The notes under the pieces were generated by a model. That model was not told the DNA's origin. It did no database searches and saw only the letters and a program-made list of their open reading frames with translations. From contig DATNOR010000186.1 of assembly GCA_035601235.1 (NCBI GenBank), positions 279 to 64,278 of the forward strand: a stretch of DNA of 64,000 nt, given 5' to 3'. This document shows positions 1 to 64,000 of this stretch, piece by piece. Source of the stretch: Gemmatimonadales bacterium (GTDB lineage Bacteria; Gemmatimonadota; Gemmatimonadetes; Gemmatimonadales; GWC2-71-9). The translations under genes were made by a program, and so were the position numbers. Each line of letters opens with the position of its first letter. Position 1 is the first letter of the stretch.

Positions 1-969
1 AGCGCAGCCGTCATGCAGCTGTACGAGCGCGGCAAGCTGCGCCTCGACGACCAGGTCTCGAAATACATTCCCGCGTTCGCGGGCGTGAAGGTCTACGCTG
101 GCGGCGGCGCCGCGACGCCCGTGCTGCACGATCCCGAGCGGCCTATGACCCTGGCCGATCTGCTCACTCACACCTCGGGCCTGACGTACGGCTTCATCGG
201 CAACACGCCGGCGGATTCGATCTATCGCCGCGCGGGCCTCAACGACCCCCACTGGACTCTCGCCCAGCTGTCCGACAGCCTGGCGCACCTCCCGCTGGCA
301 TTCTCACCAGGGTCACGGTGGAATTACGGCTACTCCATCGATGTCCTCGCCCGGGTCCTCGAGGTCGTGTCGGGCATGCCGTTCGATCGCTACCTCGACA
401 GCGCCCTGCTCCGGCCGCTCGGCATGTCGATGACCGCCTTCCACGTCACGCCCGCGATGGAGGGGCATGTGACGACGGCGTACATGCGTGGACCCGATGG
501 GAAACTGCAGGCGACCGCGCCCGCGATCGCACCGGAGTTTACGTCCGAGGGGAGGATGCTCTCCGGCGGTGGCGGCCTGCTCTCGACGGCTAGCGACTAC
601 CTCCGCTTCGCCCAAATGCTCCTGAACGGCGGTGAGCTGGACGGGCACCGGGTGCTCGAGCGCGAGACCGTGGCCCTGATGATGCAGAACCACCTGCCGC
701 CCGTGCTTACGCCGATCCCCCCGATCACCGCCGACTGGCCTCCCGGCAGGAACGGCTTCGGGTACGGAGGCGCCGTGCGCGTGGATTCGGACACCACGGT
801 CCCCGGATCACCAGGCACGTTCCGCTGGGCGGGAGCGGCGTCGACCTTTTTCTGGGTCGATCCCCGAGCCGATCTGGTGGCAATGGTGTGGACGCAGCAC
901 CTCCCGCCCGCGTGGTCGCTGGACGCGCGGTTCCAGCGCCTGGTGTACGCGAGCGTGAAGGGGAAGTGA
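1..969 (+). CDS. serine hydrolase of the beta-lactamase/PBP-like family (5' end cut by window edge)
   Basis: ORF 13..969 stays open to the window start. Family-like stretches LLTHTSGL, NYGYSIDVLA and GGGGLLSTASDYLRF. G/C-rich third codon positions. Confidence 0.75.
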   Translation, partial: SAAVMQLYERGKLRLDDQVSKYIPAFAGVKVYAGGGAATPVLHDPERPMTLADLLTHTSGLTYGFIGNTPADSIYRRAGLNDPHWTLAQLSDSLAHLPLAFSPGSRWNYGYSIDVLARVLEVVSGMPFDRYLDSALLRPLGMSMTAFHVTPAMEGHVTTAYMRGPDGKLQATAPAIAPEFTSEGRMLSGGGGLLSTASDYLRFAQMLLNGGELDGHRVLERETVALMMQNHLPPVLTPIPPITADWPPGRNGFGYGGAVRVDSDTTVPGSPGTFRWAGAASTFFWVDPRADLVAMVWTQHLPPAWSLDARFQRLVYASVKGK

Positions 970-2738
970 GCATCACCCGAGCCGCCCTCGGCCTGCTGCT
1001 CGCCGTGGGTCCGCTCGCGGCCCAGACCACGCCGCTCGACGCCTTTCGCGGCAACATCGCGGCCATTCATTCCCGCAACCGCGCCGCCTATCTCTCGCAC
1101 TACCTCCATACCCCCGCACTCGCGCGCGTCGGCCCCGACGGTCTGCGCCAGGGCTATGACTCCTTTGCCGCGGGGGTCGGTACCGCGTGGCCGGATACGC
1201 TCGTGGCCACGCAGTTGCGCATCGTTCCGGTCACGCCGGACGTCGCCTACGGCGTCTACCGCTACCGCGCCGTGGACTCGACCGGCGGCGTACGCGGCGT
1301 GAGCGAGCGCGTCTTCGTTCACACGCCCGCGGGGTGGAAGATCGCCGTCACGACCGCGTTTCCCACGCCGGACGCGACGCCGCCGCCCTTGGCGATCGTC
1401 GGGGCGACGCTCCTGGACGGCAGCGGCGCCGCCCCGGTGCGCGATGCCGTAGTCGTGACGCGCAACGGGCGCATTGCCTGCGCGGGGGCTCGCTCCAGTT
1501 GTCCCGTTCCCGCCGACGCCGACACGCTGCGCGCCGCCGGCAAGTGGATCGTCCCGGGCCTGATCGACACCCACGTGCATTTCTCCCAGACCGGGTGGGT
1601 GGACGGGCGACCCGACGCCCTCGACCTGCGGGCCACCTATGCGTACGAGACGGTGGAGGCTGAGCTGCACCGGCGGCCGGAGCGATTCTTTCGCTCCTAC
1701 CTGTGCAGCGGCGTCACCTCGGTGTTCGACGTCGGCGGCTACCCCTGGACGCTCGACCTCCAGCAACGCACCGCGCGCTCGACCACTGCACCGCGCGTCG
1801 TGGCCGCCGGGCCGCTGCTCTCGACCATCGACCCCTGGCTCAACCTGCCCGATCAACGCCAGTTCGTTTACATGGCGGACGAGGCCACGGTGCGTCAGGC
1901 GGTCCGCGCCCACAAGGCGTGGGGCGCCGCGGCCATCAAAGTGTGGTACATCATGCCGCCCCAGCCGCCGGACAGCGCGCGCATGTCGGCGCTGGTGCAT
2001 GCCGCCGGCGACGAAGCCCGCAAGGTCGGGCTGCCGCTGATCGTCCACGCCACCGGCCTGTGGGAGGCGAAGGACGCGCTCCGCGCCGGGGCGCGTGTCC
2101 TGGTGCACTCGGTGTGGTCCGGGCCGGTGGACGACGAGTTTCTCGCGCTCGCCCGTCGCGCGGGGGCGATCTATGTGCCCACGCTCACCGTGCTGGACGG
2201 CTATGGCCAGGTGACGGCGCGCCACTTCCTGCCCGACCGCGGGGCGCTGCGGTGCGTCGATCGCGCTACGCGCGCCAAGGCGTTCGCCACTGATACGGTC
2301 GCGCTCGCACAGCGCCCGCCGCCGTCGCTGCGCCAGCGGCTCGGCCGCATCGTCCGCTCCCTTGCGCCCGGACTCGGCAGCACCCGGCGCCACGACCAGG
2401 GCGCCCTGAACCTGAAGCGGGTGTTCGACGCCGGTATCCCCGTGGCGCTCGGAACCGACGCCGGGAACCCGCTCACGCTGCACGGCGCGTCGGTGTTCCG
2501 GGAGCTCGAGGCGATGCAGGCGTCGGGGCTCGCACCGCGTGATGTGCTCGTCGCCGCGACGCGCAACGCCGCGCGGGCGCTCGACCTCGACAGCACGGGG
2601 ACGGTCACCGGCGGCGCCGTGGCCGACCTGCTCGTCCTGGACGCCGACCCGCTCACCGACATTCGGCATCTGCGCGACATCGCCCTCGTCATTCACCGGG
2701 GCGAGGCGTACACCCGGCGCGAGCTGGAATACCCGTAG
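966..2738 (+). CDS. secreted metal-dependent amidohydrolase with an extra N-terminal domain
   Basis: GTG 966 overlaps the upstream TGA (GTGA). Signal-like VSITRAALGLLLAVGPLAAQ. Amidohydrolase motifs GLIDTHVHF, LGTDAGN and DLLVLDADPL. Confidence 0.8.
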   Translation: MSITRAALGLLLAVGPLAAQTTPLDAFRGNIAAIHSRNRAAYLSHYLHTPALARVGPDGLRQGYDSFAAGVGTAWPDTLVATQLRIVPVTPDVAYGVYRYRAVDSTGGVRGVSERVFVHTPAGWKIAVTTAFPTPDATPPPLAIVGATLLDGSGAAPVRDAVVVTRNGRIACAGARSSCPVPADADTLRAAGKWIVPGLIDTHVHFSQTGWVDGRPDALDLRATYAYETVEAELHRRPERFFRSYLCSGVTSVFDVGGYPWTLDLQQRTARSTTAPRVVAAGPLLSTIDPWLNLPDQRQFVYMADEATVRQAVRAHKAWGAAAIKVWYIMPPQPPDSARMSALVHAAGDEARKVGLPLIVHATGLWEAKDALRAGARVLVHSVWSGPVDDEFLALARRAGAIYVPTLTVLDGYGQVTARHFLPDRGALRCVDRATRAKAFATDTVALAQRPPPSLRQRLGRIVRSLAPGLGSTRRHDQGALNLKRVFDAGIPVALGTDAGNPLTLHGASVFRELEAMQASGLAPRDVLVAATRNAARALDLDSTGTVTGGAVADLLVLDADPLTDIRHLRDIALVIHRGEAYTRRELEYP

Positions 2739-2818
2739 CGCAGACGCGAAACCGGCGGCAACTTTCCCGCGAGCATCGCTCGTCACCGTTCCTTCTTGCA
2801 CACGAGGTTCTGCCCCGC

Positions 2819-5092
2819 ATGCACACGATCGCCCGCGCGCTCGTTGCGTCCGCCCTCGGCGCGCTGCTCCTCGCCGCCGCTCCTTCCCCCACCGCCGACC
2901 TGCGCGGCTACTCCACCGACGCGGCGAAGGCCGAGCGGGACTGGGAGGCCAAGCTCCGCGCTGTCCCGTCGCCCGACTCGTTGCGCGAGTACATGCGCCG
3001 CCTCTCGGCGCGGCCGCACCACGTCGGCTCGCCGTACGACAAGGACAACGCCGAGTGGATCCTCGCCAAGTTCAAGGGCTTCGGGTTGGACGCGCGGATC
3101 GAGACGTTCGACGTGCTGTTCCCCACGCCCAAGGAGCGCGTCGTGGAGCTGGTGGCACCCACGAAGTTCGTCGCCAAGCTGCAGGAGCCCCCGGTCGTGG
3201 GCGACCCCACCTCGAGTCAGCAGGCGGAGCAGCTGCCGACCTACAACGCCTACTCGATCGACGGCGACGTCACCGCCCCGCTGGTGTACGTGAATTACGG
3301 CGTGCCGGCGGATTATGAGCAGCTCGAGCGCATGGGCATCTCCGTCAAGGGCGCCATCGTGATCGCGCGCTATTTCGGATCGTGGCGCGGCATCAAGCCC
3401 AAGGTGGCGGCCGAGCACGGGGCCGTGGGCTGCATCATCTACTCCGATCCGCGGGAGGATGGGTACGCCCATGGCGAGGTGTACCCGCAGGGTCCGTGGC
3501 GGCCCAAGGACGGCGTGCAGCGCGGCAGCGTGATGGACATGCCGCTCTATCCCGGCGATCCGCTCACCCCCGGGATCGGGGCGACCAAGGACGCCAAGCG
3601 CCTGGCGGTGAGTGAAGCCCCCACGATCACCAAGATTCCCGTGCTGCCGATTTCCTACGGCGACGCGCAGCCGCTGCTGGCGGCGCTGCGCGGTCGCGTG
3701 GCGCCGGCCGAGTGGCGCGGCGCCCTCGGCATCACCTACCGCCTCGGTCCCGGGCCCGCCCGCGTGCATCTGCGGGTCAAGTCCGACTGGAATCTCAAGC
3801 CCCTGTACGACGTGATCGCGCGCATCCCAGGCGCGGTCGCGCCGGACGAGTGGGTGGTCCGCGGCAATCATCACGACGCCTGGGTGAACGGCGCGGAAGA
3901 TCCGATCTCGGGACTGGTGCCGCTGCTGGAAGAGGCGCGCGCCTACGGGCAGCTCCTCAAGCAGGGCTGGAAGCCGCGCCGCACCATCATCTACGCCGCC
4001 TGGGACGGCGAGGAGCCGGCGTTGCTCGGCTCGACCGAGTGGGTCGAGGCCCATGCCGACGAGCTGGCCGCCAAGGCCGTCGCGTACCTGAACAGCGACA
4101 CCAACAACCGCGGGTACCTGAACATCGGCGGCTCGCACTCGCTCGAGAATTTCATCAACGACGTGGCGCGCGATATCGAAGATCCCGAAACCAAGCTCAC
4201 CGTATGGAAGCGGGCCCAGCTCCGTGCCATTGCCGACGCGACCTCCGCGGACGCCCGCCAGGAAGCGCGCCAGCGTGCCGACCTGCGCATCGACGCCCTC
4301 GGGTCCGGGTCGGATTTCACGCCGTTCCTGCAGCACGTCGGCGTCGCCACGTTGAACCTCGGCTACGGCGGGGAGGGCGGCGGCGGGATCTATCATTCGA
4401 TCTACGATGACTTCAAGTGGTTCACCACCTTCGACGACACGTCGTTCGTGTACGGGCGCGCCCTGGCCCAGACCGTGGGCACCGCGGTGTTGCGCCTGGC
4501 CGACGCCGAAGTCCTGCCCTATCAATTCACCGGGCTGGCCGAGACGGTGGCGAAGTACACCAAAGAGGTGGAGAAGCTCGCGAAGGACAAGCAGGACGAG
4601 ATCCGCGAGCGGACCCGCGAGCTCGACGAGGGCCTGTTCACGGCCACCGCCGATCCGCGCGAGCCCGACGTGCCCCCGGCGCGCGAGGCGCTGCCGCCGT
4701 TTCTCAACTTCGCGCCGCTCGACAACGCGACCGACGCGCTGACACGCGTGGCCGAGCGCTACGAGAAAGCCCTGGGGCGCGCTCAGGCCAACGGCGGCGC
4801 GGCGCTGGCCAAGCCGGACGTGCAGGCCGTGAACGCCACCCTGCTCCGCTCGGAACGGGCGCTGACGACCGCAGCCGGACTGCCGCGCCGGCCGTGGTAT
4901 CGTCACGCGGTCTATGCGCCAGGCTTCTACACGGGCTACGGCGTGAAAACACTTCCAGGCGTGCGCGAGGCGATCGAGCAGAAAAACTGGTCCGAGGGCG
5001 ACGCGCAAATCGAAGCCGCCGGCAAGGCGCTCCAGGCCACCGCTGACGTGATCGGGCGTGCGGCCGAGCAGCTGGAGAAGGCGGCGCCGTGA
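2819..5092 (+). CDS. M28-family peptidase, glutamate carboxypeptidase II / NAALADase-like (PA domain plus TfR-like dimerisation domain)
   Basis: 757-aa ORF with signal peptide MHTIARALVASALGALLLAAA. Stretches typical of the family: GAIVIARYFGSWRGIKP, RGNHHDAWVNGAEDP, AAWDGEEPALLGSTEW, YHSIYDDF. Confidence 0.8.
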   Translation: MHTIARALVASALGALLLAAAPSPTADLRGYSTDAAKAERDWEAKLRAVPSPDSLREYMRRLSARPHHVGSPYDKDNAEWILAKFKGFGLDARIETFDVLFPTPKERVVELVAPTKFVAKLQEPPVVGDPTSSQQAEQLPTYNAYSIDGDVTAPLVYVNYGVPADYEQLERMGISVKGAIVIARYFGSWRGIKPKVAAEHGAVGCIIYSDPREDGYAHGEVYPQGPWRPKDGVQRGSVMDMPLYPGDPLTPGIGATKDAKRLAVSEAPTITKIPVLPISYGDAQPLLAALRGRVAPAEWRGALGITYRLGPGPARVHLRVKSDWNLKPLYDVIARIPGAVAPDEWVVRGNHHDAWVNGAEDPISGLVPLLEEARAYGQLLKQGWKPRRTIIYAAWDGEEPALLGSTEWVEAHADELAAKAVAYLNSDTNNRGYLNIGGSHSLENFINDVARDIEDPETKLTVWKRAQLRAIADATSADARQEARQRADLRIDALGSGSDFTPFLQHVGVATLNLGYGGEGGGGIYHSIYDDFKWFTTFDDTSFVYGRALAQTVGTAVLRLADAEVLPYQFTGLAETVAKYTKEVEKLAKDKQDEIRERTRELDEGLFTATADPREPDVPPAREALPPFLNFAPLDNATDALTRVAERYEKALGRAQANGGAALAKPDVQAVNATLLRSERALTTAAGLPRRPWYRHAVYAPGFYTGYGVKTLPGVREAIEQKNWSEGDAQIEAAGKALQATADVIGRAAEQLEKAAP

Positions 5093-5153
5093 GGGTTGAC
5101 TGACAGTCGTCCCCGTCGCCAGTTTGCTGGGCACGAGGTACGCGGAGGAGCGC

Positions 5154-5516
5154 ATGCAGAGCCGCAGTCGCACCGTGGCGTTCAGCGCCATCCTGTTGTT
5201 GCCCGTCGCCACGTACGCCCCGGTCGATCGACACCCGCAGACGGCCGCGCAACCCGGCGCGTCGTACACCTACCAGGGCACCGTGCGCGCCTTCACGGCG
5301 AAGACGGGATCACTCGAGCTGATAACCGGCGTCGGCATGGCCTTGCGCATCGTACAGATCAGCGTCGCGCCGGCGGCTCACGCCGGCGGCGGAACCGCCG
5401 CCCGCCTCGCGGGCCTCGAGTTCAAGCCCGGAGACGTGGTGCGGGTCGAGGGCCACCGCACCGGCGCGGGACTCGTCGCGGACCGCATCGAGAAGATCGA
5501 GGTGCCGAAGCCGTGA
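5154..5516 (+). CDS. hypothetical small secreted protein
   Basis: ATG 5154 is preceded by GGAGGAG. Hydrophobic N-terminus TVAFSAILLLPVATYA. Its stop overlaps the GTG of the next gene (GTGA at 5513-5516). No family recognised. Confidence 0.45.
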   Translation: MQSRSRTVAFSAILLLPVATYAPVDRHPQTAAQPGASYTYQGTVRAFTAKTGSLELITGVGMALRIVQISVAPAAHAGGGTAARLAGLEFKPGDVVRVEGHRTGAGLVADRIEKIEVPKP

Positions 5517-6655
5517 CCCGGCAGCGGGTCGCGGCTCTCTTCCTGCTCTTGCTCGCTGGCTGCGCCAAGCCGGTGAAGCCGGGCGACCCCGTGCCCGGCC
5601 TCACGCGCGACCAACGCGACCGCTTCGCCCGCGGCAAGGTGGTGTTCGACAGCACGTTCACCCCGGCGACCGGGCTCGGGCCGCTCTTCAACTCGACCGG
5701 GTGCGGCGAGTGCCATGAGGACCCCGCGGCGGGCGGGCGCGGCGACGAAATCGAGGTGCACGCCACCGCGTTCCACGCCCCCGCCTGCGATCCCCTGGTG
5801 CAGGAAGGCGGACCGGTGGTGCAGCAGCACACCACGCCGGCCCTCAAACAGGCGCTCGGGATCGACAGCGAGCCCTTCCCCCCGTCCGCCACGGCCCGTG
5901 CTCACCGCACCTCGCCCGTGGTGTTCGGCCGGGGACTGCTCGATCTCGTCCCGGACTCGGCCATCCTTTCGTACGCCGACCCGGACGACCGGAATCACGA
6001 CGGCATCCGGGGGCGCCCGGGGCGCTCGCTGGACGGGCGGATCGGTCGCTTCGGCCGCAAGGCCTTGGTTCCCACGTTGCGCGAGTTCAACGCCGGCGCG
6101 TTCCCCACCGAGACGGGGGTGACCGACCCCGAGCAGCCTACCGAAGAGAACATCGGCGGCAAGCCCATCCCGCCCGGCGTCGATCCGGTGGCCGAGCCCG
6201 AGATCACACAGGAGGGGCTCGCTCTGGCGGACGATTTCGTGCGTTTCCTGGGCGCCCCCACGCCCGCCAAGCTGGGCAAGGACGGGCGGCGCGGGCGCGA
6301 CCTGTTCTCGCAGATCGGCTGCGCCTCCTGCCACATCCCGACGCTGCGCACGGGGGCGAGCCCCATTGCGGCGCTCGCCTACCGCGAGTTCCCCGCCTAC
6401 ACCGACTTGCTGCTCCACGATATGGGAGCGGAGCTGGCCGACATCTGCCTCGGCAGCGCGACCCCCCGGGATTTCCGCACCGAGCCCCTGCTCGATCTGC
6501 GCGACGCCAAGACCTTCCTGCATGACGGACAGGCCGCCACCCTGGAGCAGGCCGTCGAGCGCCACGGCGGGGAAGCCGCGGGCGTCCGCGACCGCTTCAA
6601 GGCCCTCCCCGTCGCGGACCGGAACGCCATCGTCGCGTTTCTCAAGTCCCTTTAA
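5513..6655 (+). CDS. di-haem cytochrome c oxidoreductase-like lipoprotein (DUF1111-type)
   Basis: In-frame GTG 5513 gives the lipoprotein-like N-terminus VTRQRVAALFLLLLAGCAKP. Two CxxCH haem motifs (CGECH, CASCH). GLGPLFN block typical of DUF1111. Confidence 0.8.
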   Translation: MTRQRVAALFLLLLAGCAKPVKPGDPVPGLTRDQRDRFARGKVVFDSTFTPATGLGPLFNSTGCGECHEDPAAGGRGDEIEVHATAFHAPACDPLVQEGGPVVQQHTTPALKQALGIDSEPFPPSATARAHRTSPVVFGRGLLDLVPDSAILSYADPDDRNHDGIRGRPGRSLDGRIGRFGRKALVPTLREFNAGAFPTETGVTDPEQPTEENIGGKPIPPGVDPVAEPEITQEGLALADDFVRFLGAPTPAKLGKDGRRGRDLFSQIGCASCHIPTLRTGASPIAALAYREFPAYTDLLLHDMGAELADICLGSATPRDFRTEPLLDLRDAKTFLHDGQAATLEQAVERHGGEAAGVRDRFKALPVADRNAIVAFLKSL

Positions 6656-6700
6656 AGAGGAATCCGGGGACTGCCGGGGGACTTGATGAAGGCGGGCCGG

Positions 6701-6716
6701 TGTGATTAGCATCACT
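6701..6716. promoter_or_regulatory. CRP-type palindrome TGTGA-ttagca-TCACt upstream of the ABC transporter operon
   Basis: 9 of 10 match to TGTGA-N6-TCACA, read directly. The centre is 36 nt upstream of ATG 6745. It overlaps a possible TTGATG(6683)-N18-TAGCAT(6707) promoter. Confidence 0.45.
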
Positions 6717-6744
6717 CCGCCCATACACACATTCGCTGGTCGGT

Positions 6745-7707
6745 ATGCCTCTCCTCTCAGTCGAAGGCGTTTCCAAGCGGTTCGACGGCGTGACGGCCGT
6801 CGACCAGGTCTCGTTCGCCGTGGACCGCGGTCAGGTGGTGGGATTCCTTGGCCCGAACGGGGCCGGGAAATCCACGACCATGCGGATGATCACCCAGTAC
6901 TACGAGCCGGACACGGGTGGCATCAAGCTCGACGGCGTACCGCTCGCCGACGTGGGGCGCCAGGCGAAGCGCCGCATCGGCTACCTCGCTGAGAACAATC
7001 CATTGTATGGCGACATGCTGGTGTGCGATTACCTGGGCTTCATCGCCGACCTGCGGGAGCTCGCCGGTGTCGGGCGCCGCCAAGCGCTCGACGAGGCGGT
7101 CACCGGCACGGGCATCGAGACGGTGTACTACCGGCCCATCGGCGAGTTGTCGAAGGGGTACCGCCAGCGGGTGGGCCTCGCGCAAGCGATCCTGCACCGC
7201 CCCGATCTGCTGGTCCTGGACGAGCCCACCGAAGGGCTCGACCCCAACCAGCGCCTGGAGATCCGCAGGCTGATCGGCGCGCTCGGCAAGGACCGCACCG
7301 TGATCCTGTCGACGCACGTGCTCCCGGAGGTGCAGCACACCTGCTCGCGCCTGCTCATCATCAGCCGCGGTAAGATCGTGGCCGACGGACCCGTGGAGCG
7401 GCTCATCCAGCAGGCGGAAGGGGCGGTCGAGATCGCCGTCGAGGCCGCCGGCACGGGCGTCGCGGAAGCGCTGGGCCAGCTCCCCGGGGTGCGCCGGGTG
7501 AGTCCGGCAGGCCCGGCCACGAATGGCCGAGTGGCGGTGACGCTCACCGCCGATCGCTCCACCGACCTGCGGCCCGAGATCTTCGGACTCGCCAAGGCCC
7601 GCGGCTGGACGCTGTACGAGCTGCATCAGGCGGCCGGCCGCCTCGAGGACCTGTTCCACCAGCTCACGAGTCAGCCACCTGACGAGTCAGGCGGAGCGGT
7701 GACGTGA
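6745..7707 (+). CDS. ABC transporter ATP-binding protein (GldA-like, ABC-2 type)
   Basis: Walker A GPNGAGKST, signature LSKGYRQR, Walker B LLVLDEPTEGLD. Confidence 0.9.
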   Translation: MPLLSVEGVSKRFDGVTAVDQVSFAVDRGQVVGFLGPNGAGKSTTMRMITQYYEPDTGGIKLDGVPLADVGRQAKRRIGYLAENNPLYGDMLVCDYLGFIADLRELAGVGRRQALDEAVTGTGIETVYYRPIGELSKGYRQRVGLAQAILHRPDLLVLDEPTEGLDPNQRLEIRRLIGALGKDRTVILSTHVLPEVQHTCSRLLIISRGKIVADGPVERLIQQAEGAVEIAVEAAGTGVAEALGQLPGVRRVSPAGPATNGRVAVTLTADRSTDLRPEIFGLAKARGWTLYELHQAAGRLEDLFHQLTSQPPDESGGAVT

Positions 7708-9941
7708 GCCCGATCCGTACCATCGCGCGACGCGAGCTGAAGGCGTTGTTCGACCAGCCGATCGCCTACATCCTGCTCGTCGTGTTCACCGGGGTGAACG
7801 CGCTGCTGTTCTTCCGCGAGGCGGAGGTCTACAACATCGCCTCCTTGCGGCCGATGCTCGACTTCCTTCCCTGGCTGCTGCTGTTCCTGGTCCCGGCCGT
7901 GACGATGCGGGCCCTGGCGGAGGACCTGCGCTCGGGCACCCTCGAGGTTGTGCTGGCGCAGCCGATCACTGAGCTCGAGCTGCTGCTCGGCAAGTACTTC
8001 GGTCAGCTGCTGTTCCTGCTCATCGCCCTCGCGATCACCCTCACGGTCCCGCTCGGCCTCGCGCTCGGGACCGCACCGGAGCTCGGCATCATCGTGGCCC
8101 AGTACGTGGGAGCGGCCCTGCTCGTCGCGGGATTGGCGGCCGTGGGCGTGTGGGCGTCGAGCGTGAGTCAGAACCAGATCACGGCATTCATCGTCGGCGT
8201 CTTCGTGATGTTCCTGCTGATCTTCGTTGGACTGGACCAGTTGCTCGTGGGATTGCCGCCCCGCCTGGGCGCCATCGCCGGCGCGCTGGGCGTGCTGTCG
8301 CATTTCAGCCAGATCGCCCGCGGTGTGATCGACCTGCGCGACGCCGTCTACTTCGTGACGCTCGCGGCCCTGTTCCTCGTGCTCGCGTACTTCGCGCTGC
8401 TCTCGCGCAAACTCACCGCGCGCGGCGAGGCGCTCAAGCGCCTCCGCCTGGGCACGGTGCTGCTCGCGCTGGCCGTCATCGTCGTGAACCTGCTCGGCGG
8501 AAACATCGGCGGCCGGATCGACCTGACGCCCGGCCGGGCCTTCACGCTCGCACCGGCCACCCGGCTGCTGCTGCGCACCCTGCCGGATCTCGTCACCATC
8601 AAGCTGTTCGCCTCGAGCGCCCTGCCCAAGGAGATCGAGTCCACCCGGCGCGACGTGGACGACTTGCTGCGCGACTACCGCGCGGCGGGGCGCGGCAAGG
8701 TGAAACTCGTCATCGAGGACCCGGCGGCGGATAGCGCCGCCATGCGCGAGGCCCGCTCGAGCGGCATCCCCCCGGTGCAGTTCAACGTCCTGGGACAGGG
8801 CGAGCTGCAGGTAAAAGAAGGGTATCTGGGCCTGGCAGTCCGGTACGCCGACGCCGTCAAGACCATCCCCTTCATCCAGCAGACCAACGACCTCGAGTAC
8901 CGCCTCACGTCGGACATCCAGGCGCTCACGCATCCCGAGCGGTCCAAGGTCGCCTTCGGTGAGATCAGCGACGCCGCCGCGGCGCGCGGCCGCCGCAGCT
9001 TCGAGGAGCTGCGCGAGCAGCTCGGCGCGAACCACACGGTCACCACGTTCGCGCTCACCGACACGACCATCGCGCCCGATGTGAAGGTGCTCGCCGTCGC
9101 CGGCACGCCCGACTCGCTCATTCCCGCCCAGCTCGAGCGGCTGCACGCGTTCCTCGATCGCGGCGGCAGCCTGCTCGTGATGGCGGGCGGCATGACCCTC
9201 TCCGACCAGGGGCCGCTCGCGATGTCGCGGCGTGTGGGCTGGAACGAGCTGCTCAAACCCTACGGCCTCTCGATCGCGTCGGACATGGTGTACGACCTTG
9301 CGTCCAACACGCAGGTGGGGATCCCGGCGCAGTTCGGCCAGGTGCTCGTCCCTTATCCGTTCTGGCTGCGGGCGCTCAGCACCGGCCGCTCGCCGGTGAA
9401 CGCGGACCTGGGACCGGTGATGCTACCCTGGGCGAGCCAGATCGACACGGTCAAGGGCGCGGCGAGCGTGACGCCGCTCCTCGTGACCAGCCGGGCGGCG
9501 GGCGTGCAGGAGGCCACCGCCTTCATCCAGCCGGGCAGCCCGCTGAGCCGCGATAGCCTGCGCTCCCGAGTCGTCGCGGCGCTCGCGGCGCTCCAACCGG
9601 CCACGTCCGGCGGCGCGCCGCGCGGTCGCGTCGTGGTGATCGGCAGTGGCGACTTCGCGAGCGACCGCTACGCCCGCAATTCGCCGACCAACATCGTGCT
9701 GGTGCAGAACGCGATCGACTGGCTGTCCCAGGACGACGCCCTGATCGCGATCCGCTCCAAGGACCGATCCCCGCCGCCGCTGGTGTTCTCGAGCAGCGTG
9801 GCGCGCGGCTCCGCGAAGTACGGTAATCTCATCGGCGTCCCGGTACTGCTGATGGCGGCCGGGATCGGGCGGCTGCTGCGCCGGCGCCGGACCACCCGGC
9901 GGGTGTATCGACCGCTCGCCGCCGAGGGAGCGGCGGCATGA
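7704..9941 (+). CDS. ABC-2 permease fused to a GldG-like periplasmic domain
   Basis: GTGA overlap with the ATPase gene. The N-terminal ~240 aa are multi-TM and GldF-like. They are followed by a large soluble domain and a C-terminal TM segment, as in GldG-type proteins. Confidence 0.75.
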   Translation: MSPIRTIARRELKALFDQPIAYILLVVFTGVNALLFFREAEVYNIASLRPMLDFLPWLLLFLVPAVTMRALAEDLRSGTLEVVLAQPITELELLLGKYFGQLLFLLIALAITLTVPLGLALGTAPELGIIVAQYVGAALLVAGLAAVGVWASSVSQNQITAFIVGVFVMFLLIFVGLDQLLVGLPPRLGAIAGALGVLSHFSQIARGVIDLRDAVYFVTLAALFLVLAYFALLSRKLTARGEALKRLRLGTVLLALAVIVVNLLGGNIGGRIDLTPGRAFTLAPATRLLLRTLPDLVTIKLFASSALPKEIESTRRDVDDLLRDYRAAGRGKVKLVIEDPAADSAAMREARSSGIPPVQFNVLGQGELQVKEGYLGLAVRYADAVKTIPFIQQTNDLEYRLTSDIQALTHPERSKVAFGEISDAAAARGRRSFEELREQLGANHTVTTFALTDTTIAPDVKVLAVAGTPDSLIPAQLERLHAFLDRGGSLLVMAGGMTLSDQGPLAMSRRVGWNELLKPYGLSIASDMVYDLASNTQVGIPAQFGQVLVPYPFWLRALSTGRSPVNADLGPVMLPWASQIDTVKGAASVTPLLVTSRAAGVQEATAFIQPGSPLSRDSLRSRVVAALAALQPATSGGAPRGRVVVIGSGDFASDRYARNSPTNIVLVQNAIDWLSQDDALIAIRSKDRSPPPLVFSSSVARGSAKYGNLIGVPVLLMAAGIGRLLRRRRTTRRVYRPLAAEGAAA

Positions 9942-10864
9942 GCGCCAAGCAGCTGAAGATGGTCGCCCTCGGCCTCGCCGTGCTGCTGCTGCTGTGGGGC
10001 GGGAGCGAGCTCTTCTCGCGCGGCTCGGACACGGTCACCGGGTCGCTCGCCTTCCCGCCGCTCGCGCCAGCGGATGTCGACTCGATCGCGTTGCTGCACG
10101 GCAGCGACTCGGTGGTGCTCGCGAAGCAGTCGGCGACGGCGTGGACCGTGAACGGTCACCGCGCCGTGGCGGCGGACGTCACGGCCCTGCTCCAGGCCCT
10201 CAAAGACACCGTCCGTCCCGAGGTCGTAGCGCAGGATGTCTCGTCGTTCGCGCGCCTCCAGGTGGACAGCGCCGGGGGCCACTGGCTGTGGGTGTTCCGC
10301 GGTGGCAAACCCGTGGTCCAGGTGATCGTCGGCGGGCGCGGCAGCGATTACCAAAGCGTCTACTTGCGCCGCCCGGGCGACGCGCGCGTCTATCTGTGGC
10401 GCGGCACGCTCGTCGGGATGGCCGAGCGGCGCGCCGACGACTGGCGTGACAAGCGGATCGCCGCCCTCGTGCCCGACAGCATCAGCGCGCTGGACGTGGA
10501 GCGCGGGAAGGACCGCTATGCCGTGAGGCGCTCGGCCAGGACCTGGACGATCAACGGCCGCGCCGCCGATTCGGTGGCCGTTCACCGCTATCTCGATCGG
10601 CTCAAGTCCATCGCGGCCGCGGGGTTCGCGACACCCAAGGAAGTGGACTCGACCAAGACGCTCCGTCCTCAGCGCCGCCTCAGCGTGCGCGGGAGTGGCG
10701 GCCTGCTCCTGTCGCTCACGTTCGACTCCACCGCGACCGGCTTTGTGGTGCGCCACCTCGGCGGCGTGGGCGGCGAGGGGACCACCGTGTACCGCATGAA
10801 CACCTGGGACGTGGACGGCGTCACGCCCGCCAGCCGCTCGCTCGAGCCCGCCAAGCCGAAATAG
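9938..10864 (+). CDS. DUF4340-like accessory protein of the GldG-type ABC system
   Basis: ATGA overlap with the upstream gene. N-terminal TM anchor. This position directly after a GldG-like gene is typical for DUF4340 proteins. Confidence 0.55.
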   Translation: MSAKQLKMVALGLAVLLLLWGGSELFSRGSDTVTGSLAFPPLAPADVDSIALLHGSDSVVLAKQSATAWTVNGHRAVAADVTALLQALKDTVRPEVVAQDVSSFARLQVDSAGGHWLWVFRGGKPVVQVIVGGRGSDYQSVYLRRPGDARVYLWRGTLVGMAERRADDWRDKRIAALVPDSISALDVERGKDRYAVRRSARTWTINGRAADSVAVHRYLDRLKSIAAAGFATPKEVDSTKTLRPQRRLSVRGSGGLLLSLTFDSTATGFVVRHLGGVGGEGTTVYRMNTWDVDGVTPASRSLEPAKPK

Positions 10865-10919
10865 CACGAGTCCAACCCCTTGGCTTGGTGCAGTTTGCTT
10901 TCTATTTTGCAGGGCTCAC

Positions 10920-11873
10920 ATGGCGGACCTTTCGCTCTCGCGGAGCCAGCTGTTGCTGCTCGCCGGGACGGCCAACCGGCCGCTCGCCGAGGAGATGGCC
11001 AAGCACTTGGGGCAGCCGCTGTGTGCGGTGACGATCCGGCGGTTCGCCGACGGGGAGATTTTCGTCAAGATCGACGAGAACGTGCGCGGCCGGGATGTGT
11101 TCATCATCCAGCCGACCAACCCCCCGGCGGAGAATTGGGTCGAATTGCTGTTTCTGATCGACGCGGCGCGCCGGGCGAGCGCGGCGCGCACCACGGCGGT
11201 GCTGCCGTACTTCGGCTACGCCCGCCAGGACCGGAAGGATCAGCCGCGCGTGGCGATCAGCGCCAAGCTGATGGCGAACCTGATCACGCACGCCGGGGCG
11301 GATCGGGTGCTGGGAATGGACTTCCATTCCCACCAGCTGCAGGGGTTCTTCGACATCCCGGTGGACCACCTGTATGCGGCGCCCGTGTTCGTGAGCTACT
11401 TCCGGCAGAAGCAGCTGCACGATCCGGTCGTGGTGGCGCCCGACGTCGGGTCCGCCAAGATGGCCCGTGGATTCGCGAAGCGCCTGAACGCGTCGCTGGC
11501 GATCATCGACAAGCGGCGCCCCTCGGCGAACGTGGCCGAGGTCGTCAACGTAGTCGGCGACGTGGCCGACAAAGATTGCCTCGTCCCCGACGACATGATC
11601 GACACGGCGGGGACGGTCACCGAGGCGGCGGCGGCGCTGCAGCGGCTGGGCGCGCGCAAGATCTACGCGTTCGCGACCCACGCCCTGCTGTCGGGTCCGG
11701 CAGTGGAGCGGCTGCGCGCGTCGTGTATCGATGAGGTCGTCGTGGCGAACACGATTCGGATCCCCGAAGAGCGCCACTTCGAGAGACTGAAGGTGCTGTC
11801 GATCGCGGGCCTGATAGCCAAGGCCATCGGGTATGAGCACAGCAATCAATCGGTGAGCTCGCTGTTCGACTGA
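10920..11873 (+). CDS. prs: ribose-phosphate pyrophosphokinase
   Basis: Full-length match to the Prs pattern: FADGEIFVKI, VLPYFGYARQDRK, DMIDTAGT. Confidence 0.95.
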   Translation: MADLSLSRSQLLLLAGTANRPLAEEMAKHLGQPLCAVTIRRFADGEIFVKIDENVRGRDVFIIQPTNPPAENWVELLFLIDAARRASAARTTAVLPYFGYARQDRKDQPRVAISAKLMANLITHAGADRVLGMDFHSHQLQGFFDIPVDHLYAAPVFVSYFRQKQLHDPVVVAPDVGSAKMARGFAKRLNASLAIIDKRRPSANVAEVVNVVGDVADKDCLVPDDMIDTAGTVTEAAAALQRLGARKIYAFATHALLSGPAVERLRASCIDEVVVANTIRIPEERHFERLKVLSIAGLIAKAIGYEHSNQSVSSLFD

Positions 11874-11910
11874 TCGTGCAACCTGCAACGTATAACGGGT
11901 AACTGACTCC

Positions 11911-12690
11911 ATGGCCCAGACCATCTCTCTCGCGGCGAGCCCCCGGCAGGCGACCGGCAAGGGTGGCGCCCGCCAGGCCCGCTTCCGCGGCAAGGTCCCC
12001 GCGGTGATCTACGGGCACGGACGCGATACCCAGTCGCTCGAGCTCGAGGCCAAAGCGCTCGAGAAAGCCCTCACCGGAGTCGAGCCCGCGAGCACCATCG
12101 TCGAGCTGGCGGTGGAGGGCAAGGCGGCGGTGAAGACGCTGATCCGCGAGATCCAGCGGCACCCCCTGCGGCCCGACATCATCCACGTGGATTTTTACGA
12201 GATCCACGCCACCGAGAAGGTCAAGCTCAAGGTCCCCGTGCACCTCGTGGGCAACCCCGACGGCGTGCGCAACGCCGGCGGCGTGCTCGACCAGGTCACT
12301 CGCGAGGTGGAGATCGAGGTCCTGCCCGAGAACATCCCCGATCGGGTCGAGCTCGACGTCACCGCGCTGAAGATCGGCGACTCGCTGCACGTGCGAGAGT
12401 TGACCATCCCCAACGCCAAGATCCTCACCGACGCGAACCTCACGATCGCGACGGTGGTGCCGCCGCGCGCCGAGGAAGTGGCGGCGCCCAGCCCCGAGGC
12501 CGCGACCGAGGTGGCCGAGCCCGAGCTGATCCGCAAGGTGCGCGAAGGAGAAGAGGAAGAGGGCGAGGGAGCGGCCGAGGGCGCCGCGCCCGCCAAGCCC
12601 GAAGCCAAGGGTGGGGCGGGAGGGGGGGCGGCGGCAGCCCCGGCCAAGCCCGAGAAGGCGGAGAAGCCCAAGGGCGGCAAAGAGAGCTGA
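11911..12690 (+). CDS. rplY: 50S ribosomal protein L25 / general stress protein Ctc
   Basis: Ctc-form L25 (RxxGKGGARQxR, VPAVIYG) with a low-complexity Ala/Glu/Lys tail. Sits in the conserved prs-ctc-pth neighbourhood. Confidence 0.9.
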   Translation: MAQTISLAASPRQATGKGGARQARFRGKVPAVIYGHGRDTQSLELEAKALEKALTGVEPASTIVELAVEGKAAVKTLIREIQRHPLRPDIIHVDFYEIHATEKVKLKVPVHLVGNPDGVRNAGGVLDQVTREVEIEVLPENIPDRVELDVTALKIGDSLHVRELTIPNAKILTDANLTIATVVPPRAEEVAAPSPEAATEVAEPELIRKVREGEEEEGEGAAEGAAPAKPEAKGGAGGGAAAAPAKPEKAEKPKGGKES

Positions 12691-12693
12691 CGT

Positions 12694-13227
12694 TTGCGCG
12701 CCGTGGTCGGCCTCGGCAACCCGGGGCCAGAGTACGCGGCGACGCGGCACAATGCGGGCTTCTGGCTGGCCGACGCGCTCGTCGCGCACTGGGGGTTCCC
12801 CCCGTTCCGCCGCGGCGAGCGCGCTCGTTTCACCGAGGGTGAGGTGGACGGCGTGCCGGTCCGCATCCTCAAGCCCACGACCTACATGAACTCGAGCGGC
12901 GCCGCCCTCGCCTCGCTGCGCGCCAATCCGGCCTTCAACCCGGCGCGTGACCTGCTCATCCTCGTGGACGACTTTCAGATCCCCTGCGGCACGTTCCGGC
13001 TGCGGGGCGAGGGGTCGTCGGGCGGCCACAACGGCCTCAAGAGCATCGAGGCGGCGCTGCAGTCGCAAGCCTACCCGCGCCTGCGGATCGGCGTGGGCCC
13101 GCTCCCCGAGGGCGTGAGCGATTGGTCCGAGTACGTGCTCGCGCCGTTCGATCCTGAGCAGCTCGAGCAGCTCGAGACGCTCGAGCCCGAGCTGATCGCG
13201 GCAGTCGAGCAAGGGCTACGCACGTGA
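12694..13227 (+). CDS. pth: peptidyl-tRNA hydrolase
   Basis: VVGLGNPG, TRHNAGF and GGHNGLKS motifs. TTG start taken from the ORF track. Confidence 0.92.
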   Translation: MRAVVGLGNPGPEYAATRHNAGFWLADALVAHWGFPPFRRGERARFTEGEVDGVPVRILKPTTYMNSSGAALASLRANPAFNPARDLLILVDDFQIPCGTFRLRGEGSSGGHNGLKSIEAALQSQAYPRLRIGVGPLPEGVSDWSEYVLAPFDPEQLEQLETLEPELIAAVEQGLRT

Positions 13228-13231
13228 CGAC

Positions 13232-14335
13232 ATGCTGCGTCTCGGCATAGTCGGTCTTCCCAACGTCGGTAAGTCGACGCTCTTCAACGCGCTCACCTCG
13301 TCCAGGGCCGCGGCGGCGGAGAACTATCCGTTTTGCACCGTCGAGCCCAACGTCGGGGTGGTCGAAGTCCCCGACCCGCGGCTGGAGCAGCTGAACGCGC
13401 TCGTCAAGCCCAAAAAGAAGGTCCCCGCGGTGGTCGAGTTCGTGGACATCGCCGGGCTCGTCCGAGGCGCGTCCCAGGGCGAGGGCCTGGGCAATCAGTT
13501 CCTGTCCCACATCCGCGAGGTGGACGCCGTCGTCCATGTGATCCGCTGCTTCGACGATCCCGACGTGGTGCACGTGATGGGCCCGGTGGATCCGGTGCGC
13601 GACCACGACGTGATCACCAGCGAGCTGGCCCTGGCCGATCTCGCGGTGGTGGAGCGGCGGCTCGACAAGACCCGCAAGACCGCGCGGGCGGGTGACAAGG
13701 AGGCGCAGGCGGAGCTGGCGGTGCTCGAGCGCGTGATGGCGGAGCTGAACGCAGGTCGGGGCGCGCGCGAGGCCGGCGAGAGCGAGGAGGCCGTCCGCTT
13801 CCTGCGACAGCTCGGCCTGCTCACGGCGAAGCCGATCCTGTACGCGGCCAACGTCAACGAGCCGGACCTGGCCGCGGGCGGCGGACCCTGGCTCGACAAG
13901 CTGCGCGCCGCGGTCCAGGCGCACCACGAAGAAGCGGAGATCGTGCTGTTCTCCGCCAAGCTCGAGGCCGAGCTGGGCGAGCTGGCGGGGGACGAGCGGC
14001 GTGAGTATCTCGCGAGCGCCGGCGTGACGGAGCCGGGGCTCGACCGCCTGATTCACGCCGGGTACCGGTTGCTCGGACTGCAGACGTTCTTCACGGTGGG
14101 CGAGAACGAAGTCCGCGCCTGGACCATGCATCGGGGCGACACCGCGTTCGCGGCCGCGGGAGAGATCCACTCCGATTTCCAGCGCGGTTTCATCCGGGCC
14201 GAGACCGTGGCGTTCGCGGACTTCGTGCGGGCGGGGTCCTACAAGGCGGCCCGGGAGCAGGGCCTGGTGCGCAGCGAGGGCCGGGATTACGTGGTCAAAG
14301 ACGGCGACATCCTGCTGTTCCGGTTCAACGTGTAG
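13232..14335 (+). CDS. ychF: redox-regulated ATPase YchF
   Basis: [17 protein letters not shown]-loop and C-terminal [11 protein letters not shown], typical of YchF/OLA1. Confidence 0.95.
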
Positions 14336-14354
14336 GGAACGAGCGGGGAAAACG

Positions 14355-15632
14355 TCAGCAGATGAACCCGCGAATCGCGAGCATCGGCCCCGTATCAGGC
14401 CGCCGCCACCGAATCCAACCCTCCGCCGTACGCTGCGGCGCGGTCCCGCACCATTCGCCCGGCCAATGCACGCGCACCCTCATCCAGTCTCCGTCGATCT
14501 CGAGGGGAGCGACGCTGTACTCGGGCACGGTGCCGACCCTCCCTTCGAGCCACGCGAGCACGGCGCTGGTGTCGTCACGCGCGCCGCGCAGCGGATGTCG
14601 CCCGAGCTCCCGGAAGTACGTCGGCACGTCCTGATGCAGAAAGTGGTCCTCCCACCGTGTGACCGCCAACAGGATGTCTCCCAGCGCAAGGTATGAGCGG
14701 TGCGTCCAAACGGTTCCGTCGTCGTCCGGCGTCGGGGGCGCGTAACGGAACCGGAGCCATCCGTCGTCACGCAGCACCAGGACCGGAAGGGCGGTGCCCT
14801 CGGACGACGTGCCGATCCACCCGCCGACCGTCCATTCGCCCCAGCTCCAGCGCGGCGCGCCCCGCCGCGCCATCCACCCACGCGCCAGCCACCCCGCGAC
14901 GGGCGTGTCCGGTCCGTCGTACACGGGCACGATCACGTTGCCGAGCCATTCAAAGCCGCTGAAATTGTTGACACCATCCGCGCCGGGCGCGAGGTATCCT
15001 ACGCCGAGTGTGGAATCCCGGAAGGACCGATCAACGCTCGGCGCGCGAGGGAGCGGGCGCGGCGGCGGCGGCGCGGTCAAACTGTCGGGGAAGCGGGCGA
15101 GCGAGCCCCACGGGTCGAGCGACGCGCGGCAGCGTTCGAGGATACGGGCGGCCTGGAGAGAGGGATCGTCGAGCTGCGGCGCGTGAAACACGGTTGCCGC
15201 ATCGGCGGCGGCGGTCTGGGCCGGTAGATCGGGGATGTCGTTCTCCACCGAGCCCCGGCCCGCGTCGAAGTCGACCAGAATGATCGTGCGGCCGGCCGTG
15301 TAGCCGTACCGGTCCTCGTAATAGCGCCGTACCACACCGGCGCTGTCCGTGGCGACTTGAATCGTCCAGAACCGACGGTTTTCACCGTCACGCCGCCACA
15401 CGACCGCCCGATACCCGCGTGCGCTCCAATAGAAATCCTCGCGGCACCGCCCCCCGGTATCGACATCAGCGCGCACCCGGGGTCGAAACTCCGACAGCGC
15501 GAGCGCAGCAGGGGAAAGGCCCGGGAGGGCGATCCTATCTTGGATGACGCTGTGCCCGGGCTCCCTGCTCGGTCCGCGACAGGCGCCGAGCAGAAACGCC
15601 GGCACGGTGAGTCGGGCGAGCAGCCGTCGCAT
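14355..15632 (-). CDS. hypothetical lipoprotein (425 aa), third gene of the sigma-54 unit
   Basis: Internal ATG 15632 gives MRRLLARLTVPAFLLGAC (lipobox) and overlaps the upstream stop by 1 nt (TGATG). Trp-rich C-terminal half. No family recognised. Confidence 0.55.
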   Translation of the reverse strand: MRRLLARLTVPAFLLGACRGPSREPGHSVIQDRIALPGLSPAALALSEFRPRVRADVDTGGRCREDFYWSARGYRAVVWRRDGENRRFWTIQVATDSAGVVRRYYEDRYGYTAGRTIILVDFDAGRGSVENDIPDLPAQTAAADAATVFHAPQLDDPSLQAARILERCRASLDPWGSLARFPDSLTAPPPPRPLPRAPSVDRSFRDSTLGVGYLAPGADGVNNFSGFEWLGNVIVPVYDGPDTPVAGWLARGWMARRGAPRWSWGEWTVGGWIGTSSEGTALPVLVLRDDGWLRFRYAPPTPDDDGTVWTHRSYLALGDILLAVTRWEDHFLHQDVPTYFRELGRHPLRGARDDTSAVLAWLEGRVGTVPEYSVAPLEIDGDWMRVRVHWPGEWCGTAPQRTAEGWIRWRRPDTGPMLAIRGFIC

Positions 15633-16363
15633 CAGTACCGGCTCCACAACAGCACGGCCCCACAGCCCCCGCCGAAGCCGGTCTGGAACTCGATGGGCAC
15701 GTCGAACCCGCGCTTGTACACCTCGACCCCGGCGAGCTCGTCGACCCGTATCGTCTCGAGGAAATCGGCCGGCAGCTGCATCCCGTCGAGGAACAGCGTG
15801 AGGACGCAGCGCCGCCACAGCTCTCCACCGATGGGCAGGCAGGGTCCGATGCCGCACCGGACTTGCACCCCCGATTCACTCATCAGGCTCCGGAGCGAAA
15901 GCCCGCTGCGGCGCTCGAGGTCGGCCAACGTGTAGAACCGGCCGAAGCGCCACTTCTTGCGGTCGTAGAACCCGGCCAGGCTGCGGTCGGCGCGCCAGCT
16001 GCGTGCCTCGACCACGATCGGGCTCAACTCCACCGCGTCGACGTCGAGCAGCACCGACAGCGCCAGTGTCTTGCCGCGCTTCAGCGTGACCTCGCTGTCG
16101 TACGACAGGCTGTCGCGGTAGAGGATGCGGAGCGTCTGCCGTCCGGGCGGCAGGCCGGCAAGGGCGAAAACCCCGGCGCTATCGCTCACGCCGAACGCAC
16201 GGGCCCCGCGCACGGCGACCATTACGCCGGGGATGGGGAGGCCATTGGTGGACGACCGCGCCGTGCCCACGATCCGGGCGGTCGTGTCGCGCTGGGCCTG
16301 CCCCGGCAAACGGGACGCGCCCACGCACAGGATGAGCAGGCTGCTCAGTGCAGCGGGCTTCAC
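15632..16363 (-). CDS. secreted CarboxypepD_reg-like domain plus TonB-receptor plug-like domain, no beta-barrel
   Basis: Signal peptide MKPAALSSLLILCVGASRLPGQAQ. ARIVGTA...GLPIPGVMVAV resembles the N-terminus of SusC-type receptors. It ends ...CGAVLLWSRY at 243 aa, which is too short for a barrel. Confidence 0.55.
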   Translation of the reverse strand: MKPAALSSLLILCVGASRLPGQAQRDTTARIVGTARSSTNGLPIPGVMVAVRGARAFGVSDSAGVFALAGLPPGRQTLRILYRDSLSYDSEVTLKRGKTLALSVLLDVDAVELSPIVVEARSWRADRSLAGFYDRKKWRFGRFYTLADLERRSGLSLRSLMSESGVQVRCGIGPCLPIGGELWRRCVLTLFLDGMQLPADFLETIRVDELAGVEVYKRGFDVPIEFQTGFGGGCGAVLLWSRY

Positions 16364-16390
16364 ACACCGGAATCTACTGCGGGAAGCGGC

Positions 16391-16999
16391 TTACGGCGCG
16401 CTGGAACCGCCCTGGAGGGGGTTGCCCCGCTGGAGCCGCGGCGCGACCTGTTGCGGGTCCGGCTCGATCAGCCGCACCTGCTGTTGGGCCATGTCGCGGC
16501 TGATCCAGACCACGCGGTCACCGCACATGATGGCGTCCACCGGATAGGGCTGGCGGCCGAACGACTGGGCATCCGACGTGGCCACCTGCGTGCCCGGGAA
16601 GAAGTACCAGCAGCGCTCGCCACTGGGGTGACTGTGAATCACCCCCACGGTCCCCGTCCAGCCGGCGTCTTCACACGTCTGTTTCGGCACGACGCGCGTC
16701 TCCGTGGACTGCTTCGGATCCACGTCGGCGGGCGCGATGCGATGCACGATCACGGCGTTCCCGTGCATCTCACCGATCATGCAGCCCATGAACTCGGTCG
16801 GAAAGGACCGATACTGCAGCATCAAGTAGCGGCGCGCCTGCTCGGACAGCACCAGCGCCCGCGCGTGCGAAACCCGCGTCGCCGCAACGGCGCTGAAGCG
16901 CGCAGGCTCCGGCTGCAGCGCCAACAGGGTGATCAACCCTGCTGCCGCCCCGACGGCGCGTGTGGCGCGCGCGCGAAGCCAGAGACCCGCTGCTTGCAT
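16391..16999 (-). CDS. membrane-anchored or secreted JAB/MPN-like protein (putative metallopeptidase fold)
   Basis: The CDS is well supported. The function call rests on EFMGCMIGE ... GVIHSHPSGE ... TSDAQSF, which resembles the JAMM E / HxH / S..D layout but has non-canonical spacing. N-terminal hydrophobic segment. Confidence 0.45.
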   Translation of the reverse strand: MQAAGLWLRARATRAVGAAAGLITLLALQPEPARFSAVAATRVSHARALVLSEQARRYLMLQYRSFPTEFMGCMIGEMHGNAVIVHRIAPADVDPKQSTETRVVPKQTCEDAGWTGTVGVIHSHPSGERCWYFFPGTQVATSDAQSFGRQPYPVDAIMCGDRVVWISRDMAQQQVRLIEPDPQQVAPRLQRGNPLQGGSSAP

Positions 17000-17035
17000 G
17001 CGTCGCTTCCTGGTGCGTGTTCGTCATCGTAGTAA

Positions 17036-17052
17036 AGCAAGAGCGGTGCCAA
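17036..17052 (-). promoter_or_regulatory. sigma-54 (-24/-12) promoter
   Basis: The minus strand reads TTGGCACcgctcTTGCTt, an exact TGGCAC-N5-TTGC. The -12 GC is 38 nt upstream of ATG 16999. Confidence 0.6.
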
Positions 17053-17120
17053 TTCGCGCTCAACACCGCGCCCCGTCGCAACTCCTTATCGAAAGGATGA
17101 TTGAGCGGGGCGTCGCGTAT

Positions 17121-17136
17121 CGTGATGGTCGTCACA
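17121..17136. promoter_or_regulatory. palindrome cGTGA-tggtcg-TCACa (UAS/CRP-type box)
   Basis: 9 of 10 match to TGTGA-N6-TCACA. About 100 nt upstream of the predicted sigma-54 start and 180 nt upstream of rpsF. Confidence 0.45.
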
Positions 17137-17181
17137 CCGTGTCGCCGCGGCCTCAAAAACCCCGCATTGCGCGACGGCATA

Positions 17182-17197
17182 CGTGAGCGACATCACG
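17182..17197. promoter_or_regulatory. palindrome cGTGA-gcgaca-TCACg (UAS/CRP-type box)
   Basis: Same GTGA-N6-TCAC core. Its centre is 61 bp from the 17121 box. Confidence 0.4.
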
Positions 17198-17308
17198 CGC
17201 GCGACGCGCCCTTCCACACCCGGCGCCGCGGTTCTATCTTTCCGCCTGTTGCGATCCCTACTCGGCGCGGCACCTGCGTCGGGTCGCCTATGACCAAAGG
17301 GAGGTGGC

Positions 17309-17677
17309 ATGGCTCGTCGCTACGAGACCGTCTACATCTTCGATCCCGCACTGGAAGAGCCCGCGATCAGCGAAAAGCTGGAGCGGTTTCACGCCCTCCT
17401 CACCAAAGACGCTAAGGGCACCATTACCAACGTCGCGCAGTGGGGCAAGCGTTCCCTCGCGTTCCCCATCAAGAAGAAAGACTCCGGCTACTATGTGGTC
17501 GCACAGTACGAGACCGCGGGGGCGCTGCTCCCCGAGTACGAGCGGGCCGTGAAGCTCGACGAGGGCGTGCTGCGGTTCCTCGTGGTCGTGTCCGAAGGCC
17601 TGCCGGCCAAGCCCGCGGCCGCTCCCGCGGTCATCGCGGCCGACGTCGTGGACGAGATCGAGGAGGACGACGCATGA
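17309..17677 (+). CDS. rpsF: 30S ribosomal protein S6
   Basis: [13 protein letters not shown]... is a typical S6 N-terminus. Strong SD AGGGAGGTGG upstream. Acidic C-terminal tail. Confidence 0.95.
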
Positions 17678-17895
17678 GACGGCCCGCCAAGACGTGTCCC
17701 GTGTGCGAGTCCGGGGTGCGGGTGCTCGACTACAAGGACGACCGCACGCTCGGCCGCTTCCTGACCGAGCGCGGCAAGATTCTCCCCAGCCGGCTGTCGG
17801 GCATGTGCGCGCGGCACCAGCGCCAGCTCGCCACCGCGATCAAGCGCGCGCGCCAACTGGCGCTGCTGCCCTACATCAAGGGATACGTCGGCTGA
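17674..17895 (+). CDS. rpsR: 30S ribosomal protein S18
   Basis: ATGA overlap with rpsF. [25 protein letters not shown] and [18 protein letters not shown]. Confidence 0.95.
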
Positions 17896-17897
17896 CG

Positions 17898-18428
17898 GTG
17901 GGGCGCTGGCTCGGCCTCGTGGCGCTGTCGTTCGCCGCGCTGCGGCTGGCGGCGCGACCGGGATCGCGGGCCCAGTGGCTCGTGCTGGCCGGCGCCGCCG
18001 GAGCCGGCGTGGCGCTGCTGCTCGGGCCCGCGGCCGGATTGCTGGGCGCCCTGGACCGGGCCTGGATCGTGCTGGTGTCGGTAGCGTTCGCCGCCGGCGT
18101 CGCCGCACGCCCGGCCGGCGCGCGCTTCTGGCCGCTCGCGCTGCGGGCGTGTCTCTACACGGCGGCCGGTGTGGCGATCCTCGGGCCGCTCACCGTGGGA
18201 CCGTCGGTGTGGCAGGAAGCCCACTGGGAGGCGACGCGCGACGCGAGCGGCGCCATGCGGCGCGTGATCGAGGTCGCCCCGGGCCTGTACCCGGCGTTCG
18301 AGCCCACGGTGCGGCTGCTCGCGGCCGGCTGGCCCGTGTGGCTCGTGCTCGAGACGCTCGTCGCACTCGCGCTCGCCTGGCGGGCCACGCGGGCGTTGGC
18401 GCGCACGCCGCTCGCCGCCCCGGCGTGA
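17898..18428 (+). CDS. hypothetical polytopic membrane protein between rpsR and rplI
   Basis: In-frame GTG 17898, 2 nt after the rpsR stop. Ala/Leu-rich with several hydrophobic spans. G/C-rich third codon positions. Confidence 0.5.
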   Translation: MGRWLGLVALSFAALRLAARPGSRAQWLVLAGAAGAGVALLLGPAAGLLGALDRAWIVLVSVAFAAGVAARPAGARFWPLALRACLYTAAGVAILGPLTVGPSVWQEAHWEATRDASGAMRRVIEVAPGLYPAFEPTVRLLAAGWPVWLVLETLVALALAWRATRALARTPLAAPA

Positions 18429-18466
18429 ACCTTTTCCGCGTAATTCTTTCTTAAGGAACGCGAACC

Positions 18467-18910
18467 ATGGAAGTGATTCTGCGTGAAGCCGTGCAGCACC
18501 TGGGCACCGCGGGCGACGTCGTGAAGGTCAAGGACGGCTACGCCCGCAACTACCTGCTGCCGAAGGGACTCGCCTACCCGGCCACCGAGGCGAACAAGAA
18601 GAAGATCGCGTACGAGGCGGAGCGGATCGCGCGGCAGCGCGCCGACGAGAAGAGCGCCGCCGAGACCGAGGCCACGCGCATCGCCGAGGTCCGGCTCAGC
18701 TTCGCCGTCAAGGTCGGCGAGGAGGACAAGCTGTACGGCTCGGTCACGGCGGGCGACGTGCAGCGCAAGCTCGAGGAGCTCGGGATCAAGGTGGACAAGC
18801 GCAAGGTCGATCTCCCCGAGCCGATCCGCGAGCTGGGCGAGTTCCGCGTCGGCATCAAGCTGCACCCCGACGTGCGTCCCGAAATCCAGGTGACGGTAGT
18901 CAAGGAATAG
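18467..18910 (+). CDS. rplI: 50S ribosomal protein L9
   Basis: MEVILREAVQHLGTAGDVVKVKDGYARNYLLPKGLA is the canonical L9 N-terminus. Confidence 0.95.
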   Translation: MEVILREAVQHLGTAGDVVKVKDGYARNYLLPKGLAYPATEANKKKIAYEAERIARQRADEKSAAETEATRIAEVRLSFAVKVGEEDKLYGSVTAGDVQRKLEELGIKVDKRKVDLPEPIRELGEFRVGIKLHPDVRPEIQVTVVKE

Positions 18911-19006
18911 CCGCCCGCTCAACGTCCGGACGAGGATGGCCATACTACTGATATGCGGGCGCGGGATGCTCACGGGCGGACGGAACAAACACGCGCTCGG
19001 GGCGCT

Positions 19007-19414
19007 ATGACTAGCAGGCGCAGCGGGCGCCCCGCGGGGCGCCCCGGTGGCGATGCGCTGGCGGCGCTGCGGCGCGTGACGGCGGCCCTCGTCGACCGCA
19101 AGGGCATCGACCTGATGGTGCTCGACCTGCGTGGCTTGACGGCCGCCGCAGATTTCTTCGTGATCGTGTCGGGAACATCGGATGCGCACGTGCGGGGGAT
19201 GGCGGAGCACCTGATGACCGCGCTCGAGCCGCGCGGCATCGTGCCGCATCACGTGGAAGGCCTGGGACAGGGGCGGTGGGTGCTGCTCGACTACGTGGAT
19301 TTCGTGGTGCACGTTTTTCATCCGGAATTGCGGGAGTTCTATCAGCTCGAGCGCCTGTGGGGTGACGCCCCGGTGCTCGCGGCGGGCGCACCCGAGGGCG
19401 GGTCGAAAGGATGA
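19007..19414 (+). CDS. rsfS: ribosomal silencing factor RsfS (Iojap-like)
   Basis: DFFVIVSGTSDAHVRGMAEHL and WVLLDYVDFVVHVFHPELREFYQLERLW. ATG 19007 preferred over the longer 18953 start. Confidence 0.85.
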   Translation: MTSRRSGRPAGRPGGDALAALRRVTAALVDRKGIDLMVLDLRGLTAAADFFVIVSGTSDAHVRGMAEHLMTALEPRGIVPHHVEGLGQGRWVLLDYVDFVVHVFHPELREFYQLERLWGDAPVLAAGAPEGGSKG

Positions 19415-22400
19415 TGGTCATGCGACGCATCGGTGGGATCGTGGCGGCGCTCGCGCTGGTCGGCGCGGCGCCGCTCGTGGCGCAGTACTTCGGGCAGAAC
19501 AAGGTGCAGTACCAGTCCTTCGACTTCCACATCATTCAGACCGAGCACTTCGAAGTCTATTACTATCCGGCCGAGCGGGCGGCGGCACTGGACGGCGCGC
19601 GCATCGCCGAGCGGTGGTACGCCCGGCTGTCGCGGGTGCTGCACCACCAGTTCCAGGGCCGCAAGCCCATCATTTTCTACGCATCGCAGTCCGACTTCCA
19701 GCAGACCAACACCACGTCGGGGGACGTGGGCGAGGAGACGGGCGGCTTCACCGAGTTCTTCAAGCACCGCATGGTGCTGCCGTTCACGGGCGCGTACGAA
19801 GAGCTGGAGCACGTCGTCGGCCACGAAATGGTGCACCAGTTCCAGTACGACGTGTTCAGCCGGGGTCGCATCGGCGCCGGCATCCAGACCTACGTGAACA
19901 TCAACCCGCCCTTGTGGTTCATGGAAGGCATGGCGGAGTATCTCTCGGTCGGACCGATCGACAACCACACCGCCATGTGGCTGCGGGACGCGTCGGTGGA
20001 GGGCCACCTCCCGACGCTGCAGCAGCTGAGCTATGACGAGGTGTTCCCCTATTACTTCGGGCACGCGATCTGGGCCTACATCGGGGAAAAGTGGGGCGAC
20101 GAGGCGGTCGGCCAGATCCTGCAGGCGTCCACCACCGCGGGCGTCGAGGGCGCGTTCAAGCGCATCATCGGCGTGACGTTGGACGAGCTGATCAGCGGCT
20201 GGCGCGACGCGGTGCAAACCACGTACCTGCCACAGCTCGCCGACCACTACCGCGCCCGCCGCATCGCGCAGCCGTTGCTCACGCGCAAACGCTCGGAGGG
20301 GACGCTGCACATTGCCCCCGCGCTCACGCCCGACGGGCGGCAGATCGCCTACTTCAGCGAGAAGAACTCGTTCTTCGTCGATCTCTATCTCGCCGACGCG
20401 GAGACGGGCAAGGTGCTGCGGCGCCTGGTGAAGTCCACCCTGTCGAGCAACTACGAGAGCCTGCGCTTCATCAACTCGGCGGGCTCGTTCTCGCCCGACG
20501 GCCGCTACTTCGCCATCGCGGCCAAGCATCGGGACCGCGACGACCTCGTGATCCTCGACGTGAAAAAGGACGAGGAGGTGCGCCGCATCCCGCTGCCCTT
20601 GAACGGGCTCACGACGCCGTCCTGGTCTCCCGACGGGAAGGAGCTCGCGTTCAGCGGCTATGACGGCGGTATTTCGGACCTGTTCGTCGTCAACGCGGAC
20701 GGCTCGGGCCTGCACCGGCTCACGAACGACAAGTACGCCGACCTGCAGCCGTCCTGGGCCCCCGACGGCAAGACGATCGCCTTCGCGACGGACCGCGGGC
20801 CCAAGACCGACTTCGACGCCCTCAAGTTCGGGAACATGCGGATCGCCCTGTTCCATCTCGACAAGGGTACGATCGAGCTGCTGGGACACATGGATCAGGG
20901 GAAGAACATCGACCCCGCCTGGGCGCCCGACGGCCGGTCGCTCGCGTTCGTCTCCGACCGCTCCGGCATCAGCAACGTCTTCCTCTACGACTTGGGCGAC
21001 GCCAAGATCTACCAGCTCACCGACGTGTACACCGGCGTGTCGGGCATCACACCGCTCTCGCCCTGCCTCTCCTGGGCGCACGAGGCCGACCGGCTCGCCT
21101 TCGCGTATTACGAAGAGGGCGAGTACAACGTCTACGCCGTGGACAACCCGCGCTCGCTGCGGCGCCAGCCCTATCAGCCGCCCGCGACGATGCCGGTGAC
21201 GTCGTTGCTCGCCGCCCAGCAGCGCGAGGCCAGGCAGGCGGCGAAGCCGCCCGCTGAGGCGGCCGCGCCCGCGCCCGCGGAGGAGCAGCGCGGCGGCGCC
21301 TCCGTGTACCGGTCCCCGACGGGATTCCGTGCGTCCGGGAGCGCGCCGCAGAGCTCCGACTCGGGCGCGGGACCCGCCCCCGTGTCGGTGAAGGCGCTGC
21401 TCGACTCCTCACCCGCCCTCCCGGACACGACCGAGTTCACGTTCAAGGATTACCATACGCGCTTCACGCCTGATTACGTGGCGCGGCCGACCGTGGGGTA
21501 CGAGCGCAATAACTTTGGACGCGGCTTCTTCGGCGGCACCGCGATCTCCCTCTCGGATATTCTCGGCAACCACACGATGATATTCTCGGGCTCGCTGAAC
21601 GGGCGGCTGAGCGAGGCACAGGTGCTGGCCGCGTACATCAACCAGGCGCACCGGCTCAACTGGGCGTTCGGCGGGTCGCAGGAGCCGCTCTACTTCTACC
21701 TGCCGACCGCCGTGCAAGGCTTCAGTCACCCGGGCACCGGCGGCAAACCCGTCTTGGACTCGGTATACCAGACGCAGCAACTCGTGCGGTTCGTCATTCG
21801 CGATGTGTTCGCACAGAGCTTCTATCCGTTGAGTCGCTTCACACGCGTCGAGCTCGGCGGTCACTTCTCGAACATCAGTGTCGACACGCTGAAGCAGAGC
21901 CTCGTGCAGTACAGTCCCGCGCTGGGCGGGGGCGGCTACTACACGGATCCCTTCACCGTGGCCGGCCCATCGGTCACCTATTACGGCCCGCAGGCCGCGC
22001 TCGTGCACGACAACTCCCTCTTCGGCTTCGTGGGCCCGTTCGCGGGTTCCCGCTGGCGGTTAGAGCTTTCGCCGACCCTCGGCGACTGGCGGTTCACCCA
22101 AGGTCTCGTCGACTGGCGCCGCTACTTCTTCGCCCGTCCCTTCACCCTCGCGGTCCGCGGGCTGTTCTTCGGTCGCTACGGGCGCGACGCCGACCTGTTC
22201 CCCCAATTCCTCGGGAGCACGGAGCTGCTGCGCGGCTACACCGCGGGCTCGATCCTCAACAACGAATGTCTGAATCCATCCAGCAGCAGCAACGGCCTCA
22301 CCGGCTGCAGCAATCTGGATCAGCTCATTGGGTCGAAGATCGCCGTAGTCAACGCGGAGCTGCGCTTCCCCCTCACCCGGAGTCTCGTGCTCGGTTTCCT

Positions 22401-22677
22401 GCCCGTGGGACTGCCGCCTATCGAAGGCGCACTGTTCTACGACATGGGGCTCGCCTGGAACGGCACGTCGTGCAGCGGCTCCATCGGCTCGTGCGTCGTG
22501 TGGAACCGCGGAAGCCAGGATCCCGAGGTCTACCGGACGCCCCTGCGCAGCTGGGGCGGCTCGATCCGCATGAACTTCCTGGGCTTCGTGGTGCTGCGGT
22601 TCGACATCACCAAGCCGCTCAATCGGCAGGACCACCCCGGCGCCTACTGGACGGTGAGCCTCGGGCCGACGTTCTAA
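19411..22677 (+). CDS. 1088-aa outer-membrane protein: HExxH metallopeptidase-like domain, PD40/TolB-like propeller repeats and an Omp85-type C-terminal barrel
   Basis: Signal peptide with AQ cleavage-like site. VGHEMVHQF (HExxH). Repeated SPDG/APDG..IAF..DR motifs. C-terminus ...GALFYDMGLAW...GGSIRMNFLGFVVLRFD...WTVSLGPTF ends in Phe. Confidence 0.7.
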   Translation: MMVMRRIGGIVAALALVGAAPLVAQYFGQNKVQYQSFDFHIIQTEHFEVYYYPAERAAALDGARIAERWYARLSRVLHHQFQGRKPIIFYASQSDFQQTNTTSGDVGEETGGFTEFFKHRMVLPFTGAYEELEHVVGHEMVHQFQYDVFSRGRIGAGIQTYVNINPPLWFMEGMAEYLSVGPIDNHTAMWLRDASVEGHLPTLQQLSYDEVFPYYFGHAIWAYIGEKWGDEAVGQILQASTTAGVEGAFKRIIGVTLDELISGWRDAVQTTYLPQLADHYRARRIAQPLLTRKRSEGTLHIAPALTPDGRQIAYFSEKNSFFVDLYLADAETGKVLRRLVKSTLSSNYESLRFINSAGSFSPDGRYFAIAAKHRDRDDLVILDVKKDEEVRRIPLPLNGLTTPSWSPDGKELAFSGYDGGISDLFVVNADGSGLHRLTNDKYADLQPSWAPDGKTIAFATDRGPKTDFDALKFGNMRIALFHLDKGTIELLGHMDQGKNIDPAWAPDGRSLAFVSDRSGISNVFLYDLGDAKIYQLTDVYTGVSGITPLSPCLSWAHEADRLAFAYYEEGEYNVYAVDNPRSLRRQPYQPPATMPVTSLLAAQQREARQAAKPPAEAAAPAPAEEQRGGASVYRSPTGFRASGSAPQSSDSGAGPAPVSVKALLDSSPALPDTTEFTFKDYHTRFTPDYVARPTVGYERNNFGRGFFGGTAISLSDILGNHTMIFSGSLNGRLSEAQVLAAYINQAHRLNWAFGGSQEPLYFYLPTAVQGFSHPGTGGKPVLDSVYQTQQLVRFVIRDVFAQSFYPLSRFTRVELGGHFSNISVDTLKQSLVQYSPALGGGGYYTDPFTVAGPSVTYYGPQAALVHDNSLFGFVGPFAGSRWRLELSPTLGDWRFTQGLVDWRRYFFARPFTLAVRGLFFGRYGRDADLFPQFLGSTELLRGYTAGSILNNECLNPSSSSNGLTGCSNLDQLIGSKIAVVNAELRFPLTRSLVLGFLPVGLPPIEGALFYDMGLAWNGTSCSGSIGSCVVWNRGSQDPEVYRTPLRSWGGSIRMNFLGFVVLRFDITKPLNRQDHPGAYWTVSLGPTF

Positions 22678-22702
22678 CTCCGCACGGCTAAAACACTTGT
22701 CC

Positions 22703-22739
22703 TGGCCTCGCCGGTTGCCTATCTTGTCCGGCGAGGCCA
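22703..22739 (+). terminator. perfect 12-bp stem hairpin after the 1088-aa gene
   Basis: TGGCCTCGCCGG-13 nt-CCGGCGAGGCCA followed by only TTT. It abuts the TTG start of the next gene, so its terminator function is uncertain. Confidence 0.35.
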
Positions 22740-22740
22740 T

Positions 22741-24213
22741 TTGCGTATCCGCGGATCGTACCTCGTCCTCATCAGCCTGACGCTCTGGGGCTGCCGGTCC
22801 CGGGCGCCCGCCGCGGCATCGTCCCAACCACAAGCAAAACAAGCAGTTAGCAAGGCTGCCGCCGGAGCGGCCCGCACCGCCGGCGTCGCGATCCGCATCC
22901 CCGCCAAGGGGGGGGTCGCCCGAGTTTACCGCCTGCCGAGCCTGGCGGAGATCCCGAGCGCGATCCGAGGCCGGCTGCCCCAGGTGCGGCGCGTGATCGG
23001 GCTCGACCCGGAGGCGGAGTTCCTCTACGTCACCACGCCCCAGAGGGACACAACCAGAAAGAAGGGCGCGCGGGCGAAGAGCGATACGACGCTCAAGAGC
23101 GACGTGCTCGCGCTCGATCTTGGCAGCGCACGCGTGGACACGGTCGCGACGGCGATTGAGCAGGCGACACTCGGCCCGGACGGAACCCTGTACACGGTGG
23201 ACGGGAAAGGCCGGGTGGTGTCGTTGGCGCGGCGCGTGCGAGTCGCATGGCCGCAGCCCCTGCCCGCCGTGCCCCTGCAGCTGTTCGGGGCCGCCGACCA
23301 ACGGCTCGTCGCCGTCGACCCGCCCAAGCTCATCACCGCCGCCGCCGATCAGCCCCCAACGAGCCGGCCCCTGCCGGCGGGCAGCGACGTCGCCGCGACC
23401 CGCTGGGGTGACGTGGTGGCCGTGGCGACCGACTCGGGCGTGCTCCTGATGGATCCGTTGGGCCGGCGCGACGCCACGTTCATCGCCTTGAGCGATCACC
23501 CGCGCGCGCTGGTGTTCTCGCCGTCGGGCCACCGCATCTACGTGGCCCGGCGCACCGAGCCGGGGCTCGCCGCGATCGATCGGTTCGACCGGGAAGAGAT
23601 CGACGGCGTCGCGCTGCCGCTGCCCGCCGAGACGATCCGGCTCGACCCGCTGGGGCGCTGGCTCCTGGCCAAGCCGACCGGTGGAGACTCGGTGTGGGTG
23701 GTGGATCTTCCCGTGAAGCGGCTGGTGGGGTCGGTGCCGTCCAGGTGGCGTGTGGACCTCCCGGCGATCGGGCCGGACGGTGCGCTGCTCGTGCCGCGGG
23801 GCGACGACATCGTCTCCTACCGACCCGATTCCCTCACGGAGACGGGGCGTGTGAAGGGCGGGGCCTCGGACGTCTGGATGCTCACGGCGTGGCGGCCCCG
23901 GGGCAGCTACCGGGGCGCGTTCGCCGATGCGGATGCCGGCGCCGCCGCCCCCGCAGATCAGGCGACCGCCGCCGACACGGCGGGGCCCGAGGGTCCGATG
24001 TACGTACAGGTTTCGACATCGCAGAACGAGGCCTGGTCGTCGGAGATGGCGCAGCAGCTCACGCGCGCTGGGCTCGGGGCCCGCGTGCTCCAGCCCAAGA
24101 ATCCCGACGACGGCTACCGCGTGGTGCTCGGACCCTACCCCACGCGCGCGCAGGCCGAGGCGATCGGGCGCAAGCTCGGCCGCCCGTTCTGGATTTACCA
24201 GCCGACGCCGTGA
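22741..24213 (+). CDS. lipoprotein with propeller-like repeats and a C-terminal SPOR domain
   Basis: MRIRGSYLVLISLTLWGC lipobox. C-terminus YVQVSTSQNEAWSSEMAQQL...GYRVVLGPYPTRAQAEAIGRKL matches the SPOR pattern. Confidence 0.65.
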   Translation: MRIRGSYLVLISLTLWGCRSRAPAAASSQPQAKQAVSKAAAGAARTAGVAIRIPAKGGVARVYRLPSLAEIPSAIRGRLPQVRRVIGLDPEAEFLYVTTPQRDTTRKKGARAKSDTTLKSDVLALDLGSARVDTVATAIEQATLGPDGTLYTVDGKGRVVSLARRVRVAWPQPLPAVPLQLFGAADQRLVAVDPPKLITAAADQPPTSRPLPAGSDVAATRWGDVVAVATDSGVLLMDPLGRRDATFIALSDHPRALVFSPSGHRIYVARRTEPGLAAIDRFDREEIDGVALPLPAETIRLDPLGRWLLAKPTGGDSVWVVDLPVKRLVGSVPSRWRVDLPAIGPDGALLVPRGDDIVSYRPDSLTETGRVKGGASDVWMLTAWRPRGSYRGAFADADAGAAAPADQATAADTAGPEGPMYVQVSTSQNEAWSSEMAQQLTRAGLGARVLQPKNPDDGYRVVLGPYPTRAQAEAIGRKLGRPFWIYQPTP

Positions 24214-25502
24214 GCGGTCGTCCCCTGCCGCGCTCGCGGCTCGACGCCCTGGTGCCCTCGCTCCTGACCGGACAGGCGCTCGTGGCCCTCGTGCCGGCGA
24301 CCGGGGACCACGCGTGGGCCGCGGGGGCGGCGTGGGACGTGGCGCGCGCGGCGGCCCGGGGTGACCGCCGCGTCGCGCTCGTAGACCTGTGGCTCGAGCG
24401 TCCCACGCTCCACGAAGTGGTCGGCCTCAGCCCCGCCGAGGGCATCGTGGACGCGTTCGAGTACGACGTGTCTCTCACCAAGGCGGCGCATGAGGTTGAC
24501 CGCGTGTTTTTCATCGCCGCCGGGACGGTCACCGCACACGCGGGCGACCTGTTCGCCAATCCCCGCTGGCGCAAGCTGCACGGCGGCTTCCGTTCGGAAG
24601 ACGCCTTGCTGCTGTTGTACCTCTCCGCCGGCGCGCTGGCGCGCTTGTCGTCCGTTCCGGACGGGCTGATCGTGCTCTCGGCCGACGGCTACGAGCCCGA
24701 ATCGTCGATCGGCCAGGGGATCACCGCCGCGATGGAGCGCGGCATCCCCCTGCTCGGCGTGGTGCGCGAGCGCTGGACGCCGCTCGCGACACCGGCCCCC
24801 GATCCGCGAGCCATGGCGCCGCCGCCCGGCCGGATCTCGGCGGCGGTGCGTCCGGGCCTGCGGGCGGGCGTGTCGCACCGCCGGACCCGGCCCGTAGTCA
24901 TCGCCGCGACGCTCGTCGCCGGCACGGCCGGCGGGTGGGCGCTGCTGGCCCGCGGCGCGGAACACCGCGCCCCGAGCACCGCCGTACGCGCCGCCCCCAC
25001 CGCCGCACCGGCTCCAGCTCCGCCCGCCCCCCCGCAGCCGCGCGTCGATTCCCTCGCGTGGACCGTGCAGCTTGCGGCCTACGCACGCCTCGACCGCGCG
25101 CTGGCGCTCGCCGACCGGCTCACGGCCGACGGCATCACGCCGTTCGTCACGCCGGTCACGCTCGGCCCGCGGCGCGGTGGCACCGTGTGGTATCGCGTGC
25201 TGGCGGGCGGGTATCGCACGCGCGACTCGGCGGTCGCCGTGCGGGCCACGCTGTGGAGTCGCCGGCTCGCCCAACGCGGACAGGGCGACGTGCTGCGGGC
25301 GCCCTACTCGTACGCCGTGAGCGGCACCACCACGCCGGACGAGCTGCGGGCACGCGGCATCCCCGCCGTGGGGCGGGACGGCGACGGCCGCCTGCTCGTG
25401 GGCGCGCTCGAGACCCCCGAGCAGGGCGGCGTGCTCGAAGCGCGCCTCAAGCGTGCCGGCGTTCGCGCCAAGCTCGTCACCCGGATGGGGGCCACACCAT
25501 GA
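24210..25502 (+). CDS. degenerate P-loop (BY-kinase/ParA-like) domain fused to a TM segment and a SPOR domain
   Basis: GTGA overlap with the upstream gene. RRVALVDLWLERPTLHEVVGL...GIVD resembles the ...LLVDaDlRrP..h..gl block of BY-kinases, but the Walker A position reads PATGDHAW (no GKS/T). C-terminal WTVQLAAYARLDRALALADRL...WYRVLAGGY is SPOR-like. Confidence 0.5.
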   Translation: MSGRPLPRSRLDALVPSLLTGQALVALVPATGDHAWAAGAAWDVARAAARGDRRVALVDLWLERPTLHEVVGLSPAEGIVDAFEYDVSLTKAAHEVDRVFFIAAGTVTAHAGDLFANPRWRKLHGGFRSEDALLLLYLSAGALARLSSVPDGLIVLSADGYEPESSIGQGITAAMERGIPLLGVVRERWTPLATPAPDPRAMAPPPGRISAAVRPGLRAGVSHRRTRPVVIAATLVAGTAGGWALLARGAEHRAPSTAVRAAPTAAPAPAPPAPPQPRVDSLAWTVQLAAYARLDRALALADRLTADGITPFVTPVTLGPRRGGTVWYRVLAGGYRTRDSAVAVRATLWSRRLAQRGQGDVLRAPYSYAVSGTTTPDELRARGIPAVGRDGDGRLLVGALETPEQGGVLEARLKRAGVRAKLVTRMGATP

Positions 25503-28500
25503 GATTGACCCGGCTGGAGCTGTCGGGCTTCAAGTCGTTCGCCGGCGCGGTCGAGTTGCCGTTCGAGACCGGGGTGACGGCGATCGTGGGGCCGAACGGC
25601 TGCGGCAAGTCGAACATCTCCGACGCCGTGCGCTGGGTGCTGGGCGAGCAATCACCACGCCTGTTGCGCGGCGGGAAAATGGAGGACGTGATCTTCCAGG
25701 GCTCGACCGGCCGCCGCCCGGTGAACGTGGCGGAAGTCTCGCTCGTGTTCGACAACACGGACGGCACCCTGCCGATCGCGTACCAGGAAGTGCTCGTGAC
25801 GCGCCGGCTATCGCGCTCGGGTCAGAGCGAGTATCTGCTGAACCGATCGCCGGTGCGGCTGCGGGACATCCAGGACTTGCTCCGCGGCACGGGCCTGGGT
25901 GCGGACGCCGCGGTCGTGATGGAAGCCAGGATGATCGAGGCGCTCCTGTCGGAGAAGGCCGAGGAGCGGCGTGCCCTGTTCGAAGAAGCCGCGGGAATCG
26001 GGCTGTACCGCGACCGCAAGACGAGCACCGAGCGCCGGCTGGAAGAGACGGCGGCGGACCTCGCCCGGCTCGAGGACCTGGTGAGCGAAGTGCAGACCCA
26101 GGTGCGCAGCTTGGCGCGCCAGCGCGGCAAGGCGGAGCGCTACGGCAAGATGATCGAGGAGCGCTTCGCGATCGCGCTCACACTGGTGCGGCGCGAGCTG
26201 GAGGACTTCGATCTCGCGCTGGGAGGACTGGGGCAGCGGGCGGACCAGCTGGCGGCGGCGCTCCCGGCGGAGCGGGCGAAGTTGGCGGACGCGGAGCAGG
26301 CGCGCGAGGCGGAGGTCCAGGCCCGGCACACCGCCGAGGCGCGGCGTACGGACGTGGAGCGCCGCTTGAACGAGGCGCGGCTCGAGGTGGGCCGCCTCGA
26401 AGGCGATCTCGCGCTCGCCGCCGAGCGGATGCGCAACGCGGGCCAGCGCCGCGCCACCGCGGGCCGACGGCGCGAGCAGGAGGCCGGGCGCGCGGAGCAG
26501 ACCGAGCGTGAGCGGGCGGCCGCCGAGGCTGAGCGCGCGGCTGCGGAGCGCGACCTCGGGTCGGTGGGCCAGGAGCTGGCGGGTCGGACGGCGCTCGAGC
26601 AGGAAGTGCGCGACCGGTTGGTGGCGCAGCGCAACGCCGTGCGAGAGCTGGAGGAGGCGGTCCAGCGCCGGGCGGAGGCGTTCCGGGCGCTCGAGGTCGA
26701 GCGCGCGGCGCTCGAGCGGGAGCGCGGCGAGCTGGGCCAGCAGCTGGCCAACGCCTCGCAGGAGCGCGCCGCGCGCGCGGAAGCCGAGTGGGCGGCGACG
26801 GCCGCGGTGGGCACGCGGGCGCAGCAGGCCGCGGCGCTCGAGCTGGCCGCGGCGGAGGCCGCGGAGCAGCTGGAGCGGACCCGGCGCCAGGTCGCGGAGC
26901 TCAAGGAGCGGGAGACGCACGAGCGCGCGACGCGGCGTCAGGCAGAGGAGGCGCTGGCGCAGGTAGCGGCCCGGCGCGACGCGCTCGCGGAGCTCGAGCG
27001 CCAGCGGGTGGGCCTCGCCCCCGCGGTGCAGGCGTTGCTCAAAGAGAAGGCGCAGTTCGGCGACGCGGTGATCGGCCCGCTGTCGGATTTCGTGCGCACC
27101 GGGCGACGCGACGCGGAGCTCGCGGAACAGCTCCTGGGCGAATGGCTGCACGCGGTGCTCGTCCGGGACGCGGCGGCGGTGGACGCGATCCGCCGCTGGC
27201 ACGAGCAGGCGCAGCCGGGCCCCCTGGTGCTGCTCCCCAGCGTGCCCGGCCCGGCGCTGGCCGCCGATGGGCATCCCCTGGAAGAAGGTCTTCGCGTGGA
27301 CGGGCCGGCGGCGGCGTGGGTGCGTGCCCTGCTGGCGGGACACGAAGTGCTGGACGGCGACGGGCGCGGCAGCCGCGCGCTGCGCCGCGCCAACGGCGCC
27401 GTGTTCCTCGCGGGTCGGACGTCGGGGAAAGGCAGCCGCGGCGGACCGCTGCAGCGCCGCGCCGACCTCGAGGCGCTGGCGCAGGACGTCGGCGACGGGG
27501 AAGCGGCCCGCGCGGTCGCCACGGCCGCGCTCGAGCGCACGCTCGCCGACCTCGCCGCGGCGGAAGCCGCGTTCGCGGCGGCCGGCGAGGCGTCGGAGCG
27601 GGCCCGCCATCACGAGCTCGAGGCGGGAGCGTTGAAGGGCGACGCCGAGCGCGTCGCGGCTCACGCGCAGCGAGAGGCCGCCGACGCGACTGCCCAGGTC
27701 GAGCGCCTGTCGACGCGCCTGTCGGAAGTGGAGGCCCGGCTCGGCGCGCTGCGCGGCGAGATCGAAACCCACGACGTGGAGCGGGTGCGGCTCGACGAGC
27801 GCCTGGGCGGTGAGCGGCAGCGCCTGGTCGAGCTCGAGACCGAACAGGAAGCGGCGCGGGAGCAGCGCGTGAAATGGCAGGTGGATACGGCCCAGGTGGA
27901 CGCGCGCTTCGCCGCTGCGCGGGAGCGCGCGACTCGCGCCGCCGCCGAAACCGAGGAAGCTCGCCGCCAGGTCGCGACCCTCGTGGAGGAGATCGCGGCC
28001 CTGGACCACGATACCGCGACGCTCACCGCCCAGCAGGCGCAGTGGGAAGACACCCTGAAGGAGCGCCGTCTCGCGGTGGGCGCGCTCGAGGCCGCCGCGC
28101 GCGACGCCGAAACACAGGTGGGAGAGGCGGACGCGCAACTCGCCCGGGCGGAAGCCGCACTCGAAGTCGCCCGCGCCGCGCTCGAGGCCCGGGGCGCCGA
28201 AGAGCACAAGCTCGAGCTCGAGCGGACCGAGATTCTCGGCCGCCGGCGCGGTCTCGTGGCGCAGGTCGAGGCCGAGTGGCGCAAGCCGCTCGACCAGCTG
28301 CTCGCCGAAGCGCCCGAAGTGGCGGGAGACCTGGAGTGGCTGCGCCAGGAGAACGAGCGGCTGCGGGCGGCGATCGACGCGGTGGGGCCGGTGAACGCGC
28401 TCGCGGTCGACGAGCACGCCGAGGAGACGAAACGGCTCGAGTTCCTGATGACGCAGCGCGATGACCTCGTGGCCGCGCGCCACTCGTTGCAGCAGGCCGC

Positions 28501-28990
28501 GCGCGAGATCGACCAGACGGCGAAGGCGCTGTTTCTGGAGTCGTTCGGCAAGGTGCGCGAGAACTTCCGCACCGTGTTCCAGACGCTGTTCGGCGGAGGG
28601 GAATGCGACGTGCGGCTGGCGAACGAAGCCGAGCCGCTCGAGAGCGAGATCGAGATCCACGCGGCCCCCCGCGGCAAGCGCACACAGCGCATTCACCTGC
28701 TCTCGTCGGGTGAGCGGACGCTCGTGGCCGTGTCGCTCCTGTTCGCGATCTTCCTGACCAAGCCCAGCCCGTTCTGCCTGCTCGACGAAGTGGATGCGCC
28801 GCTCGACGACGCCAACGTCGGGCGCTACGTGCGCCTGCTGGCCGAGTTCAAGGACTTGACCCAGTTCATCGTCATCACGCACAACCCCCGTACTATGCAG
28901 GCCGCCGACGCCGTCTACGGCGTCACCATGCAGGAGCCCGGCGTCTCGACCATCGTGGGCGTCCGGCTGGGTCAGATGGAACCGGCCTGA
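25499..28990 (+). CDS. smc: chromosome segregation protein SMC
   Basis: ATGA overlap with the upstream gene. MRLTRLELSGFKSFAG...GPNGCGKSNISDAVRWVLGEQS, long coiled coils, C-terminal LSSGERTLVAVSLLFAIF...LLDEVDAPLD. Confidence 0.95.
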   Translation: MRLTRLELSGFKSFAGAVELPFETGVTAIVGPNGCGKSNISDAVRWVLGEQSPRLLRGGKMEDVIFQGSTGRRPVNVAEVSLVFDNTDGTLPIAYQEVLVTRRLSRSGQSEYLLNRSPVRLRDIQDLLRGTGLGADAAVVMEARMIEALLSEKAEERRALFEEAAGIGLYRDRKTSTERRLEETAADLARLEDLVSEVQTQVRSLARQRGKAERYGKMIEERFAIALTLVRRELEDFDLALGGLGQRADQLAAALPAERAKLADAEQAREAEVQARHTAEARRTDVERRLNEARLEVGRLEGDLALAAERMRNAGQRRATAGRRREQEAGRAEQTERERAAAEAERAAAERDLGSVGQELAGRTALEQEVRDRLVAQRNAVRELEEAVQRRAEAFRALEVERAALERERGELGQQLANASQERAARAEAEWAATAAVGTRAQQAAALELAAAEAAEQLERTRRQVAELKERETHERATRRQAEEALAQVAARRDALAELERQRVGLAPAVQALLKEKAQFGDAVIGPLSDFVRTGRRDAELAEQLLGEWLHAVLVRDAAAVDAIRRWHEQAQPGPLVLLPSVPGPALAADGHPLEEGLRVDGPAAAWVRALLAGHEVLDGDGRGSRALRRANGAVFLAGRTSGKGSRGGPLQRRADLEALAQDVGDGEAARAVATAALERTLADLAAAEAAFAAAGEASERARHHELEAGALKGDAERVAAHAQREAADATAQVERLSTRLSEVEARLGALRGEIETHDVERVRLDERLGGERQRLVELETEQEAAREQRVKWQVDTAQVDARFAAARERATRAAAETEEARRQVATLVEEIAALDHDTATLTAQQAQWEDTLKERRLAVGALEAAARDAETQVGEADAQLARAEAALEVARAALEARGAEEHKLELERTEILGRRRGLVAQVEAEWRKPLDQLLAEAPEVAGDLEWLRQENERLRAAIDAVGPVNALAVDEHAEETKRLEFLMTQRDDLVAARHSLQQAAREIDQTAKALFLESFGKVRENFRTVFQTLFGGGECDVRLANEAEPLESEIEIHAAPRGKRTQRIHLLSSGERTLVAVSLLFAIFLTKPSPFCLLDEVDAPLDDANVGRYVRLLAEFKDLTQFIVITHNPRTMQAADAVYGVTMQEPGVSTIVGVRLGQMEPA

Positions 28991-29770
28991 GTGGAGCTCG
29001 TCACCGTCGGGACCGGCACCGTCGCGCCGTCCGGAAGCCGGACCTCGGCGTGCCACTGGGTCGACCGCGGCAACTTGAAGATCCTGCTCGACTGCGGCGC
29101 GGGCGCCCTGCACCGCCTGGCGCAATTCGGCCTGCCGTGGCACCAGATCACGCACGTCGTGCTGTCGCATTTCCACCCCGACCACTGGGGCGAGCTCCCG
29201 ATGTTGGTGTACGCGCTCAAGTACACCACCGAGCCGCCACGCCAGGAACCCTTCGTGATCCTGGGGCCACCGGGCGTGGTGCGGCTCCTCAAGAAGCTCG
29301 CCGAGGGCTATGGCGCGTGGCTGCTCGACCCGGGGTTCCCCATCGGCATTCTCGACGTCCAGGCGGGCGAGCCGTTCCCGCTCGACAAGGACGTGAGCCT
29401 CGAGACGTTCCCCGTGCCGCACACCCAGGAGAGCGTCGCCCTGTCCCTCACCGCGCCGGAAGGGAGGCTCGTGTATACCGGTGACACGGGTCCCTCGACC
29501 AAGCTGGCGCGCTGGGCCGCCGGGGCCGACCTGCTGCTCGCCGAGTGCTCGCTCCCCGCCCAGCTGGCGATGGAGATTCACTTGACGCCCGAGCAGGCGG
29601 GCGACCTGGGCCGTGAGGCCGGCGCCCGGCGGCTCGTCTTGACGCACTTCTATCCGCCGGTAGAGAATTCGGACCCGGCGCGCACCGCCGCCACGCACTT
29701 CGGCGGACCGGTGACCGCCGCGCGCGACGGCGACCGGTTCACCATCGGAGCGGGAGGGGGGGGTGCGTAG
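28991..29770 (+). CDS. MBL-fold metallo-hydrolase (RNase Z/ElaC-like)
   Basis: [11 protein letters not shown] (HxHxDH) motif. GTG start directly after the smc stop. Confidence 0.75.
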
Positions 29771-29772
29771 CA

Positions 29773-30819
29773 GTGCTGATCGTGATGCGACACGGCGCGA
29801 CCGAGGAAGAAGTTCGGCGCGTGATCGCGGTGATCGAAGAGATGGGCTACAAGGCGCGGCCCATGCCGGGCGCGCAGCGCACCGCCGTGGGCCTGGTCGG
29901 CAACGACGGGCGGGTGGACGCGTCGCGCCTGGAAGGCCTCCCCGGTGTGCAGGACGTGATCCACGTCTCCAAGCCCTACAAGCAGGTGAGCCGCGAGTGG
30001 AAGAGCGAGAACACGGTGGTCCGGCTCGGGGGGGGCGGGGGGGTGACCGTGGGCGGGACCGAAGTCGTGACGATCGCGGGGCCGTGCTCGGTCGAGAGCG
30101 AGCGACAGATCATCGAAGCGGCCCGGCTCGTGAAGGACGCGGGCGCCGTGATTCTCCGGGGCGGCGCCTGGAAGCCGCGCACCTCGCCGTACGCGTTCCA
30201 GGGCCTGGGCCGACCCGGGCTCAAGCTCCTGGCCAAGGCGCGCGAGGAAACCGGTCTGCTGATCTGCACCGAGGCGATGGATCCCGACGGGATCGGCTAC
30301 GTCGCCGAAGTGGCCGACCTGATCCAGATCGGCGCCCGCAACATGCAGAATTTCTCGCTGCTCAAGATCGCGGGACGGGCCAAGAAGCCGGTGCTCTTGA
30401 AGCGCGGCATGTCCGCGACGATCGAGGAGCTGCTGTTGTCGGCCGAGTACCTGCTCGCCGAGGGGAATCACGACGTGATCCTGTGCGAGCGCGGCATCCG
30501 CGGGTTCGACACGGCCACCCGGAACGTGTTCGACCTCACCGCCATCCCCGTGGTGCACAAGCTGTCGCACCTGCCCATCATCGCCGATCCCTCGCACGGC
30601 ACGGGGCTGCGGGACAAGGTGATCCCCATGGCCCGCGCCGCGGTGGCCGCGGGAGCCGACGGGATCATGGTCGAGGTGCATCCCAATCCCGAGCAAGCTC
30701 TCTCGGACGGCGCGCAGACGCTCTATCCCGACCAGTTCGCCCAGCTGATGCGGGAAATCCGGGTGATCGCGGACGTGATCGGGAGGCGGGTGGCGGAGCC
30801 GGCGGGGGTGGGGGCGTGA
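29773..30819 (+). CDS. aroF: 3-deoxy-7-phosphoheptulonate (DAHP) synthase, type I-beta with an N-terminal regulatory domain
   Basis: [46 protein letters not shown]. Confidence 0.88.
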
Positions 30820-30821
30820 GC

Positions 30822-30941
30822 AACGCGGAACGCGGAACGCGGAACGCGGAGCAGAGGCGCAGGCATCCGGGGGAGAAGCCGAATCTGGCGCGCAGAATGG
30901 CGTACGTCTGTTCCGCGTTCCGCCTTCCGCGTTCCGCGTTC
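30822..30941. repeat. heptamer-armed palindromic element, copy A (~120 bp)
   Basis: Left arm (AACGCGG)x4 at 30822-30850, ~60-nt core, right arm TTCCGCG TTCCGCC TTCCGCG TTCCGCG at 30911-30938. The arms are complementary with 1 mismatch. Homologous to 45635..45753 in the opposite orientation. Confidence 0.8.
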
Positions 30942-31565
30942 GCGGCGATCGGCCTCTCCCTCGCGCTCCAATCCCCCGACCCCTGGCCGACCCTCGACCA
31001 CGCCGGCGCCGTCTACCAGACCATCACCAGCCTGTCGGCCGAGTTCACGCAGGTGGTGATCAATCCGATGCTCGGCGCGCCCGACACGACCCGCGGCCGG
31101 TTGTACCAGATGCGCCCCAGCCGCTTTGCCATGCGGTTCACCGATCCCAAAGGCGACCGGATCGTGGCGGACGGGCGCTTTCTCTGGCTCTACACGCCGA
31201 GTACTACGCCGGGCCAGGTGCTGCGCTCCCGCATCCCGGAGTACGGCTCGACCGGCCCCAACCTGATCGGACAGTTCGTCGAGCATCCCCGCGACCGCTA
31301 CACGGCGCGCTCCGTCCGGGCCGACTCGCTCCCGGACGGCGTGGCGGATGTCGTGGTGCTCGTGCCCAAGGCGGGCGACCAGCCCTACAGCGAGGTGACG
31401 ATCTGGGTGGGCCGTGACGACGGCCTGGTCCGCCGCCTCGACATCGTGGAGGCGTCGGGCCAGCGGCGCACGGTGCTGCTGCGGGACATCAAGGTGAACG
31501 GCGGCGTGCCGGGCCGCGAGCTCACGTTTTCGCCCCCGGCCGGAGTACGGGTGGTAGATCAGTAG
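30897..31565 (+). CDS. lolA: LolA-family outer-membrane lipoprotein carrier-like protein
   Basis: YQTITSLSAEFTQ...RGRLYQMRPSRFAMRF...DGRFLWLYTP follows the LolA pattern. ATG 30897 is the only ATG upstream of the mature domain and lies inside repeat copy A, so the start is uncertain. Confidence 0.6.
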   Translation: MAYVCSAFRLPRSAFAAIGLSLALQSPDPWPTLDHAGAVYQTITSLSAEFTQVVINPMLGAPDTTRGRLYQMRPSRFAMRFTDPKGDRIVADGRFLWLYTPSTTPGQVLRSRIPEYGSTGPNLIGQFVEHPRDRYTARSVRADSLPDGVADVVVLVPKAGDQPYSEVTIWVGRDDGLVRRLDIVEASGQRRTVLLRDIKVNGGVPGRELTFSPPAGVRVVDQ

Positions 31566-32409
31566 CGAGCGCACCGGCGACACGCGCCGCCGTGGCCTCG
31601 TCCATCCCCCGCTTCTGCGCCAGCTCGAGCGCGGCCCTCCCCAGCACGCGGTACAACGCCGCGTCGTCCTGCGTGAGCGCCTCGATGTGGCGGCGAATGG
31701 TGGCCTCGTCGCCCCGCACCACCGGACCCGTGAGCGCGCCCAACGGCCCCAGTCGCCCGAGATTCTCGAGCGTCCCTTCCACCAGCGGCCGCAGCGCCTG
31801 CCACGCCTCCGCGTCCGTGAGCCCGGCGTGTCGCAGCAGCCGCTGCGCCACCGCTTCCACCACCACGAAGTAGTTGGACGCGAAGACCGCGCCGGCGTGG
31901 TACATCGGCTTCGCCTGCGACGCGATCCGGAACGGGCGCAGCCCCACGTCCTGCGCCAGCCGTTCCGCGGCTTCCACGGCGCGCGGCATCCCTTCCACGG
32001 CGGCCCAGGCGCCCTTCAGGCGCTCCGCCGCGCGCTCGGGCTCGGAGATGGTCTGGAGCGGGTGCAGCGAGCCCAACGCCGCGCGCGATCCGACCAGGGG
32101 CCCGAGCGCTTCCTGACCGTGCACGCCGGAGAGGTGCAGCACCACCTGCTGCGAGCCGATCGCGCCGGCGTCGGCCAGTACCCCGGCAAGCGGGCGAATG
32201 GCGTCGTCGCGCACGGCGAGGAGGATGACGGCCGGCTGGGCGATCCAGGGAGGCGGCTCGTCGCCCGGGCCGACGCTCAGGGTGAGTGGCCGCGGCACGC
32301 CCTTCTTGGTGCGGCCGTGGAGCCGGACCGTGTAGCCGGCCCCAACCAGGGCGAGTCCGAGCCCCACCCCCGCCCGGCCCGGCCCGATGATGCCGACCGA
32401 AGCGTTCAG
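31522..32409 (-). CDS. Rossmann-fold protein, DUF2520 / NADP-oxidoreductase-like
   Basis: VGIIGPGRAGVGLGLAL dinucleotide-binding motif. No ATG, GTG or TTG is available upstream. The only candidate is CTG 32409, which overlaps the ctp stop (CTGA). Confidence 0.6.
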   Translation of the reverse strand: MNASVGIIGPGRAGVGLGLALVGAGYTVRLHGRTKKGVPRPLTLSVGPGDEPPPWIAQPAVILLAVRDDAIRPLAGVLADAGAIGSQQVVLHLSGVHGQEALGPLVGSRAALGSLHPLQTISEPERAAERLKGAWAAVEGMPRAVEAAERLAQDVGLRPFRIASQAKPMYHAGAVFASNYFVVVEAVAQRLLRHAGLTDAEAWQALRPLVEGTLENLGRLGPLGALTGPVVRGDEATIRRHIEALTQDDAALYRVLGRAALELAQKRGMDEATAARVAGALATDLPPVLRPGAKT

Positions 32410-34025
32410 TTGCGCGGCGTGGCCGGCGCCTGCGCGGCGGCGAGCGACAGCAGATCCTGGGGCGACTTGGCGCGGCGCGCCATCGCCAACGCGGCCTGGA
32501 CCTGACGGTCCTCGTCCATCCGGCGCCGGACCTCCGACGGCCTCCCGAACACGTAGCGCGTGATCTCGTGCCCGAGATCGTCCGCGATCAGCGTCCGGGC
32601 CCCGGCCACCACACTGTCCGGCACGGCGACGCTCCGGGCGCGCAGCCGCCGCAGCACTTCGTCCACCATGTCGGGGGTGACGCTGAACGCGGCGCTCTTC
32701 ACCCGCCCCGAGCCCTTTACCTCGAGCGCGTAGCTGGCCCGCACGTCCTGATACGTCGGGATCTTGCTGCCCAACGCCTTCATGAAGGCCCGCTCCGCGG
32801 TCGTAAACGTATCCGGCTTGATGAACACGTCGGGGCGAATGCCGCCGCCGCCCAGCACCGTGCGTCCGTGATCGGTGTGGAACACCAATGACGAATCGAC
32901 CTTCGTGGTGTCGCGCCCGAGCTCGGCCGCCTCGGCCTGCGCCACCTGATCGTCTTCGTTCTTGCTCTTGCGCTGGATGGTGCGCCCGCTGGGCGTGTAC
33001 CAGCGAGCCGTGGTCAGCTTGAGGGCCGTCTCCGGCGTGAGCTGCCACAGCGACTGCACCAGCCCTTTCCCGAACGTCGGCGTGCCGACCACCACCGCTC
33101 GGTCGTGGTCCTGGAGCGCCCCTGTGATGATCTCGGCGGCGCTGGCGGTGCCACCGTTCGCCAGCACGACCACCGGGAGGTTGGGCCAGGGCTGCGGCTT
33201 GGCGTCGCGATACGTCCGCGTGCTGTTGGGCGCCCGGCCGCGCGTGGCGACGACCTCTTCGCCCGGGTCGAGGAACAGCTCGCTCACCGCGACCCCCTGG
33301 TCCAGGAGCCCGCCCGGATTGCCGCGCAGGTCGAGGATCATGGACTTCATGCCCTTCTGCAGCAGCCCGGTCACCGCGTCGGTGAGCTCCGACGCCGACG
33401 TCTCGCTCACGGGGGTGAGCAGCACGTAGCCGACCTTGTCGTCGAGCATCATCGAGACCTGCACCGAGCGGACGTGGATCATGGCGCGGGTGAGCTTGAA
33501 CGTGAGCGCCTGCTCGATCCCCACCCGGTGCACCTTGAGCTCGACCACCGACCCCGCCTCCCCCCGCAGCTCCTTGACCGCCTGATCCTGCTTCCAGCCT
33601 TCGGTCGAGCGACCGTCGAGCCCCACGATCTGATCGCCCGTCTGGATGCCGGCGCGCTCCGCCGGCGTGTCCGGCAGGGGTGCCACGACGGTGATCCAGC
33701 CGTCGCGGACCTCGATCTGGATCCCGAGACCGCCGTAGTTGCCCGTGGTGGCTTCGTTCAGCGCCTTGAAGTCGTCGCGCTTCAGGAACACCGAGTACGG
33801 GTCGTGCAGCTGGTCGAGCATGCCGTCGATGGCCAGCTGATAGAGTCGCCGCTCGTCGATCGAATCGACGTAGTAATCGGCCACGTGCGCGAGCACGTCT
33901 TCGAACAGACGGGCCTGCTGGTACACCGTTCCCGCGGGCGCCGCCTCGTGCTGCAACAGCCACCCACCCGTGGCGAGTGCCAGGCCGGCCACCGCCGTGA
34001 CGATCACGATTTTGCGGAGCTTCAT
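32406..34025 (-). CDS. carboxy-terminal processing (S41) peptidase with a PDZ domain
   Basis: GGLGIQIE, PAERAGIQTGDQIV (PDZ), LDLRGNPGGLL, SASAAEI and FGKGLVQ, typical of Ctp/Prc. Confidence 0.9.
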   Translation of the reverse strand: MKLRKIVIVTAVAGLALATGGWLLQHEAAPAGTVYQQARLFEDVLAHVADYYVDSIDERRLYQLAIDGMLDQLHDPYSVFLKRDDFKALNEATTGNYGGLGIQIEVRDGWITVVAPLPDTPAERAGIQTGDQIVGLDGRSTEGWKQDQAVKELRGEAGSVVELKVHRVGIEQALTFKLTRAMIHVRSVQVSMMLDDKVGYVLLTPVSETSASELTDAVTGLLQKGMKSMILDLRGNPGGLLDQGVAVSELFLDPGEEVVATRGRAPNSTRTYRDAKPQPWPNLPVVVLANGGTASAAEIITGALQDHDRAVVVGTPTFGKGLVQSLWQLTPETALKLTTARWYTPSGRTIQRKSKNEDDQVAQAEAAELGRDTTKVDSSLVFHTDHGRTVLGGGGIRPDVFIKPDTFTTAERAFMKALGSKIPTYQDVRASYALEVKGSGRVKSAAFSVTPDMVDEVLRRLRARSVAVPDSVVAGARTLIADDLGHEITRYVFGRPSEVRRRMDEDRQVQAALAMARRAKSPQDLLSLAAAQAPATPRN

Positions 34026-34660
34026 GACGAGCCTCGTGTTGGAAGGGCCATCGCCGCCAGCACTTCCTTCCAGGCGGCGTCGAGCACGGCCTTTTTCGAC
34101 TGCGTGGCGTCGAGATGGACGACGCCGGGACCCCGGGCCTGGCGGTACGCCTCGAGCACCCGCCGATGAAACGCATCGTCCTGCCGTTCGAACCGGTCCT
34201 GCACTTTGTGCGCCGCCCGCTGCCGCTCTCGCCCCACCTCCACCGGGATGTCGAGCACCAGCGTGACGTCCGGCACGAGACCCCCCGTCGCCAGGCGGAT
34301 GGCCTGCGCCACGTCCTCGTATGGTAACCCCGCCCCCGCCACCTGGTAGGCCAGCGTGGACAGGTCGAAGCGGTCCGCCACCACCACGTCACCCGCCTCG
34401 AGCGCGGGACGGATGACCCGATGTACCAGATCGGCACGAGCCGCCAGAAACAGGAACAGCTCCGCAGCCGGAGCCATGTCGTGAGGGAACTTGAGCGCCA
34501 CCTCCCGCGCCGCCTCCGCCACCGGTGTCCCTCCCGGCTCACGCACTGTGATCCTCGGGCGCCCCTCCGCCTGCAGCCGGTCAGCCAGAGCGCGCACCAG
34601 AGTCGACTTCCCCGCGCCTTCGGGGCCCTCCACCACGATGAGCACGCTCGAGTCCGTCAT
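34022..34660 (-). CDS. tmk: dTMP kinase
   Basis: IVVEGPEGAGKST P-loop. DRFDLSTLAYQ. ATGA overlaps at both ends. Confidence 0.92.
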   Translation of the reverse strand: MTDSSVLIVVEGPEGAGKSTLVRALADRLQAEGRPRITVREPGGTPVAEAAREVALKFPHDMAPAAELFLFLAARADLVHRVIRPALEAGDVVVADRFDLSTLAYQVAGAGLPYEDVAQAIRLATGGLVPDVTLVLDIPVEVGRERQRAAHKVQDRFERQDDAFHRRVLEAYRQARGPGVVHLDATQSKKAVLDAAWKEVLAAMALPTRGSS

Positions 34661-35010
34661 CCCAAGGTGATAATCGGGCTGGCCGCGCCCTGCTTCATGC
34701 CGTCGTAGATGCGCGCGTTGACCTTCGCCATCAGCTTCTCGAAGTTGGCCTGCGCGGCCACGACTTGCTGGTACACCGCATTCGCCTGGACGCTCTGGAG
34801 CGCGCGGTCGTAGCGCTCCACCTGGTCTTTCGAGGGCTCGCGGCCTTCCTGAGTCGCCCGCTCGATCTCCTGGGCGATGCGCTCGACGTCGGCCAGCAGC
34901 TGCTTGCAGGTTGCATCCGCCTTCATCCGGTCGCTGGCCCGGAGCAGGATCTTGTACTCGTCGCTCTGCCCCAGCAGCCGCCCCAGCTCCTGCGCCTTCT
35001 CGTCGATCAC
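34657..35010 (-). CDS. YlbF/YmcA-family (UPF0342-like) protein
   Basis: GTG 35010 overlaps the prmC stop (GTGA). AQELGRLLGQSDEYKILLRA...VYQQVVAAQANFEKLMAKVNARI resembles the Com_YlbF helical pattern. Confidence 0.55.
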   Translation of the reverse strand: MIDEKAQELGRLLGQSDEYKILLRASDRMKADATCKQLLADVERIAQEIERATQEGREPSKDQVERYDRALQSVQANAVYQQVVAAQANFEKLMAKVNARIYDGMKQGAASPIITLG

Positions 35011-35924
35011 GCGCCCTCCTCGAGGATGGCCAGCACGTACCGCGCCCGGCCGAACAAGTCGTCGTGCACGTTCACCCGCGACCACGCCAGCTCGCGCGCG
35101 AGCCACGCGACACGCTCGGCGCGCCGCTCGTCCACCTCCAGCGCGAGCAGCCCGCCCGGCTCGAGCAGGCCGCGGGCGCCCGCGAGCAGGGCCCGCGTCG
35201 CGGCGAGCCCGTCCGGACCGCTCACCAACGCGTCGCGCGGCTCGAACAGCCGCACGGCCGGGTCGAGGCCCAGGTACTCGGCCTCGGTCAGGTACGGCGG
35301 GTTGGAGACGATGGCACGACACCGCTCGCCCGCGAGCGGGGTGAGCAGGTCGCCCTCGCGCACGTCGACCGGTACCGGCGGTCGCACCAGCGCGACGTTC
35401 TCGCGCGCCAACGCCGCGGCCTCCGCAGAGCGCTCGACCGCGATGACGCCCTCGAAGATGCCTTCGACGGCGAGCGATAACGCGATGCAGCCGCATCCGG
35501 TCCCGATGTCCGCCCCCACGCCACGTTTCCCGTTTCCCGTTTCCCCTTTCCCGACTTCCCGAAGTACCAGCTCGACCAGTCCCTCGGTCTCGGGTCGCGG
35601 AATCAGGGCGCGCGCGTCGAGCGTCAGATCGAGTGTGCGGAAGCCCACCCGGCCGACAGCGTACGCGAAGGGGACGCCGCTCGCACGCCGCTCTACGGCC
35701 CGATAGAACCGCTCTACCAGCGCCGCCGCGGCCTCCTGGTCGCGTTGCAACCACACGTCACCCGGTTTGGTCCCCGCACCGCGCACGGCTGCCCAGAGCA
35801 TCGTCGCTTCGCGCCGCGAGCGAGGCAGGCCGGCCGCTGCCAGGCGCTCGGCGGCGTCGTTCAGGGCAGCGCCGATCGAGCTCGGGTGCGCGGCAGGCTC
35901 AGGCACTGAGTCGCTCGTTCTCAC
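35007..35924 (-). CDS. prmC: release-factor glutamine N5-methyltransferase
   Basis: IVSNPPYL and DIGTGCGCIALSLA motifs. Directly downstream of prfA. Contains the heptamer array 35525..35560. Confidence 0.9.
   Translation of the reverse strand: MRTSDSVPEPAAHPSSIGAALNDAAERLAAAGLPRSRREATMLWAAVRGAGTKPGDVWLQRDQEAAAALVERFYRAVERRASGVPFAYAVGRVGFRTLDLTLDARALIPRPETEGLVELVLREVGKGETGNGKRGVGADIGTGCGCIALSLAVEGIFEGVIAVERSAEAAALARENVALVRPPVPVDVREGDLLTPLAGERCRAIVSNPPYLTEAEYLGLDPAVRLFEPRDALVSGPDGLAATRALLAGARGLLEPGGLLALEVDERRAERVAWLARELAWSRVNVHDDLFGRARYVLAILEEGA
35525..35560. repeat. tandem heptamer array (GTTTCCC)x3 plus two degenerate units, inside prmC
   Basis: Read directly. The coding strand is (GGGAAAC)n and encodes GKGETGNGKRG just before the SAM-binding GTG motif. 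Confidence 0.8.
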
Positions 35925-36957
35925 CCGCCACCCGCAAGGCGTTGACCAGGTCGTCGAGGTTGCCGCCCATCACCTCTTGAAGGTTGTGAACGGTGTAGTG
36001 AATGCGGTGATCGGTGACGCGATTCTGGGGGAAGTTGTAGGTGCGGATCTTCTGGGATCGGTCGCCGGTGCCCACCTGGGACCGGCGCTCGCGAGCGCGG
36101 GCCGCTTCCTGCTCGGCGATCATCTTGTCGAGCAGGCGCGAGCGCAGCACTTCGAGCGCCTTGATCTTGTTCTGAAGTTGGCTCTTCTGGTCCTGGCACT
36201 GGACCACGAGATTCGTAGGCAAGTGGGTGATGCGCACCGCGCTGTCGGTCGTGTTGACGCTCTGGCCGCCCGGCCCCTGCGAGCGGAACACGTCGATCCG
36301 GAGATCTTTGTCTTCGATCTTCACGTCGACCTCCTCCGCCTCGGGGAGCACCGCCACGGTGGCAGCGGACGTGTGGATGCGACCCTGCGCCTCCGTGACG
36401 GGCACGCGCTGGACACGGTGGACGCCCGACTCGTACCGTAGCGTCCCGTAGACCCCCGGGCCCCGGGCGGCAAAGATCGCCTCCTTGAGGCCGCCGAGAC
36501 TCCCTTCAGAGTGCGACAGGACCTCGACCTTCCACCCCCGGCGCTCCGCGAACCGCGTGTACATACGAAACAGCTCGGCGGCGAACAGGGCCGCCTCGTC
36601 GCCCCCCGTGCCGGCACGGATCTCTACGATCGCGTCGCGGTCGGCGAGGGGATCGACCGGCGTGAGGAGCTCGTTCAGCCGGTTCTGGAGCGGCGTGATC
36701 TCAGGGCGCAGGCGCTCGACGTCGGCCCGCGCCAGCTGCGATAGCTCGGGATCCCGGTCCTGGAGCACTTCACGCGCCTGGGCGAGCTCCCGCTCGAGCC
36801 TGTCCAGCCTGTCGTACACCTGTCGGATCTGGTCGAGGCGGGCGTGCTCCCGGCCCAGCTGCCTCAGCTTGGCCGGATTCCGCGCCGTCTCGGGGTCGGC
36901 CAGCTCCCGGGCGACCTCCTCCGCCCGTGCGAGCGCTTGGCGGAGTCGGGCCTCCAC
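35899..36957 (-). CDS. prfA: peptide chain release factor 1
   Basis: PVTEAQGRIHTS (PxT-type), GPGGQSVNTT (GGQ), overall RF1 pattern. Confidence 0.97.
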   Translation of the reverse strand: MEARLRQALARAEEVARELADPETARNPAKLRQLGREHARLDQIRQVYDRLDRLERELAQAREVLQDRDPELSQLARADVERLRPEITPLQNRLNELLTPVDPLADRDAIVEIRAGTGGDEAALFAAELFRMYTRFAERRGWKVEVLSHSEGSLGGLKEAIFAARGPGVYGTLRYESGVHRVQRVPVTEAQGRIHTSAATVAVLPEAEEVDVKIEDKDLRIDVFRSQGPGGQSVNTTDSAVRITHLPTNLVVQCQDQKSQLQNKIKALEVLRSRLLDKMIAEQEAARARERRSQVGTGDRSQKIRTYNFPQNRVTDHRIHYTVHNLQEVMGGNLDDLVNALRVAGENERLSA

Positions 36958-36960
36958 GGC

Positions 36961-37173
36961 TTACCCGGCGGCCTTCTCCGTCCCGTATTTCTGGCGGAAG
37001 CGCTCCACGCGGCCGGCGGTGTCCATCAGCTTCTGCTTGCCGGTGAAGTACGGATGGCACTTGGCGCAGACTTCGACGTGAATCACGGGCACCGTGGAGC
37101 GCGTCACGAAGCTGTTGCCGCAGGCGCACTGCACGGTCGCTCGGTGGTAGGCGGGGTGGATTCCGGCTTTCAC
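36961..37173 (-). CDS. rpmE: 50S ribosomal protein L31
   Basis: GTG 37173 gives [10 protein letters not shown]...CxC...[13 protein letters not shown]. Confidence 0.92.
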
Positions 37174-37339
37174 AGCACACGATCCTTGACTGGAAGTCGA
37201 ACGGCACGAAGTGTGGAAATATAACTGGCGCCACAAGTTGGCGGCAAGCGCCGGGCGACGCGCCGAATTGACAGCGGCTAGGCTTGTACGTAAGCTTGCC
37301 CGACCATTTCACCCCTCCACGCGTAAGGGGAAGCCTATC

Positions 37340-38011
37340 GTGTCGGTAACGGCCATCCTCCAGAAGGTGCCGCTGTTCAGCCAGTTGGCCACCACGGAGC
37401 TCGACCGGGTGGCCGAGATCACCCGCGAGCGCAGTTACCCCCGCAACTCCGTGATCCTGTTCGAAGACGACCCAGGGGACGCCCTGTACGTCGTGGCCAC
37501 CGGTCAGGTGAAGGTGGTGCTGATCGGCGAAGACGGGCGCGAGGTCATTCTGTCGGTCTTGGGGGAGGGCGACTTCTTCGGCGAGATGTCGCTCATCGAC
37601 GAGGAGCCCCGCTCGGCGCACGTGATCGCGATGGAGGACTCCAACCTCCTGGTGATCCGGCGCGAGGACTTTCAGGCCATCCTGCAGCAGTCGCCGGGCA
37701 TCGCGATGGGGCTGTTGCGCGAGCTGTCGCGCCGCCTGCGGCGCGTGGACGAGAAGGTCGGATCGCTGGTGCTGCTCGACGTGAACGGGCGCGTGGCGCA
37801 GCTGCTGCTCGATCTCGCCGACGAGGCTCGCTCCGACCGCATCACGCGCCGACTCACCCACCACACCATCGCGCAGATGATCGGGTCCTCCCGCGAGACG
37901 GTGAGCCGCACCATGCGCGAGCTGGTGGACAAGGGCTTCATCGAAATCAGCCGTCGCGAGATCCTGATTCGCGACCGCGCCGCGCTGGAAGCCTCAGCCG
38001 GACGGTCGTGA
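37340..38011 (+). CDS. Crp/Fnr-family transcriptional regulator with a cNMP-binding domain
   Basis: GTG 37340 follows AAGGGGA. GEGDFFGEMSLID...RSAHVIA (cNMP pocket). HTH IAQMIGSSRETVSRTMRELV keeps the R-E-x-x-x-R residues of E. coli CRP. Confidence 0.88.
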   Translation: MSVTAILQKVPLFSQLATTELDRVAEITRERSYPRNSVILFEDDPGDALYVVATGQVKVVLIGEDGREVILSVLGEGDFFGEMSLIDEEPRSAHVIAMEDSNLLVIRREDFQAILQQSPGIAMGLLRELSRRLRRVDEKVGSLVLLDVNGRVAQLLLDLADEARSDRITRRLTHHTIAQMIGSSRETVSRTMRELVDKGFIEISRREILIRDRAALEASAGRS

Positions 38012-38045
38012 GGTGCATCACCTCGTCGTGAGGTGCATCACCTCC
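38006..38045. promoter_or_regulatory. two tandem 20-bp repeats, each carrying cGTGA-ggtgca-TCACc
   Basis: TCGTGAGGTGCATCACCTC occurs twice (38006-38024, 38026-38044), and the first copy overlaps the crp-family stop codon. The box centres lie 41.5 and 61.5 nt upstream of the start implied by a TAACTT -10 at 38064-38069. Confidence 0.5.
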
Positions 38046-38097
38046 TAGCTCTCGAATTTTCCATAACTTAGCGACAGGTGCGGCGGTGCCGGGACGC

Positions 38098-38985
38098 ATG
38101 GCCTACACGGTGACCTTCTGGGGAACGCGAGGGTCGATCCCGACCCCTGGGGCCCACACCGCTCGCTACGGCGGCAACACGCCCTGCGTCGCGGTGGAGG
38201 GCACGGGGGGCGGGAGAGGCGACGGCCACGGCCAGCTGGTAATCCTCGACGCCGGCACGGGGATCCGACCGCTGGGGCGCGAGCTGGTGGAGCACCAGAA
38301 CGGCGCGGTGCAGGCGGAGATCCTGCTGTCGCACGCGCACTGGGACCACATCCAGGGTCTCCCGCACTTCAAGCCGTTTTTCGCCCCGGGGAACGCGGTA
38401 CGCATCTGGGGCTCGCGCCAGGGCACGACCTCGCTCGAGGCGATCCTGCGCCAGCAGATGGACCCGGCAGTGTTTCCGGTACCGCTCGATGCGCTGTCGG
38501 CGAAGCTCACGGTCCAGCAGGTCGAGCCGGGGGAGTTCACGGTCGGCTCGTTCCGTGTCCAGGCCATACGGCTGCGCCATCCGGGCACGACGCTCGGCTA
38601 CCGCCTGACCCCGGCCGCAGGGGGCCCGAGCATGGCCTACATCACGGACAACGAGCTGGGCGCGGGGGGCCGCTACAGCACGCCCGCGTCGTGGCGCAAG
38701 GAGTTCGTGGCCTTTCTCGATGGGGTACACCTGTTGATTCACGACGCCATGTACACCCCCGAGGAGCTGGAAGAGCATCGCGGCTGGGGCCATTCGACGT
38801 TCGAAGAAGCGGTCGCCCTGGCCGGCGAAGCGGGGGTGCAGCGCTTGGCCCTGTTCCACCACGAGCCGGAGCACGGCGACGAGGCCATCGATGCGCTGGT
38901 CGCCGCGGCCCGCCGCCAGGCCCGGGTGAAGGGGCTGCCGGCCGAGGTGGTGGCGGCTCAGGAAGGGATGACGTTGACCCTCTGA
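38098..38985 (+). CDS. MBL-fold metallo-hydrolase
   Basis: MAYTVTFWGTRGSIPTPG, LLSHAHWDHIQGLPHF (HxHxDH), HDAMYT, LALFHHEPEH. Confidence 0.8.
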   Translation: MAYTVTFWGTRGSIPTPGAHTARYGGNTPCVAVEGTGGGRGDGHGQLVILDAGTGIRPLGRELVEHQNGAVQAEILLSHAHWDHIQGLPHFKPFFAPGNAVRIWGSRQGTTSLEAILRQQMDPAVFPVPLDALSAKLTVQQVEPGEFTVGSFRVQAIRLRHPGTTLGYRLTPAAGGPSMAYITDNELGAGGRYSTPASWRKEFVAFLDGVHLLIHDAMYTPEELEEHRGWGHSTFEEAVALAGEAGVQRLALFHHEPEHGDEAIDALVAAARRQARVKGLPAEVVAAQEGMTLTL

Positions 38986-39011
38986 CCCATTCTGATTCGG
39001 GAGCTGATCAT

Positions 39012-39716
39012 ATGCGTTCGCTAGGCATCGTCGTGTCGCTCGTGCTGTTGGCGCCCGTGGGAGCGGGGCTCTCCGCCCAGGGACGCGGTCAGGACACGCG
39101 GCCGGGCATCGCCGTCCTGCCGTTCGACAACAGCGGCTCCTACGGCCAGGACAAGGAGAACTTCGAGGCGCTCGAGAAGGGGATCGCCGGCATGATGATT
39201 TCCGAGCTGGCCGCGAACCCTTCGGCCCGGGTGGTGGAGCGCGAGCAGATCGAGAAGCTCATCGCGGAGCAAAACCTGGGCGCCTCGGGCAAGGTGACCC
39301 CGGAGACCGCCGCCAAGGTAGGGAAGCTGGTGGGCGCGCGGTATGTGATCACGGGCGCGTTCATCGATTTCTACGGCGACTTCCGCCTCGACGCGCGGAT
39401 GATCAACGTCGAGACGAGCGAGATCGTCAAGGTCGAATCCGACCGCATGCAGCGGGACCACCTGTTCGACCTGATTCGCAACGTGTCGGGGCGCCTGATG
39501 AAGGACGCCAACCTGCCGCCGCTCCCGAAGCAAGCCTCCGACCAGCGGATGGGCCGCCAGGTGCCGACCGAAGCGCTGACTTTCTACTCCAAAGCGCTGC
39601 TGTATCAGGACCGCGGGCAACGCGACAAGGCCGTCGAGATGTACCAGAAGGCGCTGGCCGTGTTCCCGGAGTACAGCGAAGCGCAGCAGGGGCTGCAGCG
39701 CGTCAAGACCTCGTGA
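39012..39716 (+). CDS. CsgG/LpoB-like periplasmic lipoprotein-fold protein with a C-terminal TPR-like segment
   Basis: Signal peptide. GIAVLPFDNSG...VVEREQIEKLIAEQNLGASGKV...AAKVGKLVGARYVITGAF follows the CsgG-family pattern. Confidence 0.55.
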   Translation: MRSLGIVVSLVLLAPVGAGLSAQGRGQDTRPGIAVLPFDNSGSYGQDKENFEALEKGIAGMMISELAANPSARVVEREQIEKLIAEQNLGASGKVTPETAAKVGKLVGARYVITGAFIDFYGDFRLDARMINVETSEIVKVESDRMQRDHLFDLIRNVSGRLMKDANLPPLPKQASDQRMGRQVPTEALTFYSKALLYQDRGQRDKAVEMYQKALAVFPEYSEAQQGLQRVKTS

Positions 39717-39749
39717 CGGCCGGGTGACCGGGCGCGCGGGCTCCACGCC

Positions 39750-41684
39750 ATGAGGTACTTGCTGCTGCACACCTCCGCGTGGGATCCGACCAGTGTCGGC
39801 CCCGCGCTCGAGCGCGCGCAGATCGAAACGCGCCCGGCGCGTCTGCCGCGGGACCTCGCGGTGGACGAGCGGCCGACCGTCTTCATGCTCGACTCCGAAA
39901 GCCGGTCCACGTTTCCACTCGATGTGTTGCGCGCCTTCGTCGACGCGGGGGGCGCGATCGTGGCCCTGGGCCGCAACGGCGAGGTGGACGTCCCGCCGGA
40001 GATGCCGGCCGAGCTGCTCTCGGGGTTCGTGCGCCAGCCGGTCGGCACCCGGCAGCTGCTGGTGGCGGTGCGGGCGGGGTATCGCGAGGCCGCCGCCCGC
40101 GTGGAGACCGCCCGGGCCCGGGCCGAGGCGGCGAGCCGCAGCCGCGAGATCGGCGAGCTCACCCGCATCGGCGTCGCGCTCGGCACCGAGCGCGACGTGA
40201 AGTCCCTGCTCGACCTCATCCTCACGCAGGCACGCCGCATCACGTCCTCCGACGCGGGCAGCCTCTACCTCGTGGAAACGGGCGATCAGGGTCAGAAGCG
40301 CCTGCGCTTCCGGCTGGCCCAAACCTATTCCAAGCCGGAAGCGCCGTTCATCGAGTTCACGATACCCGTCGACCGCTCGAGCCTCGCAGGCTACGCCGCC
40401 GTGACGGGTGAGCCGCTCGTGATCGACGACGCGTACTTCCTGCCGCCCGACGTGGAGTACAGCATCAACCGCTCGTTCGACGAGCGGTACGGCTACCGCA
40501 CCAAGTCCATGCTGGTCATCCCCATGAAGGATCATAAGGAAGACGTGATCGGGGTGCTGCAGCTGATCAACCGCAAGCGCAACCCCGAAGCGGTGCTCGC
40601 GACGCCCGCGGACGTCGAGGCACAGGTCGTGCCGTACTCGAAGCGCACGGTGGAGCTGGTCACCGCGCTCGCCGGCCAGGCGGCGGTCGCCATCGAAAAC
40701 AGCCGCCTGTACGAGGAGATCGAGCGCCTGTTCGAGGGGTTCGTGAAGGCGGCCGTGCACGCGATCGAGCAGCGCGATCCGACCACCTTCGGCCACTCGG
40801 GGCGGGTCGCCAACATGACCGTGGGCCTCGCCGTCGTGGTGGACCGCGCCGGCGACGGCGCCTACCAGGGTGTGCGTTTCACGCGCGAGCAGATCCGCGA
40901 GCTCCGCTACGCCGGACTGCTGCACGACTTCGGGAAGGTGGGCGTACGCGAGCAGGTGCTCGTCAAAGCGAAGAAGCTGTATCCGCTGCAGCTGGAGCTC
41001 ATTCGGCAGCGCCACGACTTCGTGCGGCGCACGGCGGAGCGGGAGTTCTGGCGCCGACGCGCCGAGTTTCTCGAGGCGCACGGACGCCAGGGGTACGAAG
41101 AGTTTCTCACGCGGCTCGCGGCCGAGCACGCCGGCGAGATCGAAACGCTGGACCGCTTTCTGAACGCCGTGCTGCGGGCGAACGAGCCGACGGTCCTGCC
41201 GGCGGAGCGGTTCGAGGAGCTGCTCTCCGTGGCCCGCTGCACCTATGAGGATCTGTCCGGCGAGCTGCGCCCCTACCTGAGCGACGAGGAGATGCGCTAC
41301 CTCACGATTCCCAAAGGGTCGCTCGACGAGAGCGAGCGGCTGGAGATCGAGAGCCACGTCACCAACACCTACCGCTTCCTGCAGCAAATCCCCTGGACCC
41401 GCGAGCTGCAGCACGTGCCCCTGATCGCGTACGGGCACCACGAAAAGCTCGACGGCGGAGGCTATCCCCGCCGTGTGACGGGTGAGGCGATCCCGATTCA
41501 GACCCGCATGATGACGATCAGCGACATCTACGACGCGCTCACCGCCGCCGACCGCCCCTACAAGTCCGCGGTGGCGCCCGCGCGGGCGCTCGACATCATG
41601 GTCGAGGAGGTGCGCGCCGGCCAGCTCGACCAGGAACTGTTCCGGCTGTTCGTGGATGCCAAGGTGTTCGAGGCGAACACCTAG
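39750..41684 (+). CDS. HD-GYP phosphodiesterase with a receiver-like N-terminus and a GAF domain
   Basis: GLLHDFGKVGV (HD) and HHEKLDGGGYPRR (GYP). GAF-like block SDAGSLYLVE...SMLVIPM...VIGVLQLINRK. Confidence 0.85.
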   Translation: MRYLLLHTSAWDPTSVGPALERAQIETRPARLPRDLAVDERPTVFMLDSESRSTFPLDVLRAFVDAGGAIVALGRNGEVDVPPEMPAELLSGFVRQPVGTRQLLVAVRAGYREAAARVETARARAEAASRSREIGELTRIGVALGTERDVKSLLDLILTQARRITSSDAGSLYLVETGDQGQKRLRFRLAQTYSKPEAPFIEFTIPVDRSSLAGYAAVTGEPLVIDDAYFLPPDVEYSINRSFDERYGYRTKSMLVIPMKDHKEDVIGVLQLINRKRNPEAVLATPADVEAQVVPYSKRTVELVTALAGQAAVAIENSRLYEEIERLFEGFVKAAVHAIEQRDPTTFGHSGRVANMTVGLAVVVDRAGDGAYQGVRFTREQIRELRYAGLLHDFGKVGVREQVLVKAKKLYPLQLELIRQRHDFVRRTAEREFWRRRAEFLEAHGRQGYEEFLTRLAAEHAGEIETLDRFLNAVLRANEPTVLPAERFEELLSVARCTYEDLSGELRPYLSDEEMRYLTIPKGSLDESERLEIESHVTNTYRFLQQIPWTRELQHVPLIAYGHHEKLDGGGYPRRVTGEAIPIQTRMMTISDIYDALTAADRPYKSAVAPARALDIMVEEVRAGQLDQELFRLFVDAKVFEANT

Positions 41685-42037
41685 CGAATCAGCAGCCGGA
41701 CCGCCACGATCATCAGGAACACGCCGAACGCCCGCTGCAGCGTGGCGTCGGACAGCCTCCCCGCCAGGGTGGCGCCGAGCAGGGCGCCGACGAACAGCCC
41801 CACCGCAATGACGCCCGCGTACGGGACGTTCACCTGGCCGCGTCGGTAGTACTCCCACGCCCCGAGCAAGCCGACGGGGAGTAGCAGCGCCGCGAGCGAC
41901 GTGCCGTTCGCGGTGTGCTGGGGCAGCTTGGCGACGAGCACCAGCCCCGGGATGATCACGATCGCTCCGCCCACGCCGAACAGGCCCGACACCACACCGG
42001 CCACGAGACCGATCAGCGCCACGAGCACCCACATCAT
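41681..42037 (-). CDS. half-size TSUP (TauE/SafE) family membrane protein
   Basis: 118 aa with about 4 TM segments. GLFGVGGAIVIIP motif. ATGA overlap with the hyuB stop. Confidence 0.7.
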   Translation of the reverse strand: MMWVLVALIGLVAGVVSGLFGVGGAIVIIPGLVLVAKLPQHTANGTSLAALLLPVGLLGAWEYYRRGQVNVPYAGVIAVGLFVGALLGATLAGRLSDATLQRAFGVFLMIVAVRLLIR

Positions 42038-43587
42038 CGCTCGCCTCCTGGTTCAGGTTGTCCCCATCCGCCCCCGCCCGGTGTCTCGATGCGGACCACG
42101 TCGCCGGCCGCGAGTCGTGTGCTCACCTTGGACGGGAGCGGGGCCCCGTTCACGAGCGTACGCCCGGGAGCGCCCGCGCCGCCGCCACCGACTCCGCACG
42201 GGGCGTGGCGCCGCCGCTCCGCGAGAACGCTCGCGTCCATCGGGGCGAGCGCTTCGAATTCCCGAATCACGCCGTCCCCGCCCGACCACCGCCCAACCCC
42301 GCCGCTGCCCCGTCGTAAGCCGTACGCCTTGAGCCGCAAGGGATACTCCATCTCGAGCACCTCGACCGGCGTGTTCCGCGTGTTCGACATCCCCACGTGC
42401 ACGCCCGACGGTCCGTGAGCGCCGGAGCTCGCCCCCTGGCCACCCCCGATCGTCTCATAGTAGGTCCAGCCGGTTTCGAGCCCCGAGTCCCGAACCCCGA
42501 GTCCCCCGAACGTCACGTTGTTCATTGTGCCCTGCCCCTGCGCCGGGACCGGGAGACTGCCGGTCGCGAGCGCCCGGAACACCGTGTCCGCGATGCGCTG
42601 CGACGTCTCGACGTTCCCCGCCGCCACGGCACTGGGGAAGCGGGCATGCACGAGGCAGCCCTCGGGCGCCGTGACCCGCACGACCCGGGTCACGCCGCCG
42701 TTCGTCGGCACGTCCTCAGGCAACAGCGTGCGCACCACGAACAGCACCGCCGAGCGCGCCACGGCGAGCGGGCAGTTGACGTTGCCGTGCGCGGCAGGGG
42801 CGGTGCCGGTGAAATCCGCGTGGAACATGCCGTCCCGGATGTCCACGCGGACGCGAATCGCCAGGTCTCGGTCGTCGACGCCGTCGCCTTCCAGCCAGTC
42901 GGTCGCGGTGAGCCCGGTCGCCTCGAAGCGTGCCAGGGCCTCGCGGGCGCGCCGCTCGGCGTACGCCTGGAGGTCGCGGGCGGCGTCGCACAGCGCGGCC
43001 CAGCCGTGGCGCGCCGCGAGCGCCCGTAGCCCGTCGGCGCCGCGCTCCACGGCGGCGCGCTGGGCCGCGAGATCGGCGCGGCGCGCCTCGGGGGTGCGGA
43101 CGTTCGCGAGCAGGAAGCGCTCGACCTCCGGCGTGAGCCGCAGCGGCGGCACCACCACCCCCTCCGCAAAGATCTCGCGCGCGCCCGCGGGCATGCTCCC
43201 CGCCTGCATCCCGCCCACGTCGGAATGGTGCGCGCGCACCACGCCATAGCCGCCCACCGCGCCCTCCACCTCCACGGCACCGACGAGCGTGATGTCCGGG
43301 AGGTGCGACCCGCCGGCGTAGGGATCGTTCAAGATGAAGACGTCGCCTGGCGCGGGGGCCAGGGCCCGCACGGCCGCGACGGACTCATGCAGCGCGCCCA
43401 GATGTACGGGAATGTGGGCCGCCTGAGCGATCATCTCGCCGGCGGCGTCGAACAGCGCCGCGGAGCAGTCACGTCGCTCCCGGATGTTGGGGGAGACGGC
43501 CGAGTGAATCAGCACGAGCCCCATCTCCTCCGCGATGGAGGCGAAGGCATGCCCCATCACCTCGAGGCCCACCGCGTCGAGGCTCAT
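42034..43587 (-). CDS. hyuB: hydantoinase B / oxoprolinase family protein
   Basis: ATG 43587 overlaps the hyuA stop (ATGA). SPNIRERRDCSAALFD, ILNDPYAGGSHLPD, YYETIGGGQGA. Confidence 0.9.
   Translation of the reverse strand: MSLDAVGLEVMGHAFASIAEEMGLVLIHSAVSPNIRERRDCSAALFDAAGEMIAQAAHIPVHLGALHESVAAVRALAPAPGDVFILNDPYAGGSHLPDITLVGAVEVEGAVGGYGVVRAHHSDVGGMQAGSMPAGAREIFAEGVVVPPLRLTPEVERFLLANVRTPEARRADLAAQRAAVERGADGLRALAARHGWAALCDAARDLQAYAERRAREALARFEATGLTATDWLEGDGVDDRDLAIRVRVDIRDGMFHADFTGTAPAAHGNVNCPLAVARSAVLFVVRTLLPEDVPTNGGVTRVVRVTAPEGCLVHARFPSAVAAGNVETSQRIADTVFRALATGSLPVPAQGQGTMNNVTFGGLGVRDSGLETGWTYYETIGGGQGASSGAHGPSGVHVGMSNTRNTPVEVLEMEYPLRLKAYGLRRGSGGVGRWSGGDGVIREFEALAPMDASVLAERRRHAPCGVGGGGAGAPGRTLVNGAPLPSKVSTRLAAGDVVRIETPGGGGWGQPEPGGER
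42477..42510. repeat. heptamer array CGAGCCC CGAGTCC CGAACCC CGAGTCC, inside hyuB
   Basis: Read directly. The coding strand is G-rich (GGACTCG/GGGTTCG units) and encodes GGLGVRDSGLETG between the conserved FGG and YYET blocks. Confidence 0.7.
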
Positions 43588-45608
43588 GTGCGCGCCAGCA
43601 GCACCGCGCCCGAGGGGTGCACGGTGCCACACCAGCCGGGCTCCACGAGGGCGGTCGCGTCGCCGCCGGCCAGGATCGCCGGACCCTGCAGCGTCACTCC
43701 CGTGGCGAGCTGGTCGAGCGCCCACACCGAGCCGGTGATCCGCTCCCCACGCACGACGAAAGGACGCCGTCCCAGCGGGCGTCGCCCACTGCGGTGTTCG
43801 CCCGCGAAGCGCGGCAGCGGTCCCTCGCGCAGCACCACGACGCGCAGGTTCACAATCTCGACCGCCAGGCCGCCCCCGTGTCCGTAGCGCGCGCGGTGTG
43901 CCGCCACGAAGGCGGCACGAATCCGCTCGGGCTCGTCTCCTTCGACCGGGACCGTCACCTCGTAGCCCTGTCCCGCGAAGCGACAGTCAGCATAACGGAG
44001 CAGCGCCGCGCCGGGGATCTGGCGAGCACCCTCCGCGACGATCGGTGCGAAGGCTTGGGCCAGCGCCCGCGGCTCGAGGCCGTCCACGGGACGGTGAAAC
44101 GATGCGAGCAGATCGGCCCGCTCGGGCGCCGACGCGAGCCCCAGCGCGGACAGCGCTCCGGGATGCGGCGGGATGACGATCGTGCCCATCCCCAGCGCTT
44201 CGGCCAGCTGGCAGCCGAACAGCGCCCCCGCGCCCCCGAACGGCAACAGCGTCATGCGGCGCGGGTCGAGGCCACGCGCGACGCTCACCCGCTTCAGGGC
44301 GCGCGCCATCACGGCACCGGCGACCGCGACGACTCCAGCGGCGACCCGTGCGGCGTCGCTCCCGACCGTGGGGCCGAGCCGGCGCAGGGCCCGCTCGGCG
44401 GCGCGAGGGTCGAGCCGCACGCCGTCGGCGAGCGGGCTGTCCGCGTCGAGCCATCCCAGCGCGACACAGGCATCGGTCACGGTGGGTCGCTCGCCGCCGC
44501 GCCCGTAGCACGCCGGCCCCGGCACCGCTCCGGCGCTCTCCGGCCCGACGCGCAGGGCGCCACCCTCGTCCAGGCGCGCGATGCTGCCGCCGCCCGCGCT
44601 CACGGTCTCGATCAGCACCGCCGGCAAGGCGAGCGGGACGCCGCCGACGCTGCCCGCACCGTTGGCGAGCGGAGCACCCCCGACCACGAGGCTCGCGTCG
44701 GCGCTCGTGCCGCCCATGTCCAGGGTGAGCAGATCCGAGAGGCCCACGGCGGCGCCGATCAGACGGGCCCCGACCACACCACCCGCGGGGCCCGAGAGCG
44801 CGAGCGATGCCGCGTGCGCGGCGGCGGCGGCGGGCGTGCGCGTGCCCCCGCTCGACGTCATCACCCGCAGCGCGCCGATCGCGCGCTCGCGCAGGCCGCC
44901 GTCCAGCCGCTCGATGTAGGTCGAGACCCTGGGACGGAGGTATGCTTCGACGGTGGTCGTGCTGGTGCGCTCGAACTCACGAAACGCGGGGAGCACCTCG
45001 TGGCTCGCCGCGACCGCCACGCGCGGCAGCGCGTCGCGCAGGGCGGCGGCGAGCCGCCGCTCGTGCGTCGGGTCGCGAAACGCGAACAGCAGCGCGATGG
45101 CGACGGCTTCCGGGGCGAGCCCCCGCACAGCGGCGACCACGCGCGCGACCTCCCCCTCCGTGAGCGGCTCGAGCACCCCGGCTGGGCCGATGCGCTCCGC
45201 GACCCCCACCACGTCTCCCCGGGCGACGAGCGGTGGCGGGTGGTCGCGCGCCAGGTCGTAGAGCGCGGCGCGGTCCTGCCGGCGCAGCCACAGCAAGTCC
45301 TCGAATCCCCGGGTGGTGACGAGCACCACGCGGGCGCCGCGCCGCTCGAGCAGCACGTTGGTCGCGATGGTTGTACCGTGGATCAGCATGTCTATGGGGA
45401 CGGGGGACGAGGGAAGAGGGACGGGTGGGGATGTCGCCGCACTCGTCCCCCGTCCCTCGTCCCTCGTCTCCAGCGTATCTAGCGCCCGAAACATCCCGAC
45501 CGCCGGGTCCTCCGGCGTAGTGGCGACCTTACGGACCTCGATCGCGCCGTCGGGCGTGAGCGCGACCAGGTCGGTGAACGTTCCCCCCACATCCACCCCG
45601 ACCCTCAC
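43584..45608 (-). CDS. hyuA: hydantoinase A / oxoprolinase family protein
   Basis: GTG 45608 gives VRVGVDVGGTFTDLV. HGTTIATNVLLERRG. Contains the hairpin insertion 45396..45471. Confidence 0.9.
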   Translation of the reverse strand: MRVGVDVGGTFTDLVALTPDGAIEVRKVATTPEDPAVGMFRALDTLETRDEGRGTSAATSPPVPLPSSPVPIDMLIHGTTIATNVLLERRGARVVLVTTRGFEDLLWLRRQDRAALYDLARDHPPPLVARGDVVGVAERIGPAGVLEPLTEGEVARVVAAVRGLAPEAVAIALLFAFRDPTHERRLAAALRDALPRVAVAASHEVLPAFREFERTSTTTVEAYLRPRVSTYIERLDGGLRERAIGALRVMTSSGGTRTPAAAAAHAASLALSGPAGGVVGARLIGAAVGLSDLLTLDMGGTSADASLVVGGAPLANGAGSVGGVPLALPAVLIETVSAGGGSIARLDEGGALRVGPESAGAVPGPACYGRGGERPTVTDACVALGWLDADSPLADGVRLDPRAAERALRRLGPTVGSDAARVAAGVVAVAGAVMARALKRVSVARGLDPRRMTLLPFGGAGALFGCQLAEALGMGTIVIPPHPGALSALGLASAPERADLLASFHRPVDGLEPRALAQAFAPIVAEGARQIPGAALLRYADCRFAGQGYEVTVPVEGDEPERIRAAFVAAHRARYGHGGGLAVEIVNLRVVVLREGPLPRFAGEHRSGRRPLGRRPFVVRGERITGSVWALDQLATGVTLQGPAILAGGDATALVEPGWCGTVHPSGAVLLART
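45396..45471. repeat. heptamer hairpin (GGGGACG-type arms) inserted in frame in hyuA
   Basis: Left arm GGGGACG GGGGACG AGGGAAG AGGGACG, ~15-nt loop, right arm CTCGTCC CCCGTCC CTCGTCC CTCGTCT. Encodes roughly ETRDEGRGTSAATSPPVPLPSSPVP. Confidence 0.8.
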
Positions 45609-45634
45609 CGCTCCACCACCCCCCTCCCCGCTCC

Positions 45635-45753
45635 AACGCCGAACGCGGAAGGCGGAACGCGGAACAGAGCGTACCCAGTTCGTTCGCCCAACCTCGTGTC
45701 CGGGATCGAACTCCGCGCGATCTGTTCCGCATTCCGCGTTCCGCGTTCCGCGT
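45635..45753. repeat. heptamer-armed palindromic element, copy B (~120 bp)
   Basis: AACGCCG AACGCGG AAGGCGG AACGCGG ... TTCCGCA TTCCGCG TTCCGCG TTCCGCG. Its reverse complement aligns with copy A over both arms and the arm-proximal core. Lies between the lnt stop (45757) and the hyuA start (45608). Confidence 0.8.
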
Positions 45754-45756
45754 TTC

Positions 45757-47292
45757 TCACGCGCTCCGTCTCCAGTGCAGCACCGCCAGCGCCCCGGCGA
45801 ACCCCAAGGTCGCGAGCACACAGAGCGTTCCCACCCAATCTCCCAGCCGCACGTACGGCGGGATCACGTCGCTCGAGCGCAGCCGGCCGGAGACCGCCGC
45901 TTCGACCTCGAGACCGGTGGCCGCGTAGGTCTGGCCCAGCGGATCAACGAACTCGGAGATGCCGTCGTTCGCGGCGCGGGCGATCCCCGTCCGCGTCTCG
46001 ATCGCCCGCATCACGAGGTGCGTGGCGTGTTGATAGGGACCGGCGGTGCGGCCGTACCAGGCGTCGTTAGTGATGTTCACGAGAAAGTCGGCGCCCGCCG
46101 CGCGATAGCGGCGCGCCAGATCTTCGAACGCCGACTCGTAGCAGATGACCACCCCGAAGCGTCCCAAGGGACTGGGGTAGAGCGGCAAGGTGGACCCCGG
46201 CGAGAACCCGCCGGACCAGTTTCCCAGACCGGGGACGCTGCGAAACAGGCGCACCGGGACGAATGGGACCCGCTCGACCACGGGCACGAGATAGTGCTTG
46301 CCGTACACGGGATACGCCCGCCACTGGCCGGTCGAATCGTAGAAAAAGGCGGCGTTGTAGTAGGCGTCCCGCGTCACCGCATGCAGACCTCCCGTGAGGA
46401 TCGGCGTGTGCCGCTCGCGCGCCAGTGCGGCGATCTGTGCGTCCCACGTCGGCGTCTCCGCCAGCCAGCCGGGCACGGCGGCCTCGGGCCACACGAGGAG
46501 GTCGAGCCGGCCGCCGGACTCGAGCTGGCGCGACAGGCTGAGCAGCTTCGCCACGACGCTGTCGGCGTGCGCAGGATCCCATTTTTCGTGGAAGCCCTCG
46601 TTCGGCTGCACCAGGCCGACCGTGCCCAGCTCGCGCAGCGGCAGTGTGCGCGTGCGCCAGGCACCGTAGGCCCAGGCCGCGACGACCGTCGCGAGCACGG
46701 CAATCACCGGTCGCCACCGAATCGAGCCTCTTCCCACCGCGTCCACGATCATCACGTTGCACCAGGCGAGCCACAACGTCACTCCACGCGCGCCGGCGAG
46801 GTCGGCCCATTGCACGAGCACGGGCGCGTCGCCGAGCGACGTGCCCAGCCCGAGCCAGGGAAACCGGATATCTCCCTGATGTCCCACCGCCCATTCGACG
46901 GCGGTCCAGGCGAGCGGAAACACGAGGGCGAGCGGCACCGCCGGGAGGCGGCGGCGCACGCGCAGCACGAACCAGAAGAGCAGGCCGTGCCACAGTCCGA
47001 AGATGGCGATCGTGGCGAGGTAGCCGAGGGCCGACAACGGCGTAAAATGCCACAGCGCGACGACCAGCCAATACAGGACGGCTCCCTGCGTCACGAAGCC
47101 GTACGCGAATCCCCAGCGCAACGCGTCGCGCGGGTGGCACTCCTGCTCCAGCCGGCGCAGCAGCACGACCGCCGGGGCGACCGCGACGAAGCTCAGCAGG
47201 GGAAGGCGAAAGGGAGGGTAGCTGGCGACGAGGAGGGCGGCGCCGATCGCGATCAGCGCCGCGGACCGCCGGCTCGCCGGGGGGAGGGTCAC
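45757..47292 (-). CDS. lnt: apolipoprotein N-acyltransferase
   Basis: Multi-TM N-terminus plus a CN-hydrolase domain (LVWPE, ICYESAF, NDAWYG). Confidence 0.9.
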   Translation of the reverse strand: MTLPPASRRSAALIAIGAALLVASYPPFRLPLLSFVAVAPAVVLLRRLEQECHPRDALRWGFAYGFVTQGAVLYWLVVALWHFTPLSALGYLATIAIFGLWHGLLFWFVLRVRRRLPAVPLALVFPLAWTAVEWAVGHQGDIRFPWLGLGTSLGDAPVLVQWADLAGARGVTLWLAWCNVMIVDAVGRGSIRWRPVIAVLATVVAAWAYGAWRTRTLPLRELGTVGLVQPNEGFHEKWDPAHADSVVAKLLSLSRQLESGGRLDLLVWPEAAVPGWLAETPTWDAQIAALARERHTPILTGGLHAVTRDAYYNAAFFYDSTGQWRAYPVYGKHYLVPVVERVPFVPVRLFRSVPGLGNWSGGFSPGSTLPLYPSPLGRFGVVICYESAFEDLARRYRAAGADFLVNITNDAWYGRTAGPYQHATHLVMRAIETRTGIARAANDGISEFVDPLGQTYAATGLEVEAAVSGRLRSSDVIPPYVRLGDWVGTLCVLATLGFAGALAVLHWRRSA

Positions 47293-48296
47293 AGCAGCAC
47301 GTCACGTCCTTCGTCGGCAGACCGATAGACGGCCTCGAGCACGCGGTGCAGGGCCAGCTGGTCGCGCGGCGGGGGCGCGTTCACGTCACCCTTGATGACC
47401 GCCAGGAAATACGTCCATTCGGCGCGGTAGGATTGCGCGAACGCAGTCTCCCGCCCGCTCGCGCCGGTCGGCGTCACGTCGCTTACGTTACCGTGGATCT
47501 CCTTGAAGATGCGCAGCGGCTGCACGCTGGCCGACCCTTTCGTCCCCACCAGGTCGAACCAGAAGCGCTCGGCCTCCCCCATGTGGCGCCAGCTCACGTC
47601 GATCGACAGCGACACCCCGTTCTCGCACACCACGAGCGCCGTCGCCATGTCCTCCACGCCGTCCTTCGATGGTCGGATGGCATGCGCGGCGACGCGCTTG
47701 GCGGCGGGCCAGCCCGCGAGCCACAGGCCGAGGTCGAGCAGCTGGAGCCCGAGGTCGAGAAACGCGCCGCCCCCCGCCTCCTGGCGCCGCAGCCGCCAGC
47801 CGATGACCTGGCGGCTCGGTTGGAACGTGTACCAGCCGCCCCGGATCGCCTGCAGCACGCCGATGTCGCCGCCCGCCAGGAACCCCCGTACCGCCTGCAC
47901 GTCCGAGCGGAACCGGTGGTTCATGCCCACCATGACGCGCTTGCCGTATTTCTCGCTCGCCTGCAGCACCCGCTCGACGCCCGCCAGGGTGAGCGCGAGC
48001 GGGCGCTCGCACAGCACATGCACCCCCGCCGCGAGCGCCGAGACGACATGGATCTCGTGCAGGTGGTTGGGCGTGCAGATCGCCACCGCGTCCGCGCGGG
48101 CGTACTTGAGTACCTCTTCGATGTCGTCGAACGTCTCCTTGACTTCGAACCGGGCCGCCAGGGCCTGCGCCTTGCTGAGATCGTTGTCGCAGATCGCCGC
48201 CACCTCGACGCCGGGGAGCCGCCGCAACGACGGCAAATGGGCGACCTGCGCGATCGCTCCTGCGCCAACGACGGCGATGCGGATCGGGTCGCTCAC
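47289..48296 (-). CDS. Gfo/Idh/MocA-family oxidoreductase
   Basis: IRIAVVGAGAIAQVAHLPSL Rossmann N-terminus and EKPLA-like CERPLAL motif. Confidence 0.88.
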   Translation of the reverse strand: MSDPIRIAVVGAGAIAQVAHLPSLRRLPGVEVAAICDNDLSKAQALAARFEVKETFDDIEEVLKYARADAVAICTPNHLHEIHVVSALAAGVHVLCERPLALTLAGVERVLQASEKYGKRVMVGMNHRFRSDVQAVRGFLAGGDIGVLQAIRGGWYTFQPSRQVIGWRLRRQEAGGGAFLDLGLQLLDLGLWLAGWPAAKRVAAHAIRPSKDGVEDMATALVVCENGVSLSIDVSWRHMGEAERFWFDLVGTKGSASVQPLRIFKEIHGNVSDVTPTGASGRETAFAQSYRAEWTYFLAVIKGDVNAPPPRDQLALHRVLEAVYRSADEGRDVLL

Positions 48297-48970
48297 TTCC
48301 CGGCCCAGCGATACATGACGCCCGAGCGGAGCGACGCGGTCGAGAGCCCGCTCGAGAGCACGCCGCGCGCCTCGAGCGTGAAGCGCCAGCGTTTGGCGCC
48401 GAATTCAGCGCCGACCGTGCCGTTCAACCCGGCCGTGATCTCGTTCAGGGCGTCCTGCACGAAGGTGCCGTTGATGGCAGCGCCGCTGCCGTGACGGAAG
48501 TGGGCGCCGAGCCCGATCCCCATGTAGGCCGTGACCGCGTGCCCCTGCGGGAGCACGTACTGCAAGTCCACATCGCCGGTCACGTCGCTCCAGGTAATGC
48601 CGCCCAGCTTGATGGTATCGTCGCCCGAGGGATCGACCACGACGCTCTTGAGGCGCTGCTCGAAGCGCGCGCGGGCGGCCGACCCGAAGTCGGCCTTGAA
48701 GTAGGACACGCCGAGCAGCACGCGCACGTGCGGCGCGATGAACCCGTAGTCGAGCCGCACGCCGCCGGTGAACGCACCCCGGATGTTGTTGCCGCCGAGC
48801 GGCCCGACGTCGAGCTGGAGCGCACTGGGCTTCAGGTTGTCGTAGGAGAACTGGGAGAGCAGACCTTGGGCGGACAGGCGGACAGGCGGACTGACGGACA
48901 GCAGCAGCGCGAGCAGACCGACCGCCCGTCCGCCCCTCCGCGCGACCGCCTTAATAGAGGCGCTCGACAT
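48293..48970 (-). CDS. putative outer-membrane beta-barrel protein
   Basis: ATG 48970 gives the signal peptide ...GLLALLLSVSPPVRLSAQ. Alternating beta-strand pattern. Aromatic-rich C-terminal stretch ...GVMYRWAGK. Confidence 0.5.
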   Translation of the reverse strand: MSSASIKAVARRGGRAVGLLALLLSVSPPVRLSAQGLLSQFSYDNLKPSALQLDVGPLGGNNIRGAFTGGVRLDYGFIAPHVRVLLGVSYFKADFGSAARARFEQRLKSVVVDPSGDDTIKLGGITWSDVTGDVDLQYVLPQGHAVTAYMGIGLGAHFRHGSGAAINGTFVQDALNEITAGLNGTVGAEFGAKRWRFTLEARGVLSSGLSTASLRSGVMYRWAGK

Positions 48971-50225
48971 GGGTCCCCGGGAAGTAAGTGGTGAGAATCG
49001 TACGGTAGTCCTGGCCCGCCCGGGCGCGGCCCACCGCGCCCCACTGACACAAGCCCACGCCATGGCCCCACCCCGCGCCGGCCGCGATCACGCGCGTGAC
49101 CTGACCACCGTCCTTCGTCACGGAAAGTTGAAACGCCGCGCTCCCCAGCAGCTGATCGGGCCGGGGCCGCAGCACGGCCCGCACATCGGACCCCGGCACC
49201 CGCACGTCGCCGTGCTCGAATGCGATCCGCAGCTCGCTCACGCGTCCCGAGGGCGTCGTCCCCGTCACGGCGACGTCGGTGATGCGCTGCAGACCGCCGC
49301 CGCCCACGTTCATCACCGCCGGCAGCGTCCGCGACAATATAGCGCGCAGGGTGGCGCCATCCCATTCCTCGCGCCAGCGAAACCGGGGCGAGATGTCGCA
49401 GTAGGCGTGGCCGCCGCCGGACTCGTCCGAGACCGACCGCAGGTAGGGTCGGCCGCGCGCGGTCCGGAACGCTTCGTCGACGCCCGCGGTACGGGATCCG
49501 CACGTGGAATGGAAGTAGGCCTCGATCAACGCGTCCCCGTACCACACGACCTCCCCGCGCGTGGCGCGCAGGGCGTCCCACACCTCTCCGGTTTCTCCCG
49601 CCACGCCCGTGTACACCTGATCGCGCACGTCGGCCCAGGCGTCGAACCCCTGTCCCTCCCAGCGGCCCCGGCTCTTGAGGGCGAAGGTGCGCGACACGAC
49701 GGCCTGGGCGAGCAAGGCCTGGCGCTCGTCGCGCCGGCGCGGGCCCATCTCGCCGCCGATCACGCCCGCGAGGTAGCTCTCGACCGGCACCCGGTTCATC
49801 AGGGTGAGCCCGGCCGGGTCGCGGATCACGTTCACACGGCCGCGGTAGCGGCGCCCATTCGCCATGGCGAACCGCCCCTCGGTGACGCTCACCGCGGAGA
49901 TGCCGAGCCGCCGCTCGCCCCTCGATCCGTCGGGCTTGACGAGCCGCAACCCAGGGGTGTCGACCACCACCGTCCACGTCAGGCCCACCGGGATCGAGCC
50001 CAGCGGCTCGCCGTTCGCGTCGTCGCTCACGAACAGCTCGCCGTCGCCGCCCAGGGTGACGCCGGGCGCGCCGGCCGCAAGACCGATGCGTAACTCCGGC
50101 TCGGTGCCGGGAGTGACCGGTTGCGGCCGGGCACAGGCGCTCCCCGCCGCGGCGAGCAGGCTAACGAGCCCGCGCCTCGCCCAGTGCCGCGTCCAGTTGT
50201 GCGATGGTGAAGTCGATATCGGCAT
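48951..50225 (-). CDS. SpoIID/LytB-domain protein
   Basis: [26 protein letters not shown] and [12 protein letters not shown] follow the SpoIID pattern. The start is uncertain: ATG 50225 overlaps the hemL 3' end. Confidence 0.75.
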
Positions 50226-51447
50226 CGGTGTGTGCGCTGGAGACGAAGCCGGCCTCGAACGCCGAGGGGGCGAGGAACACGCCGCGCGCGAGCGCGGCCC
50301 GGTGCCAGCGCGCGAACACCGCCGTATCCGCGGCCTTCGCCTGCGCGAAGTTGCGCACGGGGCCGGGGGTGACATACAGCCCCCACATCGAGCCCGCGTG
50401 GCCGCTCGTGAGGGGGACCCCGCGCCGGCGCGCGGCGTCCCCTATACCCGCGACCAGTCGCGCGGTTCGCCGCTCGAGCGTCTCATAGAAACCCGGCCGC
50501 TCGGTCTCGCGCAGCGTGACGAGTCCCGCCGCCATCGCCACCGGGTTTCCCGACAGGGTCCCGGCCTGGTACACCGGGCCGTCCGGCGCGATCAGCCGCA
50601 TCAGGTCGGCACGCCCGCCGTACGCGCCCACGGGCATCCCGCCGCCGATGATCTTTCCCAGCGTGGTCAAGTCGGGGCGGATGTGCAGCCGCTGCTGCGC
50701 GCCCCCCGCCGCCACCCGGAATCCGGTCATCACTTCGTCGAAGATCAGCAGCGCACCGTGGCGGTCGCACAGCCGGCGCAGCGTCGCGTGGAAATCGGGC
50801 TCCGGCGCGATGAAGCCCGCGTTGCCCATGTAGGGCTCGACGATGACGGCCGCGAGATCCGACCCGCGCTGCCGGAACACGTCCTCCACCGCGGCGCCGT
50901 CGTTGAACGGCAGGGTCGCCGTCAACTCGGCCAGAGCGGGCGGGACGCCCGGACTATCGGGAAGCCCGAGCGTGGCCACGCCGCTCCCCGCCTTCACGAG
51001 GAAGCCGTCGGCGTGCCCGTGGTAGCAGCCCTCGAACTTGAGGATGAGGTCACGCCGGGTCGCGGCGCGCGCGAGCCGCACCGCCGCCATGGTCGCTTCC
51101 GTCCCGGAATTGACGAACCGCACCAGCTCGACCGACGGCATGCGCCGGCGCACCAGCTCCGCGAGCTCGACCTCCGCCTCGCACGGCGCCCCGTAGGTCC
51201 AGCCCTGCGCCGCCGCCGCCTGGATCGCTGCGAGCACCGCGGGGTGCCGGTGGCCGAGAATGAGCGGGCCCCAGGAGCAGACGTAGTCGACATAGGTCTT
51301 GCCGTCCACGTCGGTGAGGCGCGCGCCCTCAGCCCGCGCCACGAAAAAGGGCGTCCCGCCGACCGCCCGGAACGCCCGCACCGGTGAATTCACTCCCCCG
51401 GGAAGCACCGCTTGCGCCCGGGCGAAGAGCTCCTCCGAGCGGCTCAC
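50161..51447 (-). CDS. hemL: glutamate-1-semialdehyde 2,1-aminomutase
   Basis: [10 protein letters not shown], full-length HemL pattern, FDEVMTGFR. Confidence 0.96.
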
Positions 51448-52763
51448 GTCAGGGCGACGGCCTTGAAGTCGTAATCCTCGCTTGCGACCAATCGCGCCGA
51501 CAGGAAGCTCCCAGGGCGGGCCCAGCCACCCTGCGCCAGGTAGGTCACGCCGTCGACGTCATCCGCCTGCCAGGGAACGCGTCCGACGTGGGTCGACCCC
51601 GCCTCGTCGTCGGGATCCGCCAACCGGTCCACCAGCACCGCTACGTCGCGCCCGACGAACCGGCCGAGCCGCTCGCCCGAGATGGCGCGCTGCACTTCGA
51701 GCAGCTCCTCCAGCCGGTCGCGCTTCACTCCCTCGGGGACGTCGTCCGGGTACGCGGCGGCGCGGGTCCCCTCCTGCGGCGAGTAGGCGAAGGCGCCCAG
51801 TCGGTCGAACTGCGCCTCCTCGAGGAACTCGAGCAGCTGCCGGAAGTCCTCCTCGGTCTCGCCCGGGAATCCCACGAGGCAGGTGGTCCGGACCGCGAGA
51901 TCGGGGATGGTCCCGCGCAGCCAGCCGAGCTTTTCGCGCAGCGTGTGCCGGCGCTCGGGACGGCGCATCCGCTCGAGCATCCGGTCGGAGGCGTGCTGGA
52001 TTGGGATGTCCAAGTAAGGAACGATCCGGGACTCCCGCGCGATCAGCTCGACCAGGCGATCAGTCAGACCCGCGGAGTAGACATACAGCAGGCGGTACCA
52101 GGGGACGGCGGTTCCGGCGAGCAGCGCCTCGAGCAGATCGGGCAGCGTGGGCGCGCCCCGCCCCGCATCCCGGCCGTAGTGCCCCAGATCCTGCGCCACC
52201 AGGTTGATCTCCTTCGCCCCCTGCGCCTCGAGCAGTTGGGCCTCGCGCACCAGGCGCTCCAACGGCTCGGAGCGGTGTTTCCCGCGCATCAGCGGGATGG
52301 CGCAGAACGCGCACGTGTGGTCGCAGCCTTCGGAGATCTTGAGGTAGCGCACATGCGGCTGCTCGCCGAGGAACTGACGCACGCCGGGGTGAGTCGCAAC
52401 GGGGTCGTCGATCAAGCCGCGTTCGGCCAGGGCGGGTACGAGGTGGTGGAGGTCCGAGAATCCGAGAAACAGGTCGACCTCGGGGATCTCCTGCGCCAGC
52501 TCCCGCTTGTAGCGCTCGACCAAGCAGCCGACCGCCACCACCGCTTTCACGTCACCTTGCGCCTTGAGGCTGGCGGCTGAAAGGAGTGCATCGATCGATT
52601 CCTGCTTGGCGGCGTCGATGAACCCGCAGGTGTTGACGAGAATCACGTCGGCGTGTTGGAGGTCCGCGGTCACGACCGCGCCGTGACCCACCAGGTCGCC
52701 GACCAGGCGCTCGGAGTCGACGGTCGCTTTGTCGCAGCCGAGCGAGACCACGCCGAGCTTCAT
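51444..52763 (-). CDS. rimO: ribosomal protein S12 methylthiotransferase
   Basis: [12 protein letters not shown], radical-SAM [12 protein letters not shown]-terminal TRAM-like part. Confidence 0.9.
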
Positions 52764-53263
52764 CCGCGATAATTCCCGAACTTGAGCTCGATGCCCCAGT
52801 CCTGGGAGCGGAGAAACGCGATCACTTCCTGGAGCTCGTCCTTGGACGGCGCCTGCACGCGGATCTCCTCGCCTTGGATCGATGCCTGGGCTTTCTTGAA
52901 TTTCCTGTCTTTGATCGCCTTGACGATCGCTTTGGCTTTCTCCTGGGGGATGCCCTGGGTGAGCTTGATCTCGCGGCGCACGGTATCGTTGGCCGCCGGC
53001 GTGACGACTCCGAGCTCGAGGTTCTTCACCGGGACGCCGCGCTTGACGAGCTTCGTCTGCAGCACGTCGAGCAGCGCCTTCATTTTGAAGTCGTCGTCCG
53101 CCACGAGCGTGAGCGTCGCCTTGGGGCGATCGAACGCGATGGACGCCTTCGAGCCCTTGAAGTCGTAGCGCTGGGCGACCTCTTTGGTGGCTTGATTCAC
53201 CGCGTTGTCGACCTCTTGGAGGTCGGCGCCGGTGGAAATGTCGAACGAGGCTACGGCGGCCAT
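52760..53263 (-). CDS. yajQ: YajQ-family nucleotide (c-di-GMP)-binding protein
   Basis: SFDISTGADLQEVDNAVNQATKEVAQRYDFKGS and IKxxKxKKxQASIQGEEIRV, UPF0234 pattern. Confidence 0.9.
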   Translation of the reverse strand: MAAVASFDISTGADLQEVDNAVNQATKEVAQRYDFKGSKASIAFDRPKATLTLVADDDFKMKALLDVLQTKLVKRGVPVKNLELGVVTPAANDTVRREIKLTQGIPQEKAKAIVKAIKDRKFKKAQASIQGEEIRVQAPSKDELQEVIAFLRSQDWGIELKFGNYRG

Positions 53264-53289
53264 AGGGCGGTAATGTACCCGCCCCGGGG

Positions 53290-54147
53290 CTAGAACAGGA
53301 AGCTTTCCAGCGCCCTGGCTCTCGAGACGTGGCGGAGGCGCGCCAGCGCCTTCTCTTTGATCTGTCGCACCCGCTCGCGCGTGATGCCGAGCAGCGAGCC
53401 GATCTCCTCGAGCGTCATGGGCTCCTGCCCCTCGAGGCCGAAATACAGCCTGAGGATCTTGGCCTCGCGCTCCTTGAGCGTCGCCAGCACTTCTTCGATG
53501 GACTCGGTGAGGGCGTGCTCGAAGATCTGATCGTCGGGTCCGGGGTTCGTGGTGTCGGGGAGGTAGTCGAGCAGCTTGTTGTCCTCACCGGGGGTGAGGG
53601 GCGCGTCGAGGGAGAGATGTGCCTGCGAGATGGACAGCGTCTTGGCGACTTCTTCCTCGGAGATATCCATGCCTTCGGCGATCTCTTCCACGGTCGGCTC
53701 GCGGCCGAGCTCTTGTAGGAGCGAGGCCGAGCGCTTGCCGATGCGATGCAGCGTGCCCGCCCGGTTGAGCGGCACGCGCACGATGCGTGACTGCTCGGCG
53801 AGCGCCTGGAGGATCGCCTGGCGGATCCACCACACGGCGTAGGAGATGAATTTGATCCCCTTGGTCTCGTCGAACTTGTGGGCCGCCCGGATCAGCCCGA
53901 GGTTGCCCTCGTTGATCAGATCCGAGAGGGAGACGCCCTGGTTCTGGTATTTCTTGGCGACGGAGACGACGAACCGGAGGTTGGAGCGGACCAGCTTGTC
54001 CAACGCCTCCTCGTCGCCGCGTTTGATGCGCTGGGCCAGCGTGACCTCTTCCTCGCGCGTGATCAGGGGATACTGGCTGATCTCGCGCAAGTACTGATCG
54101 AGCGATCCCTCGTCGAACGAGGCGCGCTTCGCGGTGTTGAGTTGCAT
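53290..54147 (-). CDS. RNA polymerase sigma-70 family factor, short RpoD-like (285 aa, no region 1.1)
   Basis: NLRFVVSVAKKY, DLINEGNLGLIRAAHKFD, YAVWWIRQAI, TLEEIGSLLGITRERVRQIK. Confidence 0.9.
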   Translation of the reverse strand: MQLNTAKRASFDEGSLDQYLREISQYPLITREEEVTLAQRIKRGDEEALDKLVRSNLRFVVSVAKKYQNQGVSLSDLINEGNLGLIRAAHKFDETKGIKFISYAVWWIRQAILQALAEQSRIVRVPLNRAGTLHRIGKRSASLLQELGREPTVEEIAEGMDISEEEVAKTLSISQAHLSLDAPLTPGEDNKLLDYLPDTTNPGPDDQIFEHALTESIEEVLATLKEREAKILRLYFGLEGQEPMTLEEIGSLLGITRERVRQIKEKALARLRHVSRARALESFLF

Positions 54148-54237
54148 GGCCTAGTCCCTCCAGGCGCGAACAACGCCGCACGATGCCCGCCCCGGCCGAC
54201 GGCGCGGCCCCGGGGCCGGGACTCCCCGACGACGGCT

Positions 54238-55008
54238 CTAGCGGATGATCGAGCCGAGCCGGTGCCAGCGAATATCGGTCAACCAGGGCAGCGCATCATG
54301 CGCCTCCCGGTCGTAGCTGAAATACACGACGAGCGGTCGTCCCTTGATCGCCGCGGCGTCGACGAAGCCCCAGTAGCGGGAATCCGCCGAGTTGTCGCGG
54401 TTGTCCCCCAGCACGAAATACCTTCCGGCGGGGACGACCAGCGGACCCCACGTGTCGCGGGTCGGGTGATAATTGCGGGCCACGCTGCCACCACCGAGCA
54501 GATAGTCCCGCTGCCAGTTGAACTCCGGATCGTACACGTCGTGCCCCGGGTCCACCCGCTGCACGTAGCGCTCGGCGAGGGGGTCGCCGTTCACACGCAC
54601 TTCCCCGCCGCGCATCTCCACGGTGTCGCCCGGGAGGCCGATCACACGCTTGACGTAGTTCAGCTCGGGATTCTTGGGGTAGGCGAACACGACCACGTCG
54701 CCGCGCCGCGGGGACTCGAAGCCCGGCAGTCGTGCCTTGGTGCCGGGAATCTGCGCACCGTACACGGCTTTGTTCACGAACAGGAAGTCCCCCGCCAGCA
54801 GAGTTCGCTCCATACTGCCCGACGGGATCTGGAACGCTTCGACGAGGAAGGTCTTGATGATGACGAACAGGATGACGGCCATGCCGACCGAGCGCAGCCA
54901 GTTGTCGAACCAACGACCGAGGCGCGACTGGCGCTTCTCGACGGGGGCGACAGGGAGCGGCGCGGTGCGCGCGCCCGTACCTGCCCGCGATCCCCCCAAG
55001 TCAAGCAT
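54238..55008 (-). CDS. lepB: signal peptidase I
   Basis: IPSGSMERTL (catalytic Ser), GDVVVF, YVKRVIGLPGD, VLGDNRDNSADSRYWGFV. ATG 55008 is chosen so that it does not overlap the upstream small ORF. Confidence 0.88.
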   Translation of the reverse strand: MLDLGGSRAGTGARTAPLPVAPVEKRQSRLGRWFDNWLRSVGMAVILFVIIKTFLVEAFQIPSGSMERTLLAGDFLFVNKAVYGAQIPGTKARLPGFESPRRGDVVVFAYPKNPELNYVKRVIGLPGDTVEMRGGEVRVNGDPLAERYVQRVDPGHDVYDPEFNWQRDYLLGGGSVARNYHPTRDTWGPLVVPAGRYFVLGDNRDNSADSRYWGFVDAAAIKGRPLVVYFSYDREAHDALPWLTDIRWHRLGSIIR

Positions 55009-55018
55009 GCCATTTACT

Positions 55019-55273
55019 CTACCCACGCCGCCCGCTGGACGCAACCGTAATCGCCCATCCGCGGGCCGCTCCCCAGCGTCGCACGCGATCGCGGAACGCG
55101 TCCGGCGGCTCGCGATGCATTACCCGCGCCGCCAGGCAGGCCGTCTCGCCCTCGCGCTCGACGCGGACCCACGTCACCAACACGTCGGTCAGGGCGCCGA
55201 GCGCCGTCCGCTCGAGCGGCGAGCCGCCGAGCGACAGAATGATCAGCAGCGATTCGTGATCCACCGGACGCAC
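55019..55273 (-). CDS. hypothetical 84-aa protein
   Basis: G/C-rich third codon positions throughout. Stop is 10 nt before the lepB ATG. No family recognised. Confidence 0.4.
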   Translation of the reverse strand: MRPVDHESLLIILSLGGSPLERTALGALTDVLVTWVRVEREGETACLAARVMHREPPDAFRDRVRRWGAARGWAITVASSGRRG

Positions 55274-55287
55274 GGTAACGCGTCCGG

Positions 55288-55303
55288 CGTGAGGGGCGTC
55301 ACC
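55288..55303. promoter_or_regulatory. palindrome cGTGA-ggggcg-TCACc
   Basis: GTGA-N6-TCAC core read directly. It sits in the 66-nt gap between the aldehyde dehydrogenase stop and the small ORF / lepB unit (minus strand). Confidence 0.35.
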
Positions 55304-55339
55304 GTCTTCTTGCGGTGCGGATCAATCCTGCGCGCTACA

Positions 55340-56830
55340 CTAGGCCTCGGTGTCGATTTGGGCGCGCTGCAGCTTCCCGGAGAAGTCGACGTAGACGACT
55401 TTGGTCTCCGAATAGAAATCGTACACTTCCCACCCGCCCTCGCGGTGCCCGTTGCCTGTCTGCTTGACGCCGCCAAACGGCAGGTGCGCCTCGGCGCCGA
55501 TGGTCGGGGCGTTGACGTAGGTGATGCCCGTATCGAGCTCACCCATCGCCCGGAACGCGGCGTTCACGTCTCGCGTGTAGAGCGAGCTGGAGAGTCCGTA
55601 GGGCACATCGTTGTTGACGCGAATCGCCTCGTCGAGCGAGGCCACCTTGATCACCGCGAGCACCGGGCCGAAGATCTCCTGCTGCTCGACCCGCATGCCG
55701 GGCGCGACGCCCGACACCACGGTCGGCTGGTAGAACCAGCCGCGCTCGAGCCCCGCGCCCGTGGCCCGCTCGCCGCCGATCAGCACGCGCGCGCCGTCCT
55801 GGCGAGCGACGCCGACGTAGTACTCGACCTTCTTCAGGGCGTCCTCGTTGATGAGGGGTCCGACGTCGGTCCGCTCGTCCAGGCCGGGCCCGAGCCGCAG
55901 CCGGCCGGCGCGATCGCACAGCATCTGCAGCAGCCGGTCGTGCACCCGCTCGTGCACGAGCAGGCGGCTGGTCGCGGTGCAGCGTTGGCCGGTGGTACCG
56001 AACGCCCCCCACAGCACGCCTTCCAGCGCCAGGTCGAGATCCGCATCGTCCATCACGATCATGGCGTTTTTTCCGCCCATTTCGAGCGACAGGCGCTTGT
56101 GCATCCGGCCGCACGTGGCGCCGATGATCGCGCCGGTTTCGGTCGAGCCGGTGAACGAGATCACCGGCACGTCCGGGTGCTCGACCATCGCCCGCCCCAC
56201 GACCGACCCCTCCCCGTGTACCAGCTGCACCACCTCGGGGGGCAGGCCCGCTTCGAGAAGCAGCTCGACCAACAGGTGCGCCGTGTGGGGCACGTCCTCG
56301 GCCGGTTTGAAGATCACCGCGTTCCCGCACAACAGGGCCGGAAACATCTTCCACGTCGGAATGGCGAGCGGGAAATTGAACGGCGTGATGAGGCCGGCGA
56401 CGCCGATCGGCCGGCGGAAGCTCATCGCCCACTTGTTGCGCAGCTCCGAGGGCACGGTGCGGCCGAACAGCCGCCTCCCTTCCGTGTGAGCGTAGTGCGC
56501 GGTGTCGATCCCCTCCTGCACGTCCCCACGGGTCTCGGCCAGCACCTTGCCCATCTCGCGCGTCATGGCGCGCGCGATCGTTTCCTTGCGCTCGACCAGC
56601 AGGTCCCCCACGCGGTGCAGCACCTCGCCCCGGACCGGCGCGGGTGTCTTGGACCAGAGAGCGAACCCGCGCTGGGCCGACGCGACGGCGCGGGCCACGT
56701 CGTCCGGCCCGGAGCGCGGGAAGCAGCCGATGATGTCGTCCCGGTCGGCCGGGTTGCGGTTCTCGAAGTAGGCGCCGGTCGCGGGGGCGACCCATTGGCC
56801 ACCGATGAAGTTCTTGAAGGTCTCGGACAT
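55340..56830 (-). CDS. NAD(P)-dependent aldehyde dehydrogenase
   Basis: FNFPLAIP, VISFTGSTETG, LEMGGKNA, GQRCTA, PFGGVKQTGNG. Confidence 0.93.
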   Translation of the reverse strand: MSETFKNFIGGQWVAPATGAYFENRNPADRDDIIGCFPRSGPDDVARAVASAQRGFALWSKTPAPVRGEVLHRVGDLLVERKETIARAMTREMGKVLAETRGDVQEGIDTAHYAHTEGRRLFGRTVPSELRNKWAMSFRRPIGVAGLITPFNFPLAIPTWKMFPALLCGNAVIFKPAEDVPHTAHLLVELLLEAGLPPEVVQLVHGEGSVVGRAMVEHPDVPVISFTGSTETGAIIGATCGRMHKRLSLEMGGKNAMIVMDDADLDLALEGVLWGAFGTTGQRCTATSRLLVHERVHDRLLQMLCDRAGRLRLGPGLDERTDVGPLINEDALKKVEYYVGVARQDGARVLIGGERATGAGLERGWFYQPTVVSGVAPGMRVEQQEIFGPVLAVIKVASLDEAIRVNNDVPYGLSSSLYTRDVNAAFRAMGELDTGITYVNAPTIGAEAHLPFGGVKQTGNGHREGGWEVYDFYSETKVVYVDFSGKLQRAQIDTEA

Positions 56831-56833
56831 GGG

Positions 56834-56868
56834 AGGGATCAGGGGTCAGGGGTCGGGTGCCAGGGTGT
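56834..56868. repeat. heptamer array AGGGATC AGGGGTC AGGGGTC GGGTGCC AGGGTGT filling an intergenic spacer
   Basis: Read directly. It occupies essentially all of the 37 nt between the stop at 56868-70 and the aldh ATG at 56830. Confidence 0.75.
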
Positions 56869-57377
56869 CAGCGCTTCGGCGCCAACGTAGGCGGTGACAC
56901 GTCGGGGCAGAGCCAGAGCGCGGCCGCGTGGCTGCCGACGCGCGGCAGGACTTCCCGTGTCATCAGGAGGATGCCCCAGACGATGAGGCCCTGCGCGATC
57001 ACATGGGCGAAGCCGAGGCGTCGTTTCCAGGACGAGAGGCTGGCCCACACGCCCGCGGCCACCACGGTGGTCACGCCCAGGAGATAGAAGATCAGCCGCA
57101 ACCCGCAGCCGTGCGAATACGGCCAGACGCCGGGGGCGACCCCGATGCCGACGAGCACGCCGAGCGCCACCTTGGCCCACGTGCCGAGTCGCCCGGAGCC
57201 GCTCGGGGGTGCGACGCCGCCGCGCGGCGTCACCGTGGAGAGCGACGGCTTTTTGGCGGTCGGCTCGTAGCCAGCCCGGCGGCCCAGCGTCGGGTCCGCG
57301 TCGGGGAGCTTCTTGAGCAGCCGGTCGACCTCGGCCATCTCTTTGTCCCAGTCCCGCTCTTTATCGCTTCCCGCCAC
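56868..57377 (-). CDS. hypothetical membrane protein (charged N-terminus plus 3-4 TM segments)
   Basis: The GTG start overlaps the activator stop by 1 nt. Hydrophobic spans VALGVLVGIGVA, LIFYLLGVTTVVAAGVWA, GLIVWGILLM. Confidence 0.5.
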   Translation of the reverse strand: MAGSDKERDWDKEMAEVDRLLKKLPDADPTLGRRAGYEPTAKKPSLSTVTPRGGVAPPSGSGRLGTWAKVALGVLVGIGVAPGVWPYSHGCGLRLIFYLLGVTTVVAAGVWASLSSWKRRLGFAHVIAQGLIVWGILLMTREVLPRVGSHAAALWLCPDVSPPTLAPKR

Positions 57378-58771
57378 TACGCCCCCCCGTCCCGCGCCAG
57401 CCGGTAGCGCTCGATCTTCTTGTAGAGATTACTGCGCGGCATATCCAATGTGCGCGCCGTCTCCGACACATTCCAGTCGTTTTCCTGCAGCTTGGCGAGG
57501 ATGTAGGTCCGCTCCGCCACCTGCTTGAACTCCTCGAACGTCGCCGCCCGCATCCACGGCGCCGCGGACACGTCGACGGGCCCCGTCCCCCGTCCCCCGT
57601 CCCCCGTCCCGACGCCCGCGATCCGCTCCACATCCGATACGGTGACCGTCGGACCGGGGGCGAGAATGAGGAGGCGCTCGACGGCATTGCGCAGCTCGCG
57701 GATGTTGCCGGGCCAGTCGTACGCGGCGAGCCGTTTCAGGGCGTCGGGGTCGACGCCCTTGGCCTGGAGCCCGCCGCGCTCGGTCAAGCGAGCGGTGAAG
57801 TGCTCGACCAGCTGCGGCACGTCGGCCCGGCGGGCGCGCAGCGGCGGCACCTCGATCGGCACGACGTTGAGCCGGTAGAGCAGATCCTCCCGGAACCGAC
57901 CCGCGGCGATTTCGGCGCGCAGATCCTTGTTGGTGGCAGCGACGACCCGCACGTCCACCGCCAGCGTCTTGCCCGACCCCACGCGGGAGATGACGGCCTC
58001 CTCCAGCGCGCGCAGCACCTTGGCCTGGGCCGAGAGGCTCATGTCGCCGACCTCGTCGAGGAACAGCGTTCCTCCATCGGCCAGCTCGAACTTGCCGGCG
58101 CGGTCGGCGAATGCGCCGGTGAAGCTGCCCTTCATGTGCCCGAACAGCTCGCTCTCGATCAGCTCCGTCGGGATCGCCGCGCAGTTCACCTCCACGAACG
58201 GCTGGTCGGCGCGGGGGGAGAGCGTATGGATGGCGCGGGCGACGAGCTCCTTGCCGGTGCCGTTTTCGCCGGTGATGAGGACGCGCGCCGCGGTCGGCGC
58301 CACCTTCTCGATGCGCTCGATCACACCCTTCACGGCCCGGCTCGAGCCCACGATCTCGTACTGGGCGTGCACCTCGGCTTTGAGCCGCACGTTCTCGCTG
58401 GCGAGGTCCACGTGCTCGAGGGCGTTGCGCAGCGTGAGGAGGATGCGGTCCGTGTCGAGCGGCTTCTCGAGGAAGTCGTAGGCGCCGAGCTGGGTCGCTT
58501 CGACGGCGGTCTGGATGGTGCCGTGGCCCGAAATCATCACGACCTGCGCGCGCGAGTCGAGCTCGCGCAGCTTGCGCAGCGTCTCGAGGCCGTCCATGCC
58601 CTGCATCTTCACGTCGAGCAACACGAGGTGGGGCCGGAACTCGGGGTAGAGGCTCAGCGCCTCGGCGCCGGAGACGCACGCCCGCACGTCGATGTCCTCG
58701 TACTCGAGCAGCTGGGTCAGGGCTTCACGGATGCCCTTCTCGTCGTCCACGACCAGGACCCGCCGGCTCAC
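57377..58771 (-). CDS. sigma-54-dependent response regulator (REC - AAA+ - Fis-type HTH)
   Basis: VLVVDDE...LLDVKM receiver. GENGTGKE Walker A. GAFTGA-like GSFTGA. ESELFGH. C-terminal ARTLDMPRSNLYKKI HTH. Confidence 0.92.
   Translation of the reverse strand: MSRRVLVVDDEKGIREALTQLLEYEDIDVRACVSGAEALSLYPEFRPHLVLLDVKMQGMDGLETLRKLRELDSRAQVVMISGHGTIQTAVEATQLGAYDFLEKPLDTDRILLTLRNALEHVDLASENVRLKAEVHAQYEIVGSSRAVKGVIERIEKVAPTAARVLITGENGTGKELVARAIHTLSPRADQPFVEVNCAAIPTELIESELFGHMKGSFTGAFADRAGKFELADGGTLFLDEVGDMSLSAQAKVLRALEEAVISRVGSGKTLAVDVRVVAATNKDLRAEIAAGRFREDLLYRLNVVPIEVPPLRARRADVPQLVEHFTARLTERGGLQAKGVDPDALKRLAAYDWPGNIRELRNAVERLLILAPGPTVTVSDVERIAGVGTGDGGRGTGPVDVSAAPWMRAATFEEFKQVAERTYILAKLQENDWNVSETARTLDMPRSNLYKKIERYRLARDGGA
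57581..57608. repeat. four perfect CCCCGTC heptamers inside the activator gene
   Basis: Read directly. The coding strand is (GACGGGG)4, encoding GVGTGDGGRGTGPV in the linker between the AAA+ and HTH domains. Same unit as the hyuA hairpin arms. Confidence 0.85.
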
Positions 58772-59436
58772 GTCTTCCTCCGCTTGTAGCGGTACAGCAC
58801 CACCCCCGTCGGATGGATGGCGACATCGGTGAACGTCGGGGAGACCCGCAGCGGCACGGCGCCGCTCGAATCGGCCCCCGCCACGCGCTGCGCCAGCTGC
58901 TTCACCAGCGGCCCCGGGAACGGGAAGCCGCGCAGCGACAGCTCGGCGACCGTGAAACGGCCGACGCCGGGCCGCTCGATCGCGAGCGGGCCGGCGATGC
59001 GCAGCGGCTCCATCGGGCGCAGCATCCCGGCGAGCGGCCCCAGCGCGTCGGGCGGGATGACGCGCGTGTCGAGACGGCAGTACACGGCGAGGGTACCCTC
59101 GAGCAGCTCCACGCGCAGCGAGTCGAAACTCTTGCGCACCGACCAGTCGATCCCGCTACCGATCATCGCGGCGATCTCGTTGGGCGAGAGCACCACCGAG
59201 TCGGGACCTTCGTCATGCCTGAGGCGCTCGACCTTGGTCTGGCTGGACGAGAGTGCCTTGGGGGTGGGGGCGCCGACCGCCGTATCGGCGACGGGCGGGA
59301 GCTTGGTCGAATGGGGCCCGAGCCAGCGAGAGGCGCCGCGCAGGAGCGGCTCGCGGAACCACCACGCCACGAGCGCCACCACCAGGGCGGTGGTGAAGAG
59401 CGCGAGCCGGAAGAGTCCCTTAAGGCAGCCGTTCAC
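58768..59436 (-). CDS. hypothetical membrane-anchored protein
   Basis: N-terminal TM segment LFRLALFTTALVVALVAWW. Its stop overlaps the GTG of the activator gene (GTGA). No family recognised. Confidence 0.5.
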   Translation of the reverse strand: MNGCLKGLFRLALFTTALVVALVAWWFREPLLRGASRWLGPHSTKLPPVADTAVGAPTPKALSSSQTKVERLRHDEGPDSVVLSPNEIAAMIGSGIDWSVRKSFDSLRVELLEGTLAVYCRLDTRVIPPDALGPLAGMLRPMEPLRIAGPLAIERPGVGRFTVAELSLRGFPFPGPLVKQLAQRVAGADSSGAVPLRVSPTFTDVAIHPTGVVLYRYKRRKT

Positions 59437-59977
59437 TGTGTCTCACGTTGTACACCGCCCCGCCCGATCGGAGCGTGCTCTGCATCAGGTCGAGCCCGCT
59501 CACCACGGCCGTCTGCGCGAACTCGAGCCGCGCCAACCCGGACTCGAGCCCCGCGAAGTCGCGGGGTCGGGCCTCCCGCCGCGCGCGCCCCAGCGTCACG
59601 TGAGGCCGAAACGGCCGCGCCTCAGAGGGGAACCCGAGCGGCGCGAATTCCTGCTCCACCCGATGCTGCAGGATCTCGAGCCCCGGCTCCGGCGCGATTC
59701 CCGCCCACACCACGCGCGGCCGGTGGAAATCGGGAAACACGCCGAACCCTTGCAGCGCGAGCGCCAGGGTGCGCGCTCCCGCCGCCGCACGCCCGAGTGC
59801 CGCCGCGATCTCCGCCTCCCGGTCGTCCCCGACCTCGCCAAGAAACTTGAGCGTCAGGTGGATGCCGTCGCCGCGCACCCAATTCACGGGGAGTCCCAGC
59901 TCGCGCAGCGGTGCCGTGGCAGCCCACAGTGCTTCGCGCACGGCGGGAGGAAGATTCAACGCGACGAACAGCCTCAC
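59420..59977 (-). CDS. thpR: RNA 2',3'-cyclic phosphodiesterase (2H family)
   Basis: GTG 59977 overlaps the larE-like stop. Two HxT motifs (IHLTLKFLG and PHVTLGR). Confidence 0.82.
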   Translation of the reverse strand: MRLFVALNLPPAVREALWAATAPLRELGLPVNWVRGDGIHLTLKFLGEVGDDREAEIAAALGRAAAGARTLALALQGFGVFPDFHRPRVVWAGIAPEPGLEILQHRVEQEFAPLGFPSEARPFRPHVTLGRARREARPRDFAGLESGLARLEFAQTAVVSGLDLMQSTLRSGGAVYNVRHSERLP

Positions 59978-60789
59978 GCGCCAGGAGCGGAGGTGCGGCC
60001 GGCAAGCAGGCTGCCGCGGCGGTACCCCTTTGGATCGAGCTCGACTGCGGTGAATCCCAGCTCGCTCAGCCGCCGCACCACGGCGGGCATGCGCTCGGCG
60101 AGCCACGGGATCCAGCGCGGCTCCACCTCAATGCGGGCGCGCTCACCGTGGTGGCGCAAGCGCAGATCCCCCGTGATACCCAGCTCCCGCAGGTACGCCT
60201 CCCCCTGCTCCACCTGGGCGAGCCGGCCCGGCGTGATCGCGATGCCGTACGCGACGCGGCTCGAGAGGCACGGCGCCGCGGGCGCATCCCATATGGGGAC
60301 CCCCAGCTCGCGCGCCGCGGCGCGCACGTTCGCCTTCGTGAAGCCCGCCTCCGCGAGCGGCGAGCGGACGCCGGCCGCCACCCCCGCGGCATACCCCGGG
60401 CGATGCTCGCTCAGATCGTCCGCGTTGGTGCCGTCGCACACCACGGCGAGGCCACGCGCCCGTGCCTCGGGGACCAGCCGGCGCCACAGCTCCGTCTTAC
60501 AGAAGAAGCAGCGGTTGGTGGGATTGGCGAGGTAGCTGGGGTCGTCGAGCTCGTGTGTGTGTAGTTCGACGAGCGGCACATCGAAGCGCTCGGCCACGGC
60601 GCGGGCCGCAGCCCATTGGGCGGCGGGATAGGACGGACTCCGGCCCACCGCCGCGAGGACCCGCTCCCGCCCGAGCTCCTGGCGGAGCACCACGGCGAGC
60701 AGGGCCGAATCGACCCCGCCCGAATACCCCACCAGGGTGGAAGGAATGCGGCGGGCGAGGGCGCGCAACGCCGGAAGGGAGCCGGACAC
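59974..60789 (-). CDS. PP-loop ATP-utilising enzyme, LarE-like sulfur transferase family
   Basis: VGYSGGVDSALLA PP-loop. FCKTELW. CDGTNADD. APCLSSRV. Confidence 0.75.
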   Translation of the reverse strand: MSGSLPALRALARRIPSTLVGYSGGVDSALLAVVLRQELGRERVLAAVGRSPSYPAAQWAAARAVAERFDVPLVELHTHELDDPSYLANPTNRCFFCKTELWRRLVPEARARGLAVVCDGTNADDLSEHRPGYAAGVAAGVRSPLAEAGFTKANVRAAARELGVPIWDAPAAPCLSSRVAYGIAITPGRLAQVEQGEAYLRELGITGDLRLRHHGERARIEVEPRWIPWLAERMPAVVRRLSELGFTAVELDPKGYRRGSLLAGRTSAPGA

Positions 60790-60947
60790 GGCGGAATACT
60801 AATGACTTACACTGTCTCCATCAAAGGACATTTCCAGGGCGACCAGTGGATAGATCGTAGCCCCGGAACCGTTTATTCTTATCATACGTTGTCACGAAGC
60901 AGCTGTGGTTTACGTCTAGTAGGTCTACAGGTATCGAGGCTTTCGAA

Positions 60948-61430
60948 ATGGCACACAAGACCGAGCTGGACGCCGTGGATCGCAAGATCTTGCGGCAGCT
61001 CGCGACCGACGGGCGCGCCAGCTATCAGGCGATCGCGGACGAAGTGGGACTGTCGCGGCCAGCCGTGATGGAGCGCGTCAAGCGGCTGGAGGAGGCGGGC
61101 TACATCACCGGCTATGGGGCGCGGGTGGACCGTGCCAAGTCCGGCTTTCCGGTGACCGCCTTCGTCGCCGTGCGCTACGCCAACTCCGACTACGTCGGCG
61201 ACGAGCCGCGGATGCGGGACATGGAGAAGCATCCGGAAGTGCTCGAATGTCACCATGTGGCGGGAGAGGATTGCTACATCCTCAAGGTCGCGGCACCGGA
61301 CCTCGAGAGCCTGCAGGGTGTGCTGAAAGACCTGCGCGGCTCGTCCAAGACCCAGATGAGCACGCGGACCACCATCGTGCTGGGCACGGTGTTCGAGAAG
61401 CCGGGATTCATCCCGGTGGAGCCGGACTGA
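60948..61430 (+). CDS. Lrp/AsnC-family transcriptional regulator
   Basis: LDAVDRKILRQLATDGRASYQAIADEVGLSRPAVMERVKRLEEAGYITGY followed by a RAM-like domain. Confidence 0.9.
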   Translation: MAHKTELDAVDRKILRQLATDGRASYQAIADEVGLSRPAVMERVKRLEEAGYITGYGARVDRAKSGFPVTAFVAVRYANSDYVGDEPRMRDMEKHPEVLECHHVAGEDCYILKVAAPDLESLQGVLKDLRGSSKTQMSTRTTIVLGTVFEKPGFIPVEPD

Positions 61431-62383
61431 TGGCCGGGCTGCGTGGCAAGGCGCTGATCGCGTATCTGGTGGTGTGCGTGTTCTGGGGGTCGACTTACCT
61501 CGCGATCCGCGTCGGGGTGGGAGTGCTCCCGCCATTCCTGTTCGCGGGCATCCGGTTCCTGACAGCGGGCGTGCTGCTGCTTGGCATCGTGCTCGCGCTG
61601 GGCGACCGGCTGCCGCCGCGGCTGGTGGACTGGCGCACTCAAGCGATCGTGGGCCTGCTGCTGCTCGCCGGCGGGAATGCGTTCGTGGTGTGGGCCGAGC
61701 AGTATACGCCCTCGGGCATCGCGAGCATCTTCGTGGTGACCGTGGCCCTGTGGATGGCGTTCTTCGACGCCGTCATTCCGGGCGGGACGGGAGATCTCAA
61801 CTGGCGCGTCGTGGCGGGTCTGGCGATCGGATTCATCGGTACCGCGCTGCTCGTGGGCGCGAGCCCGGCGGAGATCCTGCACGCCGACCTGCGCGGTCCG
61901 ATCGCGCTCACGGCGGCGAGCGCCTCGTGGTCGCTCGGCTCGGTGTACGGCAAGCGGCACAAGACGGAGACCAGTCCGTACGTCGGGGCGGCGCTCCAGA
62001 TGATCGCCGGCGGCGGCGCCGTGATCGTACTCGGTACCGCCCTCGGCGAATGGAGCCGGTGGCATTTGAGCGCGAAGGGCACGGGCGCCATGGCGTACCT
62101 GGTGGTCTTCGGATCGATCCTGGGCTACAGCGCCTACACCTACGCGCTGCGGCACGCGTCGCCCACCATCGTCGGCACGTACGCCTATGTGAACCCCGTG
62201 ATCGCCGTGCTGCTGGGCTGGCTCATCCTGGCGGAGCCGGTGACGGCACGCACCTTCCTCGCGATGGCGCTGATCCTCGGCGCCGTCGTGTGGATTCAAT
62301 TCTCACACAAGATCGGGCGGTCGGTCGGGCACACGAACGGACGGCCTGAGACCACGGCAGCCGTCCAACAGGAGTCGTCGTAA
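61430..62383 (+). CDS. EamA/DMT-family transporter
   Basis: The ATG overlaps the lrp-type stop by 1 nt. About ten hydrophobic spans. WGSTYLAIRVG and VNPVIAVLLGWLILAE, typical of EamA repeats. Confidence 0.85.
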   Translation: MAGLRGKALIAYLVVCVFWGSTYLAIRVGVGVLPPFLFAGIRFLTAGVLLLGIVLALGDRLPPRLVDWRTQAIVGLLLLAGGNAFVVWAEQYTPSGIASIFVVTVALWMAFFDAVIPGGTGDLNWRVVAGLAIGFIGTALLVGASPAEILHADLRGPIALTAASASWSLGSVYGKRHKTETSPYVGAALQMIAGGGAVIVLGTALGEWSRWHLSAKGTGAMAYLVVFGSILGYSAYTYALRHASPTIVGTYAYVNPVIAVLLGWLILAEPVTARTFLAMALILGAVVWIQFSHKIGRSVGHTNGRPETTAAVQQESS

Positions 62384-62384
62384 C

Positions 62385-62744
62385 GTGCGCAGCGTGAATC
62401 TCGCGGCGAAGTTCCGCCTGTTCGACGAGTACTGGAGCCCCAAGATCGTGGGCGAGCTCAACGACGCCTACGTCAAGCTCGTCAAGGTCAAGGGCGAGTT
62501 CGTGTGGCACCACCACGAGACGGAGGACGAGCTGTTCTTCGTGGTGAAGGGCCGGCTGCTGCTCAAGTTCCGCGATCGCGACGTATGGGTGGAAGAGGGG
62601 GAATTCGTGATCGTTCCCCGGGGCGTCGAGCACCTGCCCCTCGCGGCCGAGGAGACGCACGTGATGCTGCTCGAGCCGAAGTCCACGCTCAACACGGGGA
62701 ACGTCCGCAATGAGCGCACGGTCAGCGAGCTCGACCGGATCTGA
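62385..62744 (+). CDS. cupin-domain protein
   Basis: WHHHETEDELFFVVKGRL...VIVPRGVEH cupin motifs. Confidence 0.72.
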   Translation: MRSVNLAAKFRLFDEYWSPKIVGELNDAYVKLVKVKGEFVWHHHETEDELFFVVKGRLLLKFRDRDVWVEEGEFVIVPRGVEHLPLAAEETHVMLLEPKSTLNTGNVRNERTVSELDRI

Positions 62745-62751
62745 GCGCCGG

Positions 62752-63054
62752 ATGATCGCCCGGCTGTGGCACGGCGCCGTCCCGGCCGCCAAGGGCGACG
62801 CCTACGCCGCCTACTTGCGCAAGACGGGCGTGACCGAGTGCCGGGCCACTCCCGGAAACCTGGGCGTCCAAGTGCTGCGCCGCACCGCCGGCGGCGAGAC
62901 GCATTTCCTGTTCATCTCGTTGTGGGATTCGATGGAGGCGATCCGGACGTTCGCGGGCGACGACGTCGATCGGGCGCACTACTATCCCAAAGACGGCGAG
63001 TATCTGCTCGAGCTCGAGCCCACGGTCACGCACTACGAGGTGCTGGAGCGCTAG
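62752..63054 (+). CDS. small ABM-like (dimeric alpha-beta barrel) protein
   Basis: MIARLWHG...FLFISLWDSMEAIRTFAG resembles antibiotic-biosynthesis-monooxygenase-like proteins. Weak call. Confidence 0.5.
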   Translation: MIARLWHGAVPAAKGDAYAAYLRKTGVTECRATPGNLGVQVLRRTAGGETHFLFISLWDSMEAIRTFAGDDVDRAHYYPKDGEYLLELEPTVTHYEVLER

Positions 63055-63056
63055 CG

Positions 63057-63977
63057 TCAGTCGTCGTCGACGGGAATCTCGCTCGGCAGGGGCGTCATCG
63101 TCGGCGCCCGCAGCGCCGGCTTTCCTTCATCCGTGTACTTGAATCCCCGCGTGGTGTGGTACGCCAGGTCGATGTCGGGGGCGGCGGCGAACTCGGTGAG
63201 GATCTCTTCCCAGATGGCGTGCTCGGTGCCGCGACGCTTGCGGGGCTCGATCAGGTAGCGGATGGTCAGCTGTACCCCGTCGTTCACCACCTTGGTGTAC
63301 ACGATGGGCGTGAGCTTGCGGTAGTTGATGAGGTACTGCTGGGAAGCCGCGAGCAGCTCCTGCTCGGCCTGCGCGGTAAGGTGCTCCGCGTGCTTGACGG
63401 CGATCTTGCCGAGGATCTGCTTCGCTTTCTTCCAGTCGCTCTCGAAGGTGACCACTACGGGCACCTCGTTCCAGATGTAGCGGAAGCCCTTGTTGTAATT
63501 GGCCACCGGATCGCTGAACACCTTGCCGTTCGGGATGTGAATGATCCGTCCGCTCGACTGGTCGGCGTCGACCCAGCCGCCGATCTCGTTGAGGGTGAAC
63601 TGGAACAGGCCGAGGTCGATCACGTCGCCCGCGTGCGGGCCGATCTGCACGCGGTCGCCCACCTCGAACGGGCGGCGCCAGATGATGAACGCCCAGCCGG
63701 CGACGTTGGATAATGGCTCCTTGAGGGCAATCGCCAGCCCCGCGGACACCAGCCCCAGGTAGGTCGTGAGCGCGCTGGTTCCGACGAACCACGTTTGGCT
63801 CACGAGGATCACGCCCACCGCGACCAGCGCGTAGGTCACGCCCTTGCGCCAGCGATACCGGCCCCACGGGTCCTTCACGCGGCTGTAGACGAACCCCAGC
63901 ACGAAGTGGCGGACGAGCCAGAGCCCGACGATCGTCCCCACGGTCACGAGCAGCCGCGTCTGGAGCTGGGGGCTCAT
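63057..63977 (-). CDS. mechanosensitive ion channel (MscS) family protein
   Basis: TM helices followed by RPFEVGDRVQIGPHAGDVIDLGLFQFTLN, the MscS beta-domain signature. Confidence 0.88.
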   Translation of the reverse strand: MSPQLQTRLLVTVGTIVGLWLVRHFVLGFVYSRVKDPWGRYRWRKGVTYALVAVGVILVSQTWFVGTSALTTYLGLVSAGLAIALKEPLSNVAGWAFIIWRRPFEVGDRVQIGPHAGDVIDLGLFQFTLNEIGGWVDADQSSGRIIHIPNGKVFSDPVANYNKGFRYIWNEVPVVVTFESDWKKAKQILGKIAVKHAEHLTAQAEQELLAASQQYLINYRKLTPIVYTKVVNDGVQLTIRYLIEPRKRRGTEHAIWEEILTEFAAAPDIDLAYHTTRGFKYTDEGKPALRAPTMTPLPSEIPVDDD

Positions 63978-64000
63978 GCCGAGGTGTGACTGAAGCCAGT

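Follow-up and report, generated by a model that had tools for sequence, protein, structure and literature searches.

A translated heptamer-repeat hairpin at a variable codon position in a hyuA-like gene of Gemmatimonadales

How does a palindrome built of 7-nt repeats come to be translated within the reading frame of an enzyme gene, and what becomes of it there? The question is raised by a hyuA-like gene in the window, by which we mean the whole 64-kb stretch of DNA that was analysed. The source of the hairpin is a Gemmatimonadales soil bacterium, and the relatives with which it was compared (designated by L numbers) are all metagenome contigs. The product of the gene matched the Pfam families Hydant_A_N (1e-41), Hydantoinase_A (2e-79) and Hydant_A_C far above the cut-offs, and its top Foldseek matches were an N-methylhydantoinase (9h03_A), a caprolactamase (6yra_A) and an acetone carboxylase (5svc_B), with a query-normalised TM-score of 0.8 against these proteins. 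The gene is flanked by lnt upstream and by hyuB, encoding the B subunit, downstream, and relatives share the gene order lnt-hyuA-hyuB-TauE. The host gene is a hydantoinase/oxoprolinase A subunit with the ASKHA fold and an adjacent B subunit.

The palindrome spans positions 45396-45471 (76 nt) and forms an imperfect hairpin with two arms of 31 nt and a loop of 14 nt, the arm and loop boundaries being set by anchoring on the conserved inner stem (Table 1). Tandem Repeats Finder reported a period of 7 on both sides, with the unit GGGGACG at 45396-45425 (4.3 copies, 82% matches) and CTCGTCC at 45442-45468 (3.9 copies, 90% matches). An inverted-repeat search returned arms of 36 nt at 45395-45430 and 45437-45472 that were 83% complementary, and slipped registers of the stem paired better still (15 nt at 100% and 23 nt at 91%). 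The sense RNA from 45482 to 45385 folded at -57.4 kcal/mol, compared with -35.0 ± 3.4 kcal/mol for shuffled sequences (z = -6.56), and 0 of 200 shuffles folded as stably. These results confirm the heptamer hairpin that the original prediction had placed here. When the heptamer pattern was searched throughout the window with up to two mismatches, 20 matches were found where 11.9 were expected, which is not a strong over-representation; the evidence lies in how the units cluster locally and in the z-score of the fold, and the number of matches does not carry it. The G-rich strand is degenerate in this copy, with only the tracts GGG, GGG and GGGGG; four perfect GGGG tracts are present both in the copy of the relative L087 and in an array at 57577-57610.

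Table 1. Positions in the window of the hyuA-like gene, the parts of its hairpin and the allelic patch
Feature	Position	Strand	Description
hyuA-like gene	43584..45608	minus	hydantoinase/oxoprolinase family A subunit, 674 aa, GTG start
Hairpin 5′ arm (sense/mRNA)	45441..45471	minus	G-rich, ~4 (G/A)GGGACG units; encodes ~E47-S56 (ETRDEGRGTS)
Hairpin loop, 14 nt	45427..45440	minus	sense = GCGGCGACATCCCC; encodes ~A57-S60
Hairpin 3′ arm (sense)	45396..45426	minus	C-rich, ~4 CGTCCC(C/T) units; encodes ~P61-P71 (PPVPLPSSPVP)
Allelic patch, 128 nt	45353..45480	minus	hairpin with flanks of ~10 nt (5′) and ~45 nt (3′), sense orientation

Sense translation of the block in this minus-strand gene reads ...ALDTL-ETRDEGRGTSAATSPPVPLPSSPVP-IDMLIHGTT, which is exactly the predicted peptide, and the palindromic repeat does lie in frame within the coding region of hyuA. 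Translation yields a run of Gly/Asp/Arg/Thr residues from the G-rich arm and one of Pro/Val/Ser residues from the C-rich arm. The block sits between DVGGTFTD and HGTT of HyuA; in a comparison that took in 120 close homologues and the Gemmatimonadales genome loci, the spacing from GGTFTD to HGTT was 69 residues in this protein versus 45-49 in most orthologues. DNA alignment with empty-site orthologues showed a gap of 63 nt, so that an insertion is present as anticipated, with a size of 21 residues instead of the guessed ~25. The AlphaFold model of HyuA had a mean pLDDT of 89, and its sole segment below 50 was residues 50-67, a coil joining helix 35-47 to strand 74-78. The hairpin occupies the connector from helix alpha1 to the next strand in the N-terminal ASKHA subdomain, and this connector is disordered in the model. 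The hairpin is tolerated in hyuA because the connector is a disordered loop, because all six reading frames of GGGGACG arrays are free of stop codons and because the net gain of 63 nt divides by three. The 21-residue peptide most likely contributes nothing to the enzyme.

Comparison of the relatives showed that the hairpin at this one codon position has repeatedly been lost, truncated or replaced. A near-perfect copy of the hairpin was present in L087, while half-elements that cannot fold were found in L085 (the C-arm alone) and L086 (two G units alone). The site was empty in L002 and L082, the latter allele keeping the mini-palindrome GGCCG-cac-CGGCC. Other sequences occupied the same codon position in L030, which carried a hairpin of GGGGCCT units, and in L081 and L084, which carried a non-heptamer GC-rich hairpin. 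About 100 of the 139 orthologues, close relatives of 84-91% identity among them, had no hairpin at the position. Relative to the copy in the window, site length differed by +15, +3, -6, -24, -30, -60 and -63 nt, all in frame; every length variant among the 139 orthologues divides by three, and none differed by 7 or 14 nt in either direction. On a tree from which the insert columns were left out, type A hairpins required at least eight changes and type B hairpins at least five. The case named in advance as pointing to a merely coincidental repeat, namely repeat-free orthologues with a homologous peptide of the same length, did not turn up: in type B the 21 residues come from a different hairpin and bear no relation to the peptide in the window. 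The type B arm was also considered as a dispersed repeat family and rejected, since its matches in the window were at chance level (20 versus 21 expected).

The stem was ~30 bp across eight type-A lineages and the loop was 14 nt in 7 of the 8 hairpins, with hairpin boundaries identical in lineages down to 68% identity. In pairs whose genes average 73% identity, the arms were 83-87% identical and the loops 25%; loop sequence was likewise ~25% identical between distant lineages. Across the eight lineages, one two-sided (compensatory) change was found in ~31 stem pairs, which is too little covariation to speak either for or against structural selection.

One relative, L081, is ~99% identical to the window over 3.7 kb, and the differences between the two consist of scattered SNPs, one 9-nt indel and two blocks only. 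Both blocks are hairpin elements, one being the hyuA hairpin and the other a neighbouring intergenic hairpin. Within the patch around the hyuA hairpin, L081 differs at 63 of the 128 positions and carries its non-heptamer hairpin at equal length. Logan contigs that are identical to the window stop at 45363 or start at 45481 in other soil runs, and these breaks at the patch edges, seen in fragmentary contigs from eight soil runs, are suggestive but not decisive. The mosaic pattern of L081 could in part reflect a strain-chimeric assembly at repeat-rich spots.

Dispersed copies were surveyed in the 64-kb window, in 110 loci and in metagenome runs. In 349 kb of Gemmatimonadales loci there were 42 period-7 arrays with 3.5 or more copies, versus 3 such arrays in 396 kb from other phyla, making them ~14-fold commoner in the former, and period-8 arrays numbered 14 and 0. 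Eight period-7 arrays, with two further inverted pairs among them, lie in the window, and the G/purine-rich arm was 5′ in 33 of 33 inverted pairs from the window and the loci. The heptamer unit itself varies between sites and genomes; in most Gemmatimonadales loci examined, for example, the lnt-hyuA spacer holds a heptamer hairpin whose unit differs. Word depth over the GGGGACG arm in soil metagenomes was 360-1000, ~30-50 times the baseline of 12-30. A search for further GGGGACG hairpins had been suggested, and GGGGACG arrays and hairpins were found both within an NtrC-like gene (the array at 57577-57610) and in soil metagenome contigs, where 20 such hairpins were recovered. Several of these are in frame in linkers of unrelated proteins, at sites that include a 2-oxoacid_dh/E1_dh linker (KGD-like), a LigD ligase/Prim-Pol linker and an MMPL-like C-terminal tail, and others lie directly 3′ of stop codons. 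The same arms occurred with many different flanks, and the loops of 12-34 nt were unrelated, leaving the arms alone in common. Hairpins of AACGCGG units likewise had many different loops.

We favour, with moderate confidence, the explanation that the hyuA hairpin is a convergent heptamer-repeat copy, a neutral passenger that is translated within a permissive loop and turned over by hairpin-provoked deletion and recombination. The class, to which the hairpin is assigned by its architecture, consists of paired arrays of ~4 G-tract 7-nt units, with one array on each strand and the G-rich arm in the 5′ position. Such pairs appear to be abundant in this Gemmatimonadales lineage, with a usual place between cistrons or shortly downstream of stop codons. 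Replication stalling or breaks would be provoked by the hairpin, or by a G-quadruplex or cruciform. Repair may then delete the hairpin interior, leaving half-elements or a mini-palindrome, or may use a related strain's homologous allele as the template for a short conversion tract with the hairpin at its centre. The arms could be held near the unit consensus by slippage and by arm-to-arm correction, with the loop drifting freely. Arm-to-arm correction is unsupported here, since a single stem position across the lineages shows a compensatory change and the window's copy has five mismatches, each one-sided. The three hairpins at one codon position, together with the above-average conservation of the arms, could equally represent a selected stem-loop.

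Selection of this kind is at the centre of an alternative that we consider unlikely, in which the hairpin is a cis-acting structure, either an mRNA stem-loop with a role in pacing translation or in protecting or processing the hyuAB message, or a DNA structure bound by a protein, and the peptide is a by-product. The folds of type-A copies are all very stable (-57 to -95 kcal/mol), as this alternative would predict, and it would also account for the unrelated sequences of the three hairpins, for the mini-palindrome retained in L082, for arms conserved above the gene average around scrambled loops and for the recurring hairpin in the lnt-hyuA spacer. It is harder to reconcile with the absence of any hairpin in most orthologues, close relatives included, with the persistence of half-elements that do not fold and with stem mismatches that are nearly all one-sided. 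In addition, neither a terminator tail or terminator-like site nor a promoter-like site was found at the hyuA hairpin, and a search of Rfam gave no family for it. The search returned only sub-threshold generic miRNA-precursor matches, which are typical of any long hairpin.

A further view, to which we give little credence, is that heptamer hairpins are installed, homogenised and replaced at fixed addresses, permissive loops in genes included, by a dedicated DNA-level process and not by passive slippage. The uniform polarity of the 33 inverted pairs would be expected if G-rich heptamers were added to both 3′ ends of a break that was then joined, or alternatively if a G-rich single strand snapped back and was copied. 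On the same view, the hairpin differences between L081 and the window would have arisen by rewriting or by targeted conversion and not through ordinary recombination.

The original prediction described an element that had landed in hyuA in the manner of the Rickettsia palindromic elements (RPEs), and this part of it did not hold. An RPE-, MITE- or REPIN-like miniature element inserted by a transposase, with the other hairpins as independent insertions at a hot spot, is in our view very improbable. When filled and empty sites were compared, direct repeats were missing from the junctions and no duplicated target site was found; nor were there terminal inverted repeats apart from the arrays themselves. 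Copies have no internal sequence in common beyond their heptamer arms, and a unit that changes with site and genome is unlike the product of copy-and-paste. Relatives hold three hairpin types and half-elements at one codon position with boundaries that stay the same between distant lineages, and the viral contigs searched contained no GGGGACG hairpins. The scattered phylogenetic distribution, the recurrence of the same arms among many different flanks in soil metagenomes and the unrelated loops of distant type-A lineages are nevertheless what independent insertions would produce, and the in-frame copies in unrelated genes do resemble RPEs (PMC10969869).

There is only a slight chance that the site is a contingency (phase-variation) locus, at which gain or loss of a single unit moves hyuA out of or into frame. 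A unit of 7 nt is not divisible by three, which makes the arrays prone to slippage, and slipped stem registers exist. However, none of the length variants of the orthologues corresponds to one or two units, the arrays are short (~4 units) and degenerate here, and contigs from eight soil runs, which drop rare variants, had no indel at the hairpin. Least probable, and already disfavoured, is a coincidental periodicity of a protein-selected linker with no DNA-level repeat biology: high-GC genomes frequently encode Gly/Pro/Arg-rich low-complexity linkers and the peptide is disordered in the AlphaFold model, but the fold z-score of -6.6, a period-7 identity that runs through synonymous positions, the same units and architecture in intergenic DNA, the strict polarity and the phylum-specific enrichment all contradict it.

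Heptamer-repeat hairpins are abundant in several bacterial phyla. For the study of these repeats the hyuA site offers a compact natural series at one codon position, with an empty site, perfect and decayed hairpins, half-elements and hairpins of other sequence, together with a near-identical contig pair that differs essentially only at two hairpins. With this material the turnover mechanism can be tested directly, and effects of RNA structure can be told apart cleanly from those of the peptide. The repeats also feed disordered Gly/Pro-rich linkers into enzymes. Should an active process prove to lie behind the strict polarity of the arms, it would represent a genome-shaping activity of a new kind.

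Among known systems, RPEs are ~150 bp long and fall into ten sequence families, each with a conserved peptide (Ogata et al., summarised in PMC10969869). They lie in frame in unrelated metabolic genes where the protein fold can accommodate them, and the hyuA palindrome and its counterparts in other genes resemble them in this. Unlike RPEs, GGGGACG copies share only arms of short units, with unrelated loops, units that vary by site and no sign of transposition; the conserved 100-150 bp sequence and peptide that define an RPE family are lacking in these hairpins. As an analogy, RPEs remain apt for the outcome, in which a permissive loop comes to contain a translated palindrome, and not for the family or the mechanism. 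REP/BIME sequences and REPINs with their RAYT transposases (PMC3116915) are short GC-rich extragenic palindromes, abundant and often at cistron 3′ ends, and heptamer hairpins are likewise short, GC-rich, abundant and often at cistron 3′ ends. In contrast to the hyuA hairpin, REPs have no tandem heptamers, are not normally translated and need a RAYT gene for their spread, and the target-site duplication and defined termini characteristic of MITEs and REPINs were absent from the hyuA site.

The closest architecture is that of the convergent GGGAATC pairs of Xanthomonas, which show a preference for four units, and of the heptamer SSRs of Nostoc, the cyanobacterial STRR with the unit GGGGA(C/T)T (Rehm et al. 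2015, PMC4692102). Repeats of this type are dispersed; most are found between genes that run in the same direction, no more than 50 bp from a stop codon, and 7-11% are intragenic (PMC4692102). As in those pairs, the arms of the hyuA hairpin are tandem G-tract 7-nt units (4.3 and 3.9 copies) arranged as two adjacent convergent arrays able to form a stem-loop or cruciform. The hyuA copy differs in its phylum, in having a unit, GGGGACG, that is one among many in the same genomes, and in being translated throughout, both arms and loop. Alternating hairpins at one codon position and patch-wise allelic exchange, as in hyuA, do not feature in PMC4692102. The hyuA hairpin belongs to a known but little-studied class of repeats.

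The original prediction of a heptamer hairpin inside hyuA was borne out in sequence, period, arm complementarity and fold. On the plus strand, the element consists of the units GGGGACG, GGGGACG, AGGGAAG and AGGGACG followed by GGT, a 14-nt loop, and the units ACTCGTC, CCCCGTC, CCTCGTC and CCTCGTC. Tandem Repeats Finder detected period 7 in both halves (4.3 copies with 82% matches and 3.9 copies with 90%). An inverted-repeat search returned 36-nt arms with 83% complementarity, and slipped registers matched better, in keeping with arms composed of repeats. The sense-strand RNA folded at -57.4 kcal/mol (z = -6.56), and none of 200 shuffled sequences was equally stable. The hairpin had no match among Rfam families, terminators or promoters.

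Features of the window. Type A, hairpin of GGGGACG units; type B, non-heptamer GC-rich hairpin at the same codon position; L081, near-identical metagenome contig.
Feature	Position	Strand	Description
hyuA-like gene	43584..45608	minus	674 aa, GTG start, hairpin block in frame
Heptamer hairpin	45396-45471		inside hyuA-like gene
L081 block 1	45353-45480		type A in window, type B in L081; 63/128 positions differ, equal length
L081 block 2	45610-45769		AACGCGG-armed spacer hairpin in window, AATGCGG/AGTGCGG-armed with unrelated loop in L081
In-frame indel	43878		9 nt; GGGGGCGGG tandem duplication in L081
AACGCGG-armed inverted pair	30818-30941		directly after stop codon at 30819
AACGCGG-armed inverted pair	45633-45754		occupies whole lnt-hyuA spacer; loop ~59 nt
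(CCCCGTC)x4 perfect array	57577-57610		inside NtrC-type sigma-54 activator gene
Sigma-54 activator gene	57377-58771	minus
CGTTTCC array	35522-35552		inside minus-strand ORF
AGGGGTC array	56834-56871		occupies short intergenic spacer
CGAGCCC heptamer array	42477-42505		in frame within hyuB
Inverted pair of 8-nt-unit arrays	48869-48950		GGCGGACA / CCGACCGC

The host protein carries Hydant_A_N, Hydantoinase_A and Hydant_A_C domains, and the solved folds closest to its model were N-methylhydantoinase, caprolactamase and acetone carboxylase. The gene order in relatives was lnt-hyuA-hyuB-TauE, and the best-matching genome loci (60-73% identity) were soil MAGs of Gemmatimonadales, the order of the source organism. 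Alignment with orthologues confirmed the predicted in-frame coding insertion: empty-site orthologues showed a 63-nt gap opposite the hairpin, and the GGTFTD-to-HGTT spacing was 69 residues in the window gene versus 45-49 in most homologues (n = 120, 73-99% identity). The insertion also fell in a low-confidence coil; in an AlphaFold model that rests on a 34-sequence alignment (mean pLDDT 89.2), residues 50-67 were the sole segment below 50 and lay within a coil (48-73) between a helix (35-47) and a strand (74-78). Unrelated short duplications occurred at the same loop in other orthologous proteins (e.g. P0064 and P0110), and this connector loop is generally prone to indels. Read from the sequence, three GGGGACG units encode GDGGRGT and their complement RPPSPVP, without stops in any frame. 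The peptide would thus be tolerated, being stop-free in every frame with a net insertion that is a multiple of three.

The same codon position varied widely among relatives. The locus L087 carried a near-perfect GGGGACG hairpin (-95 kcal/mol for the folded site segment), and the window, L083, L090, L091, L088, L089 and L004 carried decayed ones with identical boundaries. L085 retained only the C-rich arm and L086 only about two G-rich units. The site was empty in L002 and in L082, the latter keeping the outermost type-B stem, GGCCG-cac-CGGCC. L030 had a hairpin of GGGGCCT/GGGGTCT units, L081 a type-B hairpin of 63 nt, GC-rich and without heptamer periodicity, and L084 a type-B hairpin 24 nt shorter. 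In a hyuA tree of 139 sequences with the insert columns removed, the root state was empty and 20 changes were needed in all, at least eight for type A and at least five for type B. Within a single clade of 31 close relatives, which was well supported, all three site states occurred intermixed. At this site, where the window gene translates a hairpin as part of a disordered loop, loss, truncation and replacement have recurred. The main rival explanation, which we consider improbable, is that the stem-loop itself is selected at this position. The type-A stem was about 30 bp long across eight lineages, with a 14-nt loop in seven of them, and in type-A pairs with a mean gene identity of 73% the arms were 83-87% identical and the loops 25%. 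Across these lineages, a two-sided change was found at only one stem position, and the window's copy had five one-sided mismatches.

Over 3.7 kb, L081, which is about 99% identical to the window, differed from it by scattered single substitutions, one 9-nt indel and two blocks only, so that the differences between these strains are localised to hairpins. Apart from the two hairpin patches, the indel was the sole difference in hyuA length. Both arms of the L081 spacer hairpin carried the same two unit variants, and the 129 nt separating the blocks were identical to the window. Both blocks reach some tens of bases into unique flanks, and those beside type B agree with the flanks in other lineages that carry type B or an empty site; import by homologous recombination would therefore be their simplest reading from sequence. 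The mosaic, seen in metagenome assemblies, might also reflect strain-chimeric joining at repeat-rich spots. Window-identical contigs from other soil runs ended at 45363 and began at 45481, the pattern that a population polymorphism bounded at these positions would give.

The window was abundant in period-7 arrays. At a cut-off of at least 3.5 copies, 42 period-7 arrays were found in 349 kb of Gemmatimonadales loci compared with 3 in 396 kb from other phyla; for period 8, the counts were 14 and 0. All 33 inverted pairs found, drawn from about seven independent sites with 14 or more combinations of unit and site, had the G/purine-rich arm 5′. The array in the sigma-54 activator gene lacked an inverted partner; its sense strand consists of GGGGACG units, a canonical four-tract G-quadruplex motif, and encodes GTGDGGRGTG, within the linker that joins the AAA+ lid to the HTH_8 domain. 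Most Gemmatimonadales loci examined had a heptamer array or hairpin at the orthologous spot of the lnt-hyuA spacer, with varying units (GATTGCG, AATGCGG, GTCGTGC, GGGAGCG and others). The orthologous hyuB position (about 7040-7130 in L001-L030) carried other units in many Gemmatimonadales genomes (GGGGCTC, GGAGTCG, GCAGGGA, GGGAAGG, GGGGGAC and others), and lnt contains a similar variable array. Orthologues of the 8-nt-unit pair (about 580-840 in L004, L007, L010, L011, L023 and L034) formed 8-mer hairpins from GGACGGGC, GGACGGCC, GGTTAGGC and GGGCGGAT.

In four soil metagenomes, word depth was 12-30 for the hyuA baseline, 360-1000 for the GGGGACG arm and 2500-7600 for the AACGCGG arms, and identical AACGCGG arms enclosed many differing loops. 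The repeated entity is the arms, not whole elements. A metagenome search found GGGGACG-armed hairpins (20 on 19 contigs, two of them hyuA orthologues); none was found in the viral contigs scanned. In-frame copies separated 2-oxoacid_dh from E1_dh in a KGD-like protein and, in LigD, the ligase from the Prim-Pol domain. In an MMPL-like protein, one copy supplied both the C-terminal tail and the stop codon, and several others immediately followed stop codons. In a KGD/SucA-like fusion protein (contigs L096, L104 and L105), two inter-domain linkers held GGGGACG hairpins or related Gly/Pro-rich segments, and the same linker differed in sequence among contigs. Fused multi-domain proteins may thus often host GGGGACG-type repeats in their linkers.

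We favor, with some reserve, the reading that the hairpin is a neutral passenger, translated in a permissive loop without benefit to the enzyme. We regard transposition, phase variation and coincidence as unlikely alternatives. The hairpin, a cruciform or a G-quadruplex may stall replication or be cleaved. Repair would then either remove the hairpin interior, so that half-elements or a mini-palindrome remain, or convert a short tract with the hairpin at its center to the sequence of a related allele. Slippage and arm-to-arm correction could hold the arms near the unit consensus.

By architecture, the hairpin belongs to the convergent heptamer-pair class, which is already known but poorly understood. 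In Xanthomonas, GGGAATC repeats prefer four units, form 70-75 convergent pairs per genome and lie near stop codons, with 7-11% intragenic (Rehm et al., PMC4692102). The hyuA hairpin agrees with the Xanthomonas and Nostoc repeat pairs in their testable features and works alike. The proposed analogy to Rickettsia palindromic elements held for the outcome only: families of those elements have about 150 bp in common and a conserved peptide (PMC10969869), both absent here. What is new is that differing hairpins alternate at one codon position and that near-identical contigs have differences confined to hairpins.

Follow-up and report, generated by a model that had tools for sequence, protein, structure and literature searches.

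We analysed a stretch of 64,000 nucleotides from a Gemmatimonadales bacterium (hereafter the window), in which the locus under study is the junction between lnt and hyuA. The lnt gene (apolipoprotein N-acyltransferase, 45757-47292, minus strand) was assigned from its Pfam domains LNT_N and CN_hydrolase, and its stop codon TGA (45757..45759, minus strand; TCA on the plus strand) lies at the ancestral position, the C-terminus HWRRSA* being common to element-free relatives. The hyuA gene (hydantoinase A by Pfam, 43584-45608, minus strand) starts with a GTG codon (hydantoinase/oxoprolinase A, 45606..45608, minus strand), placed by the Pfam match to Hydant_A_N from residue 2 and by the N-terminus MRVGVDVGGTFTD, which is conserved in relatives. 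The outer neighbours, also assigned by Pfam, are a GFO/IDH/MocA oxidoreductase and, at the opposite end, hydantoinase B. Between lnt and hyuA lies an imperfect palindrome of about 120 nt (45635-45754), hereafter copy B, and from the foot of this hairpin to the hyuA start runs a G-rich spacer with the ribosome-binding region (45609..45634, minus strand), the counterpart of the 16-nt TGGGGGCGGGGCAGTG at the element-free junction of a relative (contig L122).

Copy B is made of two 34-nt arms of AACGCGG-type heptamers flanking a 52-nt loop, and on the sense (minus) strand it reads, from the lnt stop codon onwards, TGA GA (AACGCGG)3 AATGCGG AACAGA - 52-nt loop - TCTGTT CCGCGTT CCGCCTT CCGCGTT CGGCGTT. 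The lnt-proximal arm, delimited by sequence and repeat analysis, is the 5' arm on the sense strand (45721..45754, minus strand) and ends in AATGCGG AACAGA; the hyuA-proximal arm is the 3' arm (45635..45668, minus strand, TCTGTT to CGGCGTT) and carries the unit CCGCCTT, a signature of the family described below that faces the opposite arm with a C-C mismatch. The central loop (45669..45720, minus strand), characterized by loop alignments and metagenome depth, is itself weakly palindromic (z = 3.8 against its own reverse complement). Inverted-repeat detection returned arms at 45635-45685 and 45704-45754 with 82% complementarity over 51 nt, the heptamer arms themselves (45635-45668 with 45721-45754) form 31 Watson-Crick pairs, 1 wobble pair and 2 mismatches per 34, and TRF reported a period of 7 with 4.4 copies on each arm, which makes both arms tandem arrays of 7-nt units. 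The predicted RNA fold reaches -87.8 kcal/mol on the sense strand (z = -7.3) and -74.4 kcal/mol on the antisense strand. Searching the window for the heptamer dimer AACGCGGAACGCGG with at most 1 mismatch yielded 12 matches, compared with 0.10 expected, and all 12 fall inside copy B and a second palindrome, copy A. The heptamer-armed palindrome that the initial annotation proposed at lnt-hyuA is therefore real by its arm complementarity, its fold and its dimer count. Its stop-adjacent placement also stands, copy B beginning 2 nt past the lnt stop codon; the arm ends at 45754 and not at 45753, and the gap to the hyuA GTG (45608) is 26 nt and not about 27 nt.

Copy A (30822..30940, plus strand) was recognized as a member of the same family by repeat alignment, sequence and site comparison, and lies between the DAHP synthase stop codon and lolA. 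As described initially, copy B aligns with copy A over both arms, at 93% identity over 42 nt and 97% over 34 nt including TCTGTTCCGCGTTCCGCCTTCCGCGTT, and the centres have diverged, with no significant likeness between the loops (z = 2.0 forward, 0.7 reverse). A special kinship between the two copies was considered and rejected: their left arms are identical at 27 of 28 positions, a similarity reached or exceeded by 16% of family pairs among the matches listed, and their loops are unrelated. Judged by their sequences, copies A and B are ordinary members of a family, and it is on this family, not on the A-B pair, that their non-chance status rests. Two arm substitutions, each specific to copy A or copy B, form G-U pairs on the sense strand, and the sense RNA folds better than the antisense RNA in copies A and B, by 8.6 and 3.5 kcal/mol; this advantage leaves a little room for local RNA-level selection.

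The family was delineated in soil metagenomes using the exact 26-mer CTGTTCCGCGTTCCGCCTTCCGCGTT, which corresponds to the inner right arm with its CCGCCTT unit and was found in more than 118 contigs. Clustering these contigs by their flanks resulted in 54 groups among the matches listed, some of which are orthologous sites of different species, so that we estimate about 40-54 distinct sites (at least, among the matches listed). The consensus reads AACGCGG AAGT(C/G)GG AACGCGG AACGCGG AACAG - loop - CTGTT CCGCGTT CCGCCTT CCGCGTT, followed by CCGCGTT or CCGACTT. The unit opposite CCGCCTT is AACGCGG, giving the C-C mismatch, in 33 of 44 copies and the perfect complement in 2 of 44 (among the matches listed), and the conservation of this mismatch speaks for descent from a common source rather than for separate growth at each site. 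Loop length is about 10 to about 60 nt, apart from two outliers close to 120 nt (among the matches listed), and several loop types recur at unrelated sites, for example CAGCAGTGGGAGGTCGTGCCGCGAGCGACCTTCCACTGCTG. In two soil DNA runs, arm depth summed over contigs is 100-200 times the flank depth, the copy-B loop has the depth of its flanks and is thus single-copy, and many soil contigs join the two arms via other short loops. The initial suggestion of a dispersed element, which was based on two copies, is borne out by the number of sites sharing the exact 26 nt and by the arm depth, both of which reveal many further genomic copies. Across the aligned copies, the family architecture shown is one of tandem AACGCGG/CCGCGTT arms of about 28-35 nt with conserved non-complementary variant units and a variable loop.

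To compare the junction in relatives, we searched for Lnt homologues and then examined eight contigs encoding graded relatives. The gene order SpoIID / hypothetical / GFO-IDH-MocA oxidoreductase / lnt / hyuA / hyuB is kept in all relatives examined. The hairpin is present in L115, L116, L117 and L118 (Lnt identity 96%, 90%, 89% and 84%, respectively), and the junction is filled too in the same-species contigs L138, L165 and L202. The junction is empty in L120 and L121 (Lnt identity 78% and 77%), where the stop and start codons overlap as CTGATG, and in L122 (75%), where TGA is followed by the 16 nt TGGGGGCGGGGCAGTG and then GTG. In the filled junctions, a heptamer-armed hairpin of 120-175 nt is placed precisely after the stop codon and before the G-rich ribosome-binding stretch. 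Comparison with the empty junctions identifies the stop codon of lnt and the C-terminus HW[RK]RSA* as ancestral and puts the insertion point between TGA(T) and GGGGG, with an ambiguity of at most 1 nt. No target-site duplication is visible between filled and empty sites at lnt-hyuA, and the family copies have no matching flanks. Site A (DAHP synthase-lolA) is empty in the L120 and L121 genomes, with a GTGATG stop/start overlap. These alignments show that copy B was inserted in the lineage of the window, downstream of the lnt stop codon and ahead of the hyuA ribosome-binding site, once that lineage had parted from the element-free relatives. Stop-adjacent placement was largely forced here, because the ancestral spacer measured 0-16 nt, was mostly ribosome-binding site and left 1-2 nt free after the stop. 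As sites A and B are both empty in L120 and L121, with overlapping genes, both window copies entered formerly translationally coupled junctions. The comparison of orthologous junctions, which the initial annotation had put forward as a check, speaks against a role dedicated to lnt-hyuA: in L120, L121 and L122 the genes overlap or lie 16 nt apart and the hairpin is absent.

The element has evolved rapidly at this junction, where it is remodelled between strains. In L138, L165 and L202, whose flanks are 97.7-100% identical to the window, it is almost identical (L138 has AGCAGA in place of AACAGA and a single changed loop base), and judging from these contigs it is not hypervariable within the population. 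Among the orthologues, the arm unit is AACGCGG in the window and in L117, and AATGCGG / CCGCATT in both arms in L115, L116 and L118; contigs of the AATGCGG-type strains (2.5-7.6 kb) span site B and end before site A, about 15 kb away, and DAHP synthase is too conserved for contigs of the two sites to be paired by it. The arms of L117 carry the same CCGCCTT unit, there perfectly paired with AAGGCGG of the left arm. Arm pairing is kept in every orthologue, with 29-32 Watson-Crick pairs out of 34 despite the change of unit. The L118 loop is homologous to the window loop in the same orientation (z = 4.1), from which it follows that the whole element was not replaced and that the arms switched unit in place. 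The loop of L117 is inverted relative to that of the window (z = 6.9 in reverse complement, versus 2.4 forward), as expected from recombination between inverted arms. In L115 and L116 the left arm is duplicated and the loop is different. A hybrid copy at another site (L183) represents an intermediate, combining a left arm made wholly of AATGCGG units with a CCGCGTT right arm. On the lnt side, L115 shares 97.7% identity with the window, against 79.7% on its hyuA side; for L118 the two values are 81% and 95%. A further palindrome, lying in frame within hyuA and variable among strains, accounts for part of the low hyuA-side identities. As aligned, the junction flanks show a mosaic among related strains, and the series of orthologues shows that, at this junction, the unit changed in both arms together, the loop inverted and one arm underwent duplication.

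We then called the genes around the family copies by third-position GC content. A stop codon lies at -2 to +4 nt from one element end in about 30 of 45 copies, i.e. about two thirds, among the matches listed, so that the placement remarked upon for copies A and B is a property of the family. TGA, TAA and TAG are all found among the abutting stops, the first A or AA of the arm often completing TGA or TAA, and the abutting gene lies left of the element in 15 copies and right of it in 13, with 3 copies flanked by such genes at either end. The element being palindromic, transcription from either side encounters the AACGCGG units first. Over the family copies, sense and antisense fold energies differ by a mean of 0.17 kcal/mol (Wilcoxon p = 0.80, n = 28), and the sense-strand RNA selection hinted at by copies A and B was rejected family-wide on this ground; with no strand difference in the family, the better sense fold of these two copies does not extend to the family, and the palindrome seems to be a feature of the DNA. 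Abutment on stop codons could stem from purifying filtering (starts need an upstream ribosome-binding site, stops need nothing), from loss of useless spacer by deletion, or from a real preference or function at stop codons.

Scans for known signals at copy B returned no intrinsic terminator, the hairpin being followed by GGAGCGGGG without a U-tract, and no sigma-70 promoter at the element, and Rfam 15 gave only generic miRNA-hairpin matches far under their gathering scores (35 versus 168 bits). A tRNA-derived loop was considered, as GAGTTCGATCCC is T-arm-like, and rejected: ARAGORN finds none, and GAGTTCGATCCC is half of the inner palindrome of the loop. Only two metatranscriptomes hold 5% of the element words; arm-containing contigs from relatives occur in them, with no usable 3'-end signal. 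An incidental effect of the intercistronic hairpin on the lnt-hyuA mRNA is plausible. In E. coli, REP hairpins located no more than about 15 nt from a stop codon reportedly stall terminating ribosomes, according to Liang and Deutscher, which by analogy suggests a possible side effect on Lnt output.

For a mobilizing gene, we inspected the ORFs within 3 kb of the 54 site groups and found no recurrent transposase-like ORF. A recurrent neighbour gene as mobilizer was also rejected, the recurring proteins being housekeeping-like and coming from orthologous sites split by the DNA clustering; by eye, we take them to resemble Obg, Rex, DprA, HflX and a sigma factor. Among the features of REPs and REPINs, the family has many dispersed, extragenic, hairpin-forming copies; palindromic arm units and a guide tetranucleotide (e.g. 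GTAG) were not found, the arms being direct heptamers and the flanks variable. Among the features of MITEs, terminal inverted repeats are present, the arms acting as 34-nt inverted termini, and target-site duplication was seen neither between filled and empty sites nor in the family flanks; internal homology exists in the form of loop subfamilies at several sites, yet the loops of A and B are unrelated, and no parent IS was found within 3 kb of the site groups. Membership in either class is not established, because the arms are not palindromic REPs and there is neither a conserved guide tetranucleotide nor a target duplication. The elements resemble REPINs in behaviour but do not qualify as REPINs or MITEs on these features. 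Integron attC sites have the core sites R''/R' RYYYAAC ... GTTRRRY and form cassette arrays beside an integrase. An attC site was rejected, the inner words GCGGAAC / GTTCCGC being off this consensus and the neighbours being syntenic housekeeping genes in all relatives.

Heptamer arrays extend well beyond this family. Three tandem AACGCGG units occur in more than 114 stretches of species-representative genomes, the hosts including Gemmatimonadota, Verrucomicrobiota, Planctomycetota, Acidobacteriota, Chloroflexota and Streptomyces. Among the matches listed, these arrays comprise 47 convergent pairs, about 11 divergent pairs and 50 solo arrays across phyla, and pairs that begin with the AACGCGG arm are about 4 times as frequent as those in the opposite order, so that the arrangement is chiral. 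Several AACGCGG arrays are in frame within genes, related units with a GGAA(C/T) core occur in several phyla, and the window holds further heptamer arrays of several other units. Period-7 arrays number 180 in L001-L114, versus 1-16 for each other period, and 84 in L123-L240, versus 2-15. A literature search found no paper on such repeats in Gemmatimonadetes.

Taken together, we consider it probable, with some reserve, that copy B is a non-coding, REPIN- or MITE-like member of a dispersed palindromic family of soil Gemmatimonadales, remodelled at the DNA level and acting incidentally as an intercistronic hairpin. The copies would spread as whole hairpins, through a putative hairpin-recognizing activity of the REPIN/RAYT or IS200/IS605 type or, alternatively, through ectopic recombination using the arms as portable homology. 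Remodelling would proceed by slippage within the arrays, by exchange between arms and by recombination between inverted arms, and copies would persist where they are harmless, directly abutting stop codons and ahead of ribosome-binding sites. In the lnt-hyuA transcript, loss of the ancestral translational coupling is a probable consequence of the very stable hairpin (about -88 kcal/mol), and partial termination of transcription or protection of the lnt 3' end may be others; such effects would be a by-product and not the reason for the element.

Against this family-insertion reading, the unrelated loops, the many units forming period-7 arrays and the solo arrays mean that part of the pattern could arise locally. 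In such a scenario, without transposition, arrays would grow in place by slippage and be inverted by fold-back or template switching, and the shared arms would reflect mutational bias and ectopic gene conversion. The excess of period-7 repeats over all other periods, with many units (180 versus 1-16 and 84 versus 2-15), is consistent with this, as are the mixture of solo, convergent and divergent AACGCGG arrays (50, 47 and about 11 among the matches listed), the occurrence of in-place unit changes and hybrid arms, and the many unrelated loops. We nevertheless regard a local origin without transposition as unlikely: the empty sites measure 0-16 nt, so that the 52-nt loop and both arms are new DNA without a local source, the same 26-nt right arm occurs at about 40-54 sites with its mismatch kept in 33 of 44 copies, where arm-to-arm templating would erase it, and loop subfamilies of 40-45 nt are common to unrelated sites. 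A second alternative is a dedicated cis-regulatory RNA at lnt-hyuA. Such an RNA (an attenuator, a terminator lacking a U-tract, an RNase processing site or an mRNA stabilizer) would be selected to set the ratio of the two products; the initial annotation had listed mRNA processing or stability, an attenuator and a protein-binding site as possible roles. Speaking for it are the sense fold of -87.8 kcal/mol compared with -74.4 kcal/mol for the antisense, the copy-specific arm substitutions of A and B that give sense-strand G-U pairs, and an intercistronic position at which the element is fixed and nearly invariant in four same-species contigs. The hairpin is missing, however, from syntenic relatives; its arm unit, loop and number of arms vary at the same junction among close relatives; the same element stands at dozens of unrelated junctions, in both orientations to the genes; the sense strand has no family-wide advantage (p = 0.80); and the scans found no U-tract, promoter or Rfam family, all of which makes a dedicated role at lnt-hyuA very unlikely. 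A further alternative is a protein-binding array, in which GGAAC/CGGAA words spaced by 7 bp would serve a DNA- or RNA-binding protein, for example a nucleoid protein or a recombinase, and the palindrome would be a paired site. The strictly periodic word, the GGAA(C/T)-core units of several phyla, the conservation of non-complementary units and the chirality of the arrays (about 4:1 in favour of a leading AACGCGG arm, among the matches listed) fit such a role, and the conserved mismatches resemble the strand-marking mismatches of recombinase hairpin substrates. The element has, however, survived an exchange of AACGCGG for AATGCGG at one and the same site, its architecture is also built from many unrelated units in these genomes, and no candidate protein was identified, so that we hold this alternative to be highly improbable.

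A bolder reading, to which we give only a slim chance, is that the hairpins are products of a dedicated putative activity that writes or copies 7-nt words, either a hairpin-specific enzyme of the HUH or recombinase type or a process that reiteratively extends the 3' ends on both sides of a break. If true, it would explain together why AACGCGG comes first at 4:1, why targets are not duplicated, why strand-marking mismatches are conserved, why both arms are rewritten in concert and why AACGCGG is present in five or more phyla of soil bacteria. In its stronger form, the flush placement at TGA, TAA and TAG would reflect a mechanism or function linked to translation termination, and not tolerance.

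Under the preferred reading of copy B as a family member, the annotation of the lnt-hyuA hairpin should read repeat element instead of riboregulator. For the study of repeats, the junction offers a clean series from empty to filled to remodelled site, which shows heptamer-armed hairpins being gained as units, keeping their stem while both arms change unit, inverting their loops and marking recombination mosaics. Models of origin and function have to accommodate the family-wide flush placement at stops, in which both orientations are used equally and neither RNA strand is favoured, and if a mobilizing or writing activity exists, the Gemmatimonadales would be a good place to find one.

Among known systems, heptanucleotides are the most abundant class of long simple-sequence repeats with units of 5-11 nt in bacteria (Mrazek et al. 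2007, as summarised in PMC4679880), and the heptameric STRRs and long simple repeats of cyanobacteria are mostly intergenic, with an origin by polymerase slippage proposed in the portion of that article drawn on here (PMC4679880). The present family shares with them a period of 7, the dominant class of simple repeats; in the same portion they are mostly single direct arrays, often long, and are not described as two-arm hairpins with a signature. The TAACTGA repeats of marine Beggiatoaceae lie at gene junctions, are patchily distributed across phyla and sometimes overlap stops (MacGregor 2015, PMC4679880). Unlike the Gemmatimonadales hairpins, they are direct repeats with one inverted case in 170 sets, their unit has stop codons in all three frames, and they sit mostly just upstream of start codons. 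With REPs and REPINs (Bertels and Rainey 2011, PMC3116915), the family has in common hairpin-forming extragenic repeats of about 100 nt in many copies per genome, frequent placement after stops, the lack of target duplication and imperfect stems with conserved mispairs. Each REPIN arm, however, is a palindromic REP with a guide tetranucleotide, whereas the arms here are tandem heptamers with no conserved guide, and REPINs have RAYT transposases (PMC3116915), whereas no RAYT is linked to the Gemmatimonadales family in the 3-kb neighbourhoods.

Heptamer-array hairpins are a known, poorly understood kind of element, noted since 2007-2015 as heptanucleotide repeats and Xanthomonas arrays, for which the portions of the literature consulted held no experimental test of function, and copy B joins them. 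In the sections of Rehm et al. 2015 used here (PMC4692102), GGGAATC arrays with a 7-nt unit are dispersed in the genomes of Xanthomonas campestris and X. axonopodis, with 70-75 convergent, stem-loop-capable pairs per genome; they lie mostly between co-oriented ORFs, preferentially less than 50 bp from a stop and sometimes overlapping it, and are mostly transcribed, and GGGGA(C/T)T heptamer arrays occur in Nostoc. Tandem 7-nt units, convergent stem-loop pairs and an intergenic position near the upstream stop are thus common to the arrays described there and to the present family. The host phylum differs, and the AACGCGG unit, unlike GGGAATC, is not G-quadruplex-forming, having a GG run only and no run of 3 or more G. 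As far as those sections describe the Xanthomonas arrays, the Gemmatimonadales family also differs by its conserved non-complementary arm units and recurring loop subfamilies, and the gain by insertion, concerted unit switch and loop inversion seen here are not mentioned there (PMC4692102). The closest described relatives of copy B and its family are, on the features given in these sections, the paired heptamer arrays of Xanthomonas.

We compared the lnt-hyuA junction, where copy B of the AACGCGG-heptamer-armed palindrome lies (window 45635-45754, minus strand), with relatives carrying a hairpin at the same junction. Across window 45290-46060, the lnt flank of L115 is 97.7% identical to the window and its hyuA flank 79.7%; for L118 the corresponding values are 81% and 95%. 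Flanks this discordant suggest that recombination breakpoints fall at the hairpins or close to them. The G-rich spacer before hyuA is 10 nt longer in the window than in L122, a relative with an empty junction, and TRF reported a 20-nt period (2.2 copies) at window 45592-45635, spanning the G-rich ribosome-binding region and the hyuA start.

Within hyuA (45396-45471) lies another hairpin, this one armed with heptamers of the GGGGACG/CGTCCCC type and translated in frame. It is missing from L121 and L122, both with an empty lnt-hyuA junction, and a heptamer version is present in L116 and L118. In L115 and L117 the matching codon position is taken by a GC-rich palindrome of another kind, not built of heptamers, which makes the hyuA site a swap point as well.

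In the soil-metagenome contig L183 and its cluster (L137, L151, L186 and L220), the left arm is wholly of the AATGCGG type and lies opposite a CCGCGTT-type right arm, giving a T-G pair in every unit. This hybrid copy looks like an intermediate in unit switching. The window also holds facing arrays of 8-nt units, GGCGGACA x4 and CCGACCGC x4, close to a gene boundary (48869-48950), which may be an octamer form of the heptamer-armed architecture. Elsewhere, AACGCGG x3 appears by eye to lie in frame within a helicase-like, seemingly conserved gene in two genome stretches, L022 (labelled as a Klebsiella MAG) and L087, apparently at the same position in both. Further arrays apparently lie within HflX-like and asparaginase-like ORFs of metagenome loci.

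At the DAHP synthase-lolA junction, which holds copy A in the window (30822-30940, plus strand), the site is empty in the genomes of L120 and L121, whose lnt-hyuA junction is empty too, DAHP synthase and lolA overlapping there as GTGATG (L241 and L242, ~2541). The only open lolA start 3' of the element in the window is the ATG at 30897, within the loop of copy A, and the right arm is therefore read within the LolA N-terminus (MAYVCSAFRLPRSAF...).

Comparison of a groundwater metatranscriptome run (X22) with window 45300-46300 yielded RNA-derived contigs in which both arms are linked through other short loops, and the summed depth over the arms far exceeds that of the flanks. Related hairpins are thus present in RNA libraries, with DNA carry-over possible.

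The word (G)GTTCGATCC occurs in loops both at the lnt-hyuA junction (window 45700-45712 and L118) and at an unrelated site, on the soil-metagenome contig L124. ARAGORN found no tRNA in the window copy containing this word. The word resembles a tRNA T-arm, and in L124 it is enclosed by a 5-bp stem, TCAGG/CCTGG.
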